NCBI GenBank assembly: GCA_050260515.1
Contig: JBLNCI010000006.1
Coordinates: forward strand, 37,273 to 101,272
Length of the DNA: 64,000 nucleotides
Source: Gemmatimonas sp.
GTDB taxonomy: Bacteria > Pseudomonadota > Alphaproteobacteria > SMXQ01
Direction of reading: 5' to 3'
Part shown: in pieces, positions 1-64,000 of the stretch
How the letters are laid out: the number at the start of each line of letters is the position of its first letter
Numbering within the stretch: position 1 is the first letter of the stretch
The notes under the pieces: generated by a model
Database searches by the model: none
Seen by the model: the letters and a program-made list of their open reading frames with translations, nothing else
What the model was told of the DNA's origin: nothing
Program-made: the position numbers and the translations under genes

Positions 1-95
1 ACTCTCCGTCTCGCTCCGATCGTACAGCCCGGCCGCTGATGAACCGGGCGCATCCGCCGCCGACATTAGGACGGGATGCGATCCGTGCAAGCGGT

Positions 96-189
96 TTGTC
101 CACAGGTCGCACGCGAAGGCTTGCCGTCCTTTCCGGAAATCGGCATCATTTCGGGTAATGATGGCCGCTCCCTCGCGAGCGGCCTTTTT
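96..189 (+). promoter_or_regulatory. Promoter-like + hairpin/T-run module, copy 1
   Basis: TTGTCCACAGG 96-106; TTGCCG 121-126; perfect palindrome TTTCCGGAAA 130-139 inside a 17-nt spacer; CATCAT 144-149; hairpin GGCCGCTC(163-170)/GAGCGGCC(177-184) followed by TTTTT 185-189. Same layout and spacing as 507-599 and 8454-8546. Confidence 0.5.
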
Positions 190-365
190 CATTTGGCATC
201 CGGAGCGGGCGCCTGACGCTCCGCCACCTCGGCGGCGTTCTCGTACGCGTCGACGAGGCGCAGGAGCGTTTCGCGCATCTGGATATCGGAGGTGGATTGC
301 GCGAGCCAGCGGACGTTGCTGGCCCGCTCACGGCAGTCGCGCACGAGATCGGCGTGAACCCACAT
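189..365 (-). CDS. Small (58 aa) helical hypothetical protein, paralog of the 54-aa ORF at 8280-8444
   Basis: ATG at 365 inside track ORF 189..530; G/C-rich third codon positions. MWVHADLVRDCRERASNVRWLAQ...RETLLRLVDAYENAAE shares an A-x-x-C/A..L-A...R-x-x-LL-x-L...Y...AE pattern with the ORF at 8280. Its stop codon overlaps the T-run of module copy 1. Confidence 0.5.
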   Translation of the reverse strand: MWVHADLVRDCRERASNVRWLAQSTSDIQMRETLLRLVDAYENAAEVAERQAPAPDAK

Positions 366-373
366 GGGACACT

Positions 374-688
374 CTACTGTCTCAACTGTCTCAGATCGCG
401 CCGGCCTCGAACGAGAAACCTGCGCGTCCAATACGACACCAGAAAACGGTGACGGGTCGATGACACCGCGGAGCGTGCTGCGCAGCGCTGACGTTCCGCT
501 GCCGACTTTCCACAGGGCACACGGGAACACTTGCCGTCGTTTCCGGAAATCGGCATCATTTTGAGTAATGATGGCCGTTCCTCGCGAGCGGCCTTTTTTC
601 TTTCGTATCGCCTTCGGACGCTCTCGCGAACGCGCATGGCGCGCTCGCGTCGTTCGCGCGCCAGATCGGCGTGAAATGACATACGCAT
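374..688 (-). pseudogene. Degenerate tandem copy of the 189-365 small gene (internal deletion, stop lost)
   Basis: Begins MRMSFHADLARERRERAMRVRE, the same N-terminal pattern and flanking DNA as the 189-365 copy, but the middle of the gene is missing. Where the paralog has CAAATGAAAAAGG (stop), this copy reads CGAAAGAAAAAAGG. The frame therefore runs on through module copy 2 to TAG at 374-376. Confidence 0.35.
507..599 (+). promoter_or_regulatory. Promoter-like + hairpin/T-run module, copy 2
   Basis: TTTCCACAGGG 507-517; TTGCCG 531-536; TTTCCGGAAA 540-549 in a 17-nt spacer; CATCAT 554-559; hairpin GGCCGTTC(573-580)/GAGCGGCC(586-593) followed by TTTTTT 594-599. Confidence 0.5.
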
Positions 689-805
689 CTCAGTAGCGCA
701 GATCGTGGTCCGCTCGTCGCGGGCTTTGAAAACGGGGCTCGACGTTCGATGCCGATGTGAGGCAGCCGCCTGATGTCGGCACTTTTTCTCCATGCACCCG
801 ACCCG

Positions 806-838
806 CGGCATGGCGTCTTGCACGCCATGCCGTCTTTC
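806..838 (+). terminator. Hairpin with T-rich tail in the terS leader
   Basis: Perfect 10-bp stem CGGCATGGCG(806-815)/CGCCATGCCG(823-832), 7-nt loop, followed by TCTTTC. Confidence 0.4.
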
Positions 839-847
839 AAACACCGG

Positions 848-872
848 AGCCGCCGAAAGGCGGCTTTCTTCT
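848..872 (+). terminator. Intrinsic-terminator-like hairpin 15 nt upstream of the terS start
   Basis: AGCCGCC(848-854) GAAA tetraloop GGCGGCT(859-865) followed by TTCTTCTTT. The terS RBS TGGAGGG (877-883) and ATG 887 follow directly. Confidence 0.55.
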
Positions 873-886
873 TTCCTGGAGGGCTC

Positions 887-1387
887 ATGAAACTCTCGCG
901 CAGGCCCGCCCGCTGGCTCGCCGTGCATCGCCCGCGGAAGTGCAACAAGCTGGCGACGCGCCGTGTGTGTGCGCTGATCCGCCAGGGCTTCGGACTCCGC
1001 GAGATCGCGCGACGGCCCGGAATGCCGACGCTCGACACGCTGACGCGCTGGATCACGGAGGAGGACGCGTTTCGCGTCGAGTACGACCGCGCGCGCCAGA
1101 CCCAGACCGAAGTCTATGCCGACGACGTCGTGGCGCTCGCCGACGCTGTCGCTGACGGAGACCTCGCCGGCGTCAAGCTGCGGGTCGACGTGCGGAAGTG
1201 GCACGTCGTGCTCACCCGGGGCGCCGCGCGCCCCGGCGGCGACAAGGGGCTGGTGGACGAAGAGGTGTTACGGCGGTTCGCGGCCGCAACGGAGCGGCTG
1301 GCACGATTCGAGGCCGACGAGCTCGGCGTTGGGCCGAAGGAAAATGCGCCGCAATCCGGCGATACCATGCACGAGGACGACCGATGA
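887..1387 (+). CDS. Terminase small subunit (HTH DNA-binding type)
   Basis: ATG 887 with GGAGGG RBS inside ORF 773..1387. HTH-like GFGLREIARRPGMPTLDTLTRWI. Stop overlaps the terL start (ATGA at 1384-1387). Position is immediately upstream of the large terminase. Confidence 0.65.
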   Translation: MKLSRRPARWLAVHRPRKCNKLATRRVCALIRQGFGLREIARRPGMPTLDTLTRWITEEDAFRVEYDRARQTQTEVYADDVVALADAVADGDLAGVKLRVDVRKWHVVLTRGAARPGGDKGLVDEEVLRRFAAATERLARFEADELGVGPKENAPQSGDTMHEDDR

Positions 1388-2817
1388 GGTGGGCGACACG
1401 GGATCTCGCCACGGTCACCGCGCTGGGCGGGTGCGCAAGCGATCCGCTCCGGTTCGTGCTGACCGCGTTTGCGTGGGGTGAGGGCGAGCTTGCGGACCAC
1501 GCCGGCCCGGACAAGTGGCAGACCGAGGTGCTGCGCGCCATCGGCGACCACCTCAGGCTCGAGAAACCGTCCCGGCCCTTGCGCGTTGCCGTCGCGTCTG
1601 GCCACGGCGTCGGCAAGTCGGCGCTCGTCGCGTGGCTCATTTTGTGGGCGATGACCACCCGGCCTCACCTCGCCGCGGTTGTCACGGCCAACACCCAGCG
1701 GCAGCTCGAAACGAAGACGTGGCGGGAGCTCGCGCTCTGGCACAAGCGGCTGGTGAACCGTCACTGGTTCGCCTGGTCGCAGTCGAAGCTGGTCATGGTC
1801 AATCATCCGGACACCTGGTTCGCCGCCGCGGTGCCGTGGTCGCGGGAGCGGCCGGAGGCTTTCGCCGGGCTGCACGGGCGACACGTGATGGTGATCTACG
1901 ACGAGGCGTCCGCGATCCCGAACGAGATCTGGGACGTGTCGGAAGGCGCGATGACGACCCCGGGCGCGATGTGGTTCGCCTTCGGCAATCCCACGCGCAA
2001 CACCGGGCGGTTCCGCGACTGCTTCATGAAGTCGCGTACCTGGACGCGATTCAAGGTCGACGCGCGGACGTCGCGGCTCGTGAACCAGGCGCAGGTGCAG
2101 GCATGGATTGCCGAGCATGGCGTCGACTCCGACTTCGTGCGCATCCGCGTGACCGGTCGCTTTCCGAGCCAGAGCAACTGGCAGTTCATCTCGCGGGAGC
2201 TGACGGATCGCGCGCGCGCATCGCCCGGCGTCCCCTTCGGTCCGCTCGTCATGGGCATCGACGTGGCGCGGTTCGGCGACGATCAGACGGTGTTCCTGCT
2301 GCGGCAGGGCGAGGCGATCAAGAGGATCGAGCGGATACGCGGCGCCGACACGATGCGGGTGGCCGGCCGCGCGGCCGAGGCCATCGACCGATCGCGGCCG
2401 GCCGCGGTGTTCATCGATGGCGTCGGTGTGGGCGGCGGAGTGGTCGATCGGCTGAAGCAGCTCGGGTTCCCCGTCATCGAGGTGAACGGCGGAAGCCGGG
2501 CGACGGACGATCGCCGCTATGCCAACCGCCGCGCCGAGATGTGGGCGCGCGTCCGCGAGTGGCTGCAGGCCGGCGGCTGCCTGCCGCGGGAGGATGCGGC
2601 CCTGGCGGATGAGCTGTGCGCCCCCGAATACGGCTACGACGCCAGCAATCGCATCATCCTCGAGAAGAAGGACGACATGAAGAAACGCGGGCTCGCGTCC
2701 CCCGACGCGGCCGACGCGCTGGCGCTCACCTTCGCCGATCCGGTGTGGGTGCCGGCCGACGACGAGCCGCCGCCGCGCATCGAGACCGTCGCCGACTACG
2801 ACCCGCTGAAATGGTGA
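1384..2817 (+). CDS. terL: Terminase large subunit
   Basis: Internal ATG 1384 of ORF 1198..2817. Walker A-like VAVASGHGVGKSALVAWL. ATPase N-half and nuclease-like C-half (IDGVGVGGGVVDRL, DAADALALTF) typical of phage TerL. Confidence 0.85.
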   Translation: MRWATRDLATVTALGGCASDPLRFVLTAFAWGEGELADHAGPDKWQTEVLRAIGDHLRLEKPSRPLRVAVASGHGVGKSALVAWLILWAMTTRPHLAAVVTANTQRQLETKTWRELALWHKRLVNRHWFAWSQSKLVMVNHPDTWFAAAVPWSRERPEAFAGLHGRHVMVIYDEASAIPNEIWDVSEGAMTTPGAMWFAFGNPTRNTGRFRDCFMKSRTWTRFKVDARTSRLVNQAQVQAWIAEHGVDSDFVRIRVTGRFPSQSNWQFISRELTDRARASPGVPFGPLVMGIDVARFGDDQTVFLLRQGEAIKRIERIRGADTMRVAGRAAEAIDRSRPAAVFIDGVGVGGGVVDRLKQLGFPVIEVNGGSRATDDRRYANRRAEMWARVREWLQAGGCLPREDAALADELCAPEYGYDASNRIILEKKDDMKKRGLASPDAADALALTFADPVWVPADDEPPPRIETVADYDPLKW

Positions 2818-2824
2818 CTTCGAA

Positions 2825-3361
2825 ATGGTGACGTCGCTGCGCCCCCTCGACCGCGACGCCGTCGCGTTCGTGGCTGCGCACATGCGCGCCTGCGACCGCG
2901 AGGAGATCTTCGCCACACGCTGGGACGACGATGCCAGCGCCATCGCCGACGAGACGGTAGCCTGCGCCCGCTTCGGCGTGGTCGCGTGGGCGTCGGGCGC
3001 GCCGGTCGCCGTCGTCTGCGCCATGCCGCTGTGGCCCGGCGTGTGGACGGTCGCGATGTACGCCACCGACGCCTGGCTGATGGTCGCGGGTGCGGTGACG
3101 CGCTGGATCCGCCGCGAGCTGATGCCGAATGTCGCGGCCACGGGCGCGCATCGGGTCGAGTGCCGCTCGCTGGCGTCGCACGGGACGGCGCACCGCTGGC
3201 TGGAACGGCTCGGCGGGCGCCGCGAGGCGACGCTCACCGACTACGGCCGCAACCGCGAATGCTTCTACGTCTACGCGTGGACCTTGACCGACCTGACAGG
3301 AGATCACGATGTGCTTCGACAGCCCCTCGCCACCGCCGCCGCCACCGCCGCCGGGTCCTGA
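2825..3361 (+). CDS. Phage protein with GNAT/acetyltransferase-like fold (resembles proteins annotated internal virion protein A in some T7-supergroup phages)
   Basis: ORF 2825..3361, ATG start. Lies between terL and portal. The pattern ...RWIRRELMP...HRVECRSLASHGTAHRWLERLG...REATL..YG is reminiscent of N-acetyltransferase-fold phage proteins. Function not verifiable here. Confidence 0.45.
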   Translation: MVTSLRPLDRDAVAFVAAHMRACDREEIFATRWDDDASAIADETVACARFGVVAWASGAPVAVVCAMPLWPGVWTVAMYATDAWLMVAGAVTRWIRRELMPNVAATGAHRVECRSLASHGTAHRWLERLGGRREATLTDYGRNRECFYVYAWTLTDLTGDHDVLRQPLATAAATAAGS

Positions 3362-3503
3362 CAACGCCTCGGTGGAAGCCGCGGCGCTTGCCGAGCGCGA
3401 CCGCCTGCGGCGGGCCAGGGGCCGCGCCGCGACCATCCTGACCGGCGGCCTCGGCGACACGTCGCCGGCCATGGCCGCGGTCAAGCGCCTGCTGGGCCAG
3501 TGA
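3309..3503 (+). CDS. Small (64 aa) phage protein with N-terminal Met-Cys and a polyproline tract
   Basis: AGGAG RBS at 3299-3303 and ATG at 3309; very high GC3. MCFDSPSPPPPPPPPGP...RRARGRAATILTGGLGD. Overlaps the end of the upstream ORF by 53 nt in another frame. Confidence 0.6.
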   Translation: MCFDSPSPPPPPPPPGPDNASVEAAALAERDRLRRARGRAATILTGGLGDTSPAMAAVKRLLGQ

Positions 3504-3530
3504 CGCGTCGATCTTTTCCACCCTTGAGCT

Positions 3531-3690
3531 CCCCCTCACCCTGACCCTCTCCCCGGTGGGGAGAGGGATTTCGACGAGCGACACCGGCCACCGTCGCGCG
3601 CTCACGATGCTCCCGCCGAGAGGCGGTCGAGGATTGGCGACGGGTCGCTCCGAAAACCTTCTCCCAGAGGGAGACGGTGGGGTGAGGGGG
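3531..3690. repeat. MITE/REP-like palindromic element inserted in the phage late operon
   Basis: Terminal inverted repeats CCCCCTCACCC (3531-3541) and GGGTGAGGGGG (3680-3690). Each end carries an adjacent hairpin: CCCTCTCCCC-GGT-GGGGAGAGGG at 3545-3567 and TCTCCC-AGA-GGGAGA at 3660-3674. It is non-coding and fills most of the 225-bp gap before the portal gene. Confidence 0.6.
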
Positions 3691-3728
3691 CTTCGTGCAC
3701 CCGCGAACCACAACCGACGAGACATCCG

Positions 3729-5333
3729 ATGACCGACCTTTCCCCGTCGGCGCTGATCGAGCGCGCCGACGCCCTGAAGTGCGAGCGCGCCGCGCTCGAG
3801 CGCACCTGGCAGGAGATCGCGCAGGTGCTGCGGCCGGCGCGCGCCGACTTCGGCCTGCCGCCGACCCAGGACCGGCCCGAGCGCCGAGTGTTCGACTCGG
3901 CACCGGTGCTCGCCGCCGACAACCTCGCCGCCGGTCTGTGGGGGATGATCACCAACTCCGCGAACGCGTGGTTCGAGCTGCGCCACCCGGTCGCGGCGGT
4001 GAACGACCGCCAGGACGTGCGCCTGTGGCTCGACGCCTGCACCCGCATCCTGCGCGAAGCCTTCGCCGCGAATGGCCAGAAGTTCTACGCGCGTGTGCTC
4101 GAGCTGTACCAGGACCTCGTCGCGTTCGGGACCGCGGTGTTCTACGTCGACGAGGTGCCGCCCAATGTGACCCGTGCGGCGAGCCTGCACTTCTCCTGCC
4201 GCCATCTCGGCGAGTGTCTGATCGCGGAGAACGAGCTCGGCGAAGTCGACACGGTGTACCGCCGGTTCGCTCTGACGGCGCGCCAGGCGCAGCGGAAGTG
4301 GGGCGAGGCCGCGGGGTCGCGCGTGGCGCGGGCGCTCGAACGCAACCGGCCCGAGGAGCGCTTCGAGTTCCTCCACGCCGTGCTGCCCAACGACGAGCGC
4401 GACCCGGCGCGGGCCGACGCGAAGGGCATGGGCTGGCGCTCGGTCGTGATCGCGGTCGACGACCGGCGCGCCGTGAGCGAGGGCGGCTACCACGAGTTCC
4501 CGTTCATGGTGCCGCGGTGGGCGACGTCGGCGCGGCAGGTCTACGGCGACTCGCCGGCACTGCTCGCGCTCGCCGACGTCAAGGTGCTGAACCGGATGTC
4601 GAAGACCACCGTCGTCGCGGCCGAGAAGACCGTCGACCCGCCGTTGCTCGCCGCCGACGAGCGGGGCCTGCGCGGCATCCGCACGACGCCCGGCGGCATC
4701 ATCTACGGCGGCATCGATTCGCAGGGTCGCGTCCGCTATCAGCCGCTGCAGACCAACGCCCAGGTGAATCTCGGGCTCGAGTTGACGGAACAGCGGCGTC
4801 AGGCGATCCGCGAGGCGTTCTACTCGTCGCTGCTGCTGATGGTCGCGTCGCCGAACGCGACCGCCACCGAGGTGCTGGCGCGCGAGCAGGAGAAGCTCCG
4901 GCTGATGGGGCCGCACCTCGGCCGCATCGAATCCGAGTTCCTCGACCCGTGCATCGATCGCGTGTTCGCGGTGCTGATGCGGTCCGGCGCATTGCCGCCG
5001 CCGCCGCCGGCGGTGCTGGCGGTACCCGGCCTCAAGGTCGAGTACGTGTCGCCGCTCGCCCGCGCCCAGAAGGCGCAGGAGGGTGAGGCCATCGTCCGGA
5101 CGTTCGAGGCGATGGCGCCCCTGATGGCCGCGGCGCCGAGCGTCGTCGACAATTTCGACGTCGACGCGGTCGCCCGCGCGCTGGCCGATGCGTACGGAAT
5201 GCCGGTGCGGGCGATGCGCGACCCGCAGCTCGTCGCGACGTTGCGGGCAAGCCGCGCGGCCACCGCAGCACAGATCGGCGCGTTGGCGACGCGAGGCGCG
5301 GCCGTCGCCTCGCCGGACGGAGCCGCGCGATGA
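3729..5333 (+). CDS. Portal (head-to-tail connector) protein, podovirus T7/BPP-1 type
   Basis: 534-aa ORF between terminase and scaffold. N-terminal ERTWQEIAQVLRPARADF...LAAGLWGMITNSANAWFEL pattern is as in podovirus head-tail connector proteins. Stop overlaps the next start (ATGA). Confidence 0.75.
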   Translation: MTDLSPSALIERADALKCERAALERTWQEIAQVLRPARADFGLPPTQDRPERRVFDSAPVLAADNLAAGLWGMITNSANAWFELRHPVAAVNDRQDVRLWLDACTRILREAFAANGQKFYARVLELYQDLVAFGTAVFYVDEVPPNVTRAASLHFSCRHLGECLIAENELGEVDTVYRRFALTARQAQRKWGEAAGSRVARALERNRPEERFEFLHAVLPNDERDPARADAKGMGWRSVVIAVDDRRAVSEGGYHEFPFMVPRWATSARQVYGDSPALLALADVKVLNRMSKTTVVAAEKTVDPPLLAADERGLRGIRTTPGGIIYGGIDSQGRVRYQPLQTNAQVNLGLELTEQRRQAIREAFYSSLLLMVASPNATATEVLAREQEKLRLMGPHLGRIESEFLDPCIDRVFAVLMRSGALPPPPPAVLAVPGLKVEYVSPLARAQKAQEGEAIVRTFEAMAPLMAAAPSVVDNFDVDAVARALADAYGMPVRAMRDPQLVATLRASRAATAAQIGALATRGAAVASPDGAAR

Positions 5334-5629
5334 AGGCGGGACTCGTCTGGATCGCCAACGCCTTCGGCCCGCGCCGCGGCGCCGCGATCGCCGCCGCATA
5401 CCGCGCGGTGTTCGCCGGCGATGAAGGTCGGCGTGTGCTCGCCGATCTCGCCCGCTATTGCCGGTTCGGTACCACGAGCTTCGTCGCCGGCGACCCGCAT
5501 CAGACCGCGTTCAACGAGGGGGCGCGCGACGCCTTCCTCCACATCGTCGAACTGACGGGCATCACGGCGACCGAGGCCGCCGATCTGCTCGCACTCGACC
5601 AGTCCCACTCGCAACAGGAGCCCACATGA
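5330..5629 (+). CDS. Bbp19-like small phage protein
   Basis: 99-aa ORF directly after the portal, as in BPP-1-type phages. VFAGDEGRRVLADLARYCRF...GDPHQTAFNEGARDAFLHIVEL matches my recollection of the Bbp19-like domain. Confidence 0.5.
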   Translation: MKAGLVWIANAFGPRRGAAIAAAYRAVFAGDEGRRVLADLARYCRFGTTSFVAGDPHQTAFNEGARDAFLHIVELTGITATEAADLLALDQSHSQQEPT

Positions 5630-6462
5630 CCGAAGTCACCACCACTCACGCTGCTCCGGCCGCGACGCCGGCCCCGACCGCAGCGAGCGCGACAGCCCCA
5701 GCCACAACCGCCGACTGGAGCGCGTCGTTCGATGCCGATGCGCGGGCGCTGGTCGCGGCGAAGGGTTGGCGCAGCCCGGCGGACGCGCTCAGGAGCTACG
5801 CCCATCTCGAGCGGCTGATGGGTGGCGACCGCATCGCGGTGCCCGCGGCCGACGCCGCACCCGACGCGTGGGAGGCGGTCTACGCGAAGCTCGGTCGGCC
5901 GGCGAACGCCGACGGCTATCGCCTGCAGCGGCCCGAGGGCTTCGACGGCTACTCGGAGGATCTTGCCGCGGGATTCCGCCAGGCGGCATTCGCCGCCGGC
6001 TTGTCGGACCGCCAGGCCCGGACGCTGCACGACTTCTACGTCGCCACGGCGGCCGAGCGCGCCGACGCCGAGGCCGAGCAGGCGCAGGCGGCGAGCGCGG
6101 CGCTCGACCGCCACCTGCGCGCGACGTGGGGTCCGCAGTACGAGGCCAACGTGGCGCTGGCCAGGCGCGCGGCCCGCGCCTTCGCCCCGCCCGAAACGCT
6201 GGATGCGCTGCATGGGGCGATGGACGCGCCGGCGGTGCTGGCCCTGTTCGCGCGCATCGGCGCGGCGATGGGCGAGGACCGGCTGGTCGGCGACGGAGAT
6301 TCGTCGCACGCGCTCGCGCCCGAGCAGGCGCGCAGCGAGATCGCGCGGATCGAAGGGCAGATGACCGATCCCCGCAGCGCGCTGATGGACCGCTCGCATC
6401 CCGAGCACGACACGCTGGTGCGCCGCCGCGACGCGCTCTACCGCCTGGCGTTTCCGGGGTGA
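5626..6462 (+). CDS. Capsid scaffolding protein
   Basis: ATG 5626 (ATGA overlap with upstream stop) inside ORF 5458..6462. Ala/Glu/Arg-rich helical 278-aa protein in the canonical scaffold position. Confidence 0.6.
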   Translation: MTEVTTTHAAPAATPAPTAASATAPATTADWSASFDADARALVAAKGWRSPADALRSYAHLERLMGGDRIAVPAADAAPDAWEAVYAKLGRPANADGYRLQRPEGFDGYSEDLAAGFRQAAFAAGLSDRQARTLHDFYVATAAERADAEAEQAQAASAALDRHLRATWGPQYEANVALARRAARAFAPPETLDALHGAMDAPAVLALFARIGAAMGEDRLVGDGDSSHALAPEQARSEIARIEGQMTDPRSALMDRSHPEHDTLVRRRDALYRLAFPG

Positions 6463-6559
6463 GGGGATCGGGTGCGGCGCGCTTTCCTTTTGGCCGCACC
6501 TGTGGCGTGATGCGGCGGCTCACAACTGTCGCGACCACCAGGCGAGCACTCGGGGGACC

Positions 6560-7255
6560 ATGACGACGCATCCGCATCACCGCCAGAGCTACAGGTACTA
6601 CGACCTTCTCCTCGGCGCGTTCATCACCGTCTACCTCTGCTCGAACCTGATCGGCCCGGCGAAAGCCGTGTCGATGTGGGGATTCACCTTCGGCGCCGGC
6701 GTGCTGTTCTTCCCGATCTCCTACATCTTCGGCGACGTGATGACCGAGGTGTACGGCTACGCCCGCGCGCGCAAGGTGATCTGGTGCGGGTTCGGCGCGA
6801 TGATCTTCGCCTCGATCATGGCGACGGTCGTCGTCAAGCTGCCGCCGGCGCCGGGGTGGCCGTTCCAGTCGGCCTACGAGGAGATCTTCGGCCAGACGCC
6901 GCGGATCGTTTTCGCGTCGCTGGCCGCGTTCTTCGCCGGCGAGTTCGTGAATTCCTACGTGCTCGCGAAGATGAAGGTCTGGACCGAGGGGCGCTGGCTG
7001 TGGACGCGCACCATCGGCTCGACCATCGCGGGCGAGGGCGTCGATTCGCTGATCTTCTATCCGCTGGCGTTCTACGGCACCTGGGAGACGCCGCTGGTGA
7101 TGAGCGTGATGATGACCAACTACGTGCTGAAGGTGCTGGTCGAGGTGGTGATGACGCCGGTGACCTACAAGATCGTCGGCGCCCTGAAGCGATCGGAGCA
7201 GGAGGACTACTTCGATACCAAGACCGACTTCACGCCGTTCAGCCTGAAGACGTGA
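6560..7255 (+). CDS. yhhQ: Queuosine-precursor (preQ0/preQ1) transporter YhhQ, DUF165/VUT family
   Basis: 231-aa polytopic membrane protein. FPISYIFGDVMTEVYGYARARKVIW and RTIGSTIAGEGVDSLIFYPLAFYG motifs are characteristic of YhhQ-family proteins. A host-type gene inside the phage head module. Confidence 0.8.
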   Translation: MTTHPHHRQSYRYYDLLLGAFITVYLCSNLIGPAKAVSMWGFTFGAGVLFFPISYIFGDVMTEVYGYARARKVIWCGFGAMIFASIMATVVVKLPPAPGWPFQSAYEEIFGQTPRIVFASLAAFFAGEFVNSYVLAKMKVWTEGRWLWTRTIGSTIAGEGVDSLIFYPLAFYGTWETPLVMSVMMTNYVLKVLVEVVMTPVTYKIVGALKRSEQEDYFDTKTDFTPFSLKT

Positions 7256-7262
7256 GGCGGCG

Positions 7263-8195
7263 GTGACGACGTCTGCGAGGCCGGCAACGCCGGCGACGGC
7301 TGCGGCGCGAGTCCGCCTCGCGTACGTGATCGCCGCCTTGCCGCCGCTGTTCTGGGCCGGGAACTTCCTGATCGCGCGCGCCATGCGCGACGCGATCCCG
7401 CCGCTCGAGATGTCGTTCTGGCGCTGGACCGTCGCGTTCCTGATCCTGTTGCCGTTCGGGGTCGGGGCGATCCGTTCCAGTCTGCCGCAGATCCGCCGCG
7501 AGCTGCCGATGCTGAGCGTGCTCGCGCTGCTCGGGGTCACCGGGTTCAGCTCGCTGGTCTACGTCGCGTTGCACCACACGACAGCGGTCAACGCCGCGCT
7601 GATCAACTCGCTGATGCCGGTCGCCACGTTCCTGTTCGCGCTGGCGCTGCTGCGCGATCGGCCAACGGCGGCGCAGACCGTCGGCGTGGCGCTGGCGCTC
7701 GCGGGTGCCTCGACCATCATCGCCCGCGGCGAGATCGGCAACGTGCTGGCGCTTGACGTCAACCGCGGCGAGCTCCTGGTGATCGCGGCGCTGGTGTGCT
7801 GGGCGCTCTACACCGTGCTGATCAAGTGGCGCCCGACGCGGCTCGCGCCGTCGGCGTTCCTGCCGGTAACGTTCGGGATCGGCGCCGCGTTCCACGTGCC
7901 GTTCGTTGTCTGGGAGCGCCAATGGTCGGGCGGGTTCGCGGTGACGACGGAGGCGGTGGCGGCGATCCTCTACTTCGCGGTGTTCCCGTCGATCCTCGCG
8001 TACGTGTTCTGGAACCGCGCCGTCGCGGCGCTCGGGCCCGGACGCACCAGCACCTACATGTATTTGATGCCGATCTTCTCGGCGGCGCTCGGGGTCTGGC
8101 TGCTGGGGGAGCCGTTCGGCGCCTACCACGCCGCCGGCGTCGGCCTGGTGTTCGCCGGCATCGCTCTCGTCACCCGGCGGCCGAAAGGCGCCTGA
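7263..8195 (+). CDS. EamA/DMT-family transporter
   Basis: 310 aa, about 10 predicted TM helices, two EamA-like halves (LFWAGNFLIAR..., ...LLGEPFGAYHAAGVGLVFAGIALV). GTG start at 7263 is uncertain. Confidence 0.8.
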   Translation: MTTSARPATPATAAARVRLAYVIAALPPLFWAGNFLIARAMRDAIPPLEMSFWRWTVAFLILLPFGVGAIRSSLPQIRRELPMLSVLALLGVTGFSSLVYVALHHTTAVNAALINSLMPVATFLFALALLRDRPTAAQTVGVALALAGASTIIARGEIGNVLALDVNRGELLVIAALVCWALYTVLIKWRPTRLAPSAFLPVTFGIGAAFHVPFVVWERQWSGGFAVTTEAVAAILYFAVFPSILAYVFWNRAVAALGPGRTSTYMYLMPIFSAALGVWLLGEPFGAYHAAGVGLVFAGIALVTRRPKGA

Positions 8196-8279
8196 CGATC
8201 ACTTGATGTCCCGTTTGATCCAGATCAAAGCCGCGGACGAGCCGGCGCGGAGAATGCCCCCTCATTGGGAGGGGATATC

Positions 8280-8444
8280 ATGGTCTACAGCGCCGAGAGC
8301 TTCGTTGACCGCGCCGAGGAATGCGTGCGGCTGGCCAATCTCGCCGAGGACGAACTGATCCGGCAGGAGCTTCTGCAGCTCCGCCAGTCGTATCTCCAGA
8401 CCGCGGAGCGGCTGCAGAAGATCGCGCGCGGCGCGAAGAGGTAA
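8280..8444 (+). CDS. Small (54 aa) helical hypothetical protein, paralog of 189-365
   Basis: Not in the ORF track (below cutoff). ATG 8280 preceded by GGGAGGGG; nearly all third positions are G/C. MVYSAESFVDRAEECVRLANLAEDELIRQELLQLRQSYLQTAERLQKIARGAKR; TAA at 8442-8444. Confidence 0.6.
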   Translation: MVYSAESFVDRAEECVRLANLAEDELIRQELLQLRQSYLQTAERLQKIARGAKR

Positions 8445-8453
8445 CGCGAGACT

Positions 8454-8546
8454 TTCCACAGGGCGGCCGCCGACGGTTGCCGTCCTTTCCGGAAATCGCT
8501 ATCGTTTTGCATCATGATCGGCGTCGGGTCTCCCGGCGCCGATTTT
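8454..8546 (+). promoter_or_regulatory. Promoter-like + hairpin/T-run module, copy 3 (ahead of the major capsid gene)
   Basis: TTTCCACAGGG 8454-8464; TTGCCG 8477-8482; TTTCCGGAAA 8486-8495 in a 17-nt spacer; TATCGT 8500-8505; hairpin ATCGGCG(8517-8523)...CGCCGAT(8537-8543) with inner CGGG/CCCG pairs, followed by TTTTCATTTTC. Confidence 0.5.
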
Positions 8547-8735
8547 CATTTTCGGGCACCTTCCGGTGCCGCGTTTCGGGGCAAGCCGCGGCCACTCGTC
8601 CGGTGGAGCGGCTCCCGTGACCGCCGCAAAGCCGGCCGACGACGGCATCGTCATGCCGAGGACCGCGGGTCCGCGCTCGTGAGAGCCGGGCAACCCCTCC
8701 GACCGAATCGCAACCCGACTCACGGAGGGCTCTTC

Positions 8736-9599
8736 ATGAGCACCCAGATCACGACCGCGTTCGTCGAACAGTATTCGGCGAACGTGCTTCAGCTTTCGCA
8801 GCAGCGCGGAAGCCGGCTGCGCGCCGCCGTGCGCGTCGAGCCGGTGACCGGCAAGACCGCGGTCATCGACCGCATCGGCGTGGTGGCGGCGAAGCGCCGC
8901 ACCTCGCGCCACGCCGATACCCCGCAGCTCGACACGCCGCACTCGCGCCGGCGCGTGTCGCTGGTCGACTACGACTGGTCCGACATGATCGACGACGCCG
9001 ACAAGGTGCGGACGCTGGTCGACCCGGCGAGCCCGTACGCCATGGCCGGCGCATGGGCCATGGGCCGGGCGATGGACGACGAGGTCATCGCCGCGTTCAC
9101 CGGCGCGGCGAGCGCCGGCGTCGACGGCTCGGTGTCGGTCGCTCTGCCCGGAACGCAGCAGATCGCCCACGCCTCGGCGGGGCTCACCATCGACAAGCTG
9201 CTCCAGGCGAAGGAGCGGCTCGACGGCGCGGACGTGGACGACGCGATGGCGCGCTACGTCGCCGTCACCGCGAAGCAGGTGACCAACCTGCTCTCGGCCA
9301 CCGAGGTGAAGTCCGCCGACTACAACACGGTGAAGGCATTGGTGCGCGGGGAAATCGACACCTTCCTCGGCTTCAAGTTCATCCGCACCGAGCGGCTGGG
9401 CAAGGATTCGGGCGGCAACCGTCAGGTGATCGCCTGGGCCGAGGACGGGGTCGTGCTCGCGGTCGGCAAGGAGCCGGTCGCGCGCGTCACCGAGCGGGCG
9501 GACAAGAACTACTCGACCCAGGTGTTCTACTCGATGGCGATCGGCGCGGCCCGCCTCGAGGAGGCCAAGGTCGTCGCGATCGCCTGCGTCGAATCGTGA
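8736..9599 (+). CDS. Major capsid protein
   Basis: ATG 8736 with GGAGGG RBS inside ORF 8514..9599; 287 aa. Position after scaffold. MSTQITTAFVEQYSANVLQLSQQRGSRLR... and C-terminal ...YSTQVFYSMAIGAARLEE are typical of podovirus coat proteins of this group. Confidence 0.75.
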   Translation: MSTQITTAFVEQYSANVLQLSQQRGSRLRAAVRVEPVTGKTAVIDRIGVVAAKRRTSRHADTPQLDTPHSRRRVSLVDYDWSDMIDDADKVRTLVDPASPYAMAGAWAMGRAMDDEVIAAFTGAASAGVDGSVSVALPGTQQIAHASAGLTIDKLLQAKERLDGADVDDAMARYVAVTAKQVTNLLSATEVKSADYNTVKALVRGEIDTFLGFKFIRTERLGKDSGGNRQVIAWAEDGVVLAVGKEPVARVTERADKNYSTQVFYSMAIGAARLEEAKVVAIACVES

Positions 9600-9624
9600 G
9601 CCGCAGCGGGCAGGAGAACCAGAG

Positions 9625-10068
9625 ATGACCGCTTACAAGTCCGACCAGGTGACGGGGCTCGACGCCACGCCGCCGTCGCTGCCCAAGGCCAACGAGCGCC
9701 ACGGCCGGGTGCGGCTCCACTACTGGAGCTTCACGACCGGGGCTTCCGCCGGCCCGGCGGTGAACGACACGATCGTCGTCGCCCGGCTGCCGCAGGGTGC
9801 CCGCATCCTCGGCGGCCGGCTCGCCAACGAGGCGATGTCGACCGGCGCCTCGACCGCGCAGGTGACGATCGGGGTCGCCGGCGACGCCGCTCGCTACCTC
9901 GAGGCGAGCTCGGTCGATGCGGCCGGAGGCGTGTCGTTCGCCGACACGCCGGCGCGCAACTTCGGCGACGAGTTCGCGGCGGCGACCGACGTCGTCGCGA
10001 CCGCGCTCGGCGAGGCGTGGGCCGCCGCCAGGAAGTTCAACGGCTACATCCTGTACGCCGTCGACTAG
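9625..10068 (+). CDS. Putative capsid decoration/cement protein (call based on position)
   Basis: 147-aa ORF directly after the capsid gene and followed by a strong terminator. BPP-1-type phages encode a cement protein at this position. No diagnostic motif recognised. Confidence 0.5.
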   Translation: MTAYKSDQVTGLDATPPSLPKANERHGRVRLHYWSFTTGASAGPAVNDTIVVARLPQGARILGGRLANEAMSTGASTAQVTIGVAGDAARYLEASSVDAAGGVSFADTPARNFGDEFAAATDVVATALGEAWAAARKFNGYILYAVD

Positions 10069-10093
10069 GCGTCCGGCCACGGACGCGTGACGA

Positions 10094-10122
10094 GGGCGGC
10101 GGGGCGACCCGCCGCCCTTTTT
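10094..10122 (+). terminator. Intrinsic terminator after the capsid/decoration genes
   Basis: Perfect 10-bp stem GGGCGGCGGG(10094-10103)/CCCGCCGCCC(10108-10117), GCGA loop, TTTTT 10118-10122. Confidence 0.75.
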
Positions 10123-10145
10123 CTTCATCCCGATCGGAATCCGCC

Positions 10146-10730
10146 ATGACCTCGGTCGTCGCCATCTGCAACCGTGCGCTCGACATGCTGGGCGCCGAGC
10201 CCGTGACGTCGCTCGCCGACAACACCAAGGCCGCGCGCCTGTGCGCGCGGAATTTCGACGCGGTCCGTGACGCGGTACTGCGCGCCTATCCGTGGAACGC
10301 GGCGGTGCGACGGGCGTCGCTGGCCGCGCTGTCGGAGCCGCCCGCGTGGGGTTTCGCGCGGCAGTTCCAGCTTCCCGAGGGGCCGGTGCCCGAACCGTGC
10401 CTGCGGATCCTCGCCATCGACGGCGAGACCTGCGGGATGCGCTACCGCATCGAGGGGCGACGCGTGCTCAGCGACGCGGCCGCGCCGCTCGATGTGCTGT
10501 ACATCGCGCGGATCGAGGATCCGGCGCAGCTCGATCCCATGCTGCAGGACGTGATCGCGACCCGGCTCGCGGCCGATCTCTCCTACAGCCTCACCGCGTC
10601 GGCCGCGCTCGGCCAGGCGCTGATGGAGATCTATCAGGCCAAGCTCGCCGAGGCGCGGGCGACCGACGCGCAGGAGGGCACCGCCGACCGTCTGTTCGCG
10701 AGCTGGGGCGTCGACGGAGACCAAACATGA
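10146..10730 (+). CDS. Tail tubular protein A / adaptor (T7 gp11-like)
   Basis: ATG 10146 inside ORF 10017..10730. ICNRALDMLGAEPVTSLADNTKAARLCARNFDAVRDAVLRAYPWNAA parallels T7 gp11 VNDILASIGEPPVSTLE...[22 protein letters not shown]. Confidence 0.7.
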   Translation: MTSVVAICNRALDMLGAEPVTSLADNTKAARLCARNFDAVRDAVLRAYPWNAAVRRASLAALSEPPAWGFARQFQLPEGPVPEPCLRILAIDGETCGMRYRIEGRRVLSDAAAPLDVLYIARIEDPAQLDPMLQDVIATRLAADLSYSLTASAALGQALMEIYQAKLAEARATDAQEGTADRLFASWGVDGDQT

Positions 10731-12973
10731 CGCGCGCCTCTCCGCTGCTCGCCTCGTTCAACGGCGGCGAGTGGTCGCCCAACCTGTACGGGCGCAGCGA
10801 TCTGTCGCGGTACGGCAGCGCCTGCAAGCGGCTCGAGAACTTCATCCCGCTGGTGCAGGGCGCGGCGACGCGGCGTCCCGGGACGCGGTTCATTGCCGCG
10901 ACCAAGGACACCGCCGGGGTCCGGCTGATCCCCTTCGAGTTCTCGATCGCCCAGGCGTACGTGATCGAGGCCGGCGACGGCTACTTCCGCTTCTACATGG
11001 GCGGCGGGCGCATCGAGACCGCGCCGGGCATGCCGTACGAGATCGCGACGCCGTTCCTTGCCCAGCACCTCGATCGCCTCAAGTGGACGCAATCGGCGGA
11101 CGTGCTCTACCTCTGCCATCCCGAGCTGCAGCCGCGCAAGCTCACCCGCACCGGTCACACCAGCTGGACGCTGACGCCGCTCGACGCCCAGGACGGCCCC
11201 TACCTCGACGTGAACGGGGACGCGGCGAAGACGCTTCAGCCATCCGGCACGACCGGGACGATCACCGTCACCGCCGCCGGATTCGCCCCGTTCGCGGCGA
11301 GCGACGTCGGCCGGCCGCTGCGGATCCGTCACGGCGTGACGTGGGGCTGGGCGCGGATCACCGCCTTCATGTCGCCCACCCAGGTGACGGCCGACGTGAA
11401 GGCCGCGTTCGCAAGCGCCACCGCCTCGTCGGAGTGGCGGCTTGGTGCGTGGTCGGCGGCGAACGGTTGGCCCGGGTGCGTCAGCTTCCATGAGGAGCGC
11501 CTGGTCTTCGCCGGGAGCCTCTCCAACCCGCAAACGCTGTGGCTGTCCGTGTCGGGCGAGTTCGAGTCCTTCACGCCGACGCGGCCCGACGGCACCGTAC
11601 TCGACGACTCGGCGATCACGGTCACCATCGCGGACGACCGGGTCAACGCGATCCGCTGGCTGTCCTCCGGTAAGGAGCTTGCCATCGGCACGGTCGGCGG
11701 CGAGTTCACCGCGGCCGCGTCGAGCCTCAACGAGGCGATCACGCCGTCCAACATCACCGTCCGCCGCGAAAGCACGATCGGCGTGGCCGACGCCATGCCT
11801 GTCCGCATCGGTCAGTCGGTGCTCTATGTCCAGCGCGCCCGCCGCCGCCTGATGGAGTTCGGCTACTCGCTCCAGAGCGACGGCCATGTGTCGACCGAGC
11901 TCTCGATCCTGGCGCGGCATCTGCTGCGGTCCGGACTGAGGCATATCGCCTGGCAGCAGGAGCCGTGGTCGGTGCTGTGGGGCTGCCGCGACGACGGCGC
12001 GCTGATCGGCGTCACGTACCTGCCGGAGCAGCAGGTTACCGGGTGGCACCGTCACAGCCTCGGCGGCACCGGCGTCGCCGTGCTGTCGCTGGCGACGATC
12101 CGTGGCTCCGATGGCGACGAACTGTGGCTCGCGGTCGAGCGCACCATCGGCGGTGTCCCGAAGCGCTCGATCGAGCTTCTGCAACCGGACTTTGCGCCGG
12201 ATGACGAGAGCAATCGCGGCGCCGCATTCTTCGTCGACTGCGGGCTGACGTTCGATGGAACGATGAACGTCGCGCTGACGCCGGGCGCCACGGCCGGCCC
12301 CGACGTGATCTTCACCGCTGGCGGCGCCGCCTTCGACGCCGGCAGCGTGGGACGCGAGATCCACCGCCGTTACGGTCCGGGCGACGCACGACTTGCCCGC
12401 GCGGAGGTGACGGCGGTCGCGTCCGCGACGCAGGTGCACGCGCGGATCATCGCGCCCTTTCCGGACACTGTGACGATTCCCGCCGGCAGCTGGCGTCTGA
12501 CCGCGAGCACGCTCGGAGGTCTCGACCATCTCGAGGGCGAGACGGTGCAGATCCTCGCCGATGGCGCGAGCCACGCCGACAAGCAAGTGAGCGGCGGAAG
12601 CGTCGTGCTCGACCGCAACGCGGCGGTCGCTCACGTCGGATTGCCCTACCGCAGCACGCTCGAAACGCTGTCGCTGGAGGCGGGGTCGCTTGCCGGCACG
12701 GCGCTATCCAAGGCGAAGCGCATCCATCGCGCCGCGGTGCGCCTACTCGACACGCTCGGCTGCCGGGTCGGGCGCGACGGCACCCTCGACGAAGTTCTGT
12801 TTCGCTCCAGCGCCGATCCGATGGACGAGGGGCCGCAGCTCTTCACCGGCGACAAGGTCATCGAATTCCCCGCCGGGTGGGATCGCGAGATGACGGTGAC
12901 CGTGCTTCAGGATCTGCCGTTGCCCTGCACCGTGACCGCGATCGTTCCCCAAGTGACGACCAATGACGGCTGA
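10727..12973 (+). CDS. Tail tubular protein B / nozzle (T7 gp12-like)
   Basis: ATG 10727 (ATGA overlap) inside ORF 10292..12973; 748 aa. Begins MTRASPLLASFNGGEWSPNLYGRSDLSRYGSACKRLENFIPLVQGAATRRPGTRF. Size and position match gp12. Confidence 0.7.
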   Translation: MTRASPLLASFNGGEWSPNLYGRSDLSRYGSACKRLENFIPLVQGAATRRPGTRFIAATKDTAGVRLIPFEFSIAQAYVIEAGDGYFRFYMGGGRIETAPGMPYEIATPFLAQHLDRLKWTQSADVLYLCHPELQPRKLTRTGHTSWTLTPLDAQDGPYLDVNGDAAKTLQPSGTTGTITVTAAGFAPFAASDVGRPLRIRHGVTWGWARITAFMSPTQVTADVKAAFASATASSEWRLGAWSAANGWPGCVSFHEERLVFAGSLSNPQTLWLSVSGEFESFTPTRPDGTVLDDSAITVTIADDRVNAIRWLSSGKELAIGTVGGEFTAAASSLNEAITPSNITVRRESTIGVADAMPVRIGQSVLYVQRARRRLMEFGYSLQSDGHVSTELSILARHLLRSGLRHIAWQQEPWSVLWGCRDDGALIGVTYLPEQQVTGWHRHSLGGTGVAVLSLATIRGSDGDELWLAVERTIGGVPKRSIELLQPDFAPDDESNRGAAFFVDCGLTFDGTMNVALTPGATAGPDVIFTAGGAAFDAGSVGREIHRRYGPGDARLARAEVTAVASATQVHARIIAPFPDTVTIPAGSWRLTASTLGGLDHLEGETVQILADGASHADKQVSGGSVVLDRNAAVAHVGLPYRSTLETLSLEAGSLAGTALSKAKRIHRAAVRLLDTLGCRVGRDGTLDEVLFRSSADPMDEGPQLFTGDKVIEFPAGWDREMTVTVLQDLPLPCTVTAIVPQVTTNDG

Positions 12974-13008
12974 TCGGCCGCTGGACACACCAAGAAAGGA
13001 TTTTTCCG

Positions 13009-13395
13009 ATGTGCTACATGGCCGCAATTCCGATCGCCCTGGCGGCGGCATCCACTCTCCAGAGCATGCAAGCCGCGCGCGCGCAGGCGTCGGCCCAGCG
13101 GCAGATCGCGGACGTCGCTCGCGAGCAAGGCCAGATCGCGGCGGAGGCCGTGCGAAATCGCTCGGCCGCGACGCTTGCGTCGGCGCGGGTGGGACTTTCG
13201 CGCGCGGGGATCACTCCCGACGGCTCGCCCGCGGATGTGCTCGCTGCCAATGCAGCGGCCGACGAGCTCGGCGCCCAGACCGCGGCGTGGCGTGGCCTCG
13301 CCCGCCCTGGACCGTATGGCGGCGCCGTCGCGCAATCGAATCTCCGAGCCGCGTCGCTTGCCATCCGGCAGCTCGGCTCGATGTGGGCCAACTGA
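13009..13395 (+). CDS. Small (128 aa) Ala-rich virion protein candidate, N-terminal Met-Cys
   Basis: ORF 13009..13395 lies between the nozzle and fibre genes, where T7 carries internal virion proteins. Hydrophobic N-terminus MCYMAAIPIALAAAS, then a helical Ala/Gln/Arg-rich region. Confidence 0.55.
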   Translation: MCYMAAIPIALAAASTLQSMQAARAQASAQRQIADVAREQGQIAAEAVRNRSAATLASARVGLSRAGITPDGSPADVLAANAAADELGAQTAAWRGLARPGPYGGAVAQSNLRAASLAIRQLGSMWAN

Positions 13396-13417
13396 TCCCA
13401 GCACTGGTGAGGAAGCG

Positions 13418-15199
13418 ATGACGATCTCCACCACCACGACTCGCGTCGCCTATGAGGGCGACGGGGTCACCACCGCGTTCGCGGTGCCGTTCCCGTTCTT
13501 CGCCGCCGCCGAACTCGAGGTCATCGACCGCACCGAGTCGTCCGGCGCGGAAACGACGCTCGCACTCGGCATCGATTACACGGTGACGGGAGGCCAGGGC
13601 GGGACAGGCACCGTCAGCGCTACCGCCGCGCCGCCGGCCGGATCGCAATGGGTGATTCGCCGGAAGACGGCGAAGACCCAGACGACCGACTACGCGCCCA
13701 ACGATCCGTTTCCGGCCGAGACCCACGAAAAGGCACTCGACCGCCTGACGATGATCGCCCAGGAGCTCGGGGAGGCCGCGGACCGTGCGGTCAAATTCCC
13801 GAAGACCGATGCCGCGACACTCTCCGCCACGCTCCCCCCGAGCGTCGATCGCGCGACGAAGGTCCTCGCCTTCGACGCGTCCGGCGCGCCGACGGTCGGA
13901 ACGATGACGCTCGCCGCCCTCGAGGCCGGGGCGACCGATGCCGCGGCCTCCGCCACCGCTGCCGCGGCATCGGCCTCCGCCGCCGCGACCTCGGCGACCG
14001 GGGCCTCCGCATCCGCCACATCGGCCGCGACCTCGGCCGCGGCCGCGCAGGCGGCGGCGGCCAGCGTCGGCTTCTCGGACGTGGTGTTCCTGACCGTCGC
14101 GGACAGCCCTTACACCATCACCGCGGCGCACAGCGGCAAGCTGTTCAACGTCGACACCTCGGGCGGGGCCTTCACGTTCAACCTGCCGCAGATCTCGACG
14201 CTGACGCTGCCGTTCATGGTCGGCATCAAGAAAGCGACCTCCGACGCCAACAACGTCACCGTCAATCGGGGCGGAACGGATCTTTTCGACAGCGGCGCGA
14301 GTTCCAAGACCATCGGCAGCGTGTTCGGGACGACGCTGATCCCCGACAAGGACCCGACCCCGGACAAGTGGACGGCGGCGGACTGGGCCGGGGCGTCGAT
14401 CGCCGGCAATAGCATCACAAACGGCCTGCTCGCCCAGATGCCGGCGCGAACCATCAAGGGCAACAACACCGGAGCGACCGCCAACGCCTCCGACATCGCG
14501 GCCGGTCAGCTGCCGGCGACGAACACGAATGACGCCGCCGCGTCTGGCTCCGTCGGCGAATACATCGAGGCCACGGCGAGCAACACGTCGGCCACGGTGA
14601 CGATGACCATCGCGTCGCCGTGCGTGGTGACGTGGTCGGCGCACGGCTTCTCGACCACGACCCCGACGCCGGTATTTTTCACGACCACGGGTGCGCTGCC
14701 GACCGGGCTCTCGGCCAACACGACCTACTGGACGATCCCGAGCAGCGTCACGCCGAACACGTTCCAGCTCGCGTCCTCGATCTCGAACGCCTACGCGGGC
14801 ACGGCGATCAACACGTCTGGTTCGCAGAGCGGGACGCACACCGCTTTGAACAATAACGCTCTCACAAACGGATCTGCGCTCGACTGCTTGGGCGTCCAGC
14901 TCACCGCCGGAGATTGGGACGTCGAGGCAATGGGCTATTTCACGTTCGGAGCGTCAACGACGACCACGTTCCAAAAAATCGCCGTCGCCACGTCCTCCAA
15001 CGCATCGGTGATCACGCCGGGGAAATTCCAGGCCAACTCCGCGACGATGCCGACGGGTCCGAGCGATTTCGGTCTAACGCTGTCGAGGGTCCGCTTCAGC
15101 CTGAACGCGACCACCATCGTGTATCTGAATACCCGCGCCAATTTTGCCGCGAGCACGGCCTACGGGTTCGGCACCATGACAGCCAGAAGGGTGAGGTGA
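13418..15199 (+). CDS. Tail fibre protein with T7 gp17-type N-terminal adaptor domain
   Basis: ATG 13418 inside ORF 13175..15199; 593 aa. RVAYEGDGVTTAFAVPFPFF...LEVIDR...DYTVTG...WVIRRKT...DRLTMIAQELGEAADRAVKFP resembles the T7 tail-fibre N-domain. Followed by an Ala/Ser/Thr low-complexity linker and a Thr/Ser/Asn-rich C-terminal domain. Confidence 0.75.
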   Translation: MTISTTTTRVAYEGDGVTTAFAVPFPFFAAAELEVIDRTESSGAETTLALGIDYTVTGGQGGTGTVSATAAPPAGSQWVIRRKTAKTQTTDYAPNDPFPAETHEKALDRLTMIAQELGEAADRAVKFPKTDAATLSATLPPSVDRATKVLAFDASGAPTVGTMTLAALEAGATDAAASATAAAASASAAATSATGASASATSAATSAAAAQAAAASVGFSDVVFLTVADSPYTITAAHSGKLFNVDTSGGAFTFNLPQISTLTLPFMVGIKKATSDANNVTVNRGGTDLFDSGASSKTIGSVFGTTLIPDKDPTPDKWTAADWAGASIAGNSITNGLLAQMPARTIKGNNTGATANASDIAAGQLPATNTNDAAASGSVGEYIEATASNTSATVTMTIASPCVVTWSAHGFSTTTPTPVFFTTTGALPTGLSANTTYWTIPSSVTPNTFQLASSISNAYAGTAINTSGSQSGTHTALNNNALTNGSALDCLGVQLTAGDWDVEAMGYFTFGASTTTTFQKIAVATSSNASVITPGKFQANSATMPTGPSDFGLTLSRVRFSLNATTIVYLNTRANFAASTAYGFGTMTARRVR

Positions 15200-15217
15200 T
15201 ATAAATGTCGGCAACCA

Positions 15218-16072
15218 ATGGACCGGCGCGGATTCCTGACTGCTCTTGCGCTCACGGCGGCATGGCCTCTAAGGAGCCTCGCTGTGGCTAGAACCTTTTG
15301 GACAACGCGCCCGACGTTCCACGTCGATCCCGTCAATGGCGACGACTCGAACGACGGTATCGCGCTCCCCTTCAAGACCATCGCCGGGGCATACAAGGCC
15401 CTCAAGTCGAAGCACGACTTCGGAGACAATAGCCCGATCGTTCAGCTTGCCGATGGCAATTACTACGCCGGACCGGACGGGTACGTTCTTTTCGCCTTCG
15501 GAACGCCGGTCGGTGCCGAGCTGATCAAGATCGTCGGCAACATGGCTCACCCCGAAAACGTGAAGATATGGGCCGATGCCTTGATGCCGGCGATTTATCT
15601 GCGGGACCACGCGATCCTCCAGATCGATGGCGTTACGTTCAAAGCCTCCGGCAGCTATTCCAAGGCGGTCTTCAACGAGGGACAGGGCGCGGTCGTCGAT
15701 ATTGCGAACTGCCGTTTCGACGCGATGCCGCTCGGGACTCACCTCGTCGGCAACACGGGCGGCTTCTTCAACGTCGGTGGACACAACTACATCGACGGCG
15801 GGGCATACGCCCACCTCCGCATTTCGAGTGCCGTGCAGTTCTCCTACAACGGCACGCTGACCGTCGCTGGTGGGCTGGAGTTCCGGGACGCCAGCAACAA
15901 CCGGGGGCCATTCGCGCAGGTCGCGGACGGAGCGCGCCTTTATGGGGGCGTGACAGTGGACGGTGCCGGTGCGGGCTCAAACACGGTGGCCACGAAATAT
16001 CAGGTGATCAACGCCACGCTGATTTCGGACGGCACCGTGTGGCCCGGCGACGTCTCCGGCACGATTTCCTAA
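15218..16072 (+). CDS. Beta-helix (pectate-lyase-fold-like) protein with a twin-arginine signal peptide
   Basis: MDRRGFLTALALTAAWPLRSLA-VA is a textbook Tat signal (RRxFL, h-region, AxA-like site). HVDPVNGDDSNDGIALPFKTIAGAY resembles the N-cap of right-handed beta-helix proteins. Gly/Asn/Val-rich repeats follow. The region is visibly less GC-rich than its flanks. Confidence 0.55.
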   Translation: MDRRGFLTALALTAAWPLRSLAVARTFWTTRPTFHVDPVNGDDSNDGIALPFKTIAGAYKALKSKHDFGDNSPIVQLADGNYYAGPDGYVLFAFGTPVGAELIKIVGNMAHPENVKIWADALMPAIYLRDHAILQIDGVTFKASGSYSKAVFNEGQGAVVDIANCRFDAMPLGTHLVGNTGGFFNVGGHNYIDGGAYAHLRISSAVQFSYNGTLTVAGGLEFRDASNNRGPFAQVADGARLYGGVTVDGAGAGSNTVATKYQVINATLISDGTVWPGDVSGTIS

Positions 16073-16133
16073 CAGCGCGCACCCGGTAGCGGCGGCAACC
16101 ACCAGCGGATCACCTTCCCTGTAGGAGAAAGTT

Positions 16134-17084
16134 TTGTCCGGAAGTTTTTTTCGAAGGATTGACCTCGCTGGGATCTCCGCGCTGAAGAAAAGCACGCTGG
16201 ACTATCTCGTCGAGAAAGCCTCGAAGACAATCGAGGATGAGGCAGCTGTCAGTGAACTTCATCGGCAAATTGCGCAGCACCAGGCGACGATCGCGCAGAT
16301 AAACCAAAAGCTCCATGAGGTTTCGATCGCCCTCCAGGAGAAGGAAAGCCGTGACTATCAGTCGGTCATGGCGCTCCAGGCGACGCTTGCGGGCCTCAAG
16401 GATCTAGATCCCGGCTTTGCCCCCATCTACGAGGCGTGCAAGCCATTCACGATGACCTCTGCAGAGCGACTCTACGGCCTATACAAAGCCGTGGAGTACA
16501 TCGTGAACAACAAAATCCCGGGGGATCTGGTCGAAACCGGCGTCTGGAGAGGCGGCAGCATGATGCTCGTCGCTCAGACGCTGCTCGCATTGGGAGAGAA
16601 GAACCGCCGCCTCTTCCTTTTCGACACCTACGAAGGGCATCCCAAGCCCGACGCCGAGCTCGACGTCGATCTCTGGGGTAATCGAGCAATCGAAGATTGG
16701 CAGCGTCACCAGAAGACGGATGAAGGAAGTGGCTGGGGCTACGTGTCGCTCGAAGAAGTTCGGGCGAACATGCAAAGCACCGGCTATCCGATGGAGAACG
16801 TCGTTTGCGTCAAAGGCATGGTCGAAGAAACCGTCGCGGAAAACTCGCCGGGCCAGATCTCGCTCCTTCGTCTCGATACCGACTGGTATCAGTCGACAAA
16901 GATCACGCTGGAGATTTGCTACCCACGGCTGAGTCCGAACGGTGTCCTCATCATTGACGATTACGGGCATTACCGGGGTCAGCGTCAGGCCGTCGATGCC
17001 TATTTCCGCGATCGACAGATGCCCCTCCTCAATCGTCTCGATTACAGCTGCCGCTTGGCGGTGAAGCCCACCGATCAAGGTTGA
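16134..17084 (+). CDS. TylF/MycF-family (macrocin-type) SAM-dependent O-methyltransferase with N-terminal coiled-coil extension
   Basis: TTG start 16134 five nt after AGGAGA. IPGDLVETGVWRGGSMML...LFLFDTYEGHP...LLRLDTDWYQSTKITLEICYPRLSPNGVLIIDDYGHYRGQRQAVDAY is the TylF-family core. The first ~100 aa are heptad-like. AT-richer codon usage. Confidence 0.75.
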   Translation: MSGSFFRRIDLAGISALKKSTLDYLVEKASKTIEDEAAVSELHRQIAQHQATIAQINQKLHEVSIALQEKESRDYQSVMALQATLAGLKDLDPGFAPIYEACKPFTMTSAERLYGLYKAVEYIVNNKIPGDLVETGVWRGGSMMLVAQTLLALGEKNRRLFLFDTYEGHPKPDAELDVDLWGNRAIEDWQRHQKTDEGSGWGYVSLEEVRANMQSTGYPMENVVCVKGMVEETVAENSPGQISLLRLDTDWYQSTKITLEICYPRLSPNGVLIIDDYGHYRGQRQAVDAYFRDRQMPLLNRLDYSCRLAVKPTDQG

Positions 17085-17158
17085 GCCATCAACGCGCACG
17101 CCGATCCGTTGCGCGCCGTATTCGCACCCTGACATCGCAAAATTGAACCCCCGACCGG

Positions 17159-17431
17159 ATGTCTCCGGCGGGGGCCGCACGTCGTCCGTTGGCGCGGACG
17201 GCGCATGCACGCACCACCTCATCGGGGATTGCCTTGAACCACGACACAGCCAAACACGCGGCCGATTGGGCCGCGGGCGGGATCACGCTCGCGGTCATTG
17301 TGCAATGGCTTCCCCCGGTCGCCGCGGCCGTGACGATCATCTATACGCTGATCCGGATCTGGGAGACCCAGACCGCGCGTCGACTGCTCAGGGCCGTGTG
17401 CGAGCGGTGCGCGGCATGGTGGGAGGCGTGA
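17159..17431 (+). CDS. Small single-TM protein, holin/antiholin candidate (start uncertain)
   Basis: High-GC3 frame. WAAGGITLAVIVQWLPPVAAAVTIIYTLI is a TM helix followed by a basic tail. The track ATG 17159 lies inside a strong hairpin (17148-17174), so a later TTG (17189 or 17234) may be the real start. The end overlaps the endolysin start. Confidence 0.45.
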   Translation: MSPAGAARRPLARTAHARTTSSGIALNHDTAKHAADWAAGGITLAVIVQWLPPVAAAVTIIYTLIRIWETQTARRLLRAVCERCAAWWEA

Positions 17432-17844
17432 CGTTCGACCTCGCGGCACTCACCGCCGAGCTGATCCGCGACGAGGGGCTGAAGCTGAAGCCCTACCGCT
17501 GCACGGCGGGCCGACTCACCATCGGAGTCGGTCGGAACCTGGTCGACAAGGGGATCACGGAACCGGAAGCCAAAGACCTCCTGGCCAACGACATCGTTGA
17601 CGCCGCCGATGGGCTCGACAAGGCCGTGCCGTGGTGGCGGTCGCTCTCGGATGCTCGGCAGAGGGCTTTGATGAACATGGCCTTCAACATGGGAATTGCG
17701 GGGCTTCTCGGCTTCCGCCGGATGCTCGGATTCATGGCGAAGGGCGATTTCACCAGCGCCGCCGCGGAAGCGCGGGCATCGAAGTGGGCCGCGCAGGTTG
17801 GCTCCCGCGCCCAGCGCATCGCGCAGATGATCGAGGAGGGCTAG
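17416..17844 (+). CDS. Endolysin, GH24 T4-lysozyme-like muramidase
   Basis: ATG 17416 inside ORF 17143..17844. LIRDEGLKLKPYRCTAGRLTIGVGRNL aligns with T4 lysozyme [26 protein letters not shown]. Catalytic Glu-8aa-Cys-5aa-Thr, with Cys in place of Asp. Confidence 0.85.
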   Translation: MVGGVTFDLAALTAELIRDEGLKLKPYRCTAGRLTIGVGRNLVDKGITEPEAKDLLANDIVDAADGLDKAVPWWRSLSDARQRALMNMAFNMGIAGLLGFRRMLGFMAKGDFTSAAAEARASKWAAQVGSRAQRIAQMIEEG

Positions 17845-18261
17845 ATGGCCTTCGGAATAGACGACATCGTCGGCGCCGGCTTGCGGATCATCGACAAGGT
17901 GATTCCCGATCCGGTCGCGCGGGAACGGGCCAAGGTCGAGCTGTTGAAACAGCAGCAGGCGGGCGAGCTGGACGAGATCAAGGCGTCGCTCGCGGCCATT
18001 ATCGCCGAGGCCCAATCCGCCGACCCGTGGACCAGCCGGGCCCGGCCGACCTTCCTCTACATCATGTACAGCGTGATCATCCTCGCCTTCGTCGGCGGGG
18101 TCATCGGGATCTGGGCTCCGGCGCATGTCGACCGGGCCGCCGCCAACATCGGCAAGCTGCTCGCCGCGATTCCCGACAGCCTGTGGTGGCTGTTCGGCGC
18201 GGGCTACCTCGGCTACACGGGGGCGCGCTCGTTCGACAAGTGGCGGGGCGGCGCCCGCTGA
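17845..18261 (+). CDS. 3-TM holin of the family first described for gene-transfer-agent release
   Basis: 138 aa. N-terminal IIDKVIPDPVARERAKVELLKQQQAGELDEIKASL...ADPWTSRARP followed by hydrophobic helices, as in the 'holin of 3TMs' family. ATG immediately follows the endolysin TAG. Confidence 0.7.
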   Translation: MAFGIDDIVGAGLRIIDKVIPDPVARERAKVELLKQQQAGELDEIKASLAAIIAEAQSADPWTSRARPTFLYIMYSVIILAFVGGVIGIWAPAHVDRAAANIGKLLAAIPDSLWWLFGAGYLGYTGARSFDKWRGGAR

Positions 18262-18267
18262 CCGTCG

Positions 18268-19251
18268 TCAGCCCACGACGTTGACCGGAGCGCCGCGCTC
18301 ATACGCCTCGATGTTGTCGATCAATTGATCGCACAGGCGCTGCATCGCGCCGATGCTTGCCCAGGCTACGTGCGGCGTCACGATCGCGTTCGGCAATCGC
18401 GCGATCTGCATGGCCGCGGAGTCCGCCGCCGGCGGCTCCCGCGATACGACGTCGAGCGCCGCTCCCGCGATCCATCCCTCCTGCAAGGCATGCAGCAGCG
18501 CGTCCTCGTCGACGATGCCGCCGCGCGCGGTGTTGACGAGGATCGCGTCCGGCCTCATGCGCCGCAACTCCTCCCGTCCGATCATTCCCCGCGTCTCGGC
18601 GGTGAGCGGCAGATGCAGCGTGACGACGTCCGACAGGTGCAGGAGTTCGTCGAGCGATACGAACCGCTCGCCCGGAGGAGGGACCGTCACGTGCGGGTTG
18701 CAGAACATGATCTTCATCCCGAACGCGTGACCCAGTGCCGCGACCGCGCGCCCCAGCGCGCCGGACCCGACAACGCCCAACGTCGCTCCGGCCAGATCGC
18801 GAATGGGCCGATTGAAGAAGCAGAACTGGCCAGCGTCCTGCCAGCGGCCGGAAAGGACCTGGTCGCGGTACTCGACCAGGTTGCGGCGCAGCGCGAGGAT
18901 CAGGGCGAACGTGTGCTCGGGGACCGTCGTGGTCGCGTAGCCGCGGATGTTGGAGACCGTGATGCCGCGGCGGCGACACTCCGGCACGTCGATGACGTCG
19001 GTTCCGGTGGCGGCGACCGCGATCATCCGCAGTCGCGGTAGCGCGGCAATCGTCTCGGCGCGCAGCGGCACCTTGTTCGTGATCGCGATCTCGGCGTCCG
19101 CGAGGCGCTCGACGATCCGGTCCGGTGCGGTTTGCGGGTGATCGATCCACGCGTGATCGAACTGCGGGCGGCGAATGGTGACCCCCGGGCCGATCGTCGC
19201 GCGGTCGAGGAAGACGATCGTCGAGCGAGCCATAGCGCGATTCCAGGCCAT
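18268..19251 (-). CDS. D-isomer-specific 2-hydroxyacid dehydrogenase (glycerate dehydrogenase/hydroxypyruvate reductase-like)
   Basis: 327 aa. NAD-binding LGVVGSGALGRAVA; ...NTARGGIVDE...TPHVAWAS catalytic-region motifs. Confidence 0.85.
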   Translation of the reverse strand: MAWNRAMARSTIVFLDRATIGPGVTIRRPQFDHAWIDHPQTAPDRIVERLADAEIAITNKVPLRAETIAALPRLRMIAVAATGTDVIDVPECRRRGITVSNIRGYATTTVPEHTFALILALRRNLVEYRDQVLSGRWQDAGQFCFFNRPIRDLAGATLGVVGSGALGRAVAALGHAFGMKIMFCNPHVTVPPPGERFVSLDELLHLSDVVTLHLPLTAETRGMIGREELRRMRPDAILVNTARGGIVDEDALLHALQEGWIAGAALDVVSREPPAADSAAMQIARLPNAIVTPHVAWASIGAMQRLCDQLIDNIEAYERGAPVNVVG

Positions 19252-19411
19252 GGCGGCGCCCGAGTCAAATGCCGCCGGCTCGTCGGGAACGATGATCGCG
19301 TCACGGAAGGATGACGCGAGCCGCTGCGATCGTTACCGGGCGTTTAACGCCCGGTCTGCCGCTGTCGATCGGCGCTGGCCGAGAGGCTGCCGTTCGGTCG
19401 CGATGTGGGAA

Positions 19412-19486
19412 TGGTGCCGCCGAGTGGAATCGAACCACCGACCCCGTCCTTACCAAGGACGTGCTCTGCCCCTGAGCTACGGCGGC
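19412..19486 (-). tRNA. tRNA-Thr (anticodon GGU)
   Basis: Reverse complement GCCGCCGTAGCTCAGGGGCAGAGCACGTCCTTGGTAAGGACGGGGTCGGTGGTTCGATTCCACTCGGCGGCACCA folds as a cloverleaf. Anticodon arm CGTCC-TTGGTAA-GGACG. Encoded CCA. Confidence 0.95.
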
Positions 19487-19922
19487 ATGGGGGAAAAAAG
19501 AGGCGCGCAACTTGCCACACAGGATTCCGCAGCGCAACCTTTGTGGCCGCGGCCTCTTCCGCGAAGATCGCAGCGCGCCCGCATTGCGACCGCGCCGGGA
19601 GCGGGGCATCCTAGATGGCGGTATTGAAGGAACCCTTACCTGCCGCGTCCCGCTTCCATGGCCGATCAGCCGAGAACTCCAGCCAAACCGCGCCCTGCGG
19701 CATCCGACACCGGGTCCAAGACCCCCCGGGCGGAACGCCTTGCCCGGGCTCTCCGCGACAATCTGGTGAAGCGAAAGGCCCAGGGCCGTGCCCGGTCCGG
19801 AGACGGCAACTCCGACCACAACAAAGGGTGAGACGGCGAGCCGTGCCTTGAACGGACTCGCCCTGGTGCGCTAACAAGAGCGCGCCGGCGCGATACCCGC
19901 GCCATCCGCTAAGGACGATTTC

Positions 19923-20477
19923 ATGGGGATTTTGCCCGATACCTGGATCCGCGATATGGCGACGAAGCACGGCATGATCGAGCCGTTCGTCGAGAACCAG
20001 AGGCGGGAAGGGGTGATTTCGTACGGGCTCTCGTCCTACGGCTACGACGCCCGCGTCGCTCCCGAGTTCAAGATCTTCACCAACGTCGACTCCGCGGTGG
20101 TCGACCCGAAGAAGTTCTCGTCCCAGAGCTTCGTCGATCGCACCGGCGACACCTGCATCATCCCGCCCAACAGCTTCGCGCTCGGCCGCACCGTCGAGTA
20201 TTTCCGGGTTCCCCGTGACGTGCTGGTCATCTGCCTCGGCAAGTCGACCTACGCGCGGTGCGGCATCATCGTCAACGTGACGCCGCTCGAGCCCGAGTGG
20301 GAGGGCCACGTGACGCTCGAATTCTCCAACACGACGCCGCTGCCGGCGCGCATCTACGCCAACGAAGGCGCGTGCCAGTTCCTGTTCCTCAAAGGCGAGG
20401 GCTCGTGCGAAGTCTCCTACGCCGATCGCGGCGGCAAGTACATGCGCCAGACCGGCGTCACCCTCCCCAAGCTCTGA
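19923..20477 (+). CDS. dcd: dCTP deaminase
   Basis: 184 aa. [13 protein letters not shown]...[15 protein letters not shown]...[28 protein letters not shown] is a typical Dcd sequence. Confidence 0.95.
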
Positions 20478-20488
20478 GCGTCTGACCG

Positions 20489-21775
20489 ATGGATCGCATT
20501 CGTATTCGCGGCGGGCGCAGGCTGCGCGGCGCCGTGCCGATCTCGGGCGCCAAGAACGCGGCGCTCCCGCTGATGGCGGCAAGCCTGCTGACCGACAAGC
20601 CGCTCACGCTCATCAACATCCCGCATCTCGCCGACATCTCCACCATGGCCGATCTGCTCGCGCAGCTCGGCGTCGGCATCGAGATGAACGGCCACGCGAA
20701 GAACGGCGGCAACACCGGTCGCGCGCTGACGCTCTCGGCCGGCACTATCCGGTCCACCGTGGCGCCCTACGACCTCGTCCGCAAGATGCGGGCGTCGGTG
20801 CTGGTGCTCGGCCCGTTGCTGGCCCGCGAGGGGAAGGCCAAGGTGTCGTTGCCCGGCGGGTGCGCCATCGGCAACCGGCCGGTCGATCTTCACGTGAAGG
20901 CGCTGCAGCAGATGGGCGCCGAGATCGATCTCGAGGGTGGCTACATCACCGCGCGCGCCAAGAGGCGACTGAAGGGCGCGCACATCGTGTTCCCGTTCAT
21001 CTCCGTCGGCGCCACCGAGAATCTCCTGATGGCGGCCTCGCTCGCGAGCGGCTGCACGGTCCTCGACAACGCCGCCCGCGAGCCCGAGATCGCCGACCTG
21101 GCCAAGTGCCTGGTCGCCATGGGCGCGAAGATCGACGGCATCGGCACGGAACGTCTCACGATCGAAGGCGTTTCCAAGCTTCACGGGGCCGATCATCCGA
21201 TCGTCGCCGACCGCATCGAGATGGGCACCTACGCGATGGCGGTCGGCGCGGCGGGCGGCGAGGTCGAGTTGATCGGCGCGGACATGGCGCTGGCGGAGGC
21301 GACGTTCGCGAAACTGGTCGAGGCCGGACTCAAGGTTTCGGCGACCAAGCGCGGCGTGAAGGTCGCCCGCGGCCAGCGGCCATTGAAGGGCGTCGACGTC
21401 ATGACCGAGCCGTTCCCCGGCTTCCCGACCGACCTCCAGGCGCAGATGATGGCGCTGATGTCGACGGCGTCCGGCGCGGCGATGATCACGGAGACGATCT
21501 TCGAGAATCGGTTCATGCACGTGCCGGAGTTGTCGCGCATGGGCGCCAACATTACGGTCCACGGCGCTTCGGCGATGGTGCGGGGAGTCAAGGAACTGAC
21601 CGGTGCCCAGGTCATGGCGACGGACCTCCGTGCGTCGGTGTCGCTGGTGGTCGCCGGCCTCGCCGCGGGTGGAGAAACCGTCGTGAACCGGGTGTATCAT
21701 CTGGACCGCGGCTACGAGCGGCTCGAGGAGAAGCTCTCGACCCTCGGCGCCGATATCGAGCGACTGCACGACTAG
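20489..21775 (+). CDS. murA: UDP-N-acetylglucosamine 1-carboxyvinyltransferase
   Basis: 428 aa. [34 protein letters not shown]...; full-length MurA pattern. Confidence 0.95.
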
Positions 21776-21798
21776 CGCCTGCGCGAGTGGGGCTCACG

Positions 21799-22311
21799 AT
21801 GGCCGAGAAGCTGAAGCTTCGCGCCGAAGACGAAGAGGACGTTCAGGTCATCTCAGCGTGTCTCCAGGACGCGCTGGTCGCCGTCGGCGACATGTGCTTC
21901 CTCAAGGACGAGCACCGCTTCGTGCTCGTCGCCAATCGTTTCTGCTGGGAGGATGTCAGCGCCGATTCGCTGCCGGAGATCGCCGACGCGGACGGCGACG
22001 AGGACGTATCGCCGGACGAAGAGGAGGACGCCGGATATCAGCGTGTCCATTGCGGCCTTTGCTTCGAGACCGTCACCGGCGTGAAGGTCCGGGGCTTCGA
22101 CCCGCGCGACTCCAGCCGGATCCTCGAGTTGCTGGCGCTGACGACGGAGGGCGAGGACGGCAGCGCCGCGGTGCGGCTGATCTTCGCCGGCGACGCCGAA
22201 ATCCTGCTCCGGACCGAGCGCGTCGAGTGCCGGATGGAGGACCTCGACGAGCACTGGCCGACGGCCTTCCGTCCGAAACATCCAGTGGCGCCCTCGGGAC
22301 AAAACCGCTAA
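21799..22311 (+). CDS. DUF2948-family protein
   Basis: ATG 21799 inside ORF 20860..22311. Acidic 170-aa protein ([21 protein letters not shown]...) in the conserved murA-hisG interval of Rhizobiales. Confidence 0.6.
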
Positions 22312-22424
22312 AACTCCCGCCTTCCCGCGATTGCGCGGGCTCTGTCCGCAATAACGCTTTGATTCTGAAAAGCTTCTCGGCCGCGCCGCGCGGCCGAAGC
22401 CGTGGAGATCGGGCCGTGGAGCCG

Positions 22425-23099
22425 ATGCCGGCCACCAACAAGCCGCTCGTCATGGCGCTTCCGAAAGGACGCATCCTGGACGAGTTCCGACCGCTGATGG
22501 ACCGGGTGGGAATCCGCCCGGAGCCGGCGTTCGACGACCCGAAGACCCGGAAGCTCAAGTTCACCACCAATCGGCCCGATCTCGAGATCATCTCGGTGCG
22601 CAGCTTCGACGTCGCGACCATCGTCGCCTTCGGCGGCGCCGAGCTCGGGGTCGCCGGCAACGACGTCCTGATGGAGTTCGATTACGCCGAGATCTACGCG
22701 CCGCTCGATCTCGGCATCGGCCGTTGCCGCATGTCGGTGGCGGAGCCGACGGAGCTTTCCACCGAGGACGATCCCCGGCGCTGGTCGCACGTCCGCGTCG
22801 CCACGAAATATCCCGAGATCACCCGTCGTCACTTCGCCGCCCGCGGCGTCCAGGCCGAATGCATCAAGCTGAACGGCGCGATGGAGCTCGCTCCGTCGCT
22901 TGGCCTGTCCCAGCGCATCGTCGATCTGGTCTCGACCGGCGCCACGCTGAAGGCGAACGGACTGGTCGAAGTCGAGCAGATCGCCGATGTCACGTCGCGG
23001 CTGATCGTCAACCGTGCGGCGCTGAAGACGCGCCCGGACGAGGTGAAGTCACTGATCGACGACTTCTCGCGCGCCGTCGCCGCTACGCCGCAGGCCTGA
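22425..23099 (+). CDS. hisG: ATP phosphoribosyltransferase, short form
   Basis: ATG 22425 inside ORF 21858..23099. [13 protein letters not shown]...[31 protein letters not shown]...[16 protein letters not shown]. Confidence 0.9.
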
Positions 23100-23100
23100 C

Positions 23101-24405
23101 ATGGTCGCCCGGCTTGCCACCTCCGAACCCGATTTCCCGCAACGCCTCGATGCTTTCCTGGCCGGTCGGCAGTCGGAAGAGGCGAACGTCGACCGTGTGG
23201 TTGCCGCGATCATCGCCGATGTCCGCGAGCGGGGCGACGCGGCGGTGCTGGACTACACGGCGCGTTTCGATCGGCTGACGCTCACCTCCGGCACGATGTC
23301 GTTGGGCGCTTCGGACATCGCCAGGGCGGCAGCCGAAGCGGAGCCGAAGGCGGTCGCCGCGCTCAACCTCGCGGCTGAACGGATCTCCGCCTATCACAAG
23401 GCTTTGCTGCCGAAGGACCTTGCCTGGACCGACGCCACCGGAGTGCGTCTCGGCGCGAAGTTCACCGCCATCGGAGCCGTCGGCATCTACGTGCCGGGCG
23501 GGACCGCCGCATATCCGTCGTCCGTCCTGATGAATGCGCTGCCGGCGAAGCTCGCGGGCGTGCCGCGCATCGTCATGGTGGTGCCGACGCCCGATGGAAA
23601 GATCAATCCCTTGGTCCTCGTTGCGGCGAAGCTTGCCGGCGTCGACGAGATCTACCGGATCGGCGGGGCTCAGGCGGTGGCGGCGCTCGCCTTCGGCACG
23701 AGGACGATCCGTCCGGTCGACAAGATCGTGGGGCCGGGCAACGCCTACGTCGCCTCGGCGAAGCGCCAGGTGTTCGGCACCGTGGGCATCGACATGATCG
23801 CCGGCCCGTCGGAGATCCTGGTCGTCGCCGACGCGCAAAACGATCCCGATTGGATTGCCGCCGATCTCCTCTCGCAGGCGGAGCACGACGAGAACGCCCA
23901 GAGCGTTCTCGTTACCGACGACGCGCGGTTCGCGCAGGCGGTCGAGTCGTCCGTCGAGTCGTTCCTGAAGACGCTACCGCGCTCGGCCATCGCCGCCAAG
24001 AGCTGGCAACGCTTCGGGGCCGTCATCGTCGTCCGGTCGCTCGATGAGGCCCCTGCGATCGTCGACCGGATCGCTCCCGAGCACGCCGAGATCGCGGTTG
24101 CCGATCCGGCGTCGATGGCCGACCGGATCCGCAACGCGGGTGCACTCTTCCTCGGCCGCTACACGCCCGAGGCCGTCGGCGACTACGTCGCCGGCCCAAA
24201 TCACGTTCTGCCGACCTCCGGCGCGGCCCGGTTCTCGTCGGGCCTATCGGTCACCGACTTCATGAAGCGGACCTCGGTCGTCGCCTGCGATGCCGAGTCG
24301 CTGCGCGCCATCGGTCCGGCGGCGATGAATCTCGCCGCCGCCGAGGGGCTGGCGGCACACGGCCTGTCGGTCGGTGTCCGGCTCAACGTCGGACGCGGCG
24401 ATTGA
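23101..24405 (+). CDS. hisD: Histidinol dehydrogenase
   Basis: 434 aa. ...YVPGGTAAYPSSVLMNALPAKLAGV...AGPSEILVVAD...LLSQAEHDENAQ... Confidence 0.95.
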   Translation: MVARLATSEPDFPQRLDAFLAGRQSEEANVDRVVAAIIADVRERGDAAVLDYTARFDRLTLTSGTMSLGASDIARAAAEAEPKAVAALNLAAERISAYHKALLPKDLAWTDATGVRLGAKFTAIGAVGIYVPGGTAAYPSSVLMNALPAKLAGVPRIVMVVPTPDGKINPLVLVAAKLAGVDEIYRIGGAQAVAALAFGTRTIRPVDKIVGPGNAYVASAKRQVFGTVGIDMIAGPSEILVVADAQNDPDWIAADLLSQAEHDENAQSVLVTDDARFAQAVESSVESFLKTLPRSAIAAKSWQRFGAVIVVRSLDEAPAIVDRIAPEHAEIAVADPASMADRIRNAGALFLGRYTPEAVGDYVAGPNHVLPTSGAARFSSGLSVTDFMKRTSVVACDAESLRAIGPAAMNLAAAEGLAAHGLSVGVRLNVGRGD

Positions 24406-24507
24406 CCGGAATCGGCATCATTACGGCATCCCGGCCCACGTATCCGGCCTTGACCGGGTGCGCGCCAACGACCATTTTCTAGGCCGCAACCTCGACGCGA
24501 AGGACCA

Positions 24508-24726
24508 ATGCCAAAGGAAGATCTTATCGAGTTCAGCGGTACGGTGACCGAGCTGCTGCCGAACGCCATGTTCCGGGTGAAGCTCGACAACAACCACGAG
24601 ATTCTTGCCCATACCTCGGGCAAGATGCGCAAGAATCGTATCCGCGTGCTCGCTGGCGACCGGGTCAACGTCGAAATGACGCCGTACGACCTGACCAAGG
24701 GTCGCATCATCTTCCGCTTCAAGTAA
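24508..24726 (+). CDS. infA: Translation initiation factor IF-1
   Basis: 72 aa. [53 protein letters not shown]... Confidence 0.97.
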
Positions 24727-24732
24727 CTCCGG

Positions 24733-25326
24733 ATGCAGCCGCCGGGTGGGCGTCTGATCCTGGCGTCCGCCTCGCCGCGGCGACTTGAGCTGCTGCGCCA
24801 GGTCGGCATTGCGCCGTCCGAGATCGCTCCCGCCGATCTCGATGAAACCCCCCTTTTGCGTGAACGCCCGCTCGCCTTTGCCCGGCGCATCGCCGAGGCG
24901 AAGGCACTGGCCATCGCCCCCCGCTTTCCGAGCCACTACGTGCTGGCCGCCGATACGGTTGTCGCGGTCGGCACACGTATGCTCGCGAAGCCGAACGACG
25001 TATCCGAGGCGCGGCGCTTCCTCGCGTTGCTCTCCGGCCGTCGCCACCGCGTCATCGGAGGGGTCGCGGTGGTCGCGCCCTGCGGAACGGTTCATCGGCG
25101 GACCGTGGTGAGCGCCGTCCGCTTCAGCCGGCTCACGGCCGACGAAATCGAGGCGTATCTCGCCAGCGACGAATGGCGCGACAAGGCGGGTGGTTACGCC
25201 ATCCAAGGAAGCGCGGCTGCATTCGTCTCGTTCGTTTCCGGATCGTATTCCAACATCGTCGGCCTTCCGCTGTTCGAGACCGCGCGCCTTCTACGGGGTC
25301 TCGGCTTCGGCGCGGCTCGCCCGTGA
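24733..25326 (+). CDS. maf: Maf-like nucleoside triphosphate pyrophosphatase
   Basis: 197 aa. LILASASPRRLELLRQVGI...KAGGYAIQG... Confidence 0.9.
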   Translation: MQPPGGRLILASASPRRLELLRQVGIAPSEIAPADLDETPLLRERPLAFARRIAEAKALAIAPRFPSHYVLAADTVVAVGTRMLAKPNDVSEARRFLALLSGRRHRVIGGVAVVAPCGTVHRRTVVSAVRFSRLTADEIEAYLASDEWRDKAGGYAIQGSAAAFVSFVSGSYSNIVGLPLFETARLLRGLGFGAARP

Positions 25327-26735
25327 TCGACGAGATCCTCGTCTCGGTATCGCCGGGGGAAACGCGGATCGCGTGTCTCACCGGCGGCCGCGCGGTCGAA
25401 CTCCACCGATTCCTGCATGGTCGGGCCACGACGCTCGGCAACGTTTACCTCGGCCGCATCACGCGCGTCGTCGCCGGGATGGGCGCGGCGTTCGTCGAAA
25501 TCGGAGCGTCGAAGGCAGGCTTTCTGCCGGTTCCGGCGGACCCAGCGGCTCGCGCAGCCCTGCACGAAGGGGCACGAGCGATCGTCCAGGTCACCCGCGA
25601 GCCCGAGCGCGGCAAAGGTGCGCAACTCAGCGCTTCTGTGCGCCTTCCGGGGCACTTCCTCGTCTACATGCCGACCGGTGACGGCATTCACGTGTCGCGC
25701 CGCATCGGCGAAGAAACCGATGCCGGACGAATCAAGGCCGCGCTCGAGGCCTTGTCCCTTCCCGGCGAAGGGTGGATCGCAAGGACCAACGCGCCCGACG
25801 GCACCCCGGCGCAATTCGCCCATGAAGCCGGCGCGCTGCGCGCGCGCTGGAACGACATTGGCCAGCGCGCAGCGGCTACGACTCCCCCATCGCTTCTTTA
25901 CTCGGAGGCATCTCCCATCGCGGGCATTCTCCGGGACAAGGCATCCGCAGCGGTGCGGCGCATCGTCGTGGACGATGCGGACGCATTCGCGGCTGCGGAA
26001 GCGTTCTTGAGCAGCTACCGACCCGAATTGTCCTCTGCGTTGAGCCGCCATACGGGACCAATTCCGCTTTTCGAGATGGAAGGAATCGAAGTCGAATTCG
26101 AACGGGTGTGGGACCGTCGAGTCCCGCTTCCGTCGGGGGGAAGTCTCGTCATCGAGCGCACCGAGGCGCTGTGGGCGATAGACGTGAACACCGGGAGGCA
26201 TATCGGCGGCAGTTCCGCCGAGGCGACGATACGCGCGACCAATCTCGAGGCGGCCGTCGAGGCCGCGCGGCAGATTCGGCTGCGGGACCTCGGAGGGCTC
26301 ATTGTCGTCGATTTCGTGCACATGGACGAAGATGCGACCGGACGGGAACAGGTCCTTAACGCGTTCCGAGACGCGCTCGCTGAAGATCCCACGCCCGTGC
26401 GCCTGACGGGATTCTCCGACCTCGGCCTTATCGAGTTGTCTCGCCGACGGGGCCGCCCAGCCGTCGACCAGCAGTTCGAGGTGCCGTGTGAGGTGTGCGA
26501 CGGTACCGGTTTCGTTCAGGTGCCCCTGCTCACCGCGCTCGCGGCGTTCCGAGAGGCTGCTCGTGGGACAGCCGCGGGCGGTCCGATTCGGATTGCCGTT
26601 CCGCCCAGCGTGGCTGCGGTGATGGAGACTCCCGAGGCCCAGGCGGCCCGTCGCGAACTTGTCGCGCGGTCCGGGCGTTCCGTGGAAATCATCGTCGACT
26701 CGACCGTCGCCGCCGATCGGTTCAGACTGGATTGA
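25323..26735 (+). CDS. rng: Ribonuclease G/E-family endoribonuclease
   Basis: GTG 25323 (GTGA overlap with maf stop) inside ORF 25173..26735. S1-like [23 protein letters not shown] and catalytic core ...[12 protein letters not shown]...[10 protein letters not shown]. Confidence 0.85.
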
Positions 26736-26740
26736 CAGCC

Positions 26741-27016
26741 ATGACCAACGACAAGCCATCGAAGCCTGTGGATGCGCCGGCTCCGCCCGAAGGGGCGACG
26801 TCGAACGTGGCGCCATTCGCCGCCACCGGTCGAGGCAAGCCGTGCCCCATCTGCGGCCGACCCAGCACGGTCGAGATGCGGCCGTTCTGTTCGAAGCGTT
26901 GCGCCGACATCGACCTTGGGCGGTGGCTCGGCGAGGCTTACCGCATTCCGACGGCAGATCCGGCCTCGCCTGAGGACGATATCCAGACACCCCCCGCCGG
27001 GCCGCCGAAACCCTAG
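26741..27016 (+). CDS. yacG: DNA gyrase inhibitor YacG (zinc-finger protein)
   Basis: ATG 26741 inside ORF 26495..27016. CPICGRP...[17 protein letters not shown] motif. Confidence 0.85.
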
Positions 27017-27108
27017 GGAAGCGGGGCGCCCAGCCTTGCCACGGCAGCGGGTATTGTCTATAAGCCCGTGTTTCCCGCGCGGGTACGCTCGTGACCCGTG
27101 TTCTCCGG

Positions 27109-27184
<76 letters not shown>

Positions 27185-27296
27185 TTCTCCCTTCCGCGCG
27201 TTCCGGGTGCTTTCGCGGCTGTGGCGGTTTGACACAGCGCAGCGCTGCCGCCGATAATCCGCGCTTTCCGTCGCTGTAGAAGAAAGGGAGGCGATT

Positions 27297-28379
27297 ATGA
27301 CCTTCACCGCTTTCGCCACCGCCCGGCAAACTGTCGCCGTCGCGGCAGCGGCCATGGCCGTTCTCGGCTGGTCGCCGGTTGCTCGCGCCGATCAGGCACA
27401 GCCGACCGTGCAGGTCGCCCAGGCCGGCCCGTCGTGGATCGACCCCAAGCTTCTCGCCGACGCGAAGAAGGAAGGTTCCTTCACCCTTTACGGCTCGATG
27501 AATGAAGAAGAGGCGCTGCCGCTTCTGAAGCTCTTCGAGAACTCGACAGGCCTCAAGACCGAGTACGTCCGCAACTCCGACACCGGCCTGATGGCGCGGA
27601 TCATGGTCGAAGCGCGCGCGAACAAGCAGTCGTGGGATGCTCTCCAGACCACCACTGTCAGCAAGATGCCGGAACAGCTCTTCGTCGCCTTCGACCCGCC
27701 CGAGGCGAAGAATGTGATCCCCGAGGCGCGAGGGCCGAACAAGAAGTGGTACGGCGTCTACGCGAATTACAATTCGCCGGGGTACAACACGAAACTCGTC
27801 AAGAAGGAAGACCTGCCGAAGACGTACGAGGATTTCCTCAGCAAGAAGGACTGGGTGGGGAAGGTCGCCATCGACTTCAGCGACCGCGAGTGGCTGCGCG
27901 CGATGTATGAGCATTACGGCGACGCAAAGGCCAAGAAGCTCGTGGATGACCTGATCAAGACCCTGAAGGTGGCCACCACCAACGGCCACCTCGCACTGGC
28001 CCGCTCGGTCGGCGCCGGCGAGTACGCGGTCGAACTCAACAACTACACGAATCTCATCGTCAACGTGAAGCTGGCGGGCGGGCCGACGGACTTCTGGGTG
28101 GTCGATCCGGTGGTCGTGTTCTTCGGGCAGATCGGCGTCAACGCCAAGGCCCCGCACCCCAATGCCGCTCGGCTGTTCGCCAACTTCATGCTGAGCCCCG
28201 AGGGCCAGAAGCAGTTGACCACGGCCGGTCGCATTCCCACCCGTCCCGACGTCGAGACGAATCCGCCGGGCGTGCTCAAGGCGTTCGAGGGCCACAAGCT
28301 GAGGGTGTCGACGATGACGTCCGAAGAGGACGAGCGCTGGCAGAAGCTCTTCAAGGAGACCTTCAGCCAGCCGCGCTAG
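27297..28379 (+). CDS. ABC transporter periplasmic binding protein, Fe(3+)/family-1 type
   Basis: 360 aa. Signal peptide ...AVLGWSPVARA. FTLYGSMNEEEALPLLKLFENSTGLK is typical of FbpA/AfuA-like binding proteins. First gene of an SBP-permease-ATPase operon. Confidence 0.8.
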   Translation: MTFTAFATARQTVAVAAAAMAVLGWSPVARADQAQPTVQVAQAGPSWIDPKLLADAKKEGSFTLYGSMNEEEALPLLKLFENSTGLKTEYVRNSDTGLMARIMVEARANKQSWDALQTTTVSKMPEQLFVAFDPPEAKNVIPEARGPNKKWYGVYANYNSPGYNTKLVKKEDLPKTYEDFLSKKDWVGKVAIDFSDREWLRAMYEHYGDAKAKKLVDDLIKTLKVATTNGHLALARSVGAGEYAVELNNYTNLIVNVKLAGGPTDFWVVDPVVVFFGQIGVNAKAPHPNAARLFANFMLSPEGQKQLTTAGRIPTRPDVETNPPGVLKAFEGHKLRVSTMTSEEDERWQKLFKETFSQPR

Positions 28380-28422
28380 CGCCGTTGTTCCCGCCGGGGG
28401 AACGCGCTAAACATCGACTGCA

Positions 28423-28452
28423 ACGGCCGGCCTCTGCGGGGCCGGCCGTTTG
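28423..28452 (+). terminator. Hairpin between binding-protein and permease genes (partial terminator/attenuator candidate)
   Basis: ACGGCCGGCC(28423-28432)/GGCCGGCCGT(28440-28449) followed by TTG; weak T-tract. Confidence 0.4.
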
Positions 28453-28496
28453 CGTACCAACCCCAGGCGCCGCCGCGCGTCCGTAGGGAGGATCGT

Positions 28497-30239
28497 TTGG
28501 CCGCCGTCGACACGATGCAACGCCTCCCCGAGCCGCTGGCGCGGCTGGCGGGCCTGCTCAAGCCCTGGACGCTGCTGCTGATCGGCTGCACCGCTGTTGC
28601 GGTCTGGCTCGTTTTCGTGCCGGTCGGCGCGCTTTTCTACACCGCATTCTCCGAGGATACGCCGTTCGGGCCCGGCGCGTTCACCTGGGCGAATTTCATC
28701 CGCGCCTACTCCGAAAACCAGATTCCGCTCCTGCTGTGGAATTCGGTGGTGTTCGCGCTCGGCACCGGCGTGCTGACGTTTCTGCTCGGGGCGCTGGTGG
28801 CGTGGGTGGTGGAACGCACCGATGCCCCGGGCCGTGGTCTCTTCCACACATTGGCGTTGCTGTCGTTCGCGCTGCCGGGACTGCTGACGACGATGGCGTG
28901 GATGCTGATCCTCAGCCCGAACATCGGGTGGCTGAATACCGAGGTGAAGAACCTTTTCGGTCTCACCGATGCTCCGTTCAACATCTACACGATGACGGGA
29001 ATGATCTGGGCGCTGTCGAGCCACTACTTCCCGCTCGCCTACCTTCTCATGGGCCCGGCGTTCCGGGTCCTGGACATCCGCATGGAGGAGGCCGCGGTGA
29101 TCTCCGGTGCGCGGACCTGGCAGGTCGCGACGCGGGTCACGCTGCCGCTGCTCCGTCCGGCGATCCTGTCGACGATGTTGCTCCTGTTCGTGCGCGGGCT
29201 CGAATCCTTCGAGGTGCCGCGGCTGATCGGGATGCCGGCGCGGATCCACGTGTTCACGACCGAGATCCAGGCGGCGACCCATGAGGTTCCGCCGCATCTC
29301 GGCGCCGCGGCGGCGCTCGGCATGGCGCTGCTCGTGATCTGCGTGGCGGGCGTGTACCTCTACCGCCGCGCGACCGCCAATGCCGAGGCGTTCGCGACGG
29401 TGACGGGCAAGGGCTACGCGCCGACGCCGCAACGGCTCGGTCGGTGGCGTTGGCCGGTGTCGATTCTCACCGGCCTGATGTTCATCGTGACGCTGGGGCT
29501 GCCGCTCTTCACGCTGGCGTGGCAGTCGCTGTTCCGGAACGCGACGCCGCCGTCGCTGACCGTGTTCGGCAACATGACGCTGGACGCGTACCGCTACGTG
29601 CTCGGCTATCCCGTGTTTCTCAACGCGGTGAAGAACAGCGTCTTCCTCGGCGCGATGGCCGCCACGTTCGTCATCGGCCTGACGTTCGTGATGGCGTGGC
29701 TCGCGCAGCGTTCGATGAAGCGGTACGGCTGGTTGCTGGACACGCTGGCCTTCGTCCCGATCGCGGTGCCCAGCGTCATTATCGGGGCGAGCATCCTGTT
29801 CGCCTACCTGGTCCTGCCGATCCCCGTCTACAACACGATCTGGATTCTGCTGATCGCCTACGTGACGATGTACTTGCCCTACGGCATGCGCTTCACCTCC
29901 GGCGGCATCGTCCAGATCCACCGCGAGCTCGAGGAGGTCGCCGAGGTGTCCGGCGCGTCGCCGCCGCAGATCTTCGGCCGCGTGCTGCTGCCGCTGCTGG
30001 CGCCCGTCCTGCTCGCCGGATGGCTGTATGTGTTCGTGCTCGCCGTGCGCGAGCTTGCGGCCTCGATCTTCCTCGCCGGCCCGGGCACTAACGTGCTCGG
30101 CACCATAAGCCTGACGATGTGGGAGGAGGGCGGCAGCTACGGCGCCGTCTGCGCCATGGGCATCGTCCAGATCGTGCCGCTGGTGCTCATCGTCATCGTC
30201 ATGCGTCGTTTGGAGGAGCGGGTCAGCGCTCGCCGCTAG
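28497..30239 (+). CDS. ABC transporter permease, fused two-domain (FbpB-like)
   Basis: 580 aa, two MetI-like permease repeats (about 12 TM). TTG start 28497 after GGGAGGA; an ATG at 28515 is an alternative. Confidence 0.85.
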   Translation: MAAVDTMQRLPEPLARLAGLLKPWTLLLIGCTAVAVWLVFVPVGALFYTAFSEDTPFGPGAFTWANFIRAYSENQIPLLLWNSVVFALGTGVLTFLLGALVAWVVERTDAPGRGLFHTLALLSFALPGLLTTMAWMLILSPNIGWLNTEVKNLFGLTDAPFNIYTMTGMIWALSSHYFPLAYLLMGPAFRVLDIRMEEAAVISGARTWQVATRVTLPLLRPAILSTMLLLFVRGLESFEVPRLIGMPARIHVFTTEIQAATHEVPPHLGAAAALGMALLVICVAGVYLYRRATANAEAFATVTGKGYAPTPQRLGRWRWPVSILTGLMFIVTLGLPLFTLAWQSLFRNATPPSLTVFGNMTLDAYRYVLGYPVFLNAVKNSVFLGAMAATFVIGLTFVMAWLAQRSMKRYGWLLDTLAFVPIAVPSVIIGASILFAYLVLPIPVYNTIWILLIAYVTMYLPYGMRFTSGGIVQIHRELEEVAEVSGASPPQIFGRVLLPLLAPVLLAGWLYVFVLAVRELAASIFLAGPGTNVLGTISLTMWEEGGSYGAVCAMGIVQIVPLVLIVIVMRRLEERVSARR

Positions 30240-30250
30240 CAGAGGGAACC

Positions 30251-31357
30251 ATGCTCCAGATCGAACATCTCCATAAGGAATTTGCCGCGGTCGGCAGCGT
30301 CAAGGTGGCCGCGGTGCAGGACGTCAGTCTGTCGGTGCCCGAAGGCAAGCTCCTCACGCTGCTCGGCCCGTCGGGCTGCGGCAAGACGACGACGCTCCGC
30401 TGCATCGCCGGGCTGGAACGGCCCGACCAGGGGCGGATCATGATCGGCGGGCGGACGGTGTTCGACGCCGCCCACGGGGTCTTCGTGCCGCCCGCCGAGC
30501 GCGGCATCGGCATGGTGTTCCAGTCGTACGCCATCTGGCCGCACATGAGCGTGTTCGAGAACGTCGCGTTTCCGCTCCGGGTCTCGCGGACCCGCCGCTA
30601 CAGCTCGGCCGAGATCGGGGAGAAAGTCCGGCGCGCGCTCGAGACCGTGCGTCTCGGCGGCTACGAGAACCGCCGGGCGACCCAGCTCTCCGGCGGGCAG
30701 CAGCAGCGCCTCGCGCTCGCCCGCGGTCTGGTCGGCGAGCCCAGGCTTCTGCTGCTCGACGAGCCGCTGTCCAATCTCGATGCCAAATTGCGCGAGCAGA
30801 TGCGCTTCGAGCTCAAGCATCTCCAGATGACGCTGGGGCTCACGGCCGTGTACGTGACCCATGACCAGTCCGAGGCGCTCGCGCTGTCGGACGAGATCGC
30901 GGTGTTCAACCAGGGGCGCGTCGTCCAGCGGGGCTCGCCGCTCGATATCTATCGGCATCCGAACTCCGAGTTCGTCGCCGACTTCGTCGGCTCCACGAAC
31001 TTCCTGCGCGGCGCAGTCCGCGCGTCGGCCTCGGTCGGCGCCGTCGGGCAGGTCGAAACCGCTCAGGGAACCTTCGCCTGCACGTTCGCCGCGCCGCTCG
31101 CCCAGGGCTCGCGCACGGTCGTCTCGATCCGCCCCGAGGACATCGGGATCGCCGCCGACGGGGAGGGAGTCCGCGGCACGATCACCGCGAAGGTGTTCCT
31201 CGGCGAGGTGATCGACTATCTGGTGTCGCTCAAGGGGCAGGAGCTCCGCGTGCGGCACCGCGCCCGCCGCGAGTACGACCATCCGGTCGGGGCGCAGGTG
31301 ATGCTCACGCTGCCGGCGGACAAGGCGCTGGCGATGATCGACGAGAAGTCGGCCTGA
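30251..31357 (+). CDS. ABC transporter ATP-binding protein
   Basis: ATG 30251 inside ORF 30119..31357. Walker A GPSGCGKTT, signature LSGGQQQRLALAR, Walker B LLLLDEP. Confidence 0.9.
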   Translation: MLQIEHLHKEFAAVGSVKVAAVQDVSLSVPEGKLLTLLGPSGCGKTTTLRCIAGLERPDQGRIMIGGRTVFDAAHGVFVPPAERGIGMVFQSYAIWPHMSVFENVAFPLRVSRTRRYSSAEIGEKVRRALETVRLGGYENRRATQLSGGQQQRLALARGLVGEPRLLLLDEPLSNLDAKLREQMRFELKHLQMTLGLTAVYVTHDQSEALALSDEIAVFNQGRVVQRGSPLDIYRHPNSEFVADFVGSTNFLRGAVRASASVGAVGQVETAQGTFACTFAAPLAQGSRTVVSIRPEDIGIAADGEGVRGTITAKVFLGEVIDYLVSLKGQELRVRHRARREYDHPVGAQVMLTLPADKALAMIDEKSA

Positions 31358-31358
31358 C

Positions 31359-31775
31359 GTGGAAGACCAGGAAATCCTTCCGCTGCTGCGCACGGCCGTC
31401 GAGCGGGGCGACGTCGAGGTCAGCCTCGACGTCAAACGCCAGCACCACGTGGACTCGCCGCTCTACCGCGAGAGCGATTCGTCGCCGTTCATCTACGTCA
31501 GCATGGTGGTCATCGGTGTCGCCGCCTGGTTCCTCGGCTGGCAGGCGGGCGTCGCGGTGTTCGTGCTCGCCGGGCTCGCCTACATGCTGGGGGTGCGCCG
31601 CTACGTCGCCATCCGGATGCGCAAGCGTCTGAGCGACGTCGTGCTGGCCGACCCCGAGCAATTCCGCAAGGCCTGGAGGCTGAAGGGCATCAGCTTCCGC
31701 CACACGGCGAGCGGCACGGTGTGCGAATCGCCCGACGGCCGCTGGCGCAGCTTCGTCCTCGAGCGTTGCCGCTGA
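31359..31775 (+). CDS. Hypothetical membrane protein
   Basis: 138 aa, GTG start. Two TM helices (FIYVSMVVIGVAAWFLGW / AVFVLAGLAYMLGV). No recognised family. Confidence 0.5.
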   Translation: MEDQEILPLLRTAVERGDVEVSLDVKRQHHVDSPLYRESDSSPFIYVSMVVIGVAAWFLGWQAGVAVFVLAGLAYMLGVRRYVAIRMRKRLSDVVLADPEQFRKAWRLKGISFRHTASGTVCESPDGRWRSFVLERCR

Positions 31776-31793
31776 GGCGCGACGCGTCGTCCG

Positions 31794-32825
31794 TCAGGAC
31801 TTGTCGACGAACTGCCGCACCTTCTCCACCACCGCGGGCGGCGCGCGGTACATCTTCTCCAGGATCTGCTGAATCGCTTCGCCGCCGACCGGATCGATGT
31901 CGAGCTGGCGCTTCTCGGCCTCGCTGAGGAACGCCGGGTCCTTCATCGTCTCGTCGAACGCGCGGCGCAGCGTCGCGACGATCGGGGCGGGCACGTCAGG
32001 CGGGACGATGTACGGCCGGCCGAACTCCTGCGGGCCCAGCAGCAGGTCCATCGCGGCGCGGTCGTCGTCGTTGCGGGCGTAGTCGTAGATCCACGACACG
32101 TCGGGCAACTCGGGGTGCTTCGACAGCCCGAACTGGATGAACACCCGGACCTGCTTGCTCTTCAGCCATTCGCCGCCCGTGGCCTTTAGGCTCGCCCAGG
32201 TGATGCCGACGTTGCCGGTCACCTCGCCGCGTTCCATGGCCAGCATGCCCTCCTTCGTTCCCTTGTAGCCGGAGACGACCTTGAACTTGGTGCCGAGCAG
32301 GCCATTGGTGAAATCGGGGTAGGTGTCGGTCGAGCCGCCCGATCCGGCGACCACGAGCTGCTCCTTGAAGGCGTCGTCGAACGTCCTCACGGTGGTTGTG
32401 TGCCAGGCGACGCCGACGTGATTTTCGGTCAGTGCGCTGCCGATCCAGTTGAACCGTCGCGGGTCGAATTTCACGCGATCCGGATGGAACATCGGGTCGA
32501 GCGAGATCTGCGGGTTCACCGCGCCGATCTCCGTCCCGTCGCGCGGGCCGAGGTTGTAGACGTGATTGGCGAGCACCAGCGATCCCGCGCCCGGCATGTT
32601 CTGGACCATGATGGTCGGCTGCCCGGGGATGTGGCGGGGCATGTGCGCCGCGATCACGCGCGCGAAGGTATCGTATCCGCCTCCGGTCGACGATCCGACG
32701 TAGAGCCGGATCTGCTTGCCTTTGAAGGACTGGCTACCGTCCTGCGCGCGCGCCGCGGTCGTCGCAAGGACGGCCAACGCTGCGAGTGACGCGACACACC
32801 ACGCAGACGCCGTCGAACGCCGCAT
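31794..32825 (-). CDS. tctC: Tripartite tricarboxylate transporter substrate-binding protein (Bug/TctC family)
   Basis: 343 aa. Signal peptide; ...IRLYVGSSTGGGYDTFARVIAAHM...MVQNMPGAGSLVLANHV... is a typical Bug-family sequence. Confidence 0.8.
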   Translation of the reverse strand: MRRSTASAWCVASLAALAVLATTAARAQDGSQSFKGKQIRLYVGSSTGGGYDTFARVIAAHMPRHIPGQPTIMVQNMPGAGSLVLANHVYNLGPRDGTEIGAVNPQISLDPMFHPDRVKFDPRRFNWIGSALTENHVGVAWHTTTVRTFDDAFKEQLVVAGSGGSTDTYPDFTNGLLGTKFKVVSGYKGTKEGMLAMERGEVTGNVGITWASLKATGGEWLKSKQVRVFIQFGLSKHPELPDVSWIYDYARNDDDRAAMDLLLGPQEFGRPYIVPPDVPAPIVATLRRAFDETMKDPAFLSEAEKRQLDIDPVGGEAIQQILEKMYRAPPAVVEKVRQFVDKS

Positions 32826-33409
32826 GCTCGTCTCCCATCGCCTATGCCCTGTGGCTCATCGTTCCGCCGGGATTCCGAGCGACGATGAACCTTTTGCGAA
32901 AGCATAGCGCGCGCTGACAAACGCGGCGAGCGGAAGACGAGCGACGCAGTGTGGCGGCAGGAACGCGCGATCGCGCGCAGCGGCGACATCGCCATCGCGC
33001 AGTCGCCGCGGCCCCGCAAGACGCGGTCGGCATCGAACGCGCCCCCAAACTCCACAAGCAATGTACGGCGCGGATGCGCCGACGCGGGTCGGGCCCCCGG
33101 CGGCACGTTGCCGCGGCGCCGGCGCGGGTGGCCGCGAGCCCCGGACCTTTCGTGGAATCCCCTATGATTCATCGCGTTACGTGTATATACGCACTTGAGA
33201 GTGTAAATACCTATAAAGAACATGATCCGTGGAATCACTCAGGCGTGACACGCAAGATGTTTAAAACATGTTGTTTTTCGGATCGCACTCAGGCATGCAC
33301 TAGCGGCGTTCCGGTTGTGTTATAAGCCCGGATCGCTGGCGGTAACGCCAACGGGGGGACTTTGAAGAACGTCATCGGATCTGCCACGGAGACAGGGCGG
33401 TATCGGCGC

Positions 33410-33730
33410 ATGCGCGCGGTTCTCGCCATCGTGTTCCTCGTGGCGTCGCTGATCGGCAGTGGCGTCGATGCGGTCGCTTCGCTCATCGAAACGGACGACG
33501 TCGAGCGCGCGCCGGTCGTCGAGGTCCTCCTCGTCGAGGAGCGGCGTGCGGACGACGACGACGCGATCCGGCTCGCGCGGCGCCTGCCCGCGACGGAATG
33601 CCGCTCCGTCACGTCGGCATATTCCAGCAGCGGATCGGCTCCGGCGGACAGCCAGGTGCTCTCGCGGCTGAGAAACAGTGGGATACAACGCGCGACCCAT
33701 CCCACAGGACCTCCTGCGGTCCTCGCCTAA
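33410..33730 (+). CDS. Possible small membrane-anchored acidic protein
   Basis: Frame of ORF 33362..33730 has strongly G/C-biased third positions for about 85 codons. MRAVLAIVFLVASLIGSGV is a TM helix followed by an Asp/Glu/Arg-rich segment. No family recognised; start uncertain. Confidence 0.3.
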   Translation: MRAVLAIVFLVASLIGSGVDAVASLIETDDVERAPVVEVLLVEERRADDDDAIRLARRLPATECRSVTSAYSSSGSAPADSQVLSRLRNSGIQRATHPTGPPAVLA

Positions 33731-33891
33731 CTCGCCCCGCCTTCGAACGGGCGAGCGCTACCCCGCACACGATCGGCCGATCACCAAAGGTGACGGCGCA
33801 ACAAGAAGCCCAACCGAAATATGCCCGGAGTGTGCCAGGCGCAGTGTGCGGGTCTGTTTTTTTAACGAGTCACCGAAGTGATGGATGACAC

Positions 33892-35988
33892 ATGGACGCG
33901 ATAGCACAGTTTTTTGCGAACGAAGGAGTCGTGGCGGCGGCGGCCGGTAAGGCGTTCCTCATCATGATGGACCCCGTGCGCCTCGGCTTCCTCTGCGCGG
34001 GGGCGATCCTCGGCCTCACGCTCGGCATCATCCCGGGCATCGGCGGACTGGCCGGCACCGCGATGCTGCTGCCGTTCACGTTCGACATGGACCCCTACAC
34101 GGCGTTCGCCTTCCTGTTGGGCCTCGGCTCGACGACGGCGACCGGCGATCCCATCCCCGCGATTCTGTTCGGCGTGCCCGGAGGTGCCGCCTCCGCGGCA
34201 ACCGTGCTCGACGGCTATCCGATGGCCAAACGCGGTGAGGCCGGCCGGGCGCTGTCGGCGGCCTACATGTCGTCGCTGATGGGCGGCCTGTTCGGCGCCG
34301 CGCTGATGGCGATCACCATTCCGATCCTTCGCCCCGTCATGCTGTTCATCGGCTCGCCCGAGCTTCTGGGCTTCGCCGTGTTCGGCATGTCGATGGTCGC
34401 CGTTCTGTCGGGCAGCGCGCCGCTGCGCGGCGTTGCGGCCGGCTGCTTCGGCATCATGCTGGCGATGATCGGCTCCGATCCGCAGACCGGCACGCTGCGG
34501 TGGACGTTCGACAGCCTCTATCTGTGGGACGGCCTGCCGCTGACGCCGCTGGTGCTCGGCCTCTACGCGCTGCCCGAGCTCTGCGACCTCCTTGTCCTGC
34601 GCACGTCGGTCGCCGCCGGCGGCGTCGGCCGCGAGGTCTACAAGGGCCAGTGGCAGGGCGTGAAGGACTGCTTCACCCACTGGTGGCTGATCATGCGCTG
34701 CTCGTGGATCGGCGGCGGCATCGGCTCGATCCCCGGCATCTCCGCCGCGGTGGTCGACTGGCTCGCCTACGGCCACGCGCTGCGCACCGAGAAGGGCGCG
34801 TCCAAGACCTTCGGGTCGGGCGACGTCCGCGGCGTCATCGCCTCGGAGTCGTCGAACAACGCCAAGGAGGGCGGCGCGCTGGTCCCGACCGTCGCCTTCG
34901 GCGTGCCGGGTTCCGCCACCATGGCGATCCTGCTCGGCGCGTTCCTGATCCACGGCCTCGTCCCGGGCCCGGACATGCTCACCAAGAACCTCGACATCAC
35001 CTTCTCGATGGTGTGGTCGATCGCCTTGGCGAACATCCTCGGCGCCGGCATGTGCTACGCGTTCAGCCCGCAGTTCGCCAAGCTCGCGACGCTCCGCTAC
35101 ACGCTGGTCCTGCCGGCGGTGCTGGGCATCGTCTATCTCGGCGCCTTCGAGGCGACCCGGCAGTGGGGCGATCTCTACGCCCTGCTGTTCTTCGGGCTCC
35201 TCGGCTGGATCATGAAGCAGTTCAAGTGGCCGCGGCCGCCGCTGCTTCTCGGCGTGGTGCTCGGCGACATCATCGAGCGGTACCTGTTCATCTCGGTCGA
35301 GCGCTACGGCATCGACTGGATGGCCCGCCCGGTGGTGGCGATCATGTTCATCCTCGCCTTCATCGGCCTGTTCAAGCCGTTCATCCAGGACATCCGCATC
35401 CAGGGTGGCGTCGGCAAGATGCTGACGCAGTGGCAGGCTCCGCGATTCAAGGTGTCGCAGCTCTTCACGATCTTCTTCCTCGTGATGATGGCTTCGCTGC
35501 TGTGGATGGCGAGCAAGTGGAACTTCGACGCGCGCATCGTCCCGATGATCGTGGGCGGTATCGGCACCGCGATGGTGGCGATCAGCCTGTTCAACGAGAT
35601 GTGCCGCAAGCCGACGGCGAAGAGGGTCGAAGGTCTGGCCGAGGCGGCGGAGCACGAAGTCGAGCAGAAGATCCACATGGACCTCGACTCGGGCACCAGT
35701 CACCTGTCGAACTGGGAGGTGATCCGCCGCGCGGCCCTGTTCTTCGGGTACCTGCTCGGCTTCATGGCGGTGATGGCCGTCATCGGCCTGATCCCGACCG
35801 CCGGGCTCTTCATCGTCTTCTTCATGCGCTACGAAGGGAAGGAGCGGTGGACCCTGACGCTGACGTACGCGGCCTGCACCGTGCTGCTGATCTACGTCAT
35901 GTTCGACCAGGTGATGGCGGTGCCGTGGCCGCAGACCCTGCTCGGGCAGTGGTTCCCCGAGTTGAAGAACATCATTCCGTCCGTCTGA
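33892..35988 (+). CDS. tctA: Tripartite tricarboxylate transporter permease, TctA fused to a C-terminal TctB-like 4-TM module
   Basis: 698 aa. The N-terminal ~500 aa are TctA-like (GIIPGIGGLAGTAMLLPFTF...GVPGGAASAATVLDGYPMAKRG...). The last ~190 aa form four further TM helices resembling TctB. Confidence 0.8.
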   Translation: MDAIAQFFANEGVVAAAAGKAFLIMMDPVRLGFLCAGAILGLTLGIIPGIGGLAGTAMLLPFTFDMDPYTAFAFLLGLGSTTATGDPIPAILFGVPGGAASAATVLDGYPMAKRGEAGRALSAAYMSSLMGGLFGAALMAITIPILRPVMLFIGSPELLGFAVFGMSMVAVLSGSAPLRGVAAGCFGIMLAMIGSDPQTGTLRWTFDSLYLWDGLPLTPLVLGLYALPELCDLLVLRTSVAAGGVGREVYKGQWQGVKDCFTHWWLIMRCSWIGGGIGSIPGISAAVVDWLAYGHALRTEKGASKTFGSGDVRGVIASESSNNAKEGGALVPTVAFGVPGSATMAILLGAFLIHGLVPGPDMLTKNLDITFSMVWSIALANILGAGMCYAFSPQFAKLATLRYTLVLPAVLGIVYLGAFEATRQWGDLYALLFFGLLGWIMKQFKWPRPPLLLGVVLGDIIERYLFISVERYGIDWMARPVVAIMFILAFIGLFKPFIQDIRIQGGVGKMLTQWQAPRFKVSQLFTIFFLVMMASLLWMASKWNFDARIVPMIVGGIGTAMVAISLFNEMCRKPTAKRVEGLAEAAEHEVEQKIHMDLDSGTSHLSNWEVIRRAALFFGYLLGFMAVMAVIGLIPTAGLFIVFFMRYEGKERWTLTLTYAACTVLLIYVMFDQVMAVPWPQTLLGQWFPELKNIIPSV

Positions 35989-36008
35989 ATTCCCCCTGCA
36001 CGGACGCT

Positions 36009-36041
36009 GGGGCGGGTGGCGACACCCGCCCCTCTTTTTTT
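36009..36041 (+). terminator. Intrinsic terminator after tctA (between convergent genes)
   Basis: GGGGCGGGTG(36009-36018)/CACCCGCCCC(36023-36032), GCGA loop, then TCTTTTTTT. Confidence 0.75.
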
Positions 36042-36044
36042 GGT

Positions 36045-36701
36045 TCAGCGGCCGCGCGCGGCGGCGGCGAGATCGGCGAATTGCGTCCGCCACGCCTCGG
36101 ACAGCGCCGGCAGCGCGGCAACGGCCTCGAGACGCGCGGCGTCGTCGCGCGCCGTCAGATAGATCCCCATCAGATCGGCGATGGTCAGCGGCGTCGTCGC
36201 GGTGTGGGTGCGCACGACCGCGTCTCCGGCAGTCACCGCGCCGGGCGCGATCACGCGAAGATAGAAGCCGACCCGGAGCGCTTTCGCGAACGCGGCCGGG
36301 AAGCGCTCGTCGCCCATGTGGATGCCGAGCTTGTAGCAGGGCACGCGCGGCTGGGTGACCTCGAACTCCGCGGCGCCGATGCGGAAACGGTCGCCGACGT
36401 GGACCGACGTCGACGGGAAGCCCTCGATCGACAGGTTCTCGCCGAACGCGCCCGGGCCGAGCGGCCGGCCGAGCCGGTCCTCCCAGAGCCCCGCGTCGGA
36501 GCGATCGAGGACATAGATCGCCTTGTCGGCGCCGCCGTGGTTGACGAGGTCCGCCTGTCCGTCGCCCGCGAGCCCGTTCGGTCCGGCCGCGACGGGCCCG
36601 GCGACCGGCGCCTTGGCGATGCCGGACGTCACCGGCTCGCCGCCGCGCATCCCGATGACCCGCGGCCGGCCGACGTTGACCGACAGGACCCGTCCGGTCA
36701 C
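36045..36701 (-). CDS. MOSC domain-containing protein (YiiM-like)
   Basis: GTG 36701 (GTGA overlap with upstream stop) inside ORF 36045..37439. GDGQADLVNHGGADKAIY...GAFGENLSIEG...GDRFRIGAAEFEVTQPRVPCYKLG. Confidence 0.8.
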   Translation of the reverse strand: MTGRVLSVNVGRPRVIGMRGGEPVTSGIAKAPVAGPVAAGPNGLAGDGQADLVNHGGADKAIYVLDRSDAGLWEDRLGRPLGPGAFGENLSIEGFPSTSVHVGDRFRIGAAEFEVTQPRVPCYKLGIHMGDERFPAAFAKALRVGFYLRVIAPGAVTAGDAVVRTHTATTPLTIADLMGIYLTARDDAARLEAVAALPALSEAWRTQFADLAAAARGR

Positions 36702-37408
36702 TTGGTCCCGATCTCGCGCTCGAGGAACGCGAGCGCCTTGGCCCAGGAATCCTCCGCCTGCTTCGGCCGGTGCTGCTCGGGGCGGACGAAGTTCTGGAAC
36801 GCGTGCGCGGCGCCGTCGTAGCGGTGGAACTCGTGGCGCACGCCGAGCCGCGTCAGCTCGGCGTCGATGCGGTCGACGTCGGCGGGCGACGGGTTCTTGT
36901 CGTCGTTGCCGAAGAAGCCCGCGACCGCCGCCTTGAGCCCGCTCAGGCGCTCGAACGCCGACGGGCCGCCTTCGCCCCACGGCTTGAACATGTTGCCGCA
37001 GTAGTTGATCACCGCCGCCCGGAAGTAGGGCGTCGACGAAGCGCCGACGAAGGCCGCGCGTCCGCCCATGCAGTGGCCGAGGATGGCGAGGCGGTCGGCA
37101 GCGACGATGCCGCCCCGGATCAGATGCTCGGCGGTCGCTTTCGTGTCCGCGAGCACCTGGTCGTCGCGCAGCAGCGTCAGCGCGTCCGGGTTCTCCGGCC
37201 CGCCGGCGGAGCGATGGAACAGATCGGGGGCAGCGGCCGCGAACCCCGCGGCGGCGAGACGGTCGACGCGGTCCTTGGTGAACGCGTCGATGCCGGCGCG
37301 ATGGAACATGACCACGACGCCGGGAAACGGCGCGGTGCCCTCCGGCACGGCGACGTAGATCGACATCGGCTTGCTGTCGACGGTGATGGTGTCCATGCGC
37401 GACGGCAT
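36698..37408 (-). CDS. Dienelactone hydrolase family protein
   Basis: 236 aa. PGVVVMFHRAGIDAF...LAILGHCMGGRAAF...YDGAAHAF (nucleophile-elbow Cys and His). Confidence 0.8.
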   Translation of the reverse strand: MPSRMDTITVDSKPMSIYVAVPEGTAPFPGVVVMFHRAGIDAFTKDRVDRLAAAGFAAAAPDLFHRSAGGPENPDALTLLRDDQVLADTKATAEHLIRGGIVAADRLAILGHCMGGRAAFVGASSTPYFRAAVINYCGNMFKPWGEGGPSAFERLSGLKAAVAGFFGNDDKNPSPADVDRIDAELTRLGVRHEFHRYDGAAHAFQNFVRPEQHRPKQAEDSWAKALAFLEREIGTK

Positions 37409-37478
37409 CGCTTCCTCCCGTAGATCGTTGCGGCGGCAACTCTACGGGCGGTCGTGGCGGGCGTCAAAAGCGCGGGCC

Positions 37479-38165
37479 TCAGTGCACGCCGATCGCCGGA
37501 GGCACGTAGAAGGGCGGGTCGGGCCAGTAGTCGACGAACATGTTGACGCGCCGGGAGCCGCCCGCGTTCTTCACCGAGTGCGTCACGCGGTTGTTGAAGT
37601 CGTAGACGCGGCCGGGTCGCATCGAGAACTTCTTCTTCGCGATTTTGTAGCGGACGTCGCCGGCGCCGGTGAGCGGCACGTGAAGGCGGTGGCACACGGC
37701 CGCGTACGGCTGGCCGTCGATGTGGGGCAGGATCTCCGCGTGCGGATTGAGCGCGACGAGCGCGATCCGCACCACGACGCCGCGCGGCGTGCGCACCGGG
37801 CGGATCGCCTGCTCGACCAGCGGTTCGAGCAGGGGCCGGTACTCGTCCCACTCACGGAACGTGTACACCGGCCCCATCGCCGTTTCGTCCTTGCCGACCG
37901 GGAGGAAGGGCGTCGGATCGAGGCCCTTCGGCCGAGCCCACGCGCGCACGAGGTCGCCGAGCTCATGGGCGCCCCACGGGTTCTCGTCGCGGACCCACTC
38001 GTGGCGCAGGATGATGGTCTGGGTCGCCGCGTGCACCTTGTCCGCGAGCATCTCCTGGCGGAACGTGTTGCGCGTCCACGCGTCGTCTGGCAGCCCGGCG
38101 ACGAAATCGGCGGCCGCGCGCACGTCGATCGCGCCGAGGTCGCGGTAGGGGACGCCGATATCCAT
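37479..38165 (-). CDS. Aspartyl/asparaginyl beta-hydroxylase-family (cupin) protein
   Basis: ATG 38165 preceded by GGAGA (a longer start at 38207 is possible). ...ILPHIDGQPY...HRLHVPL...GRVYDFNNRVTHSVKN... Confidence 0.7.
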   Translation of the reverse strand: MDIGVPYRDLGAIDVRAAADFVAGLPDDAWTRNTFRQEMLADKVHAATQTIILRHEWVRDENPWGAHELGDLVRAWARPKGLDPTPFLPVGKDETAMGPVYTFREWDEYRPLLEPLVEQAIRPVRTPRGVVVRIALVALNPHAEILPHIDGQPYAAVCHRLHVPLTGAGDVRYKIAKKKFSMRPGRVYDFNNRVTHSVKNAGGSRRVNMFVDYWPDPPFYVPPAIGVH

Positions 38166-38331
38166 GTCGATCTCCGTGGCGCGCCGCCGCTGGCCGCCGG
38201 GGAACATTTTATCGGCTGCGGCGCTTTCGGGACAAGGAAGCCGATGTCACGGCCGTGCCGTGATCCAGGTCAAGGTGGCGGCCCGGCCGGGCTCCTAACG
38301 TTCGAAATTCCACCAGCAGAAGGAGGTTTCC

Positions 38332-38841
38332 ATGCCCAAGAACGAACCCGAGGTGCTGTCGGCCGAGAAAGCCGGTGTCCCTGCCCGTGGCGCGTGGCCG
38401 TTGATGGACCTTCACCGGGAGATCGACCGTCTGTTCGACGACTTCGGCCGCGGCTTCTTCGACATGCCGTCGTTTCGCCGGGCGGAGGCGATGGTCCCGC
38501 AGCTCTCGACCCGCACCAACGTCGCCGAGACGGACGGCGCCTATGAGATCGAGATGGAGCTGCCGGGCATCGAGGAGAAGGACATCGACGTGAAGATCGC
38601 GGGCGATGTCCTGACCGTCTCCGGCGAGCGCAAGGAGGAGAAGGACGAGCAGAAGAAGGAGTATCACCTCGTCGAGCGCAGCTACGGCTCGTTCCGCCGT
38701 TCCTTCACGCTGCCGGAAAACGTCGCCCAGGAGAAGATCGCCGCGACCTTCAAGAACGGCGTGCTCTCGGTGATGCTGCCGAAGAAGGAAACCGGCAAGT
38801 CGGCGCAAGGCGAGAAGAAGATCGAGATCAAGGCGGGCTGA
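38332..38841 (+). CDS. Hsp20/alpha-crystallin small heat-shock protein
   Basis: 169 aa. ...TNVAETDGAYEIEMELPGIEEKDIDVKIAGDVLTVSGERKEE...ERSYGSFRRSFTLPENV...ATFKNGVLSVMLPK. Confidence 0.95.
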   Translation: MPKNEPEVLSAEKAGVPARGAWPLMDLHREIDRLFDDFGRGFFDMPSFRRAEAMVPQLSTRTNVAETDGAYEIEMELPGIEEKDIDVKIAGDVLTVSGERKEEKDEQKKEYHLVERSYGSFRRSFTLPENVAQEKIAATFKNGVLSVMLPKKETGKSAQGEKKIEIKAG

Positions 38842-38859
38842 GGCGCCGACACGCCTGCG

Positions 38860-38890
38860 GGCGCGCCCGGTCCGGCGCGCCTCTCTTCTT
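38860..38890 (+). terminator. Hairpin with T/C-rich tail after the hsp20 gene
   Basis: GGCGCGCC(38860-38867)/GGCGCGCC(38874-38881) followed by TCTCTTCTT; weak U-tract. Confidence 0.4.
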
Positions 38891-38904
38891 CTCTCTGTCT
38901 TCGG

Positions 38905-39750
38905 CTAGAGGCGCTCGAGGTACGCCGGCACGGCGAACGCCGCGCGGTGGATCTCCGGCGTGTAGTACCGGGTGCGGATGCGCGACGCGCGGAACCGCCG
39001 CGTCAGGGTCGCGAGCGACACCGTGCGGTTCTTCGGATCGAGACTCGACCAAGACAGCGCCATGGCGCCGCCGATGTAGGTCGGCACCGGGACGAACAGG
39101 AACGCCGTGTCGTTGAACAGCTTGCGCAGGCGCTTGCGCGTGGTCGCGAGTTCGTCGCCTTGGAGGAACGGCACGCCGTTCTGGGTGACGAGGATGCCGC
39201 GCGGCGTCAGGCAGCGCTTGCACGCCGCGTAGAAGTCGGTGCGGAACAGCACCTCGGCGGGGCCGATCGGGTCGGTCGAGTCGACGAGGATGACGTCGAA
39301 CCGCTCGCGCGTCTCGGCCACGTACTTGACGCCGTCGGCGATGACGAGATCGGTGCGCTTGTCCTCGAATGCGCGCCCGCAGATCGACGGCAGGTACTTC
39401 CGGCAGACCTCGACGACCGAGCCGTCGATCTCCACCATCGTCGCGCGCGTCACGGTGCGGTGCTTCAGCACCTCTTCGAGGATGCCGCCGTCGCCACCGC
39501 CGATGATCAGCACCTTGCGCGCGCGGCCGTGCGCGAGCAGCGCCGGGTGCACCATCATCTCGTGGTAGAAGAACTCGTCCCGCTCGGTCGTCTGGCACAC
39601 GCCGTCGAGCGCGAGCACGCGGCCGAACGCCGGCGTCTCGTGGATCTCGAGGGTCTGGTAGGGGGTCTTCCTGCGGTAGAGCGTGCGGGTGACGAGGAAA
39701 CGCTGCCCGTAGTCCGGGTACAGCGTTTCCTCGAACCACCGCTTGGTCAC
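38905..39750 (-). CDS. speE: Spermidine synthase
   Basis: GTG 39750 inside ORF 38905..40257. ...LDGVCQTTERDEFFYHEMMVHP...VLIIGGGDGGILEEVLKH...DVILVDSTDPIGPAEVLF. Confidence 0.9.
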   Translation of the reverse strand: MTKRWFEETLYPDYGQRFLVTRTLYRRKTPYQTLEIHETPAFGRVLALDGVCQTTERDEFFYHEMMVHPALLAHGRARKVLIIGGGDGGILEEVLKHRTVTRATMVEIDGSVVEVCRKYLPSICGRAFEDKRTDLVIADGVKYVAETRERFDVILVDSTDPIGPAEVLFRTDFYAACKRCLTPRGILVTQNGVPFLQGDELATTRKRLRKLFNDTAFLFVPVPTYIGGAMALSWSSLDPKNRTVSLATLTRRFRASRIRTRYYTPEIHRAAFAVPAYLERL

Positions 39751-40223
39751 TCGACCATGCCCCGCTTGTGCTCGGCGATCTGCACGTGCGAAGGCCGGAA
39801 GCACGCGCGCAGCACCGCGATCGCCTTGTGGGGCTCGGCGCTGCCGCACATGAAGATGTCGACCGCCGCGTAGCCTCGCTCCGGCCAGGTGTGGATGCTG
39901 ATGTGCGACTCGGCCAGCACCGCGACGCCGGAGATCCCGCCGTTCTCGCTGAAGCGGTGAACGTGGAGATAGAGAAGGGTGGCCCCGCACGTCTCCGTCA
40001 CGTCGCGCAGCATCTGCTCGACGGCATCGCCGTCGTCGAGACCGCCCGCGCCCCACAGGTCGACGATGAGGTGCGTTCCGGCGAACTTCAGCCCGTTTTT
40101 CTCGACGAAGTAGTCCTTGCCGTTGGACGTCGTATCGCGATCGGCGGCGAGGGCGACGCCCTTGGCGACCTGACCGAGTTCGACGACGACGCCCGAGTTC
40201 CGAGCGGACAGTTTGCGCGGCAT
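39747..40223 (-). CDS. speD: S-adenosylmethionine decarboxylase proenzyme (pyruvoyl type)
   Basis: 158 aa. ...GVAVLAESHISIHTWPERGYAAVDIFMCG... contains the ES self-cleavage site. GTGA overlap with speE. Confidence 0.9.
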   Translation of the reverse strand: MPRKLSARNSGVVVELGQVAKGVALAADRDTTSNGKDYFVEKNGLKFAGTHLIVDLWGAGGLDDGDAVEQMLRDVTETCGATLLYLHVHRFSENGGISGVAVLAESHISIHTWPERGYAAVDIFMCGSAEPHKAIAVLRACFRPSHVQIAEHKRGMVE

Positions 40224-40385
40224 TCCACCCCCTCCATCGGGAAGACGTTGGGTCCAAAAGTCAGGGGGCGTATGTGGGGCAAATCACCCCCCAATGCAAG
40301 AAAAAATCCGCCCCGTCCGCGGGCCGCCGTCGCATGTCACGCCGACGGCGGCGACCGCTTCGTGACACGAATTCCGAGTCGGGGA

Positions 40386-41798
40386 CTAGAGGATCTTTCC
40401 GGGGTTCATGATGCCGGCGGGATCGAACGCGCTCTTGATGCGCTGCATCAGCTCGAGCTCGAGCGCGCCGCGGTAGCGCTTGAGCTCGCCCTTCTTCAGG
40501 ACTCCGATGCCGTGCTCGGCCGAGAACGAGCCGCCGAGTTCGGCGACGATGTCGTGGACCACGCGGTTGAGCCGCTCCCAGTCCTTGAGGAAGGTCGCCT
40601 TGTCCGCGCCGACGGGCTGGCTGACATTGAAATGGATGTTGCCGTCGCCCATGTGGCCGAACGCGAACACGCGGGCCCCGGGAAGCGCCGCCTCGACGGC
40701 CTTGGTGCCGCGCACGATGAACTCCGGAATCCGCGACACCGGAACCGAGACGTCGTGCTTGATCGAGCCGCCCTCGCGGGTCTGGCTCTCCGGCAGGATC
40801 TCGCGCAGGCGCCACAGCGCCTTGCCTTGCGTCTCGCTGGCGGCGATCGTGCCGTCGACGATGCGCCCTTTTTCGAGCGCGGACTCCAGGATGCCCTCGA
40901 GCCGGCGGCGCAGGCCGTCGCCGGTTTCGGGCGAGGTGAGCTCGATCAGCACGTACCACGGCGAATCGGTCGCGAGCGGCGTGCTGGTTCCCGGAAAGTG
41001 CTTGGTCACGAGCTCGATGCCGATGCGCGGAATCAGCTCGAAGGCGGAGACCGCCTCGCCGGACGCGGCCCGCGCCTCGTTGAGCAGCGCGAGCGCGGAA
41101 GCGACGTCGGGCACCGCGAGGAACGCCGTCTCGCGGCTGGCCGGCAGCGGGAACAGCTTCAGCACCGCGGCGGTGATCACGCCGAGCGTGCCCTCGGCGC
41201 CGACGAAGAGATGCTTGAGGTCGTAGCCGGTGTTGTCCTTCCGCAGGCTGCGCAGGCCGTCCCACACGCGCCCGTCGGGCAGGACGACCTCGAGCCCGAG
41301 CACCAGCTCGCGGGCGTTGCCGTAGCGCAGCACCCCGACGCCCCCGGCGTTGGTCGAGAGATTGCCGCCGATCATGCAGCTCCCCTCGGCACCGAGGCTC
41401 AACGGAAACAGCCGGCCGGCGTCGCGCGCCTTGTCCTGCAGGTCCTTGAGCACGCAGCCCGCCTCCACGGTCATCGTGTTGTTGGCCGGGTCAATCGCGC
41501 GCACGCGGTTCATGCGCCCGAGGCTGAGGACGATGCCCTTGGCGCCGGCCGGCGGCACCGAGCCGCCGACCAGCCCGGTGTTGCCGCCCTGCGGCACGAT
41601 CGGGAGCCGCGCCTCGGCGGCGATGCGGACGACGTCCGAAACCTCTGCGGTGGATGCCGGGCGGACGACGGCGAGCGCGGTGCCGTGGAACAGGTCGCGC
41701 TCGTCGTTCACGTGAGGCGCGATCCCGGACGGGTCCTCGATCATTCCCTTGGCGCCGACGACCTGACGGATGGCGGCGAGCGCTGCCTGCGGATCCAT
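40386..41798 (-). CDS. FAD-linked oxidase (GlcD / D-2-hydroxyacid dehydrogenase family)
   Basis: 470 aa. ...IVPQGGNTGLVGGS... FAD-binding PCMH domain and C-terminal FAD-oxidase domain ...EHGIGVLKK... Confidence 0.85.
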   Translation of the reverse strand: MDPQAALAAIRQVVGAKGMIEDPSGIAPHVNDERDLFHGTALAVVRPASTAEVSDVVRIAAEARLPIVPQGGNTGLVGGSVPPAGAKGIVLSLGRMNRVRAIDPANNTMTVEAGCVLKDLQDKARDAGRLFPLSLGAEGSCMIGGNLSTNAGGVGVLRYGNARELVLGLEVVLPDGRVWDGLRSLRKDNTGYDLKHLFVGAEGTLGVITAAVLKLFPLPASRETAFLAVPDVASALALLNEARAASGEAVSAFELIPRIGIELVTKHFPGTSTPLATDSPWYVLIELTSPETGDGLRRRLEGILESALEKGRIVDGTIAASETQGKALWRLREILPESQTREGGSIKHDVSVPVSRIPEFIVRGTKAVEAALPGARVFAFGHMGDGNIHFNVSQPVGADKATFLKDWERLNRVVHDIVAELGGSFSAEHGIGVLKKGELKRYRGALELELMQRIKSAFDPAGIMNPGKIL

Positions 41799-41874
41799 GC
41801 ACCTCTCCCGAAAAGGCGATTAAAGCCCGCGACGCGCGCAGCGGCAATCGGCGGGTGATTTTGCCGGGCGGCGA

Positions 41875-42848
41875 CTACGCCGGCGTCGCCGCGCGCTTGA
41901 GGCGGTCGTTGATCGCTTCGCCGAGCCCGTCGGCGGGGATCGGCATCACCGCGATCGCCGAGTATTGCGGTCGGTCGAGGGCACGGAGCATCCGGAACAG
42001 ATTGGCCGCCGCCTCCATGAGGTCTCCCGACGCGCTGAGATTGAGCACGCCGTCGCCGCTCGGCGCGCTGGGCCCGAATGCGAGCAGCGCCTCGCCGGGA
42101 TTGCGCTCGTGCGCGCCGAGGCGCACCGGACGGCCGGGCGCGTAGTGGCGCGCCAGCATTCCGGGGGACGCCAGTCCCCGGCCGTCCTCGGCGACGGGAG
42201 CGCCACGCGCGAGCTCGCGACCGAGCGCTTCCATGAGCGCCGCGCCGGTGACGGCTCCCGGCCGCAGCAGCACCGGCATCGCCCCCGAGAGATCGAGCAC
42301 GGTGGATTCGATGCCGACCGTGCACGGTCCGCCGTCGAGGATCAGATCGACGGCGTCGCCGAGCGATGCCGCGACGTGCTCCGCCGCCGTCGGGCTGATC
42401 TCTCCCGAGCGGTTCGCCGAGGGCGCTGCGATCGGCACTCCGGCGGCGCGCAGCAGATCGCGCGCGACGGGATGCGCGGGGCTCCGCACCGCGGCAGTAT
42501 CGAGGCCGGCGGAGACGAGAAGCGACAGCCTGCAATCGCTGCGGCGCGGCAGGACCAATGTCAGTGGCCCCGGCCAGAAGCGCTCGATGAGCTGCGCGGC
42601 GAGCTCGCTCACCACCACGTGGGCGGCGGCCGCCTCGCGGTCGAGGACATGGACGATGAGCGGGTTGAAGCGCGGCCGGCCTTTTGCCGCGAAGATCGAC
42701 GCGCAGGCGGCGTCGTTGGTCGCGTCGGCGCCGAGGCCGTACACGGTTTCGGTCGGGAACGCGACGAGGCGGCCCGCGCGCACGAGCCGCGCGGCGTCCC
42801 CGATCGCGGCCGGCGTGGCGGCGACGATCTGACGGTGCGGGTCGGCCA

Positions 42849-42849
<1 letters not shown>
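41875..42849 (-). CDS. L-threonylcarbamoyladenylate synthase, long Sua5/YwlC type
   Basis: ATG 42849 inside ORF 41875..42981. ...VAFPTETVYGLGADATN...KGRPRFNPLIVHV...SANRSGEISPT... plus a Sua5 C-terminal domain. Confidence 0.85.
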
Positions 42850-43622
<773 letters not shown>

Positions 43623-43749
43623 CCGTGTCCTCGGGTTGCCGCAAGGCGATATAGCGGATGGCGACGGCGGGCAAGCGCCGCAACGGAAGCCGCAAAGGAA
43701 AGGGCGGATCGCGTCGGATCCGCCCGCTGAGACGTTTGCGATGGGCCTT

Positions 43750-43922
43750 TCTGCACAGGGACGATGGCAGGACCATGCCTGTGCAGAAGTGTCCCATCTG
43801 TCCCAGGTGTCCCAAATGGTCCCCGATTCCCGGTGTGGGACAGTGGGACACTTTTGCTTAACGCATTGGAATGGCTACGTAATCCGGGGTTTCAAGTGTC
43901 CCACGGCGGGTCCGCTGTCCCA
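43750..43922. repeat. Cluster of GTCCCA/TGGGAC repeats preceded by a 10-bp perfect inverted repeat
   Basis: Inverted repeat TCTGCACAGG(43750-43759)/CCTGTGCAGA(43778-43787). GTCCCA at 43791, 43800, 43809; GTCCCC at 43819. Inverted TGGGAC at 43836 and 43844. GTCCCA again at 43898 and 43917. Confidence 0.7.
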
Positions 43923-43939
43923 GCGGTGCCGGGTCGTGG

Positions 43940-45004
43940 TCAGCGCAGTCCGTAGAGCGCGCGGGCGTTGTCGCCGAGGATCTTGTCGACCACCGCGGGC
44001 TGTAGCCCGCCCCTGGTCTTGAGCAGCCGCAGGGCCTCGATCTCGCTCGACGTGTCGTTGTGGCCGTAGTCGGTGCCGACGACGAGGTTGTCCGAGCCGA
44101 CGAGGTCGACGATCGGGCCGAGGTCGTCGGTGACCTGCATCGCCACGTACATGCGGTAGTCCTGCAGGATGGTCGGCGACAGGCGCTTGCCGCGGCGCTT
44201 GAAGCGCAGGCCGAGGTCGTTGAGCACGTACGGGAGCCATTGGCTCGACACCTCGACGAAGCCCCAGCGGGTCTTCGGGAACTGCGCCGGGAGGCCGGTG
44301 AAGATCAACTCGTGGAAGGCGCTGACCACCGACAGCTTGAAGCGGCTGAAGCCGCTGTCGTCCTTGAAGAAGTCGTGGACCTGGAACGCGCCGGTGCCGG
44401 AGTGCAGGCACAGCGGCAGGTCGAGGTCGCCCGCGATCTCCCACAGCGGATGGAAGTACGGGTCGATCAGGCGCCGCTCGCACTCGAAGCCGCGCAGGAA
44501 GATGCCGCACGCGCCGTTGTCTTTCGCCCACGCGAGCTCCTCGCGCACCTTGCCCATCGAGAGGAGCGGCGGGCAGGCGACCCACGGCAGGCGCCCGTTG
44601 CTGCGTTTCCAGATCTCGGCGAGCCAGCGGTTGTAGGCTTTCGTGATCGCGAGCTCGCACTGGACGCTGAGCGTGAGCGGCCGCAGGAACACCGTCGGGT
44701 AGAGCACCTGGATGTCGACCTCAAGCTCGTCCATGTGCTTGAGGCGCGCGCTGATGTCGCGCATCTCCCGCGACTCCTCGGCGGTGTCGCGGCCGACGTT
44801 GGCCTCCTTGGGCTGGAGGCGGCCGTCGATGACCCAGAACTCGCGCTGGGTCGCGCCGGAGCCGGCGGCGACGTCCTGCGCCGACCGCACCACCATCGGC
44901 GCGTACCTCTTCAGCGCCGGGTCGACGAACTCCCACGTGTACGGGTTCTCGAGCACGTGCGCGTCGGCGTCGATGGTGCGAGCGAGGGACGGCGGGGCGT
45001 TCAT
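43940..45004 (-). CDS. Amidohydrolase-2 family metal-dependent hydrolase
   Basis: ATG 45004 inside ORF 43940..45076. IDADAHVLE...; ...LPLCLHSG...; ...VGTDYGHND... Confidence 0.75.
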   Translation of the reverse strand: MNAPPSLARTIDADAHVLENPYTWEFVDPALKRYAPMVVRSAQDVAAGSGATQREFWVIDGRLQPKEANVGRDTAEESREMRDISARLKHMDELEVDIQVLYPTVFLRPLTLSVQCELAITKAYNRWLAEIWKRSNGRLPWVACPPLLSMGKVREELAWAKDNGACGIFLRGFECERRLIDPYFHPLWEIAGDLDLPLCLHSGTGAFQVHDFFKDDSGFSRFKLSVVSAFHELIFTGLPAQFPKTRWGFVEVSSQWLPYVLNDLGLRFKRRGKRLSPTILQDYRMYVAMQVTDDLGPIVDLVGSDNLVVGTDYGHNDTSSEIEALRLLKTRGGLQPAVVDKILGDNARALYGLR

Positions 45005-45121
45005 GACACTCTCCCGGGGCGTGGATTCCGGCGCGCTGAAGACAAAATACCTACAGCGCGAAGGGGTATGGCGCAACGCTCGGATCGGGGCTTATTCTCG
45101 ACGCGTCCAAGGGAGGACCTC

Positions 45122-46066
45122 ATGAGAAAAATCGAAACGATCGGCCTCGCGCTGGTGGGCGCGCTGTTCGCGGTCTCCGCCGCTGCCGCGGACCTCAACT
45201 TCGCCACCGGACGCCAGGGCGGATCGCAATACCCGGTCTCGGTTGCGCTGGCGCAGGTCATCGAGAAGGTCCCCGGAGTCGATCGGGTGTCGCTCGTGCC
45301 CGGCGGCGGCACCGGCAACGTCATTTCGGTGGGAACCGGAAAGACCCAGCTCGGCATCACGCTGTCGAACGACGCCATCGCCGGCATCGAGGGGCAGCCG
45401 CCCTACAAGGAGAAGCTTCCGGACATGGTGCAGCTTCTCGCGCTGCACGCGTTCAACGTCGCCATCATCGTGCCGGCGGATTCGTCGATCCGCGAGTTCA
45501 AGGACCTCGCCGGACACAAGGTGAACTCCGGCCCCGTCGGCTTCACCATCAACACGCTGTCGCGGCACGTCTACCAGATGACCGGCATCGAGAAGCAGGT
45601 GCAGCAGGGCTACCTGCAGATCGGCGACGCCGTCGAGCAGTTCAAGGACGGCCACATCGACGCGCTGTTCTACGCGCCGAGCGACTGGTTCGGGCCGTTC
45701 ATCGAACTTGCGGAATCGCGCAAGCTGCGGCTGATCCAGCTCCCCCAGGACGTCATGGACACGCTCCTCAAGGAGGACCGCAGCTTCATCGTGAAGAAGT
45801 ATCCGCTGCAGGCGGGCATCTACAAGAATCTGGAGAATCAGGTCGACACCCTCGCCAACCGTAATCTGATCGTCGCCAACCGGAAGGCGATCGACGACAA
45901 CCAGGCCTACGCGATCGTCAAAGCGGTCGCCGAGAACTGGGACAAGGTCGCCCCGTCGGAGCCGTCGTTCCGCCTGTTCAAGGCGCCGGAGCTCGCCGAG
46001 AACTCCGGGATACCGATCCATCCCGGTGCGCTCCGCTATTTCCGCGAGCGCGGCTGGGCGCAGTAG
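45122..46066 (+). CDS. TAXI-family TRAP transporter solute-binding protein
   Basis: ATG 45122 inside ORF 44060..46066. Signal peptide; ...LNFATGRQGGSQYPVSVALAQVI...IHPGALRYFRERGW is a typical TAXI ending. Confidence 0.85.
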   Translation: MRKIETIGLALVGALFAVSAAAADLNFATGRQGGSQYPVSVALAQVIEKVPGVDRVSLVPGGGTGNVISVGTGKTQLGITLSNDAIAGIEGQPPYKEKLPDMVQLLALHAFNVAIIVPADSSIREFKDLAGHKVNSGPVGFTINTLSRHVYQMTGIEKQVQQGYLQIGDAVEQFKDGHIDALFYAPSDWFGPFIELAESRKLRLIQLPQDVMDTLLKEDRSFIVKKYPLQAGIYKNLENQVDTLANRNLIVANRKAIDDNQAYAIVKAVAENWDKVAPSEPSFRLFKAPELAENSGIPIHPGALRYFRERGWAQ

Positions 46067-46121
46067 CGTTCGAGCGGACGGCGCGCGGCCGAGAGAGCCG
46101 CGTCGCCGCGCGGGGCCCCCG

Positions 46122-48047
46122 ATGAACCGTAAGGAATTTTGGCTGTTTGCCAGAGCGGAAGCGGCGCGCTGGGTGGCGATCGCCATGGCGCTGTTCCACC
46201 TCTACACGGCGCTGTTCGGCAACTACGACGCGCTGATCCAGCGCGGCGTACATCTCGGATTCGCCATCGCGCTGATCCTGCTGCTCCACCCGACGGCGCG
46301 GCGGCTGCCCGGTCGTCTGGGAGCAGTCGCGGCAAGCGCCTTCACCGCGGTGCTGGCCGTCGCTTCGTTCGCGCCGCTCGCGTATCTGCTGGACCATTAC
46401 ACGTATCTCACCGGCGAGCGGTTCCAGTTCGTCACCGATGTGACACCGGTCGAGCTGGTGATGGGCACGGCGTTCATGCTGGCACTCCTGGAACTGTGCC
46501 GGCGCGTCGCCGGAATCGCGCTCGCCGCGATCACGCTGGCCTTCCTCGTTTACCTGTTCGTGCCGGGGCTGCCGGGCATCTTCGGACACGCGGGGTTCGA
46601 TCTCGCGACCCAGGTGGACGAGCAGTATCTCGGCCTCGGTGGAATCTTCGGCGTGCCGCTCGGCGCGTCCGCGAGCTACATCGCGCCGTTCGTGATCTTC
46701 GGCGCGTTCCTCGAGCGGAGCGGGCTCGGCGGCTTCATCATGGATTTCGCGACCGGCCTCGTCGGCCGCTTTCGCGGCGGGCCGGCGAAGGTCGCGGTGA
46801 TCGCCAGCGCGTTCCACGGAACGATCTCCGGCAGTGCCCCGGCCAATGTCCTCACCGTCGGTCCCGTGACCATCCCGATGATGAAGCGTCTCGGCTTCCC
46901 CGCCCACATGGCGGGCGCGATCGAGGCGGCGGCGTCCACGGGCGGCGTCATCATGCCGCCGGTGATGGGCTCGGTCGCGTTCATCATGGCCTCGTTCATC
47001 GGCGTTTCGTACTCGGTCGTCGCGCTCTACGCCGTGATCCCGGCGCTGCTCTATTTCTTCGGGGTGTTCTGCGCCGTGCACTGGACCGCAGTGCGCTACG
47101 GCATCCGCGGCCTTGATCCGTCCGAGATGCCGGACTGGAGGCGGAGCTTCCGCGAGCGCGGCCATCTGCTCGCCCCCGTCGCCGTGCTGGTGACGTTGAT
47201 GTCTCTCGACTTTTCCCCGCAATACGGCGCGGCCTACGCGATCCTGTCGGTGGTCGCCGTGTCGTGGCTCCGGCGCGGTACGCGGATGGGACCGCGCGCC
47301 ATTCTCGAAGCCCTGGAAGCGGGCGCGAAGGGCGCCGTGCTGGTGGCCATCGCCACGGCTGCCGCGGGCATGATCGTCGGCGCCTTCGAGCTGTCGTCGG
47401 TCGGCCTCAAGCTCGCCCAGAGCGCCAGCGCGCTGGCCGGCACCTTGATGACGGGCCTGCTGCTGACGATGGTCGTGTCGCTCCTGTTGGGTGCGGGCGT
47501 GCCGCCATCGGTGGCCTACATCGTCCAGGTCGCGGTGACCATTCCGATGCTGCAGACGTTCCTCAAGTCAGACGGCGGCGTCGACCCGGCGACGGCGGTG
47601 GTGCTGTCGCACTTCTTCGTCATGTACTTCTCGTCGCTCGCCGTGCTGACCCCGCCCGATGCCCTGGCGTCGGTGGCGGCGGCGGGACTGGCCGGCAGTC
47701 CCTTCGTCAAGACGGGACTCGCGGCGACGCGGGTGGCGTTCGTCGCCTTCATCGTGCCGTTCATGTTCGTGTACCGTCCGGCGCTGCTGACGCTGGGATC
47801 GCCCGCCGAGATCGCGGAAGCGTTCGTGTTCTCCGCGCTCGGGGTCTACATCGCGGCGATCGCCTTCGAGGGCGTGTTCCGGCGACCGCTCGCCTGGTGG
47901 GAGCGCGGGATCGCCTTCGCCGCGGCGGCGGCGCTCATCTTCCCGGGTTGGGAGAGCGACCTCGCGGGCGTCGTGCTCTTTGCGTTTTTCCTGGCGCTGC
48001 AGTATTCGCGTCGGCCAGCGCTCACAACCGAATCCCGTACCCAGTAG
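46122..48047 (+). CDS. TRAP transporter fused (4TM/12TM) permease
   Basis: ATG 46122 inside ORF 46026..48047. 641-aa polytopic protein directly downstream of the TAXI binding protein. Confidence 0.85.
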   Translation: MNRKEFWLFARAEAARWVAIAMALFHLYTALFGNYDALIQRGVHLGFAIALILLLHPTARRLPGRLGAVAASAFTAVLAVASFAPLAYLLDHYTYLTGERFQFVTDVTPVELVMGTAFMLALLELCRRVAGIALAAITLAFLVYLFVPGLPGIFGHAGFDLATQVDEQYLGLGGIFGVPLGASASYIAPFVIFGAFLERSGLGGFIMDFATGLVGRFRGGPAKVAVIASAFHGTISGSAPANVLTVGPVTIPMMKRLGFPAHMAGAIEAAASTGGVIMPPVMGSVAFIMASFIGVSYSVVALYAVIPALLYFFGVFCAVHWTAVRYGIRGLDPSEMPDWRRSFRERGHLLAPVAVLVTLMSLDFSPQYGAAYAILSVVAVSWLRRGTRMGPRAILEALEAGAKGAVLVAIATAAAGMIVGAFELSSVGLKLAQSASALAGTLMTGLLLTMVVSLLLGAGVPPSVAYIVQVAVTIPMLQTFLKSDGGVDPATAVVLSHFFVMYFSSLAVLTPPDALASVAAAGLAGSPFVKTGLAATRVAFVAFIVPFMFVYRPALLTLGSPAEIAEAFVFSALGVYIAAIAFEGVFRRPLAWWERGIAFAAAAALIFPGWESDLAGVVLFAFFLALQYSRRPALTTESRTQ

Positions 48048-48056
48048 GAGACAGCT

Positions 48057-48899
48057 ATGGCGAAGGAACGAATCGGCCTGGTCGGACCGGGCCGCATGGG
48101 ACTGGCGATGGTCCGGCACCTTATCAAGGCGGGCTACCCGGTCACCGTCACCGACCTGAACCCGGCGGCGATCAAGAAGGCCGAGGCGCTGGGCGCCCAG
48201 GGCGCCGCGACCGCCGCCGACGTCGCGCGGTCGTCGAAGTTCATCATCATCGCGGTCGGCTTCGACGACGAGGCGATGGCGGTGACGTCGGGCAAGGACG
48301 GTCTCATGGACGGCTTGCAGCCGGGCTCGATCGTCGCCGTCTCGTCGACGGTGTCCCCGGATACCGCGAAGAAGCTCGACGAGATCGTGCGCGCGAAGTC
48401 GAGCGATGTCCTCGACGCGCCGATCTGCCGCGGCGGGTGGGCGGCCGACGACGGCACGCTGCTGGCGCTGTTCGGCGGCAAGCGCGAGGTCGTCGACCGT
48501 GGACGCCCCGTGTATTCGGCGTTCTCATCCGACATCGTCCACGTCGGCGACGTCGGCCATGGCCAGGTCGCCAAGACCATGAACAACATGCTGCTGTGGG
48601 TGAACGGCGTGGCGCTGATGGAGGCGGGCAAGCTCGCCGAAAGCACCGGCATCGATCTGCCGAAGCTCCGCGAGGCGCTGATGATGAGCTCCGGCGATTC
48701 CGCCGCGCTTCACGACTGGGACATGATCACCTTCACCTGGGCGCTGAAGGACATGCAGATCGTCACCCAGATGACCGACAAGGCGGGGCTGTCGCTGCCG
48801 ATCACCGGCGCGATCAAGGAACTCGTCAAGGACGCGAAGCGCCTCAAGTCGGGTGGCGGGGCGCCCGACTGGACCGGAAAGAAGGCCGCCAAGGCCTAG
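48057..48899 (+). CDS. NAD(P)-dependent beta-hydroxyacid dehydrogenase (3-hydroxyisobutyrate dehydrogenase family)
   Basis: 280 aa. IGLVGPGRMGLAMVRHL Rossmann motif and the family C-terminal helical domain. Confidence 0.8.
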   Translation: MAKERIGLVGPGRMGLAMVRHLIKAGYPVTVTDLNPAAIKKAEALGAQGAATAADVARSSKFIIIAVGFDDEAMAVTSGKDGLMDGLQPGSIVAVSSTVSPDTAKKLDEIVRAKSSDVLDAPICRGGWAADDGTLLALFGGKREVVDRGRPVYSAFSSDIVHVGDVGHGQVAKTMNNMLLWVNGVALMEAGKLAESTGIDLPKLREALMMSSGDSAALHDWDMITFTWALKDMQIVTQMTDKAGLSLPITGAIKELVKDAKRLKSGGGAPDWTGKKAAKA

Positions 48900-49023
48900 C
48901 GACGGCGGCCGAAGCCGGACAACGCGATCTCCCCCGCCGCTCTTGAGCCGGCGGGGGAGGTGGCGGATGATGACGGTCAAGGGCGCCGCGCGAAGCGGCG
49001 GCACCGGGATCGGGGAGAGCGCC

Positions 49024-50133
49024 ATGAAGTTCGGGACATTCGTCGGCCGGAGCGTTGTCGCGGCGATCGCCGTCGTCGGCCTCGCCGCAGTCGCGCGCGC
49101 GCAGTCGGTGCCGGAGGGATATCCGGCGAGTTACCAGCAGACGATCGACGCGGCCAAGAAGGAGGGCAAGGTCGTCGTGTACTCGAGCACCGACGCCGCG
49201 TCCGCCGGCCCGTTGCTCAAGGATTTTCAGGCTGCGTTCCCCGGCATCACGATCGAGTACAACGACCTCAACTCGACCGAGCTCTACAACCGCTTCATCT
49301 CCGAGGCCGCCGCGAACACCGGCGGCGGCGACCTCCTGTGGTCGTCGGCGATGGATTTGCAGGTGAAGCTCGTCACCGACGGCTACGCCCAGACCTATAT
49401 GTCGCCGGAGGCGAAGGCGATCCCGGACTGGGCGCACTTCAAGGATCAGGCGTACGCGACGACGTATGAGCCGGTGACCTTCGTCTACAACAAGCGGCTC
49501 GTTCCGGCGGCCGACGTGCCGAAGACCCACGGCGACCTGCTGAAGCTCCTGCAGACCAAGCCGGACGCCTACAAGGGCAAGGTCACGGCCTACGATCCCG
49601 AGCGCTCCGGCGTCGGCTTCCTGTTCTTCACCCAGGACGCCAAGCACTTCCCGCAGGCGTGGGACCTCAACAAGGCGTTCGGCAAGGTCCAGCTCAAGCT
49701 CTACACGTCGGCGGGCGCGATGATCGAGCGCGTCACCTCGGGCGAGCACACGATCGGCTACGGCATCTTCGGGTCGTACGCGCTGGCGCGGCAGAAGAAG
49801 GACCCGAATCTCGGCGTGGTGCTGCCGGCCGACTACACGCTGATTGCGACCCGCGTCGCGTTCATCGCCAAGTCGGCGCAGCATCCGAACGCCGCCAAGC
49901 TGTTCCTCGACTACCTGCTCTCCAAGCGCGGCCAGAACATCATCGCCAACCAGGCGGATCTCTATTCGCTGCGCGCCGACGTGCAGGGCGAGGCGACCCT
50001 CAAGGCGGTCGAGTCGGCGATCGGCGACAAGGCGAAGCCGATCCCGGTCGGGCCCGAGCTGCTCGAGAGCCTCGACCAGAAGAAGCGGCTCGACTTCCTG
50101 AAGCAGTGGCAGGCCGCGATGAAGGGCCAGTGA
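49024..50133 (+). CDS. ABC transporter periplasmic binding protein, Fe(3+)/family-1 type
   Basis: ATG 49024 inside ORF 48853..50133. Signal peptide ...GLAAVARA. ...KVVVYSSTDAASAGPLLKDFQAAFPGI... Confidence 0.8.
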   Translation: MKFGTFVGRSVVAAIAVVGLAAVARAQSVPEGYPASYQQTIDAAKKEGKVVVYSSTDAASAGPLLKDFQAAFPGITIEYNDLNSTELYNRFISEAAANTGGGDLLWSSAMDLQVKLVTDGYAQTYMSPEAKAIPDWAHFKDQAYATTYEPVTFVYNKRLVPAADVPKTHGDLLKLLQTKPDAYKGKVTAYDPERSGVGFLFFTQDAKHFPQAWDLNKAFGKVQLKLYTSAGAMIERVTSGEHTIGYGIFGSYALARQKKDPNLGVVLPADYTLIATRVAFIAKSAQHPNAAKLFLDYLLSKRGQNIIANQADLYSLRADVQGEATLKAVESAIGDKAKPIPVGPELLESLDQKKRLDFLKQWQAAMKGQ

Positions 50134-50161
50134 CCCGCGGGCGCTTGCCGCGGGTCCGCCG

Positions 50162-51841
50162 ATGCGCGTTTCCGGATACGGGCTGTTCCGCCTCGCGGTG
50201 ATCGCGGTGATCGCGCTGGCGGTGCTCGCGCCCCTGGCGCTGGTGTTCTACCAGAGCTTCCTCGACGCGCCGTTCTTCCAGCCGTCCGCCAAGCTCTCGC
50301 TCGACGCCTACGACTTCGTCGCCTCCGACGGCGATTTCTGGGAGGCGTTCGGAAACTCGGTGATGCTCGCCGCCGGGATGACGGCGATCGCCGTCCCGCT
50401 TGGTGCCGTCCTCGCGTTCCTGATGGTGCGCACGGACCTCCCAGGGCGAGCGATCCTCGAGCCGCTGCTGCTGGTGCCGATCTTCATCTCGGCGATCGTG
50501 CTGTCGTTCGGCTACGTCGTGGCGCTCGGGCCCGTCGGCGTGCTGTCGATCGCCGCCAAGGACGCCTTCGGATTCGTCCCGTGGAATCTCTACTCGTTCC
50601 CGTCGCTGATCGCGATCGCCGGGCTGATGCACGTCCCCCATGTCTACCTCTACACGGCGGCGGCACTCCGCGGAGTCGGTGCCGATGTCGAGGAGGCGGC
50701 GCGCGTGATCGGTGCGGCGCCGTGGAAGATCGCCTTCACCGTCAGTCTCCCGTTGGTCACTCCGGCGATCCTGTTCGGCGGCGTGCTGGTGTTCTTCTTG
50801 GGTTTCGAGTTGTTCGGACTGCCGCTGGTTCTCGGCGACCCTCAAGGCCTGCTCGTGCTCTCGACCTATCTCTACAAGCTCACCAACAAGCTCGGCGTGC
50901 CCTCGTACCAGCTCATGGCCGTGGTGGTGGTCGCGATCGTCGCCGTCACCGCGCCGCTCGTCGCCCTGCAGCGGCGGCTGCTCAGGTCGGCAAACCGCTA
51001 CATCGCGATGCGCGGCAAGGGCGCGCGGTCCGATCTGATGCGCCTCGGCGGCTGGCGCTGGCCCGCGCTGGCGATCGTGCTGGCGTGGTTCGCGGTCACC
51101 GTGGCGATCCCGCTGTTCGGGATCGCGCTGCGGTCGGTGGTCACATCGTGGGGCGAGGGCGTGCGGCTCTCGGAGGTGCTGACGCTCGCGCACTACCGCG
51201 ACCTGTGGGACTACCCGAACGTCGTCCGGGGCATCGTCAACACCGTCGGCATTGGAGTCATCGGCGGCGCGGCGGCGGTTGCCTGCTACACGCTGCTCGC
51301 GCTGGTGGTTCATCGCTGGCAGTCCGGGTGGACGCGTCTGGTCGATTACATCGTGATGGCGCCGCGCGCGATGCCGGGCCTCGTCGCCGGCCTCGCCATG
51401 CTGTGGCTGTTCCTGTTCATCAGGCCGCTCAATCCGCTGCGGGCGACGATGGTGTCGGTGTGGCTCGCCTACACCGTGGTGTGGTTCGCCTACGGCATGC
51501 GCCTCGTCTCGGGCACGCTCCTGCAGGTTGCCCCCGAGCTCGAGGAGGCGGCGCGGGTCGCCGGCGCGACGCCGGGTCGCATCCAGCGCGACGTCACGGT
51601 GCCGCTGGTGCGTTACGGCGTGCTGGCGAGCTGGCTCCTCGTCTTCCTGATCTTCGCCCGCGAGTACTCGACCGGCATCTACCTGCTGGCGCCCGGCACC
51701 GAGGTGATCGGCTCGCTGCTGGTGTCGCTGTGGGGCACGGGGGCCATCGACATGGTGTCGGCGCTGTCGGTCATCAACGTGCTGATCATCGGCCTCGGTC
51801 TGGCGGTCGCGATGCGCCTCGGAGTGCGCCTTCATGCCTGA
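50162..51841 (+). CDS. ABC transporter permease, fused two-domain
   Basis: 559 aa, two MetI-like repeats; paralog of 28497-30239. Confidence 0.85.
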   Translation: MRVSGYGLFRLAVIAVIALAVLAPLALVFYQSFLDAPFFQPSAKLSLDAYDFVASDGDFWEAFGNSVMLAAGMTAIAVPLGAVLAFLMVRTDLPGRAILEPLLLVPIFISAIVLSFGYVVALGPVGVLSIAAKDAFGFVPWNLYSFPSLIAIAGLMHVPHVYLYTAAALRGVGADVEEAARVIGAAPWKIAFTVSLPLVTPAILFGGVLVFFLGFELFGLPLVLGDPQGLLVLSTYLYKLTNKLGVPSYQLMAVVVVAIVAVTAPLVALQRRLLRSANRYIAMRGKGARSDLMRLGGWRWPALAIVLAWFAVTVAIPLFGIALRSVVTSWGEGVRLSEVLTLAHYRDLWDYPNVVRGIVNTVGIGVIGGAAAVACYTLLALVVHRWQSGWTRLVDYIVMAPRAMPGLVAGLAMLWLFLFIRPLNPLRATMVSVWLAYTVVWFAYGMRLVSGTLLQVAPELEEAARVAGATPGRIQRDVTVPLVRYGVLASWLLVFLIFAREYSTGIYLLAPGTEVIGSLLVSLWGTGAIDMVSALSVINVLIIGLGLAVAMRLGVRLHA

Positions 51842-52889
51842 TCTCTCGATCGACGATCTCCATGTGCGGCTCGGCGACAACGACGTGCTCAAGGGCGTGT
51901 CGTTCACCGTCCCGCAGGGTCAGGTCGTCGCGCTGCTCGGGCCGTCGGGATCGGGCAAGACGACGATCCTTCGTTCGGTCGCGGGCCTCGAGCGGCCTTA
52001 CCGCGGCACGATACGTATCGGCGACACCGTGTTCTTCGACGGGGCGAAAGCCATCGACGTTCCGGCCGAGAAGCGCGGGCTCGGGCTGGTGTTCCAGTCG
52101 TACGCGCTGTGGCCGCACCGCACCGTGTTCGAGAACGTCGCCTATGGCCTCAAGCTGCGCGGCATCGGCCGCGACGAGCTGGCGCGGCGGGCGAAGGCCG
52201 CGCTCGCCCAGATCGGGCTCGACCATCTCGCGGAGCGCTATCCCCATCAGCTCTCCGGGGGTCAGCAGCAGCGCGTCGCGCTTGCCCGCGCGCTCGTCTA
52301 CGAGCCGCCGGTGATCCTGCTCGACGAGCCGCTGTCAAATCTCGACGCGAAGCTCCGCGAGGAGGCGCGGGCGTGGCTCAGGCGCCTGATCACGAGTCTC
52401 GGGCTGTCGGCGCTGTGCGTCACCCACGACCAGGTCGAGGCGATGGCCATCGCCGACCGCGTGCTGCTGCTGGAAGGCGGGCGCATCGCCCAGGCCGGCA
52501 CGCCGACCGAGCTTTACGGCGCGCCGACGAGCCTCTTTGCGGCGGAGTTCATGGGCGCGAACAACCGCATCGCGGGAGTCGTGGAGACGGTCGAGGGCGG
52601 TGCCGCCGTCCTTCGCGTCGGCCCGCAGCGGTTGTCGGGAATCGCCCGAGGCAGCCTCACCGTGGGTGCTTCGGCCTGCGGCGTCATCCGCATCGAGCGG
52701 ATGCGGCTCGCCGACGGCCCCGGCGAGAATCGCGTCGTGATGAGGATCGCCACCTCGATGTTCCTCGGCGAGCGTTACGAGCACGTCTTCGAGACCGATG
52801 GCATTTCGATCCGGGTCTTCACCCCCGGTCCGATCGAGGGCACCGAGCGCTGGCTCGAATTCCCCCGCGAGGCGCTCTGGATATTCTGA
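51834..52889 (+). CDS. ABC transporter ATP-binding protein
   Basis: 351 aa. GPSGSGKTT, LSGGQQQRVALAR, ILLDEP. Confidence 0.9.
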   Translation: MPDLSIDDLHVRLGDNDVLKGVSFTVPQGQVVALLGPSGSGKTTILRSVAGLERPYRGTIRIGDTVFFDGAKAIDVPAEKRGLGLVFQSYALWPHRTVFENVAYGLKLRGIGRDELARRAKAALAQIGLDHLAERYPHQLSGGQQQRVALARALVYEPPVILLDEPLSNLDAKLREEARAWLRRLITSLGLSALCVTHDQVEAMAIADRVLLLEGGRIAQAGTPTELYGAPTSLFAAEFMGANNRIAGVVETVEGGAAVLRVGPQRLSGIARGSLTVGASACGVIRIERMRLADGPGENRVVMRIATSMFLGERYEHVFETDGISIRVFTPGPIEGTERWLEFPREALWIF

Positions 52890-53015
52890 GATTTGCCAAC
52901 GATCTCAACCGGTCGCCGGACCTCCGCTTCCACCGCCGTTAACTCGTCCAAAAAGGGTAATGCGACCTTGCGCCGGAGCGGATAGCCTTTCACCAATATT
53001 CAAGGGGGGAAGGCG

Positions 53016-53546
53016 ATGCACAAGATAAGTGTCACGGGGCCGACGACTGCCGTAGCGCTGTTGCTTTCATTGTTCGCGGTCGCGGGTTGCCAACATCCAA
53101 GTCAGAACGCCTACAGCTACCGCGAAGTCGGGAAGACCTCGGCGGTGAGCTTCGGGACGATCCTCGCCGTGCGCGACATCGACATCATCGGCAAGAACAC
53201 CGGGGCAGGCGCGCTGGTCGGCGCCGCGGCCGGTGGGGGCGCGGCCAGCTACGCGGGCGCCGGCAGCGGCAGGAACTGGGCGGTGGGGGCGGGCCTCATC
53301 GCAGGCGCGATCGCCGGAGGGCTCGCCGAACAGGCGATGTCGGACCGCAAGGGAATTGAGTACACCGTGGTGCTGGAATCCGGCGTCACGCTGACGGTCG
53401 CGCAAGAATTGCCGAAAACAGAGACGGTGATCCCGGTGGGCACGCGCGTCATCGTGCAGAACAGCGGCGGATACCAGCGCGTGCTTCCCGCGACCAACCT
53501 TCCGACGGAAGTGAAGCGGCCGCAGGGCCTCAAGGTCGTCGACTAG
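53016..53546 (+). CDS. Outer-membrane lipoprotein with glycine-zipper domain (SlyB/Pcp-like)
   Basis: Lipobox LFAVAGC. GAGALVGAAAGGGAASYAGAG...GAGLIAGAIAGGLA is the glycine zipper. Confidence 0.75.
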   Translation: MHKISVTGPTTAVALLLSLFAVAGCQHPSQNAYSYREVGKTSAVSFGTILAVRDIDIIGKNTGAGALVGAAAGGGAASYAGAGSGRNWAVGAGLIAGAIAGGLAEQAMSDRKGIEYTVVLESGVTLTVAQELPKTETVIPVGTRVIVQNSGGYQRVLPATNLPTEVKRPQGLKVVD

Positions 53547-53555
53547 GCTGCGATT

Positions 53556-54185
53556 ATGCGGGCGATAGTCGTCGTTGTCGCGGCGCTACTTGCGTCCGCG
53601 TGCACGGGGCAGGCGGTTGTTCCTTCCGTCGCTGTCGAGATTCCGGCCGGGCAGAAGCCGGTAGCGGGCAACTACGCGGCGACAATTCAAACCGGCGGAT
53701 GGGCTCTGCGGACCAAGTCCCGGGGAACGTCGTGCGGTGTATGGACGTTCGACACGGACGTAAACTCGTCCTACGAGGGCGCCATCCGTGACGGACTCAT
53801 GCGATCGCTGGAGAAGGTCACCTTCACGCCGGAGATTCTGTCGCCGGAGCAGCTGAAGGAGAGTGGTTACGACGCCCAGGTCGTCGTCCACCAGGGAAAC
53901 GCTTCTTCGACGTTCATGCTGTCGCCGAAATTCTTTTCCGCCTCGGCCCGTGGCGAGGTGGTCCTCTCGGTGATCCTGGCCATTCGCGACGGGAGCGGAG
54001 TCACGTACCAGAACACGGTCACCGGAAAGGGCAGCGGGAGCAAAGAGGTCTTCGCATGTCCCGCGATCGGTCAAGCTGTCGGCGCCGGTGCGCAGGATGC
54101 GGTCAGGACAATCGTCCGGGAGATCGTGCTCTCTGTGCGGGACGGATTGCGCGACCGCCGGGTTGCGGCGAAGCCGCAAAGCTGA
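53556..54185 (+). CDS. Hypothetical lipoprotein
   Basis: Lipobox LLASAC; 209 aa; no family recognised. Confidence 0.6.
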   Translation: MRAIVVVVAALLASACTGQAVVPSVAVEIPAGQKPVAGNYAATIQTGGWALRTKSRGTSCGVWTFDTDVNSSYEGAIRDGLMRSLEKVTFTPEILSPEQLKESGYDAQVVVHQGNASSTFMLSPKFFSASARGEVVLSVILAIRDGSGVTYQNTVTGKGSGSKEVFACPAIGQAVGAGAQDAVRTIVREIVLSVRDGLRDRRVAAKPQS

Positions 54186-54340
54186 TCTGCCGCGGCTCCG
54201 GACCGGAGGCGAAGCTGCGTTCGCTCGACCTCCGGCTCACTCGTCGCTGGCACAGTGGCCGCCGGAAATGCTAACAGACGATCCAGTCCCCCGCCTCGTC
54301 AGGCCGGCACCCGCCGTTTCTCCAACGCGAAGGATCCTCC

Positions 54341-54862
54341 ATGCAATCGTTCACACCGTTCGTGCTGTCCCTGCTCGCGTTCGCCGCGATGACCGCCGCG
54401 ACGCCGGCGCAAGCCGCTGAGCGCCTCGTCCTCGAACTCACCACCGGGCCGGTGGTGATCCAGCTCCGCCCGGACCTCGCGCCGAACCACGTCGCGCGCA
54501 TCAAGGAGCTGGCGCAGCAGGGCTTCTACAACGGCATCGTCTTCCATCGCGTGATCGAGGGCTTCATGGCCCAGACCGGCGATCCCACCGGCACCGGCAC
54601 CGGCGGCTCGGGCAAGAAGCTGAAGGCGGAGTTCAGCCAGGCACCGTTCGCCCGCGGCACCGTCGGGATGGCGCGCGCCCAGTCGCCCGACAGCGCCGAC
54701 AGCCAGTTCTTCATCTGCTTCAAGCCGGCGCCGTTCCTCAACGGCCAGTACACCGTGTGGGGCTCGGTGATTCAGGGGATGGAGAACGTCGACAAGATCG
54801 CGCGCGGCGAGCCGCCGCGGAACCCGGACAAGATCGTCAGCGCCCGCGTCGAGTCCGACTAG
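54341..54862 (+). CDS. Periplasmic peptidyl-prolyl cis-trans isomerase, cyclophilin type
   Basis: Signal peptide. ...FYNGIVFHRVIEGFMAQTGDPTGTGTGGSG...VGMARAQSPDSADSQFFI... Confidence 0.9.
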   Translation: MQSFTPFVLSLLAFAAMTAATPAQAAERLVLELTTGPVVIQLRPDLAPNHVARIKELAQQGFYNGIVFHRVIEGFMAQTGDPTGTGTGGSGKKLKAEFSQAPFARGTVGMARAQSPDSADSQFFICFKPAPFLNGQYTVWGSVIQGMENVDKIARGEPPRNPDKIVSARVESD

Positions 54863-54902
54863 CGCGACCGCCTGTCGGGAGGCAACCACACGCGCCGGTC
54901 CG

Positions 54903-56960
54903 CTACACGCGGCCGGCGCGTTCTCCATACAGGAAAGTGATGTTGATGCGGCGGTTCTCGTAGCCCGGCTTGAACCGGATCGTATCCGTCGCGTGGATCA
55001 AGTCCGAGTTGAAGATCACCGCGCGGTTCTGCCGATGCGGGATGCGGTGGACCTTGGCGCCCGATTCGTCGATGAAGCGTCGCATCGTCGCCTGGTCGAC
55101 GTTGTACGTGCGGAAGTCCCAGTCCGCCGGCGCCTCCTTGTCCCACACCATCAGTCCGCCGGACTCGGGGTCGAGATTGGCATCGTCGGGCGTAACCCAG
55201 AAATTCACGTTTACCGCGGCGAAGTCGGCATGCAGCCCGATGCCGTCCCGGCGCTCGCCGTATTTGAACGCCCACACCTTCAGCAGCGGACGGTCGCCGA
55301 AGATCCCGGGCAGGCGCTCGGGCAGCTCGCGCCCGATCTGCAGCAGGAGCGGGCACGCGAAGCCGTCCTCGCCGAACGCGCCGAGGTATCCGTTGGTGTA
55401 ATTGCTGCCGAACCACACGGTGGACTCGAGGCAGAAGCGCCTGAGCGACGCGAGTGCCTCACGGGTGAGGAAGCCGTCGACCCACGTGATGCCCGGGGCG
55501 CGGGCAAAGTAGTCGCGCTCGATCGCCGCACGGTCGAGCGCACTTACCGCTCCCGTCGCGATCTCGGGCGCCGGCGCGACGTGCCACAGGCGGTTGTAGG
55601 TGTCGCCGATCTCGCGACGGCTCGCGTCATCGAGCTCCACGAGCTGGTTGTCCGCTGCGCTCGTGGGCAACCGGAGGCGCGCCCTTTCATAGCGGGCGAG
55701 CAGGGACGGGTCCGGCAGTTCGCCGAGTGCGAGTAGGTGCTGAATCTGCTCGATGTCGTGGTCGAGCTTCCCGCGGGTCGTCTGCCGGAAGGTCTGCAGT
55801 CCAGAGAACGGCGACGGCCCGGGCTTGCGCACGATTTCGGTCGCTCTCATGCGCGCCGCGAACGCGTCCTCGGTGCGGCCGGCGCGGAGCAGGGCGGCGC
55901 CCAGCGTCTCCCATGTCTTCCAGTCGTCGGGCCTCTGCTCGCTGGCGGCGCGGGCAAGCGCGATGGCGCCGGCAAGGTGGTCCTCGGCTTCCCGTGCGGC
56001 CTCATCGCCGGCGGTATGCGCCGAACGGGCAAGGGCGATCGACAGCCGGAGCCGCGACTCCGCGTGCTCGGGTCTCAGTGCGCACGCCGCGCGCAACGCG
56101 GCGACCGCCTCGTCGTAGCGACCCGCGAGCGACATCGCCTGACCCAGCCCGCTCTGCGTCTCGGCGCTGGCCTGATCGATTGCGAGCGCCCGCCGGAAGG
56201 CGGCGATGGCGTCCTCGAAGCTTTCCTGGGCGGTGAGGACGTTGCCGAGGTTGCGAAAAGCTTCCGCATAGCCCGGCGCGAGGGTCGTCGCGCGGCGGAA
56301 GCACTCGGCCGCCTCGGTCGACCGGCCGATGTGGAACAGCGCCGTGCCAAGACTGTTGTGGGCGAGTGCGAAGTCGGGCGCAACACGAAGCGCATCTTGG
56401 AGGCGGGCGATCGCGCCGTCGGCGTCGCCCGCTTCCAGCAACGCATTGCCGAGGTTCGCGTTGGCTTCGGCGAAATCCGGAGCAGCGGCGATGGCCCGCC
56501 GGAACACCGCCACTGCCTCATCGCGACGCCCGGCCCCCTTCAGCGCCAGACCCAAGTGGTTCAGGACCGGGGGGAGGTCAGGGGCTATGTCGAGGGCGCG
56601 CTCGAAACAGGCGATCCCTTCCGCACGGCGTCCCTGGAACACATGCACCATCCCGAGCAGATCCAGCGCCTGCGCATGTCGCGGATTGCTCGCCAGCACG
56701 CGCTCATAACTCGCGCGCGCGGCGTCGAGTCGCCCGGCGCGATGATGGGAAATCCCGGTCTCGAGGTCGGGGTTGTCCGAAGGGGATGCGGTCGACACGA
56801 CGGTTCCGTTGCTGCTGGACCGACTATATCTACTCCACGTCGTCTCGTCAGGGGCGACGGGATGCGTTGTCCGAAGCGTTGCGCTGCGTGTACTGTGATC
56901 GGAAAGGATGATTGCGGTGCCGGATTCAGAAAGCCCCACCCTGCAGATTCCGGCGCCCAC
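54903..56960 (-). CDS. TPR-repeat protein with C-terminal 2OG-Fe(II)-oxygenase-like domain (start uncertain)
   Basis: About 9 TPR units (AxxxYxxALxxxPxxxxA repeats), then a domain with GLHADF (HxD), distal LIHATD and RINITF. The track start 56960 overlaps the divergent gene; a GTG at 56798 is an alternative. Confidence 0.7.
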   Translation of the reverse strand: MGAGICRVGLSESGTAIILSDHSTRSATLRTTHPVAPDETTWSRYSRSSSNGTVVSTASPSDNPDLETGISHHRAGRLDAARASYERVLASNPRHAQALDLLGMVHVFQGRRAEGIACFERALDIAPDLPPVLNHLGLALKGAGRRDEAVAVFRRAIAAAPDFAEANANLGNALLEAGDADGAIARLQDALRVAPDFALAHNSLGTALFHIGRSTEAAECFRRATTLAPGYAEAFRNLGNVLTAQESFEDAIAAFRRALAIDQASAETQSGLGQAMSLAGRYDEAVAALRAACALRPEHAESRLRLSIALARSAHTAGDEAAREAEDHLAGAIALARAASEQRPDDWKTWETLGAALLRAGRTEDAFAARMRATEIVRKPGPSPFSGLQTFRQTTRGKLDHDIEQIQHLLALGELPDPSLLARYERARLRLPTSAADNQLVELDDASRREIGDTYNRLWHVAPAPEIATGAVSALDRAAIERDYFARAPGITWVDGFLTREALASLRRFCLESTVWFGSNYTNGYLGAFGEDGFACPLLLQIGRELPERLPGIFGDRPLLKVWAFKYGERRDGIGLHADFAAVNVNFWVTPDDANLDPESGGLMVWDKEAPADWDFRTYNVDQATMRRFIDESGAKVHRIPHRQNRAVIFNSDLIHATDTIRFKPGYENRRINITFLYGERAGRV

Positions 56961-57876
56961 GCAGGGACCGGGCGGCTTGCTCGCCCCCTGGCGCGCCGCC
57001 CATGCCCGCTTTCATGCGCTTGCCCCGAACGCGCGCGGTGCGGTGCTCGTCTCCGCCGGCTCGGTGACGCTGGTCGTCATGGCGATGCTGGTCAAGTTCC
57101 TCGGCGACCGGCTGTCGAGCTTCGAGATCCTGTTCTTCCGCTCCGCGATCGGGTTCTGCTTCGTCCTGCCGCTGTTCGCGCGCAATCCGATGGAGCCGCT
57201 GCGGACGAAGCGGCTCGGCATGCATTTCCTGCGCGGATCGAGCGGCGCGCTCGGCAATGCCTGCTTCTTCTGGAGCATCACCCACATGGTGCTCGCGGAT
57301 TCGATGGCGCTGCAGTTCTCGCGGCCGCTGTTCATGATCCCGCTCGCGTTCTTCATCCTCGGCGAGGTGGCGGGCTGGCGACGCTCGCTGGTGGCCGTGG
57401 TCGGATTCGTCGGCATCGTGCTGTACGCGCGGCCGTTCACATCCGGCTTCGACTACAACGCCATCATCGGCGCGTCGGGCGCGCTGTTCGGCGGCCTCGT
57501 CGTCCTCGGCATCAAGAGCCTCGCGCGTACCGAGCCGACGCGCGTCATCATGTTCTATTACGGCGTGTGGAACACGGTGTTCGCCGCAATCCCCTGTTTC
57601 TTCCTCTGGATCACGCCCACCGTTCCCGAAATGGCGCTGCTCGTGGTCGTCGGGTTTCTCGGCATCGCCGGTCAGAGCATGATCACCCACGGCTTCACCC
57701 AGGGCGACGCGACCGCACTGGTGCCGCTCGACTACTCGCGGATCGTCTACTCGGCGGCGCTCGGCTACCTTGTGTTCGGCGAGGTGCCGGGCGTATGGAG
57801 CGTCGCCGGCATGGCGCTGATCGTCATGGCGTCGCTCTACCTGGTGCTGACGGAAAAGAAGAAGGCGCGGGGCTGA
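56908..57876 (+). CDS. EamA/DMT-family transporter (start uncertain)
   Basis: About 10 TM helices, two EamA repeats. A GTG at 56917 with AAGGA 8 nt upstream is a plausible alternative start. Confidence 0.8.
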   Translation: MIAVPDSESPTLQIPAPTQGPGGLLAPWRAAHARFHALAPNARGAVLVSAGSVTLVVMAMLVKFLGDRLSSFEILFFRSAIGFCFVLPLFARNPMEPLRTKRLGMHFLRGSSGALGNACFFWSITHMVLADSMALQFSRPLFMIPLAFFILGEVAGWRRSLVAVVGFVGIVLYARPFTSGFDYNAIIGASGALFGGLVVLGIKSLARTEPTRVIMFYYGVWNTVFAAIPCFFLWITPTVPEMALLVVVGFLGIAGQSMITHGFTQGDATALVPLDYSRIVYSAALGYLVFGEVPGVWSVAGMALIVMASLYLVLTEKKKARG

Positions 57877-57953
57877 CCGACGGTTTCGGCTCCTGTAGAT
57901 ATGAGACAAGAGCCGCGCTGCGGGAGGCGACGGCCGAACGGGGAAGAGATCTC

Positions 57954-59111
57954 ATGCGTGCATGGCTTTGCGCGGCGTCCGCGGCAGTATGCCTCGTTGG
58001 CTGTGGCGGTTTTGGCGAAGTGCGTGCGGCCGAGCTGCCGAAGGCGACCCAGCAGGCGCTCGCGGGCGAGAAGATCGATCCCGGACTCCTCGACGGCCTC
58101 GACGCGGAGCTCAACGTGCCGCCGTCCTGGATCGAGGCCGCGCGCCGTGAGAAGGACGTGGTGATCCTCGGCACCTGGAACGACCGCGACTTCCGTGCGC
58201 TCACCGAGCCGTTCAAGGCGCGCTATCCGTTCGTCAACCTGCGCTACACCCGCACCGGCACCGCCGGGCGCGGCATGAAGGTGCTGGTCGCGCTGCAGGA
58301 GGGCCGCGTGATCGCCGACGTGCTGACCAGCATCGGCGACTCGACCGGCGCACTCGACGAGGCCAAGGCTCTCGCGGATCTCCGCGACCTGCCCGGGTAC
58401 GCGAGCGTCCCGCCGGAGTACGTCGCCGACGACGGGACGTGGGTCAGCTACAAGCTGTCGTTCCGCTGCATGGCCTACAACACGACGAAGCTCAAGGCGG
58501 AGGACATGCCCGCGACCTGGGACGAACTGGTCACGAGCCCGAAGCTGCGCGGCGGCAACCTCGCGCTGTCGAACCTCGCCGACAGCTGGCTGCTGGTGCT
58601 GTGGGGCACGAAGGGCGAGGCGTGGGGTGCCGATTTCACCCGCAAGCTGTTCCAGAACCTCACGCCGCAGCGGCGCAAGGAAGGCATGAACGCGACCGCC
58701 GGCCTCGTCGTCGCGGGAGAGGCCGACGCCAGCCTGCCGGCCGGCGAGGATCGTGCCCAGCAGTATCGGGCGAAGGGCGCGCCGGTCGGCTATCACTGCC
58801 CGGCGCCGATCACCCTCACCGTTTCGCAGATCGCGATGCTGGAGCAGTCGCCGCACAAGAACGCGGCGCGGCTGTTCATCAACTGGATCCTCAGCCGCGA
58901 GGGCCAGATCCTCCAGCACACCGCGACGCACTCGGTGCCGGTTCACAAGGACCTGCAGACGCCGACGTTCCTGGCCTTCCCCGAGACCATCGTCGGCAAG
59001 CCGCGCGTGGTCCGCGACGACGCGCTGATCGGCAGCGATCTGGCGAAGCGCATGCAGGCGGTGTGGAACGAGCAGTGGACGGCCACGACCGCCGGCGACA
59101 AGGCGCGATGA
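57954..59111 (+). CDS. Orphan ABC-type periplasmic binding protein, family 1
   Basis: ATG 57954 inside the 1124-aa track ORF 55737..59111. Lipoprotein-like signal LVGCGG. Paralogous in layout to 27297 and 49024, but no permease/ATPase is adjacent. Confidence 0.75.
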   Translation: MRAWLCAASAAVCLVGCGGFGEVRAAELPKATQQALAGEKIDPGLLDGLDAELNVPPSWIEAARREKDVVILGTWNDRDFRALTEPFKARYPFVNLRYTRTGTAGRGMKVLVALQEGRVIADVLTSIGDSTGALDEAKALADLRDLPGYASVPPEYVADDGTWVSYKLSFRCMAYNTTKLKAEDMPATWDELVTSPKLRGGNLALSNLADSWLLVLWGTKGEAWGADFTRKLFQNLTPQRRKEGMNATAGLVVAGEADASLPAGEDRAQQYRAKGAPVGYHCPAPITLTVSQIAMLEQSPHKNAARLFINWILSREGQILQHTATHSVPVHKDLQTPTFLAFPETIVGKPRVVRDDALIGSDLAKRMQAVWNEQWTATTAGDKAR

Positions 59112-59151
59112 CGGCCGTGCTCGGAGACGTCCGACAGACGAGGCATTCGAC

Positions 59152-59715
59152 GTGAAGCTCAATATCGGCTGCGGCCATCGCAAGATCGACGGCTTCGTCA
59201 ACGTCGACAAGTTCGCCGCGTGCGCGCCGGACCTGCAGCTCGACATCGAGATCACGCCGTGGCCGTGGCCGACGTCCTCGGTCGAGGAGATCCGGTTCAT
59301 CCACGCGCTCGAGCACATGGGGCAGGATGTCGCGGTGTTCCTCGCGATCATGCAGGAGATCTACCGCGTGCTGGTTCCGGGTGGACGCCTCGTCGTCCAC
59401 GTGCCGCACCCACGCAACGACGATTTCCTCGGCGACCCGACCCACGTCCGGGCGATCACGGCGCAGCAGATGCGGCTGTTTGATCGCCGGCTCAATGACG
59501 AGTGGAAAGCGTCGGGGCGGAGCGCCGCGACGCCGCTCGCCCACTACCTCGGAGTCGATTTCGAGATGGTCGAGATGCGCCAGCTTCTCGAGCCGCGGTA
59601 CGCGGAGGCTCTCCAGGCGGGGCGCATGACCTACGAGGAGATCGGGCGCGCGGCCGAAGAACGCAACAACGTCGTCGCCGAGATTCACATGACTCTCGTC
59701 GCGCGGAAGGGCTGA
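59152..59715 (+). CDS. Class I SAM-dependent methyltransferase (short)
   Basis: GTG start. LNIGCGHRKIDGFVNVD (motif I) and VLVPGGRLVVHVP (post-II). Confidence 0.65.
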   Translation: MKLNIGCGHRKIDGFVNVDKFAACAPDLQLDIEITPWPWPTSSVEEIRFIHALEHMGQDVAVFLAIMQEIYRVLVPGGRLVVHVPHPRNDDFLGDPTHVRAITAQQMRLFDRRLNDEWKASGRSAATPLAHYLGVDFEMVEMRQLLEPRYAEALQAGRMTYEEIGRAAEERNNVVAEIHMTLVARKG

Positions 59716-59718
59716 GCG

Positions 59719-60435
59719 ATGCGCCTCGGCCTCATCCAGACACGCGGCATCGGCGACCTGGTGATCGCGCTGCCGATCGCCCAGCATTTCGTCGCCCTCG
59801 GTCATGAGGTCCACTGGCCGGTGGACTCGCGGTTCCTGGGCTTCATGGCCGCGGCGGCGCCGGAGGTCCGCTTCCATCCGATCGATCCGTCGGACACCGG
59901 CGACCAGACTCCAGCCTATTTCTACGACGCGCCGCTCGCGGTCCTGCAAGGACTCGGCTGCGATGCGATCCAGTGCCTGTACTCGTATCTGACCGGGCGC
60001 GACGTCGTGAACGAGAAGCTCGCCCGCGCGCTCAAGTTCGACGAATACAAGTACGCCGTGACCGGCGTGCCGTTTTCCCGGAAGTGGGACCTCAGGATCC
60101 GGCGCGACGCCGCGCGCGAGCAGGCGCTGTTCGATTCGCTCGGCGTGCGCGGGCCCTACGTGCTCGTCCACGCAACAGCGTCCGGCGCCTCGATCAACGT
60201 CAACCTCGCGCCGCAGCTCGTGGCCGGCCGGCAGGTGATCGAGCTGACCGAGCGCACCGACAATCCGTTCGACTGGCTGCTCGCGCTGGAGCGGGCGTCG
60301 CTGCTGGTGCTGATCGACAGCGTGTTCGCGAACCTCGTCGAGCAGCTCAATTTTCCCAATCCCAAGATTCTCATGCTCAAGGCCGCCGAGGTGCCGTTCA
60401 CCCCGGTGTTCAAGAACGGCTGGACCTTCTACTAG
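59719..60435 (+). CDS. Hypothetical protein, weak resemblance to the glycosyltransferase family 9 N-terminal motif
   Basis: 238 aa. IQTRGIGDLVIALPIAQHF resembles the GDxxxxxP motif of heptosyltransferase-like proteins. Not verifiable here. Confidence 0.4.
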   Translation: MRLGLIQTRGIGDLVIALPIAQHFVALGHEVHWPVDSRFLGFMAAAAPEVRFHPIDPSDTGDQTPAYFYDAPLAVLQGLGCDAIQCLYSYLTGRDVVNEKLARALKFDEYKYAVTGVPFSRKWDLRIRRDAAREQALFDSLGVRGPYVLVHATASGASINVNLAPQLVAGRQVIELTERTDNPFDWLLALERASLLVLIDSVFANLVEQLNFPNPKILMLKAAEVPFTPVFKNGWTFY

Positions 60436-60602
60436 CGGCGAATGGGCGAGCGATGAAGACGACCTGGATCATCACCAGCGCGCTCGACACCGGCGCCGGG
60501 GTCTACGACGCGAAGCCGTCGGGGCGCATCCTCTACGATTGACCGCGGACGCAGCTTCGCCGTCGCTGCGGCGAAGTCCGGCTTCGTAGGTGCGGAGGGG
60601 AA

Positions 60603-60677
60603 TGGTGGGCGCTGCAGGGATTGAACCTGCGACCCCATCCGTGTGAAGGATGTGCTCTCCCGCTGAGCTAAGCGCCC
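60603..60677 (-). tRNA. tRNA-Val (anticodon CAC)
   Basis: Reverse complement GGGCGCTTAGCTCAGCGGGAGAGCACATCCTTCACACGGATGGGGTCGCAGGTTCAATCCCTGCAGCGCCCACCA. Anticodon arm CATCC-TTCACAC-GGATG. Confidence 0.95.
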
Positions 60678-60845
60678 GTCCCGGCCCGACAAACGGGCGG
60701 CGGAATGGCGCTTGGTATACGGGCGCATCGGCTCGCAGTCAAGGAACCGACCCCCCCCCGGTCAGCGGGCTGGTTGCCCCGAATCGGCCCCATTGACCGG
60801 GTTCAATGGCGGTATGCTGGCAGGTCAGTTGGGGCAGGTGGTTCG

Positions 60846-61799
60846 ATGACGTGGAACGCCGGCTTGCGACGTGGGCGAATGGCGGTGAGCGCGATCGGCG
60901 CGGTCGCCGCGCTGGTGGCCATCGGTCTCTCGGCGGCCGCCGCCCAGGACACGGCGATGGTGGCGCCGCCGGGCGCCGGCTATCGCCTCAACGACCGCAC
61001 CCTCGTTCTCACCTACGACGTTTACATCGGCGGGCTGCACGCGTTCCGCTTCGACGCGACGGTGGGCGTCGACGACCGCAGCTACGAGGTGGCGCTCGAC
61101 GGCGGCACGTCGGGTGTCATCGGCCGGCTGTTCTCGTGGCGTGCGAGCCTCCGTTCCGACGGCGCGGTCGCTTCGACGCAACCCGTCCCGGCGGGGCTCT
61201 CGGCGGCGCGCTTCGAGAGCGCGACGGCGTGGCAGGGCAAACCGCGGCGCACCTCGCTCACGTTCACCGGTGACGGCCGCTACGACGTCGCGCTCGAGCC
61301 CCCCGAGGACGCCGACAGCGTTCGCGAGGACGGCGGACTCCCGTCCATCCTGCCGCCCGGCACGATGGATCCGGTGGCGGCGTCGCTCGCCGCGCTGTCG
61401 GCATCGGCGCGCGACGGCGCATGCGCGCGCCGACTTCCGGTGTTCGACGGCAAGCGCTACTACGAGCTGATCGTGCGCGACGGCGACGGCGACAACGTCG
61501 TGCCGCCGAGTCACTTGTCGGCGTTTTCGGGCCCGGCGCTGAAATGCCGCATCGCGATGCGGCGCCTCGCCGGCTTCAGCAAGCGGCGCTATGCGCAATA
61601 CTGGGACGACGAGAGCAGCGATCTGCCGACGATCTGGTCCGCGGCGCTGGCTCCCGGTATGCCGCTGGTGCCGGTGCGGTTTCTCGCGCCGATCCACATC
61701 GCCGGCAATCTGGGTACGATGGTGATCCACATCGTCCACGCCGAGCTGCGGGCCGGGGCCGGCACCCGCGTGCTGGTCGACCAGCCGCGCGCCCGCTAG
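60846..61799 (+). CDS. DUF3108-like exported protein
   Basis: ATG 60846 inside ORF 60705..61799. Signal peptide ...GLSAAAAQD. ...YDVYIGGLHAFRFDATV... and ...GKRYYELIV... resemble DUF3108 proteins. Confidence 0.5.
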   Translation: MTWNAGLRRGRMAVSAIGAVAALVAIGLSAAAAQDTAMVAPPGAGYRLNDRTLVLTYDVYIGGLHAFRFDATVGVDDRSYEVALDGGTSGVIGRLFSWRASLRSDGAVASTQPVPAGLSAARFESATAWQGKPRRTSLTFTGDGRYDVALEPPEDADSVREDGGLPSILPPGTMDPVAASLAALSASARDGACARRLPVFDGKRYYELIVRDGDGDNVVPPSHLSAFSGPALKCRIAMRRLAGFSKRRYAQYWDDESSDLPTIWSAALAPGMPLVPVRFLAPIHIAGNLGTMVIHIVHAELRAGAGTRVLVDQPRAR

Positions 61800-62488
61800 G
61801 CGCCGATCCGAAACCCGATCGATTCCAGCGTCGGCAGCAGCGTCGCGAAGCCGTTGGTGGTCGCGTCGGCCCCGGCCTCGATCAACGGTCCCCGCACGTA
61901 GCCGTGGCCCAGCAGCACGACCGCGATACCCGCCGCGCGCGCCGTCGCCACGTCGACCTCCGAATCCCCGACCAGCACGGCGTGGCTCGGCGAGACCTCG
62001 ATGGTGAGCAGCGCCTCGCGCACCATGGTCGGATCGGGTTTCAGCGGCGCCGCGTCGGCGCCGACCACTCCGTTGAGCAGGTCGTCGAGGCCGCTGTCGC
62101 GCAGCACGTCCCGTGCCGCGGCGCTCGGCTTGTTGGTGCAGACGACGAGGCGCACGTCGGCGAGCCGCAGGCGCTCCAGCGCCTCGCGCGCGCCCGGGTA
62201 CGCCGCGGGTGCCGGCGCCTCCAGCATCAGCGCCCGGTAGCGCAGGACCGTCCGGACGTGATCGTCCGGCGGCAGCGGTCCGCCGGTCGCTTCCGCCGCC
62301 CGCTGGATCAGGCGGTCGACGCCGTCGCCGATCATCGGCTTCACCTGGGCGACGGCCAGCGGGGCGCGCCCGACCTCGCGCAGCACGCGGTTGAGCGCCT
62401 CGGTCAGCCCCGGCGCGGTGTCGAGGAGCGTGCCGTCGAGATCGAAGACGACCCCGTGAAGCGCTCGCGTCGACGCCGTCTGCACCAT
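61796..62488 (-). CDS. gph: HAD-family phosphoglycolate phosphatase
   Basis: ATG 62488 inside ORF 61796..62542. VVFDLDGTLLDT (motif I), ...CTNKP..., ...VGDSEVDVATARAAG... Confidence 0.8.
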   Translation of the reverse strand: MVQTASTRALHGVVFDLDGTLLDTAPGLTEALNRVLREVGRAPLAVAQVKPMIGDGVDRLIQRAAEATGGPLPPDDHVRTVLRYRALMLEAPAPAAYPGAREALERLRLADVRLVVCTNKPSAAARDVLRDSGLDDLLNGVVGADAAPLKPDPTMVREALLTIEVSPSHAVLVGDSEVDVATARAAGIAVVLLGHGYVRGPLIEAGADATTNGFATLLPTLESIGFRIGA

Positions 62489-62664
62489 GCGTGTATTCTC
62501 CGGACCGATTTCAGCCGCGAGCGCGGAAATGTTGAGCAACAACAGTTGATTTGGACTTGGAAACGCCTTTGTGGCACGTTCCCGTCGGCTCCTGGATGTT
62601 TACCATACGGCGCCGATGACCGGAGGTGCCGCGCTTTGCATCCCCATCGTTTGATGCATTCCGA

Positions 62665-64000
62665 ATGTTAGAAGCCGCTCCTGCGCGCCGACGTCCCCGT
62701 CCTGCTCTTGCCGTCGTGATCCTCGCCGCCGGGCAGGGCACGCGGATGCGCTCGTCAATGCCGAAGATTATGCACCGGATAGCGGGCCGCCCGCTGGTCG
62801 GGCACGTGCTCGCCTCGGCCCGCGCGCTCAAGCCGGAGCGGCTCGTCGTCGTGCTGGCGCCGAAGATGGACAGCGTGGCGGGCTACGTCGCCCCGGCGAC
62901 CGTCGCGGTGCAGGACAAGGCGCGCGGTACCGCCGACGCGGTGTCGGCGGCGCTGCCCGCGCTGCGCGGCTTCGAGGGCGACGTGGTGATCGCGTACGGC
63001 GATCAGCCGCTGATCACCGCGGCGACGCTTCGCCGGCTGCGCGGCTGTCTCGACGACGCGGGGCTCGCGGTGCTCGGGTTCCGGCCGAGTGCGCCCGCGG
63101 CGTACGGCCGGCTGCTCCTCGACGAGTCGGGGGCGCTCGCGGCGATCCGTGAGCATCGCGACGCAAGCGCCGAGGAGCGCCGCATCGGTCTCTGCAACTC
63201 GGGCGTGATGGCGGTCCGCGGCGACGTGCTGCGCCGCCTGCTGCCAAAGGTCGGCTGCGACAACGCCAAGGGCGAGTATTACCTCACCGACCTCGTCGCG
63301 CTGGCGCGCGCCGAAGGAATTCGCTGCGCGGTGTCCGAGGGCGACGAGGACGAGCTGCTCGGCGTCAACTCGCGCGCGGAGCTGGCCCAGGCCGAGGCGA
63401 TCATGCAGCGCCGGCTGCGCGCCGGGGCGATGGAGAACGGCGCGACGCTGCTCGTGCCCGAGAGCGTCTATTTCTCGTTCGACACGCGCCTCGCCCGCGA
63501 TGTGGTGGTGGGTCCGAACGTCTTCTTCGGCACCGGGGTCTCGGTCGGCGAGGGATCGGAGATTCACTCGTTCTGCCACTTGCTCGAGGCGAAGGTCGGC
63601 AAGAACACGTCGATCGGGCCGTTTGCGCGTCTGCGTCCCGGCGCCGTGATCGGCGACGGCGCCCACCTCGGCAACTTCGTCGAGATCAAGGCCTCGACGA
63701 TCGCCGCCGGCGCCAAGATCAACCACCTCACCTACATCGGCGATTCGAGCGTCGGGTCGGGCACCAACGTCGGCGCCGGCACGATCACGTGCAACTACGA
63801 CGGCTTCATGAAGCACCGGACGAAGATCGGCCGCAACGTGTTCGTCGGCTCCGACACCGCGCTGGTCGCGCCGGTGACGGTCGGCGACGGCGCCGTGATC
63901 GGCGCGGGGTCCGTCGTGACCAAGGACGTCGCCAAGGACGCGCTGGTGATCGCGCGCGGCGAGGAACGTCACATCAAGGGTGGCGCCAAGCGCTACCGCG
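62665..64000 (+). CDS. glmU: Bifunctional UDP-N-acetylglucosamine diphosphorylase / glucosamine-1-phosphate N-acetyltransferase (3' end outside window)
   Basis: Open frame from ATG 62665 to the window edge; absent from the track because no stop is reached. VILAAGQGTRMRSSMPK..., ...NAKGEYYLTD..., then left-handed beta-helix hexapeptide repeats ...NYDGF.KH.T.IG..VFVGSD... Confidence 0.9.
   Translation, partial: MLEAAPARRRPRPALAVVILAAGQGTRMRSSMPKIMHRIAGRPLVGHVLASARALKPERLVVVLAPKMDSVAGYVAPATVAVQDKARGTADAVSAALPALRGFEGDVVIAYGDQPLITAATLRRLRGCLDDAGLAVLGFRPSAPAAYGRLLLDESGALAAIREHRDASAEERRIGLCNSGVMAVRGDVLRRLLPKVGCDNAKGEYYLTDLVALARAEGIRCAVSEGDEDELLGVNSRAELAQAEAIMQRRLRAGAMENGATLLVPESVYFSFDTRLARDVVVGPNVFFGTGVSVGEGSEIHSFCHLLEAKVGKNTSIGPFARLRPGAVIGDGAHLGNFVEIKASTIAAGAKINHLTYIGDSSVGSGTNVGAGTITCNYDGFMKHRTKIGRNVFVGSDTALVAPVTVGDGAVIGAGSVVTKDVAKDALVIARGEERHIKGGAKRYR

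Follow-up and report, generated by a model that had tools for sequence, protein, structure and literature searches.

Why are the packaging genes and the capsid genes of the phage-like element at this locus each headed by a short, promoter-like module with a terminator-like hairpin at its end? We addressed this question in the window, meaning the whole stretch of 64 kb that was analysed, and in related loci, here given L numbers. Most likely, the ~95-nt module is a promoter that stops its own transcripts after ~40 bases, unless a factor encoded by the element makes the RNA polymerase terminator-proof. Such a switch would most likely belong to a kind already known, here in a version that is new and very compact. 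The specific version that we favor, and consider probable, is an activator-dependent late promoter that is joined both to an intrinsic terminator and to a site where a processive antiterminator is loaded, with a Q-like/GafZ-like logic.

The window carries three copies of the module in the same orientation (Table 1), as an earlier note on this DNA had claimed. They share a 22-nt core, TTGCCGTC[C/G]TTTCCGGAAATCG, which had exact matches at 121, 531 and 8477, was absent elsewhere in the window and had an expected count of 0 (100 shuffles). The repeat search gave a family of 73 nt, whose other two members are 88% and 73% identical to copy 1, and the profile search of the window returned these three copies only, all on the plus strand. 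All copies have a -35-like TTGCCG, a 17-nt spacer with the palindrome TTTCCGGAAA and a first -10-like hexamer (CATCAT, CATCAT and TATCGT), in agreement with the earlier note. A second -10-like hexamer, better conserved, abuts the hairpin. The three hairpins with their T runs were recognized as terminator-like, and the scan placed T runs on the plus strand only. In every copy, CACAG and TTGCCG are 20 nt apart. From the first hexamer to the hairpin start there are 13 nt in copies 1 and 2, within the 11–13 nt reported before, but 10 nt in copy 3. Similarly, the 33-nt spacing between two TTTCC sequences, previously attributed to all three copies, holds for copies 2 and 3 and fails in copy 1, which has TTTGTCCACAGG. 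A DnaA-box-like site is a better description of the distal box than a TTTCC half-site. The sequence TTCCGGAA was found in the three modules and at one other site of the window only. Against the sigma-70 consensus, the module promoter scored 8/12, under the scan threshold, which is what one would expect if it depends on an activator. That copies 1 and 2 are stacked, as the earlier note pointed out, is no part of the design: the two copies are a local, lineage-specific tandem duplication of 410 bp.

Table 1 Modules, genes and terminators at the phage-like element, in window positions.
Feature	Position	Strand	Remarks
Copy 1, whole module	96..194	+	
Copy 1, distal box TTGTCCACA	96..104	+	DnaA-box-like, 8/9 positions match TTATCCACA; block kept in 7 modules
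Copy 1, core promoter	121..149	+	TTGCCG 121-126, 17-nt spacer, palindrome TTTCCGGAAA 130-139, CATCAT 144-149
Copy 1, second -10-like hexamer AATGAT	157..162	+	A2, T3, A5, T6 invariant in 7 modules; candidate sigma-dependent pause element, alternatively the true -10
Copy 1, intrinsic terminator GGCCGCTC/GAGCGGCC, then TTTTTCATTT	163..194	+	Folding energy -18.6 kcal/mol; 163-184 terminator-like
Small 58-aa gene between copies 1 and 2	189..365	-	Stop codon 189-191
Copy 2, whole module	506..603	+	Ortholog of the relatives' terS module; 86% identical to L131:7799-7897
Copy 2, 5' half	506..559	+	Distal box CTTTCCACA 506-514, TTGCCG 531-536, palindrome 540-549, CATCAT 554-559
Copy 2, 3' half	567..593	+	AATGAT 567-572, hairpin 573-593, T run
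Second copy of the small gene, internally deleted	600..682	-	Within the 410-bp tandem duplication
Extra hairpin in the terS leader	806..838	+	Clean 11 bp, weak T run; from fold, not called by the terminator scan
Extra intrinsic terminator	846..877	+	~10 nt before the terS ATG; 846-867 called terminator-like
terS, first gene of the packaging operon	887..1387	+	Sf6_terminase PF20901, E 3.5e-20
Copy 3, whole module	8452..8553	+	Heads the capsid operon; L131 homology block begins exactly at 8450
Copy 3, 5' half	8452..8505	+	Distal box CTTTCCACA 8452-8460, TTGCCG 8477-8482, palindrome 8486-8495, TATCGT 8500-8505
Copy 3, 3' half	8513..8544	+	CATGAT 8513-8518, 13-bp hairpin 8516-8544, T run
Conserved non-coding leader, copy 3 to capsid ATG	8554..8734	+	87% identity to L131
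Major capsid gene	8735..9599	+	L131 ortholog carries PF19821 Phage_capsid_2
Strong intrinsic terminator after the capsid and 147-aa genes	10092..10129	+	Upstream of the 893-aa tail gene

The start of terS and the reality of the two extra hairpins before it, both proposed from the sequence before, held up, and the terminator nearest to the ATG is conserved in position in L131 (7968-7992). Up to three further terminators lie in series ahead of terS, and every possible start site has further plus-strand terminators downstream, with no room for another promoter. The strong terminator after the 147-aa gene is followed by no module; the 893-aa product of the next gene is a phrog_376 tail protein. 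The leader between copy 3 and the capsid gene differs from that of L131 by indels of 1, 2, 4 and 7 nt. Variable morons immediately precede both modules; L131 has a kinase there, and the window has Vut_1/EamA. The 58-aa gene is an ortholog of a 62-aa gene upstream of the L131 module (BLASTP 42% identity, E 1e-8), and between the 58-aa and 54-aa module-adjacent small proteins the homology was not significant (E 0.07).

Comparison with relatives gave seven distinct modules, from at least four elements, with one fixed geometry. It consists of a DnaA-box-like 9-mer, TTGCC(G/A), a 17-nt spacer with TTCCGGAA, YATNNT, 7 nt, NAT(G/C)AT, and a GC hairpin 0–1 nt later with a T run. The palindrome is in the spacer of all seven, although promoter spacers normally drift, and in L131 it is restricted to the two modules. 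A2 and T6 of the second hexamer, located 7 nt past the first, are likewise invariant, while the first hexamer of module L131B is TATCAC, without the -7 T. Promoter and then terminator, on the strand of the late genes, is the order in 7/7 modules. Copy 2, ahead of terS, and copy 3, ahead of the capsid gene, have orthologous modules in relatives from other metagenomes; this positional correspondence, before terS and before the capsid gene, was found with L131 and L121. These orthologous places are kept even though terS is only 64% identical. In L136, one module precedes a cytochrome c gene and not a phage gene.

The transcribed part is the least conserved in sequence, with only the -10-like hexamer kept there. 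As the earlier note had proposed, hairpin stems of the terS and capsid types are unrelated in sequence, yet all of them fold (-14.5 to -23.9 kcal/mol) and all have T runs. The hairpins were judged by single-sequence folds, since RNAalifold on the MAFFT alignment was out of register. Among 2.9 million viral contigs searched with four pattern scans, L121 was the sole true match; the matches in L130 and L149–L154 were chance or coding repeats. A scan of genome contigs with TTGCCGNNNTTTCCGGAAATC, too loose a pattern, gave at least 118 loci, all chance matches in unrelated taxa. The two-box pattern used on metagenomes was too strict, fixing positions at which the relatives differ, and its one match was by chance, in coding DNA. 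Megablast of positions 1–9700 against GenBank phages returned no match.

For the late activator upstream of the window that the earlier note envisaged, there are two candidate genes on the window's own 111-kb contig (locus L135, same sample). One encodes a 122-aa protein with a Bac_DnaA_C (DnaA-domain-IV) domain. Its L131 ortholog gave PF08299 with E 5e-17, matched the DnaA DNA-binding domain 3pvp (E 2e-11) and kept the HTTV motif. Two genes downstream, a 130-aa DUF6362 protein is encoded. Its structure model (pLDDT 80.5) matched small phage proteins at E 2.3e-4 and, weakly, phage proteins named sigma-70 region 4 or ECF sigma (E 0.07–0.9); PDB sequence searches, with the single sequence and with a profile, gave no match. 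In a second DUF6362 clade, the gene is directly upstream of terS-like and large-terminase (Terminase_6) genes. Divergent from the DnaA_C operon, an HTH+S24 repressor gene, keeping the GDSM Ser and the VKR Lys, was found in L131, L136, L155 and L157. It was not seen in the genome of the window because of a contig break, L135 ending 244 nt before its place. Fused, GafA-like DnaA_C+DUF6362 proteins were found neither in the best 150 of 1822 hits nor in the profile search, and tblastx of the regulatory loci against the window gave GC-rich noise only.

From the anatomy, the conservation and position of the modules and the presence of these regulator genes, we infer a model for the binding sites, the start, the pause and the antitermination. 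The DnaA-domain-IV (GafY-like) protein, with TTNTCCACA as candidate target, would bind the DnaA-box-like distal box ~54 nt upstream of the start and help the sigma-70 RNA polymerase to use the weak TTGCCG-17-YATNNT promoter. Transcription would begin ~7 nt past the first hexamer (near 155–157, 565–567 and 8511–8513). The second -10-like hexamer, at about +2 to +7, may hold sigma and pause the polymerase just before the hairpin is made. The DUF6362 protein, potentially a GafZ-like/Q21-like factor with a sigma-region-4-like HTH, would sit on the TTCCGGAA palindrome between -35 and -10 and move onto the paused polymerase, rendering it terminator-resistant. Without this factor, the transcript would end at the terminator of the module, after ~35–40 nt. 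With it, read-through of this terminator and of the later ones (846-867, 10092-10119) would give expression of the packaging, head, tail and lysis genes. The logic that the earlier note had suggested, with a promoter, a factor site between -35 and -10 and then a terminator, is supported by the comparative evidence: orthologous placement, invariant geometry, the hexamer 7 nt past the -10, the later terminators to be read through and the candidate regulator genes on the window's own contig all speak for it.

The likeness to lambdoid PR' proposed before applies to the overall logic, but among characterised systems GafYZ and BrrG, which regulate gene transfer agents, come closer than lambda Q itself. 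As at PR' (Q-lambda, Q21, Q82), -35 and -10 flank a putative factor site, the first bases to be transcribed include a -10-like element with the NANNNT form of Q-type pause elements, and a terminator precedes the late genes; processive antitermination would be the common mechanism. The -10-like element of lambda is AACGAT, compared with AATGAT here. Judged from sequence, the conserved -10-like element 7 nt past the -10 would be the fourth hallmark of Q-type circuits. Unlike in the lambdoid phages, no Q-family gene was found (no Q-family Pfam match in the window or L131). The candidate instead is the DUF6362 protein, for which Q21 had the best PDB TM-score, a non-significant match (0.50, Foldseek E 1.8). 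Further differences are the leader (~40 nt, in lambda 194 nt), the second, DnaA-like activator with its distal box, and two loading promoters per element.

BrrG (Bartonella GTA, bgtA-K operon; Korotaev et al., bioRxiv 10.1101/2024.11.20.624540) is a Q21-like factor of a domesticated phage element, likewise from Alphaproteobacteria. This factor acts by binding at the promoter and requires a -10-like NANNNT element 5 bp past it, and a leader terminator follows. The BaGTA leader, however, is long (864 bp), BrrG is encoded in a separate replication module, and no DnaA-like co-activator is described for BaGTA in that study. In the Caulobacter crescentus GTA, the GafZ site is a palindrome between -35 and -10 of the promoter PgtaT, and GafZ bypasses terminators (Tran and Le 2024, PMC11150451; Gozzi et al. 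2022, PMC9632790). The DnaA_C gene, the DUF6362 gene and the divergent S24 repressor gene match, by analogy, the GafY/GafZ/RogA layout: a DnaA-domain-IV-like activator gene comes first, a small protein likened by fold and position to one with a sigma-like HTH follows, and the relatives have a LexA/CI-like HTH+S24 repressor. The module resembles PgtaT in its apparent upstream activator site and in the inverted repeat that -35 and -10 enclose. In both, the structural cluster contains terminators that appear to require bypassing, and the palindrome is limited to structural-gene promoters, as for GafZ with its single target. On the other hand, the palindromes are unrelated (TTCCGGAA here, GCGCCCG-CTGGCGC in CcGTA). 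The predicted activator box is at about -54 and DnaA-box-like, in contrast to -123/-113 with an IHF site between in CcGTA. The terminator begins at about +8 instead of after the first gene, and there are two modules per cluster. RogA, unlike the repressor of the relatives, is without both the catalytic Ser and Lys. The structural genes, with a T7-type portal, are podovirus-like, unlike those of the RcGTA type.

Several features count against the preferred reading: the terminator follows the start at a far shorter distance than it does in lambda (+194) or CcGTA, the L136 module heads a cytochrome c gene, the Q21 match is not significant, no fused protein was among the hits searched, and the first hexamer is a poor -10, the second being better. 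This last point favors a promoter embedded in the terminator, which we consider rather unlikely overall. In such a promoter the second hexamer would be the real -10, and DUF6362, bound at TTCCGGAA 17–19 nt upstream of it, would replace -35 recognition; GafA was originally proposed as a sigma-like factor. Starting inside the 5' arm of the hairpin, such transcripts could not form the terminator, which would only stop read-through from upstream morons or from a weak constitutive TTGCCG promoter. The second hexamer is indeed better conserved and nearer to TATAAT than the first, it always abuts or overlaps the stem, and morons do immediately precede both modules. This reading does not account for the invariant TTGCC or for the exact 17 nt that separate it from the first hexamer, though, and the terminators at 846-867, 10092-10119 and L131 7968-7992 would still block these transcripts, so that antitermination would be needed anyway. 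The serial terminators ahead of terS also speak against an ordinary repressor-controlled promoter followed by ordinary leaky terminators of small genes or morons, with no antiterminator. Here the palindrome would be an operator for the S24 or another repressor, and it does occupy the classic repressor position between -35 and -10; moreover, the 58-aa gene on the minus strand also has its end at the hairpin of copy 1, and copy 3 follows a small ORF (8265-8444). We regard this as improbable given the constant promoter-then-terminator order, the T runs on the plus strand only, and a small gene that is not always beside the module (a 535-aa gene lies between them in L131, and L121 has no small gene).

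A promoter with an immediate terminator is also the anatomy of an sRNA gene, and the modules could encode very short regulatory RNAs of 35–45 nt. The best Rfam 15 match of a module was SorX at 526-599, with 17.7 bits and E 1.9, far under its gathering score of 46.6; only tRNAs reached their gathering scores. The low conservation of the transcribed part, the unrelated stems of the two types, the lack of a conserved unpaired seed region and the conserved position directly ahead of operons make this very unlikely. Whole-module RNA structures had z-scores of -1.3 to -3.8 on the plus strand, with folds differing between copies, and a CATCATT/AATGATG pairing is present in copies 1 and 2 only, thus not conserved. 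A module-encoded peptide was also rejected, as the L121 module lacks an ATG and the potential peptides show no conservation. Least probable, to a degree that we would hardly consider it, is an intergenic repeat of the host genome, either a generic REP-like one or a mobile one. Several copies, a tandem duplication and the copy before the cytochrome c gene would fit, but many scattered copies in both orientations, typical of REP/MITE repeats, were not found. The profile search gave no copy in L135, L155 and L157 or in the window's host DNA (~45 kb), the viral contigs held a single true match, and all copies have one orientation relative to the late genes.

It is possible, though we lean against it, that the element represents an undescribed, podovirus-derived GTA-like particle system, which a lineage of soil Alphaproteobacteria keeps at one chromosomal locus. 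A minimal cascade would then switch it on, and the module would be the most compact antiterminator-loading promoter known. In that case, a cleavable CI-like repressor would control the DnaA-domain-IV activator and the DUF6362 antiterminator, and the 95-nt module would be used twice per cluster, with the pause element directly adjoining the terminator and transcripts ending at about +40.

If this GTA-like reading is true, the DUF6362 proteins (~1800 clusters at 50% identity) would make up a large family of antiterminators for late genes, Q21-like/GafZ-like in kind. The finding also ties an uncharacterised Pfam family to a testable function. That processive antitermination controls gene transfer agents was shown only recently, in two unrelated cases, with the proposal that it is general among Alphaproteobacteria; the module would add a third, structurally different phage-like element with the same logic. 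The cis element is very small (95 nt) and sharply bounded, and its six parts (activator box, -35, factor palindrome, -10, pause element and terminator) should be separately mutable. For annotation, it could serve as a sequence signature of the late promoters of such elements. It would also explain how morons can reside inside a lethal late operon without switching the operon on.

With respect to gene content, neither integrase nor replication genes were found in L131 1.9–18.5 kb or in window 1–18.3 kb; a gene at 18268-19332, considered as an integrase, was rejected, as it encodes a 2-hydroxyacid dehydrogenase. The T7-type portal, the Sf6-type terS and this lack of integrase and replication genes are the traits that enter the GTA-like reading. 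A GTA_holin_3TM gene was present. The left flank, with an Asn synthase and an amidohydrolase, was the same in L131, L135, L136 and L155.

The 22-nt core TTGCCGTC[C/G]TTTCCGGAAATCG matched exactly at three places in the window, which has a G+C content of 68%, where none was expected by chance. A repeat search recovered a 73-nt family covering the module, and profile searches of the 64 kb found the same three copies, as had been claimed, all on the + strand. Each copy also carried the hairpin and T run attributed to it. The element parts and their spacing agreed with the earlier note, except that copy 1 reads TTTGTCC and not TTTCC. A second −10-like hexamer directly abutting each hairpin had been overlooked. 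A 410-bp tandem duplication comprises copies 1 and 2 together with the small minus-strand gene adjoining each; the second copy of that gene carries an internal deletion. Copy 2 is the ancestral one, since it shares 86% identity with the only terS module of the related contig L131.

Relatives were obtained by protein-guided retrieval, pattern scans of public collections being mostly uninformative. The viral contig L121 (portal 78% identical) had one module, 30 nt ahead of terS. L131 (terS 64% identical; identical copies L132–L134) had two, which precede terS and the capsid gene. The seventh, in L136, was flanked by a cold-shock gene and a cytochrome c gene; the DnaA_C/DUF6362 cassette lay 5 kb away and the contig end 500 nt away. 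The window's host DNA, roughly 45 kb, contained no module, nor did that of the related loci L135, L155 and L157, and we therefore rejected a generic repeat.

The spacing of the parts was identical in 7/7 modules. A −35-like TTGCC(G/A) is followed by a 17-nt spacer with the invariant TTCCGGAA and by hexamer 1, YATNNT (A2 and T3 invariant, T6 in six of the seven). Hexamer 2, NAT(G/C)AT (A2, T3, A5 and T6 invariant), comes 7 nt later, and the hairpin begins 0–1 nt past it or overlaps it, ending in a T run. A protein machine such as RNA polymerase imposes this kind of fixed distance between short DNA signals. The stems were of two unrelated sequence types, GGCCGYTCC/GGAGCGGCC before terS and GATCGGCGTCGG/CCGGCGCCGATT before the capsid gene. 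Within each type there were small compensated differences, and every stem folded (−14.5 to −23.9 kcal/mol). Complementarity between the two hexamers was limited to copies 1 and 2, and therefore the hexamers are conserved as DNA signals and not for RNA pairing. The promoter matched the sigma-70 consensus at 8/12 positions, under the scan threshold, which fits a promoter requiring an activator. TTGCCG is preceded, at a distance of 20 nt, by the distal box. Its sequence was TTGTCCACA in copy 1 and CTTTCCACA in most other modules, and exact copies of it occurred at modules only. The box resembles a DnaA box, for which the E. coli consensus is TTATCCACA.

Coordinates of features in the window and in related contigs.
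Feature	Position	Strand	Remark
Cores of copies 1, 2, 3	121; 531; 8477	+	exact matches
Terminators of copies 1, 2, 3	163-184; 573-593; 8516-8544	+	terminator-like calls
Hairpin before terS	806-838	+	real, but T run weak
Hairpin before terS	846-867	+	terminator-like
Terminator before terS, L131	7968-7992	+	orthologous place, loop differs from the window's
Small helical ORFs (54-62 aa)	189-365; 600-682; 8265-8444	-; -; +	adjoin modules
Vut_1	6560-7255		transporter moron
EamA	7263-8195		transporter moron
Capsid leader	8554-8734		L131:16911-17090
Terminator after capsid and 147-aa genes	10092-10119		strong
Three small genes	14110-15156	-	128, 71, 73 aa
Seventh module	L136:15565-15676
Gap DUF6362 to terS-like gene	L144:10396-10587; L158:10441-10595		150-190 nt
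tRNA-Ala(agc) call	61743-61829	-	87 nt

The first 18.3 kb of the window held a phage-like cluster, nearly all on the + strand. It starts with terS (Sf6 type), terL, an internal virion protein and a T7-type portal, followed by a Bbp19-like and a protease/scaffold gene. A transporter moron, with Vut_1 (queuosine-precursor or vitamin uptake type) and EamA, separates these from a small ORF, copy 3, and the genes for the capsid, a virion protein and an 893-aa tail protein. Lysis genes were a lysozyme and a GTA-type holin with three TMs; a candidate integrase after the holin was rejected, being a host dehydrogenase. The + strand order is broken by three small minus-strand genes of high GC3 that matched no family. 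After them come the methyltransferase, lysozyme and holin genes, which had no module ahead of them.

Nucleotide homology between the window and L131 begins precisely where the capsid module does. Just upstream the genes differ, with EamA in the window versus a 535-aa gene in L131, where Vut_1 is followed by a 57-aa small ORF and the 535-aa gene, without EamA. Variable cargo is thus accepted at this site, just upstream of the module's terminator. From the capsid module to the capsid ATG, the roughly 190-nt leader was 87% identical between the two elements, versus 75–82% for their coding DNA. Its indels of 1, 2, 4 and 7 nt indicate that it is non-coding; it had no Rfam match and a fold z-score of just −1.5. 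Of the small ORFs adjoining modules, that of 58 aa is orthologous to one ahead of the L131 module (E 1e-8) and showed no significant similarity to that of 54 aa; none had a family match.

The earlier proposal of a late promoter, factor site and terminator acting as a switch was supported by the comparative evidence, with the TTTGTCC of copy 1 and the second hexamer as corrections. Judged by its sequence, the module appears to be a known kind of switch in an unusually compact form, in which hexamer 1 would serve as the −10 and hexamer 2 as a pause element. As a rival, hexamer 2 could itself be the −10, with transcription starting within the stem. Whichever start site is used, later terminators stand between the module and the genes, and any transcript begun at the module has to read past them. 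Two hairpins lie before terS in the window and one in L131. The last ends about 10–25 nt ahead of the terS start, leaving no room for a further promoter. No module lies between the terminator downstream of the capsid gene and the tail gene. These later terminators are the strongest sequence argument for processive antitermination.

Candidate regulators were found at the left end of the element. The terS protein and the DUF6362 protein P0026 were both recorded on one 111,026-bp contig. In L135, from the same sequencing sample as the window, the order was DnaA_C (122 aa), an 84-aa gene and DUF6362 (130 aa, P0026), adjoining amidohydrolase and asparagine synthase genes. In L131 these genes are arranged likewise and adjoin the same host genes; it also has a divergent HTH+S24 repressor, followed by a histidine-kinase moron, the small gene, the module and terS. 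The DnaA_C protein matched the DnaA DNA-binding domain (E 2e-11) and kept the HTTV motif of the DnaA-box-reading helix, which fits the distal box.

The DUF6362 family comprised 1822 representative clusters, the best 150 of which were all about 120–230 aa long. An AlphaFold model (pLDDT 80.5) had no significant PDB match. The best TM-score was to the antiterminator Q21 (0.50, E 1.8, not significant), and the search also touched LuxR/sigma-4 HTH domains. Among viral models it matched small unnamed phage proteins (E 2.3e-4, TM 0.62–0.68), and proteins named sigma-70 region 4 or ECF sigma weakly (E 0.07–0.9). A second clade of the family has its DUF6362 gene immediately before a terS-like gene and Terminase_6, and here too an S24 repressor and a constant host flank are adjacent. 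The gap before the terS-like gene in two of its loci, L144 and L158, held a conserved CTTTACAGGGTTTATA(A/G)GATCG block, then a GC hairpin differing in sequence between the two, which may be an analogous module of other specificity.

In Caulobacter, the LexA-like RogA represses GafY (DnaA domain IV-like) and GafZ (sigma-like HTH); the GTA promoter has an upstream GafY site and a GafZ site, a palindrome between −35 and −10, and GafZ enables polymerase to bypass terminators (PMC11150451, PMC9632790). The Q21-like BrrG of Bartonella requires a NANNNT −10-like element 5 bp after the promoter, and the authors of that study described structural features common to Q21, BrrG, GafZ and GafA (bioRxiv 10.1101/2024.11.20.624540). 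All cis hallmarks of these circuits were present in the module sequence, and the related elements encode candidate regulators of the same three types as GafY, GafZ and RogA. In contrast to the known systems, the palindrome is unrelated in sequence, the putative activator site is DnaA-box-like at about −54, the terminator would begin at about +8 with a leader of about 40 nt, there are two modules per cluster, the repressor retains its catalytic residues, and the structural genes are of podovirus type. Our analysis makes assignment to the GafYZ family likely; assignment to the Q protein family was not supported.

The element has genes for packaging, head, tail and lysis as well as a holin of GTA type, and its regulatory end abuts asparagine synthase and amidohydrolase genes in four different assemblies. 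No integrase or replication gene was seen in the cluster (window 1–18261, with L131/L135 for the left part). The whole may represent a domesticated GTA-like element derived from a podovirus. The related elements and the named DUF6362 relatives were alphaproteobacterial (an Alphaproteobacteria MAG, Paramagnetospirillum, Zavarzinia), versus the label “Gemmatimonas sp.” of the MAG, and the contig may be mis-binned. The tRNA-Ala(agc) called by ARAGORN was absent from the Rfam matches at gathering score and probably represents either a miscall or an unusual tRNA-like sequence.

Follow-up and report, generated by a model that had tools for sequence, protein, structure and literature searches.

Host-type transporter genes lie between the scaffold-like and capsid genes of an HTVC010P-like gene cluster

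In the window, by which we mean the whole stretch of 64,000 nt that was analysed, two host-type transporter genes and a small gene lie between a scaffold-like gene and a major capsid gene, all of them on the plus strand. The left flank of this slot is the scaffold-like gene (5626-6462, +), which matches phrog_3742/phrog_458, is 84% identical to its homologue in a sister species (genome G001) and shares 31% identity (E=2e-34) with gp07 of HTVC010P, the gene that precedes the capsid gene there. The right flank is the major capsid gene (8736-9599, +), which matches PF19821 (Phage_capsid_2; E=1e-84) and whose product shares 86% identity with that of G001 and about 60% with the capsids of HTVC010P-type pelagiphages. 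Its start was corrected from 8514 to 8736 because the start in relatives corresponds to M75 of the long ORF. Upstream of the scaffold-like gene, a 99-aa ORF (5330-5629) occupies the place of the relatives' Bbp19-like gene, a correspondence of position only.

The first gene in the slot, yhhQ (6560-7255, +), encodes a predicted QPTR/COG1738 queuosine-precursor transporter of 231 aa (PF02592, TIGR00697) and is preceded by a conserved motif, CTTTCCTTTT-N8-CTGTGGCGTGAT (6482-6511, +), which is a putative promoter. An EamA/DMT-family transporter gene (7263-8195, +; 310 aa, PF00892) starts 7 nt past the yhhQ stop. It is followed by an operator-like palindrome, TTTGATC-CA-GATCAAA (8214-8229), about 50 nt 5' of the small gene, by a hairpin, CCCCTC/GAGGGG (about 8257-8274, +), over the Shine-Dalgarno of that gene, and by the gene itself (8280-8444, +), which encodes a 54-aa helical protein and forms a separate cassette together with the palindrome. 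The capsid leader (8455-8735, +) combines the third copy of a promoter-like/terminator module (8455-8544) with a conserved leader that runs up to the ATG. The same three genes between scaffold and capsid had been described in an earlier note; the transporter identities hold in profile searches (Pfam for both, NCBIfam also for yhhQ), and both the palindrome and the hairpin (8258-8274 in that note) are present as it described them.

From the scaffold stop to the capsid start the distance is 2273 nt here. Among 72 IMG/VR contigs carrying related capsids, a single one has a gap of 933 nt and the other 71 range from 64 to 205 nt, which bears out the earlier view that the two genes are normally adjacent. 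Taking HTVC010P and 71 of the 72 relatives together, the gap does not exceed about 260 nt, whereas 2.27 kb of cargo fills it here. The cargo had also been said to lie in the middle of a head module. It does interrupt a contiguous module, with terL, portal, scaffold, capsid and tubular A/B otherwise in HTVC010P order, but the slot itself reads as an operon boundary, since the capsid gene comes with a conserved promoter-like module and a leader of its own. Copies of the promoter-like repeat module are found at 99-171, 509-581 and 8455-8527, terminator-like hairpins at 6470-6484 and 8516-8544, and the capsid leader of about 290 nt is conserved in G001 and in a further relative (L020). Judged from these signals, the slot is the predicted boundary between a packaging/portal/scaffold and a capsid/tail transcription unit. 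Morons usually sit at operon boundaries.

Comparison of the scaffold-capsid junction in relatives, a check that the earlier note had proposed, reveals a mosaic of cargo: in chromosomal relatives the slot is a cargo hotspot, in which yhhQ is constant within the clade and its neighbours vary. The gene occupies exactly the same slot in seven elements from different samples. It is followed by EamA and the small gene in the source genome (G000) and L031, by EamA in L039, by the small gene and a 552-aa membrane protein in G001 (the latter with no match in Pfam or NCBIfam), by DUF3859 in L020, and by DUF3859, a methyltransferase and a 513-aa product in L038; in a 27.9-kb contig (ERZ1426828) it stands alone. 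The slot of another genome, G009, holds 7.3 kb of host-type genes. The EamA, small-gene, 552-aa, DUF3859 and methyltransferase cassettes vary among otherwise collinear elements with clean block boundaries, and the left and right slot junctions of the source genome are both collinear with G001.

The identification of the 6560-7255 product was made to depend, in the earlier note, on a profile search against the YhhQ family. The product matches Vut_1 (PF02592) with E=4.7e-55 over profile positions 2-151 of 152, and its score of 135.4 bits with the NCBIfam equivalog model TIGR00697, 'queuosine precursor transporter', lies well above the cut-off of 50.95. With NF008406, the equivalog specific for the E. 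coli YhhQ preQ0/preQ1 transporter, it scores 53.8 bits against a cut-off of 252. On these scores the product is a member of the QPTR family and not an E. coli-type orthologue. E. coli YhhQ is described as a chromosomal queuosine-precursor transporter (Zallot et al. 2017, as cited in PMC6884629), and the gene here is only its distant relative. Chromosomal QPTR/YhhQ proteins are alike in Pfam/NCBIfam family and length and include its nearest relatives; unlike them, the present gene lies inside a phage-derived cluster, and a search for a preQ1 riboswitch came back empty. It is unlikely, in our judgement, that the substrates of this Vut_1 protein lie outside the queuosine precursors and that the queuosine framing is wrong. 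Such a reading could draw on the Pfam label of the family ('putative vitamin uptake transporter'), on the low score with the E. coli-specific model and on the account in PMC11130926 of QPTR members that differ in substrate; against it, the TIGR00697 cut-off is passed by a wide margin and relatives at about 70-77% identity are annotated in their sources as queuosine precursor transporters.

This gene is the sole Vut_1 gene of the source genome, and the host queuosine pathway is present elsewhere, with tgt, queA, queF and queC together on contig C44 and queD on contigs C17 and C33; the host can make preQ0 by itself. YhhQ may bring preQ0, preQ1 or queuine into the cell for the queuosine of its tRNAs, in which case import would supplement an intact de novo pathway. 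An altered host queuosine supply, the fallback reading of the earlier note, is the one that the genomic evidence favours.

That note had also suggested that the importer could feed a 7-deazaguanine pathway of the DpdA type that modifies phage DNA; for the DNA of the element, phage CAjan would be the parallel. Phage-encoded YhhQ homologues do exist, and the CAjan gene sits within a cluster of dpdA, folE and queCDE and is dispensable for the modification (PMC6884629, PMC7544227). Both CAjan and the present cluster carry a COG1738/YhhQ-family transporter on a phage-type element; here, however, yhhQ lies in the head module and the dpdA/que genes are absent. A search of the rest of the element for dpdA/tgt-like and queC/queD genes, as had been proposed, found none, and neither the ~26-kb element nor contig C6 carries a TGT/DpdA or Que gene. 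Pfam scans of the element ORFs did not find DpdA. Of the queCDE/folE set, queC and queD were searched for and matched on other contigs only. None of these genes was detected in the related elements, within the parts read. A PF01702 profile search of the contigs matched only tgt on C44 and, weakly, a TGT-superfamily paralogue on C43, with nothing on C6; this paralogue could be counted in favour of a modification pathway, as could the queC- and queF-like genes on two yhhQ-bearing IMG/VR contigs (L048 and L049), but the neighbours of the paralogue, away from C6, are ordinary host genes. When IMG/VR was searched with a single YhhQ protein nothing was found, and a search with a YhhQ alignment returned 11 viral contigs at 36-62% identity; these held no homologues of the element's structural genes within the stretches fetched. 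With the dpdA/tgt/que genes absent from the element and the host pathway located elsewhere, we hold the DNA-modification reading to be very improbable and infer that the cargo plays no part in modifying phage DNA, which removes an attractive link that nothing supports.

Where yhhQ came from can be followed in a tree that took in five element copies and for which the outgroups tested were chromosomal. The five copies form one clade (support 99/90), and two further members of the clade proved to be element-borne when their context was looked up. Four chromosomal outgroups share the synteny yhhQ-pagL-hydrolase(-SNase)-M48, and one outgroup lies in another host context; the nearest chromosomal yhhQ genes beside pagL are 80-88% identical to the element copy. 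The source genome has pagL-hydrolase-M48 on contig C36 without yhhQ and only a single Vut_1 gene, so the element copy is its only yhhQ. The 5' motif is common to six element-borne and four chromosomal yhhQ loci. Because the element copies form one clade, its nearest outgroups are linked to pagL and the 5' motif is common to both, phylogeny and synteny show that the element lineage acquired yhhQ in a single capture, that the donor was the chromosomal yhhQ-pagL locus of a related alphaproteobacterium, and that about 80 nt of the gene's own 5' control region came with it. They likewise show that it has since been kept in the element lineage under purifying selection (dN/dS 0.18-0.32, with 0.16-0.20 for capsid and portal and 0.18-0.38 for the cargo overall), and that the cassettes beside it were gained and lost.

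Purely chromosomal contexts do exist for close relatives of this yhhQ (80-88% identity), as would be expected if two separate phage remnants flanked native host DNA and the cargo had never been element-borne, an alternative that the earlier note had raised against itself. Those contexts, however, are a different locus (pagL-hydrolase-M48). The genes that flank the slot are adjacent members of one module in HTVC010P order, seven elements from different samples hold yhhQ in exactly this position, and the collinearity with G001 extends over both junctions; we give this alternative next to no credence.

The conserved 5' motif is probably the own promoter of yhhQ, from which the gene would be expressed independently of the late genes. 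In most copies its T-run forms the end of a terminator hairpin that lies upstream. A sigma-70 consensus scan found no promoter-like site, and the motif fits the consensus poorly. Public sequencing runs were searched for the region, and none contained it. A preQ1 or other riboswitch upstream of yhhQ was looked for with an Rfam search (E<=1, positions 1-20000 of the window), which returned nothing except the tRNA and one sub-threshold chance match, and RNAalifold on ten yhhQ 5' regions gave no consensus structure. In G000 and G001 only a degenerate version of the terminator hairpin precedes yhhQ, and read-through from the scaffold operon is therefore possible. The cargo might then belong to the element's own programme, co-expressed with the late genes and helping particles or their recipient rather than everyday physiology, for instance through nucleobase uptake during lysis or membrane remodelling. 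The weak terminator is compatible with this, as are the position of the cargo genes on the late-gene strand, the retention of yhhQ in every member of the element clade where neighbours vary, and a weak paralogue of the small gene adjoining another copy of the late promoter module. Yet the 5' motif is also found at chromosomal yhhQ copies without phage neighbours, yhhQ is the only QPTR gene of the cell, and no mechanism ties queuosine-precursor import to particle assembly. Co-expression for the benefit of particles appears rather unlikely to us, and expression from a promoter of its own remains the preferred reading for yhhQ.

The second transporter has a different distribution. The product of 7263-8195 matches EamA (PF00892, E=2.5e-48) with two tandem domains and reaches no equivalog cut-off in NCBIfam. 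The gene is present in L031 and L039 and absent from G001, L020, L038 and the 27.9-kb contig; it is most closely related to chromosomal DMT genes of alphaproteobacteria (55-64% identity). With a dN/dS of 0.38, EamA may be a later, less constrained add-on.

The carrier is, by gene content and order, a predicted HTVC010P-like, podovirus-derived head-tail-lysis cluster. It spans about 26 kb, of which the first 9 kb or so precede the window. It matches HTVC010P in gene order and by homology over terL, portal, scaffold, capsid and tubular A and B, but the cluster here is without the replication module. The term 'prophage' used in the earlier note is doubtful, because the stretch from the pyrC-like gene to the holin yielded no gene for an integrase or for replication and because the sister species G001 has the same locus, with the same pyrC-like and S24 flank and host-like divergence (two species compared). 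Genes for DnaA_C-HTH and DUF6362 (GafY/GafZ-like regulator domains) adjoin the S24 repressor, and the holin is of the GTA_holin_3TM type. In these two respects the cluster resembles RcGTA and CcGTA, which are under GafA or GafY/GafZ control (PMC11150451), as it does in its confinement to structural and lysis genes, in its leaders that pair a promoter-like with a terminator-like element and in its retention at one locus in a sister species. It differs from them in being of podovirus type, where those are HK97-type and siphovirus-derived, and in its patchy presence in the family. Overall the element looks like a resident, possibly domesticated (GTA-like) one rather than an active prophage, and if so its cargo genes would in effect be host genes nested in the cluster. 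The element occurs in 7 of 25 genomes of the family and is multi-copy in G009, and the histories of capsid and yhhQ disagree; this patchiness, the multiple copies and the discordance would be easier to reconcile with mobility, now or in the past, than with vertical descent alone. Two candidate integration features were rejected: nothing elsewhere on the contig repeats the tRNA-Thr at 19412-19486, and the 354-aa gene beside it encodes a 2-hydroxyacid dehydrogenase rather than an integrase.

Phage morons and lysogenic-conversion cassettes, such as lambda bor/lom and the HK97-family morons, are among the closest known models for the insert. As in these, autonomous host-type genes lie between two conserved phage genes at a unit boundary, vary in presence among related elements and have their own (here putative) 5' control region. 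Taken together, the 2.27-kb insert is probably a stack of independent moron-type cassettes at a transcription-unit boundary of a podovirus-derived cluster, which would be ordered yhhQ, then EamA, then the palindrome with the small gene. Two points set it apart from morons: the carrier is seemingly no complete temperate phage, being without integrase and replication genes, and yhhQ is fixed across the clade and the only copy of the cell, so that it behaves like a relocated host gene. Read as a stack of cassettes, the locus would be a clean, datable case of gene capture by a phage-derived element, in which one can see where the gene came from (yhhQ-pagL), which 5' region it brought along, the slot that it entered and how the cassettes turned over later, and the recipient genome would now rely on the element-borne yhhQ.

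A farther-reaching version is possible, and we offer it tentatively. The cluster could be a podovirus-type GTA or domesticated cluster with GafY/GafZ-like control, whose inter-operon gaps would be places for host genes to settle; the only importer of queuosine precursors in the lineage would have moved from the ancestral pagL locus into the head module, and it may be coupled to the regulation of the cluster via promoter/terminator modules in common and via the small protein associated with the palindrome. If true, a podovirus-type cluster with GTA-style regulators that gathers host genes would widen the kinds of domesticated phage elements.

As to the small gene, homologues among the compared elements are confined to G001 and L031, and its dN/dS is 0.22-0.35. 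The 16-nt palindrome occurs a single time in the 3.9-Mb genome, and a 14-nt core, TTGATC-NN-GATCAA, is conserved 5' of the gene in G001 and L031. A hairpin covers the Shine-Dalgarno in G000, G001 and L031 with differing stem sequences, and 4 of its 13 pairs show compensatory change, a weak signal from three sequences only. The small ORF gp08, which occupies the same slot in HTVC010P, was considered as a counterpart and rejected, homology being absent. A 58-aa ORF at 189-365 (-) is a weak second member of the family by the family profile (E=0.0015); a direct BLAST comparison of the 54-aa and 58-aa products was not significant (E=0.07). The family of the 54-aa protein comprises 81 representative clusters at E<=1e-3.

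The yhhQ gene (6560-7255, forward strand) encodes 231 aa and matches the Pfam family Vut_1 across the whole profile (E=4.7e-55). Its product also passes the NCBIfam equivalog TIGR00697 'queuosine precursor transporter' (135 bits against a 51-bit cut-off), which bears out the YhhQ identity proposed in the earlier note. Downstream on the same strand, an EamA transporter gene (7263-8195; 310 aa, two EamA domains, E=2.5e-48) starts 7 nt past the yhhQ stop, followed 3' by a 54-aa ORF, the small gene (8280-8444). The palindrome and the Shine-Dalgarno hairpin described earlier were both found in place. This cargo lies between the genes of a podovirus-derived head-tail-lysis cluster (the element), contained in an alphaproteobacterial assembly of 3.9 Mb and 68% G+C, in which the window is C6:37273-101272. 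On the 5' side are, in order, terS, terL, a 178-aa virion protein gene, a T7-type portal (PF12236, E=4e-130), a 99-aa ORF (5330-5629, forward) whose position matches the Bbp19-like gene of relatives, and a scaffold-like gene (5626-6462, forward) that is the left neighbour of the cargo. The right neighbour is the capsid gene (true start 8736, forward), and the 3' side continues with genes for tail tubular proteins A and B, for a fibre whose N-terminus is of T7 type, for a lysozyme and for a GTA_holin_3TM holin.

The capsid shares about 60% identity with those of HTVC010P-type pelagiphages. Gene order in HTVC010P is the same, but there the interval between gp07 (31% identical to the scaffold-like gene, E=2e-34) and the capsid holds only a 58-aa ORF. 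The distance from scaffold end to capsid start was surveyed in 72 IMG/VR contigs whose capsids are related (59-72% identity). This gap spans 64-205 nt in 71 of them, as expected if the two genes are normally adjacent, and 933 nt in the other one; the 2273 nt of the element therefore stand out clearly from the viral relatives. The earlier observation holds, and for this phage family such a position is unusual. Placing the cargo in the middle of the head module holds only in that sense, since the slot is also a boundary between transcription units. A 73-nt promoter-like module occurs in three copies, two in the terS leader (99-171 and 509-581) and the third directly 3' of the small gene (8455-8527), where it terminates in a terminator-like hairpin (8516-8544). 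This third copy and the leader through to the capsid ATG are kept in two relatives; the capsid therefore appears to head its own transcription unit, with the cargo between units. Past the module, the capsid leader (8545-8735, about 190 nt) is strongly conserved in G001, a genome of the same genus, and in L020, a related locus, and includes a CCCCTCCG...CGGAGGG pairing around the ribosome-binding site.

The best-supported explanation is an ordinary one, in which moron-type cassettes would sit in the inter-operon gap of the element and yhhQ would have been captured once from a chromosomal locus. In all chromosomal relatives with 85-91% capsid identity, the slot is filled with mosaic cargo. Locus L031 carries the same yhhQ-EamA-small gene set, L039 yhhQ-EamA, G001 yhhQ-small gene-552-aa membrane protein, L020 and its 54-kb twin contig yhhQ-DUF3859, L038 yhhQ-DUF3859-methyltransferase-513 aa, and a 27.9-kb ERZ1426828 contig yhhQ without other cargo. 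BLASTN comparison with G001 gave clean block edges: the EamA block (7257-8210) is an indel, as is the 1.8-kb gene of G001, and collinearity holds for the yhhQ block, for the block of palindrome and small gene, and for the capsid leader. Distances of capsid and yhhQ are incongruent (91% capsid and only 81% yhhQ identity between L031 and L020), which points to recombination between elements. A more distant relative with 55% capsid identity is present in G009 in three copies. In one of them (L036, G009:C15:66000-85999), the slot is occupied by host-type genes over 7.3 kb (response regulator, PAS, PEP-CTERM); a PEP-CTERM gene also lies ahead of its portal and its terL is broken into two frames.

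A single Vut_1 gene was found in the whole genome, and the rest of the family genomes have either no yhhQ or one just about 30% identical. A maximum-likelihood tree was built from the 70 nearest database proteins and four copies read from loci; in it, the five element-borne copies form a single clade (support 99/90). Four extra contexts checked against the tree placed two clade members in the scaffold-capsid slot and two outgroup members on the chromosome. Of the five chromosomal outgroups, four have a yhhQ-pagL-hydrolase(-SNase)-M48 peptidase neighbourhood in common; the fifth, L033, lies in another chromosomal context. On the 5' side of yhhQ, a motif of about 30 nt (6482-6511), CTTTCCTTTT-N8-CTGTGGCGWGAT, is conserved across element-borne and chromosomal copies; in most copies its T-run belongs to an upstream terminator, as the tail of the hairpin. 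On this sequence comparison, the simplest reading is that yhhQ and its native 5' region were captured once from a chromosomal pagL-type locus. The genome under study retains the ancestral pagL-hydrolase-M48 locus (C36:89300-92771) without yhhQ or the SNase gene. There, the 3' end of pagL borders directly on a tRNA-like sequence, and the preceding 4 kb hold no ORF of clear coding signal. In G020, a frameshift at about residue 162 splits the chromosomal yhhQ (88% identical; G020:C2:2107669-2108362, L016 11670-12363), which marks either a pseudogene or an error in the assembly.

The suggestion that yhhQ feeds a 7-deazaguanine DNA modification found no support. Pfam scans of ORFs with clear coding signal, from the upstream host genes through the holin, revealed no TGT/DpdA or Que protein, and no riboswitch was detected upstream of yhhQ. 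In the genome, the TGT family matches just two genes, the host tgt on contig C44 and, as a weak paralogue, one on C43; queA, queF and queC are on C44, and queD is on C17 and C33. YhhQ carried by phages is already known; in phage CAjan its gene is clustered with dpdA, folE and queCDE and is dispensable for the modification (PMC6884629, PMC7544227). The element yhhQ stands alone. In the moron-type reading, yhhQ would now serve as the cell's only putative queuosine-precursor importer. The C43 paralogue (about 238170-239220, reverse strand, 346 aa; outside element and window) has a weak arcTGT match. It shares about 25% identity with the TGT-like genes of Sulfolobus viruses STSV1 and STSV2 and 24% with a gene that neighbours queC, queF and yhhQ on an IMG/VR contig (L048), and could be a DpdA-like enzyme. 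A 397-aa ORF ahead of it has no PDB match.

Host genes 5' of the window (glyQS, ppdK, glycosyltransferases, asnB, a pyrC-like amidohydrolase) extend to C6:28261, followed in order by DUF6362 and DnaA_C-type HTH genes (reverse strand), an S24/HTH repressor, DUF4197, a second terS (of Sf6 type), a copper cassette and finally the main terS. The DUF6362/DnaA_C-HTH pair (C6:28995-30060), which adjoins the repressor and has weak coding signal (GC3 <0.75), recalls the GafZ/GafY activators of gene transfer agents (GTAs) in Alphaproteobacteria. GafA/GafY carry a DnaA-like DNA-binding domain. Between regulator genes and terS lies a second variable cargo slot (C6:32299-37337; window -4973 to 65), with the copper cassette (cupredoxin/CusF, CopCD, DUF1775), DUF4197 and the second small terminase. 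From the pyrC-like gene to the holin, neither an integrase nor a replication gene was found; a tRNA-Thr neighbour considered as an integrase is a dehydrogenase. In G001, the pyrC-like gene, the S24 repressor and the terS-to-fibre order are all as here, with an HWE histidine kinase in place of the copper genes; between the two genomes, element proteins are 76-90% identical and the pyrC-like protein 89%. The regulators, the lack of integrase and replication genes, the shared flank and the GTA-type holin are reminiscent of GafY/GafZ-controlled GTAs (PMC11150451). Against a fixed GTA count the patchy distribution (7 of 25 family genomes), the three copies in G009 and several decayed-looking relatives: terL is split in G009, G020 has an IS5-type transposase, and neither portal nor scaffold was detected in a group with 74-77% capsid identity. 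In this group (L021, L023/L037 of G018, L034 of G020:C3), about 3.5-5 kb separate terL from the capsid gene; the interval holds GH108-like and minus-strand genes, and in G020 the transposase together with an SH3-repeat gene. A domesticated cluster is about as probable as a long-lived defective prophage, and under either reading the behaviour of the cargo is that of resident host genes. Pairwise dN/dS (NG86) is 0.18-0.32 for yhhQ, 0.38 for EamA and 0.22-0.35 for the small gene, compared with 0.16-0.20 for capsid and portal and 0.10 for the flanking pyrC-like host gene; every cargo gene is therefore maintained, EamA under the least strict constraint.

The small-gene family is real and counts 81 representative clusters with E<=1e-3, most of them 54-80 aa long. 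Palindrome and small gene move together as one block; the gene is missing from four of the seven yhhQ-bearing elements, and our guess is that the product may be a small regulator acting at the palindrome. A profile built from the clusters gave one extra weak match in the genome, an ORF at 189-365 (reverse strand, E=0.0015) adjoining the first promoter module.
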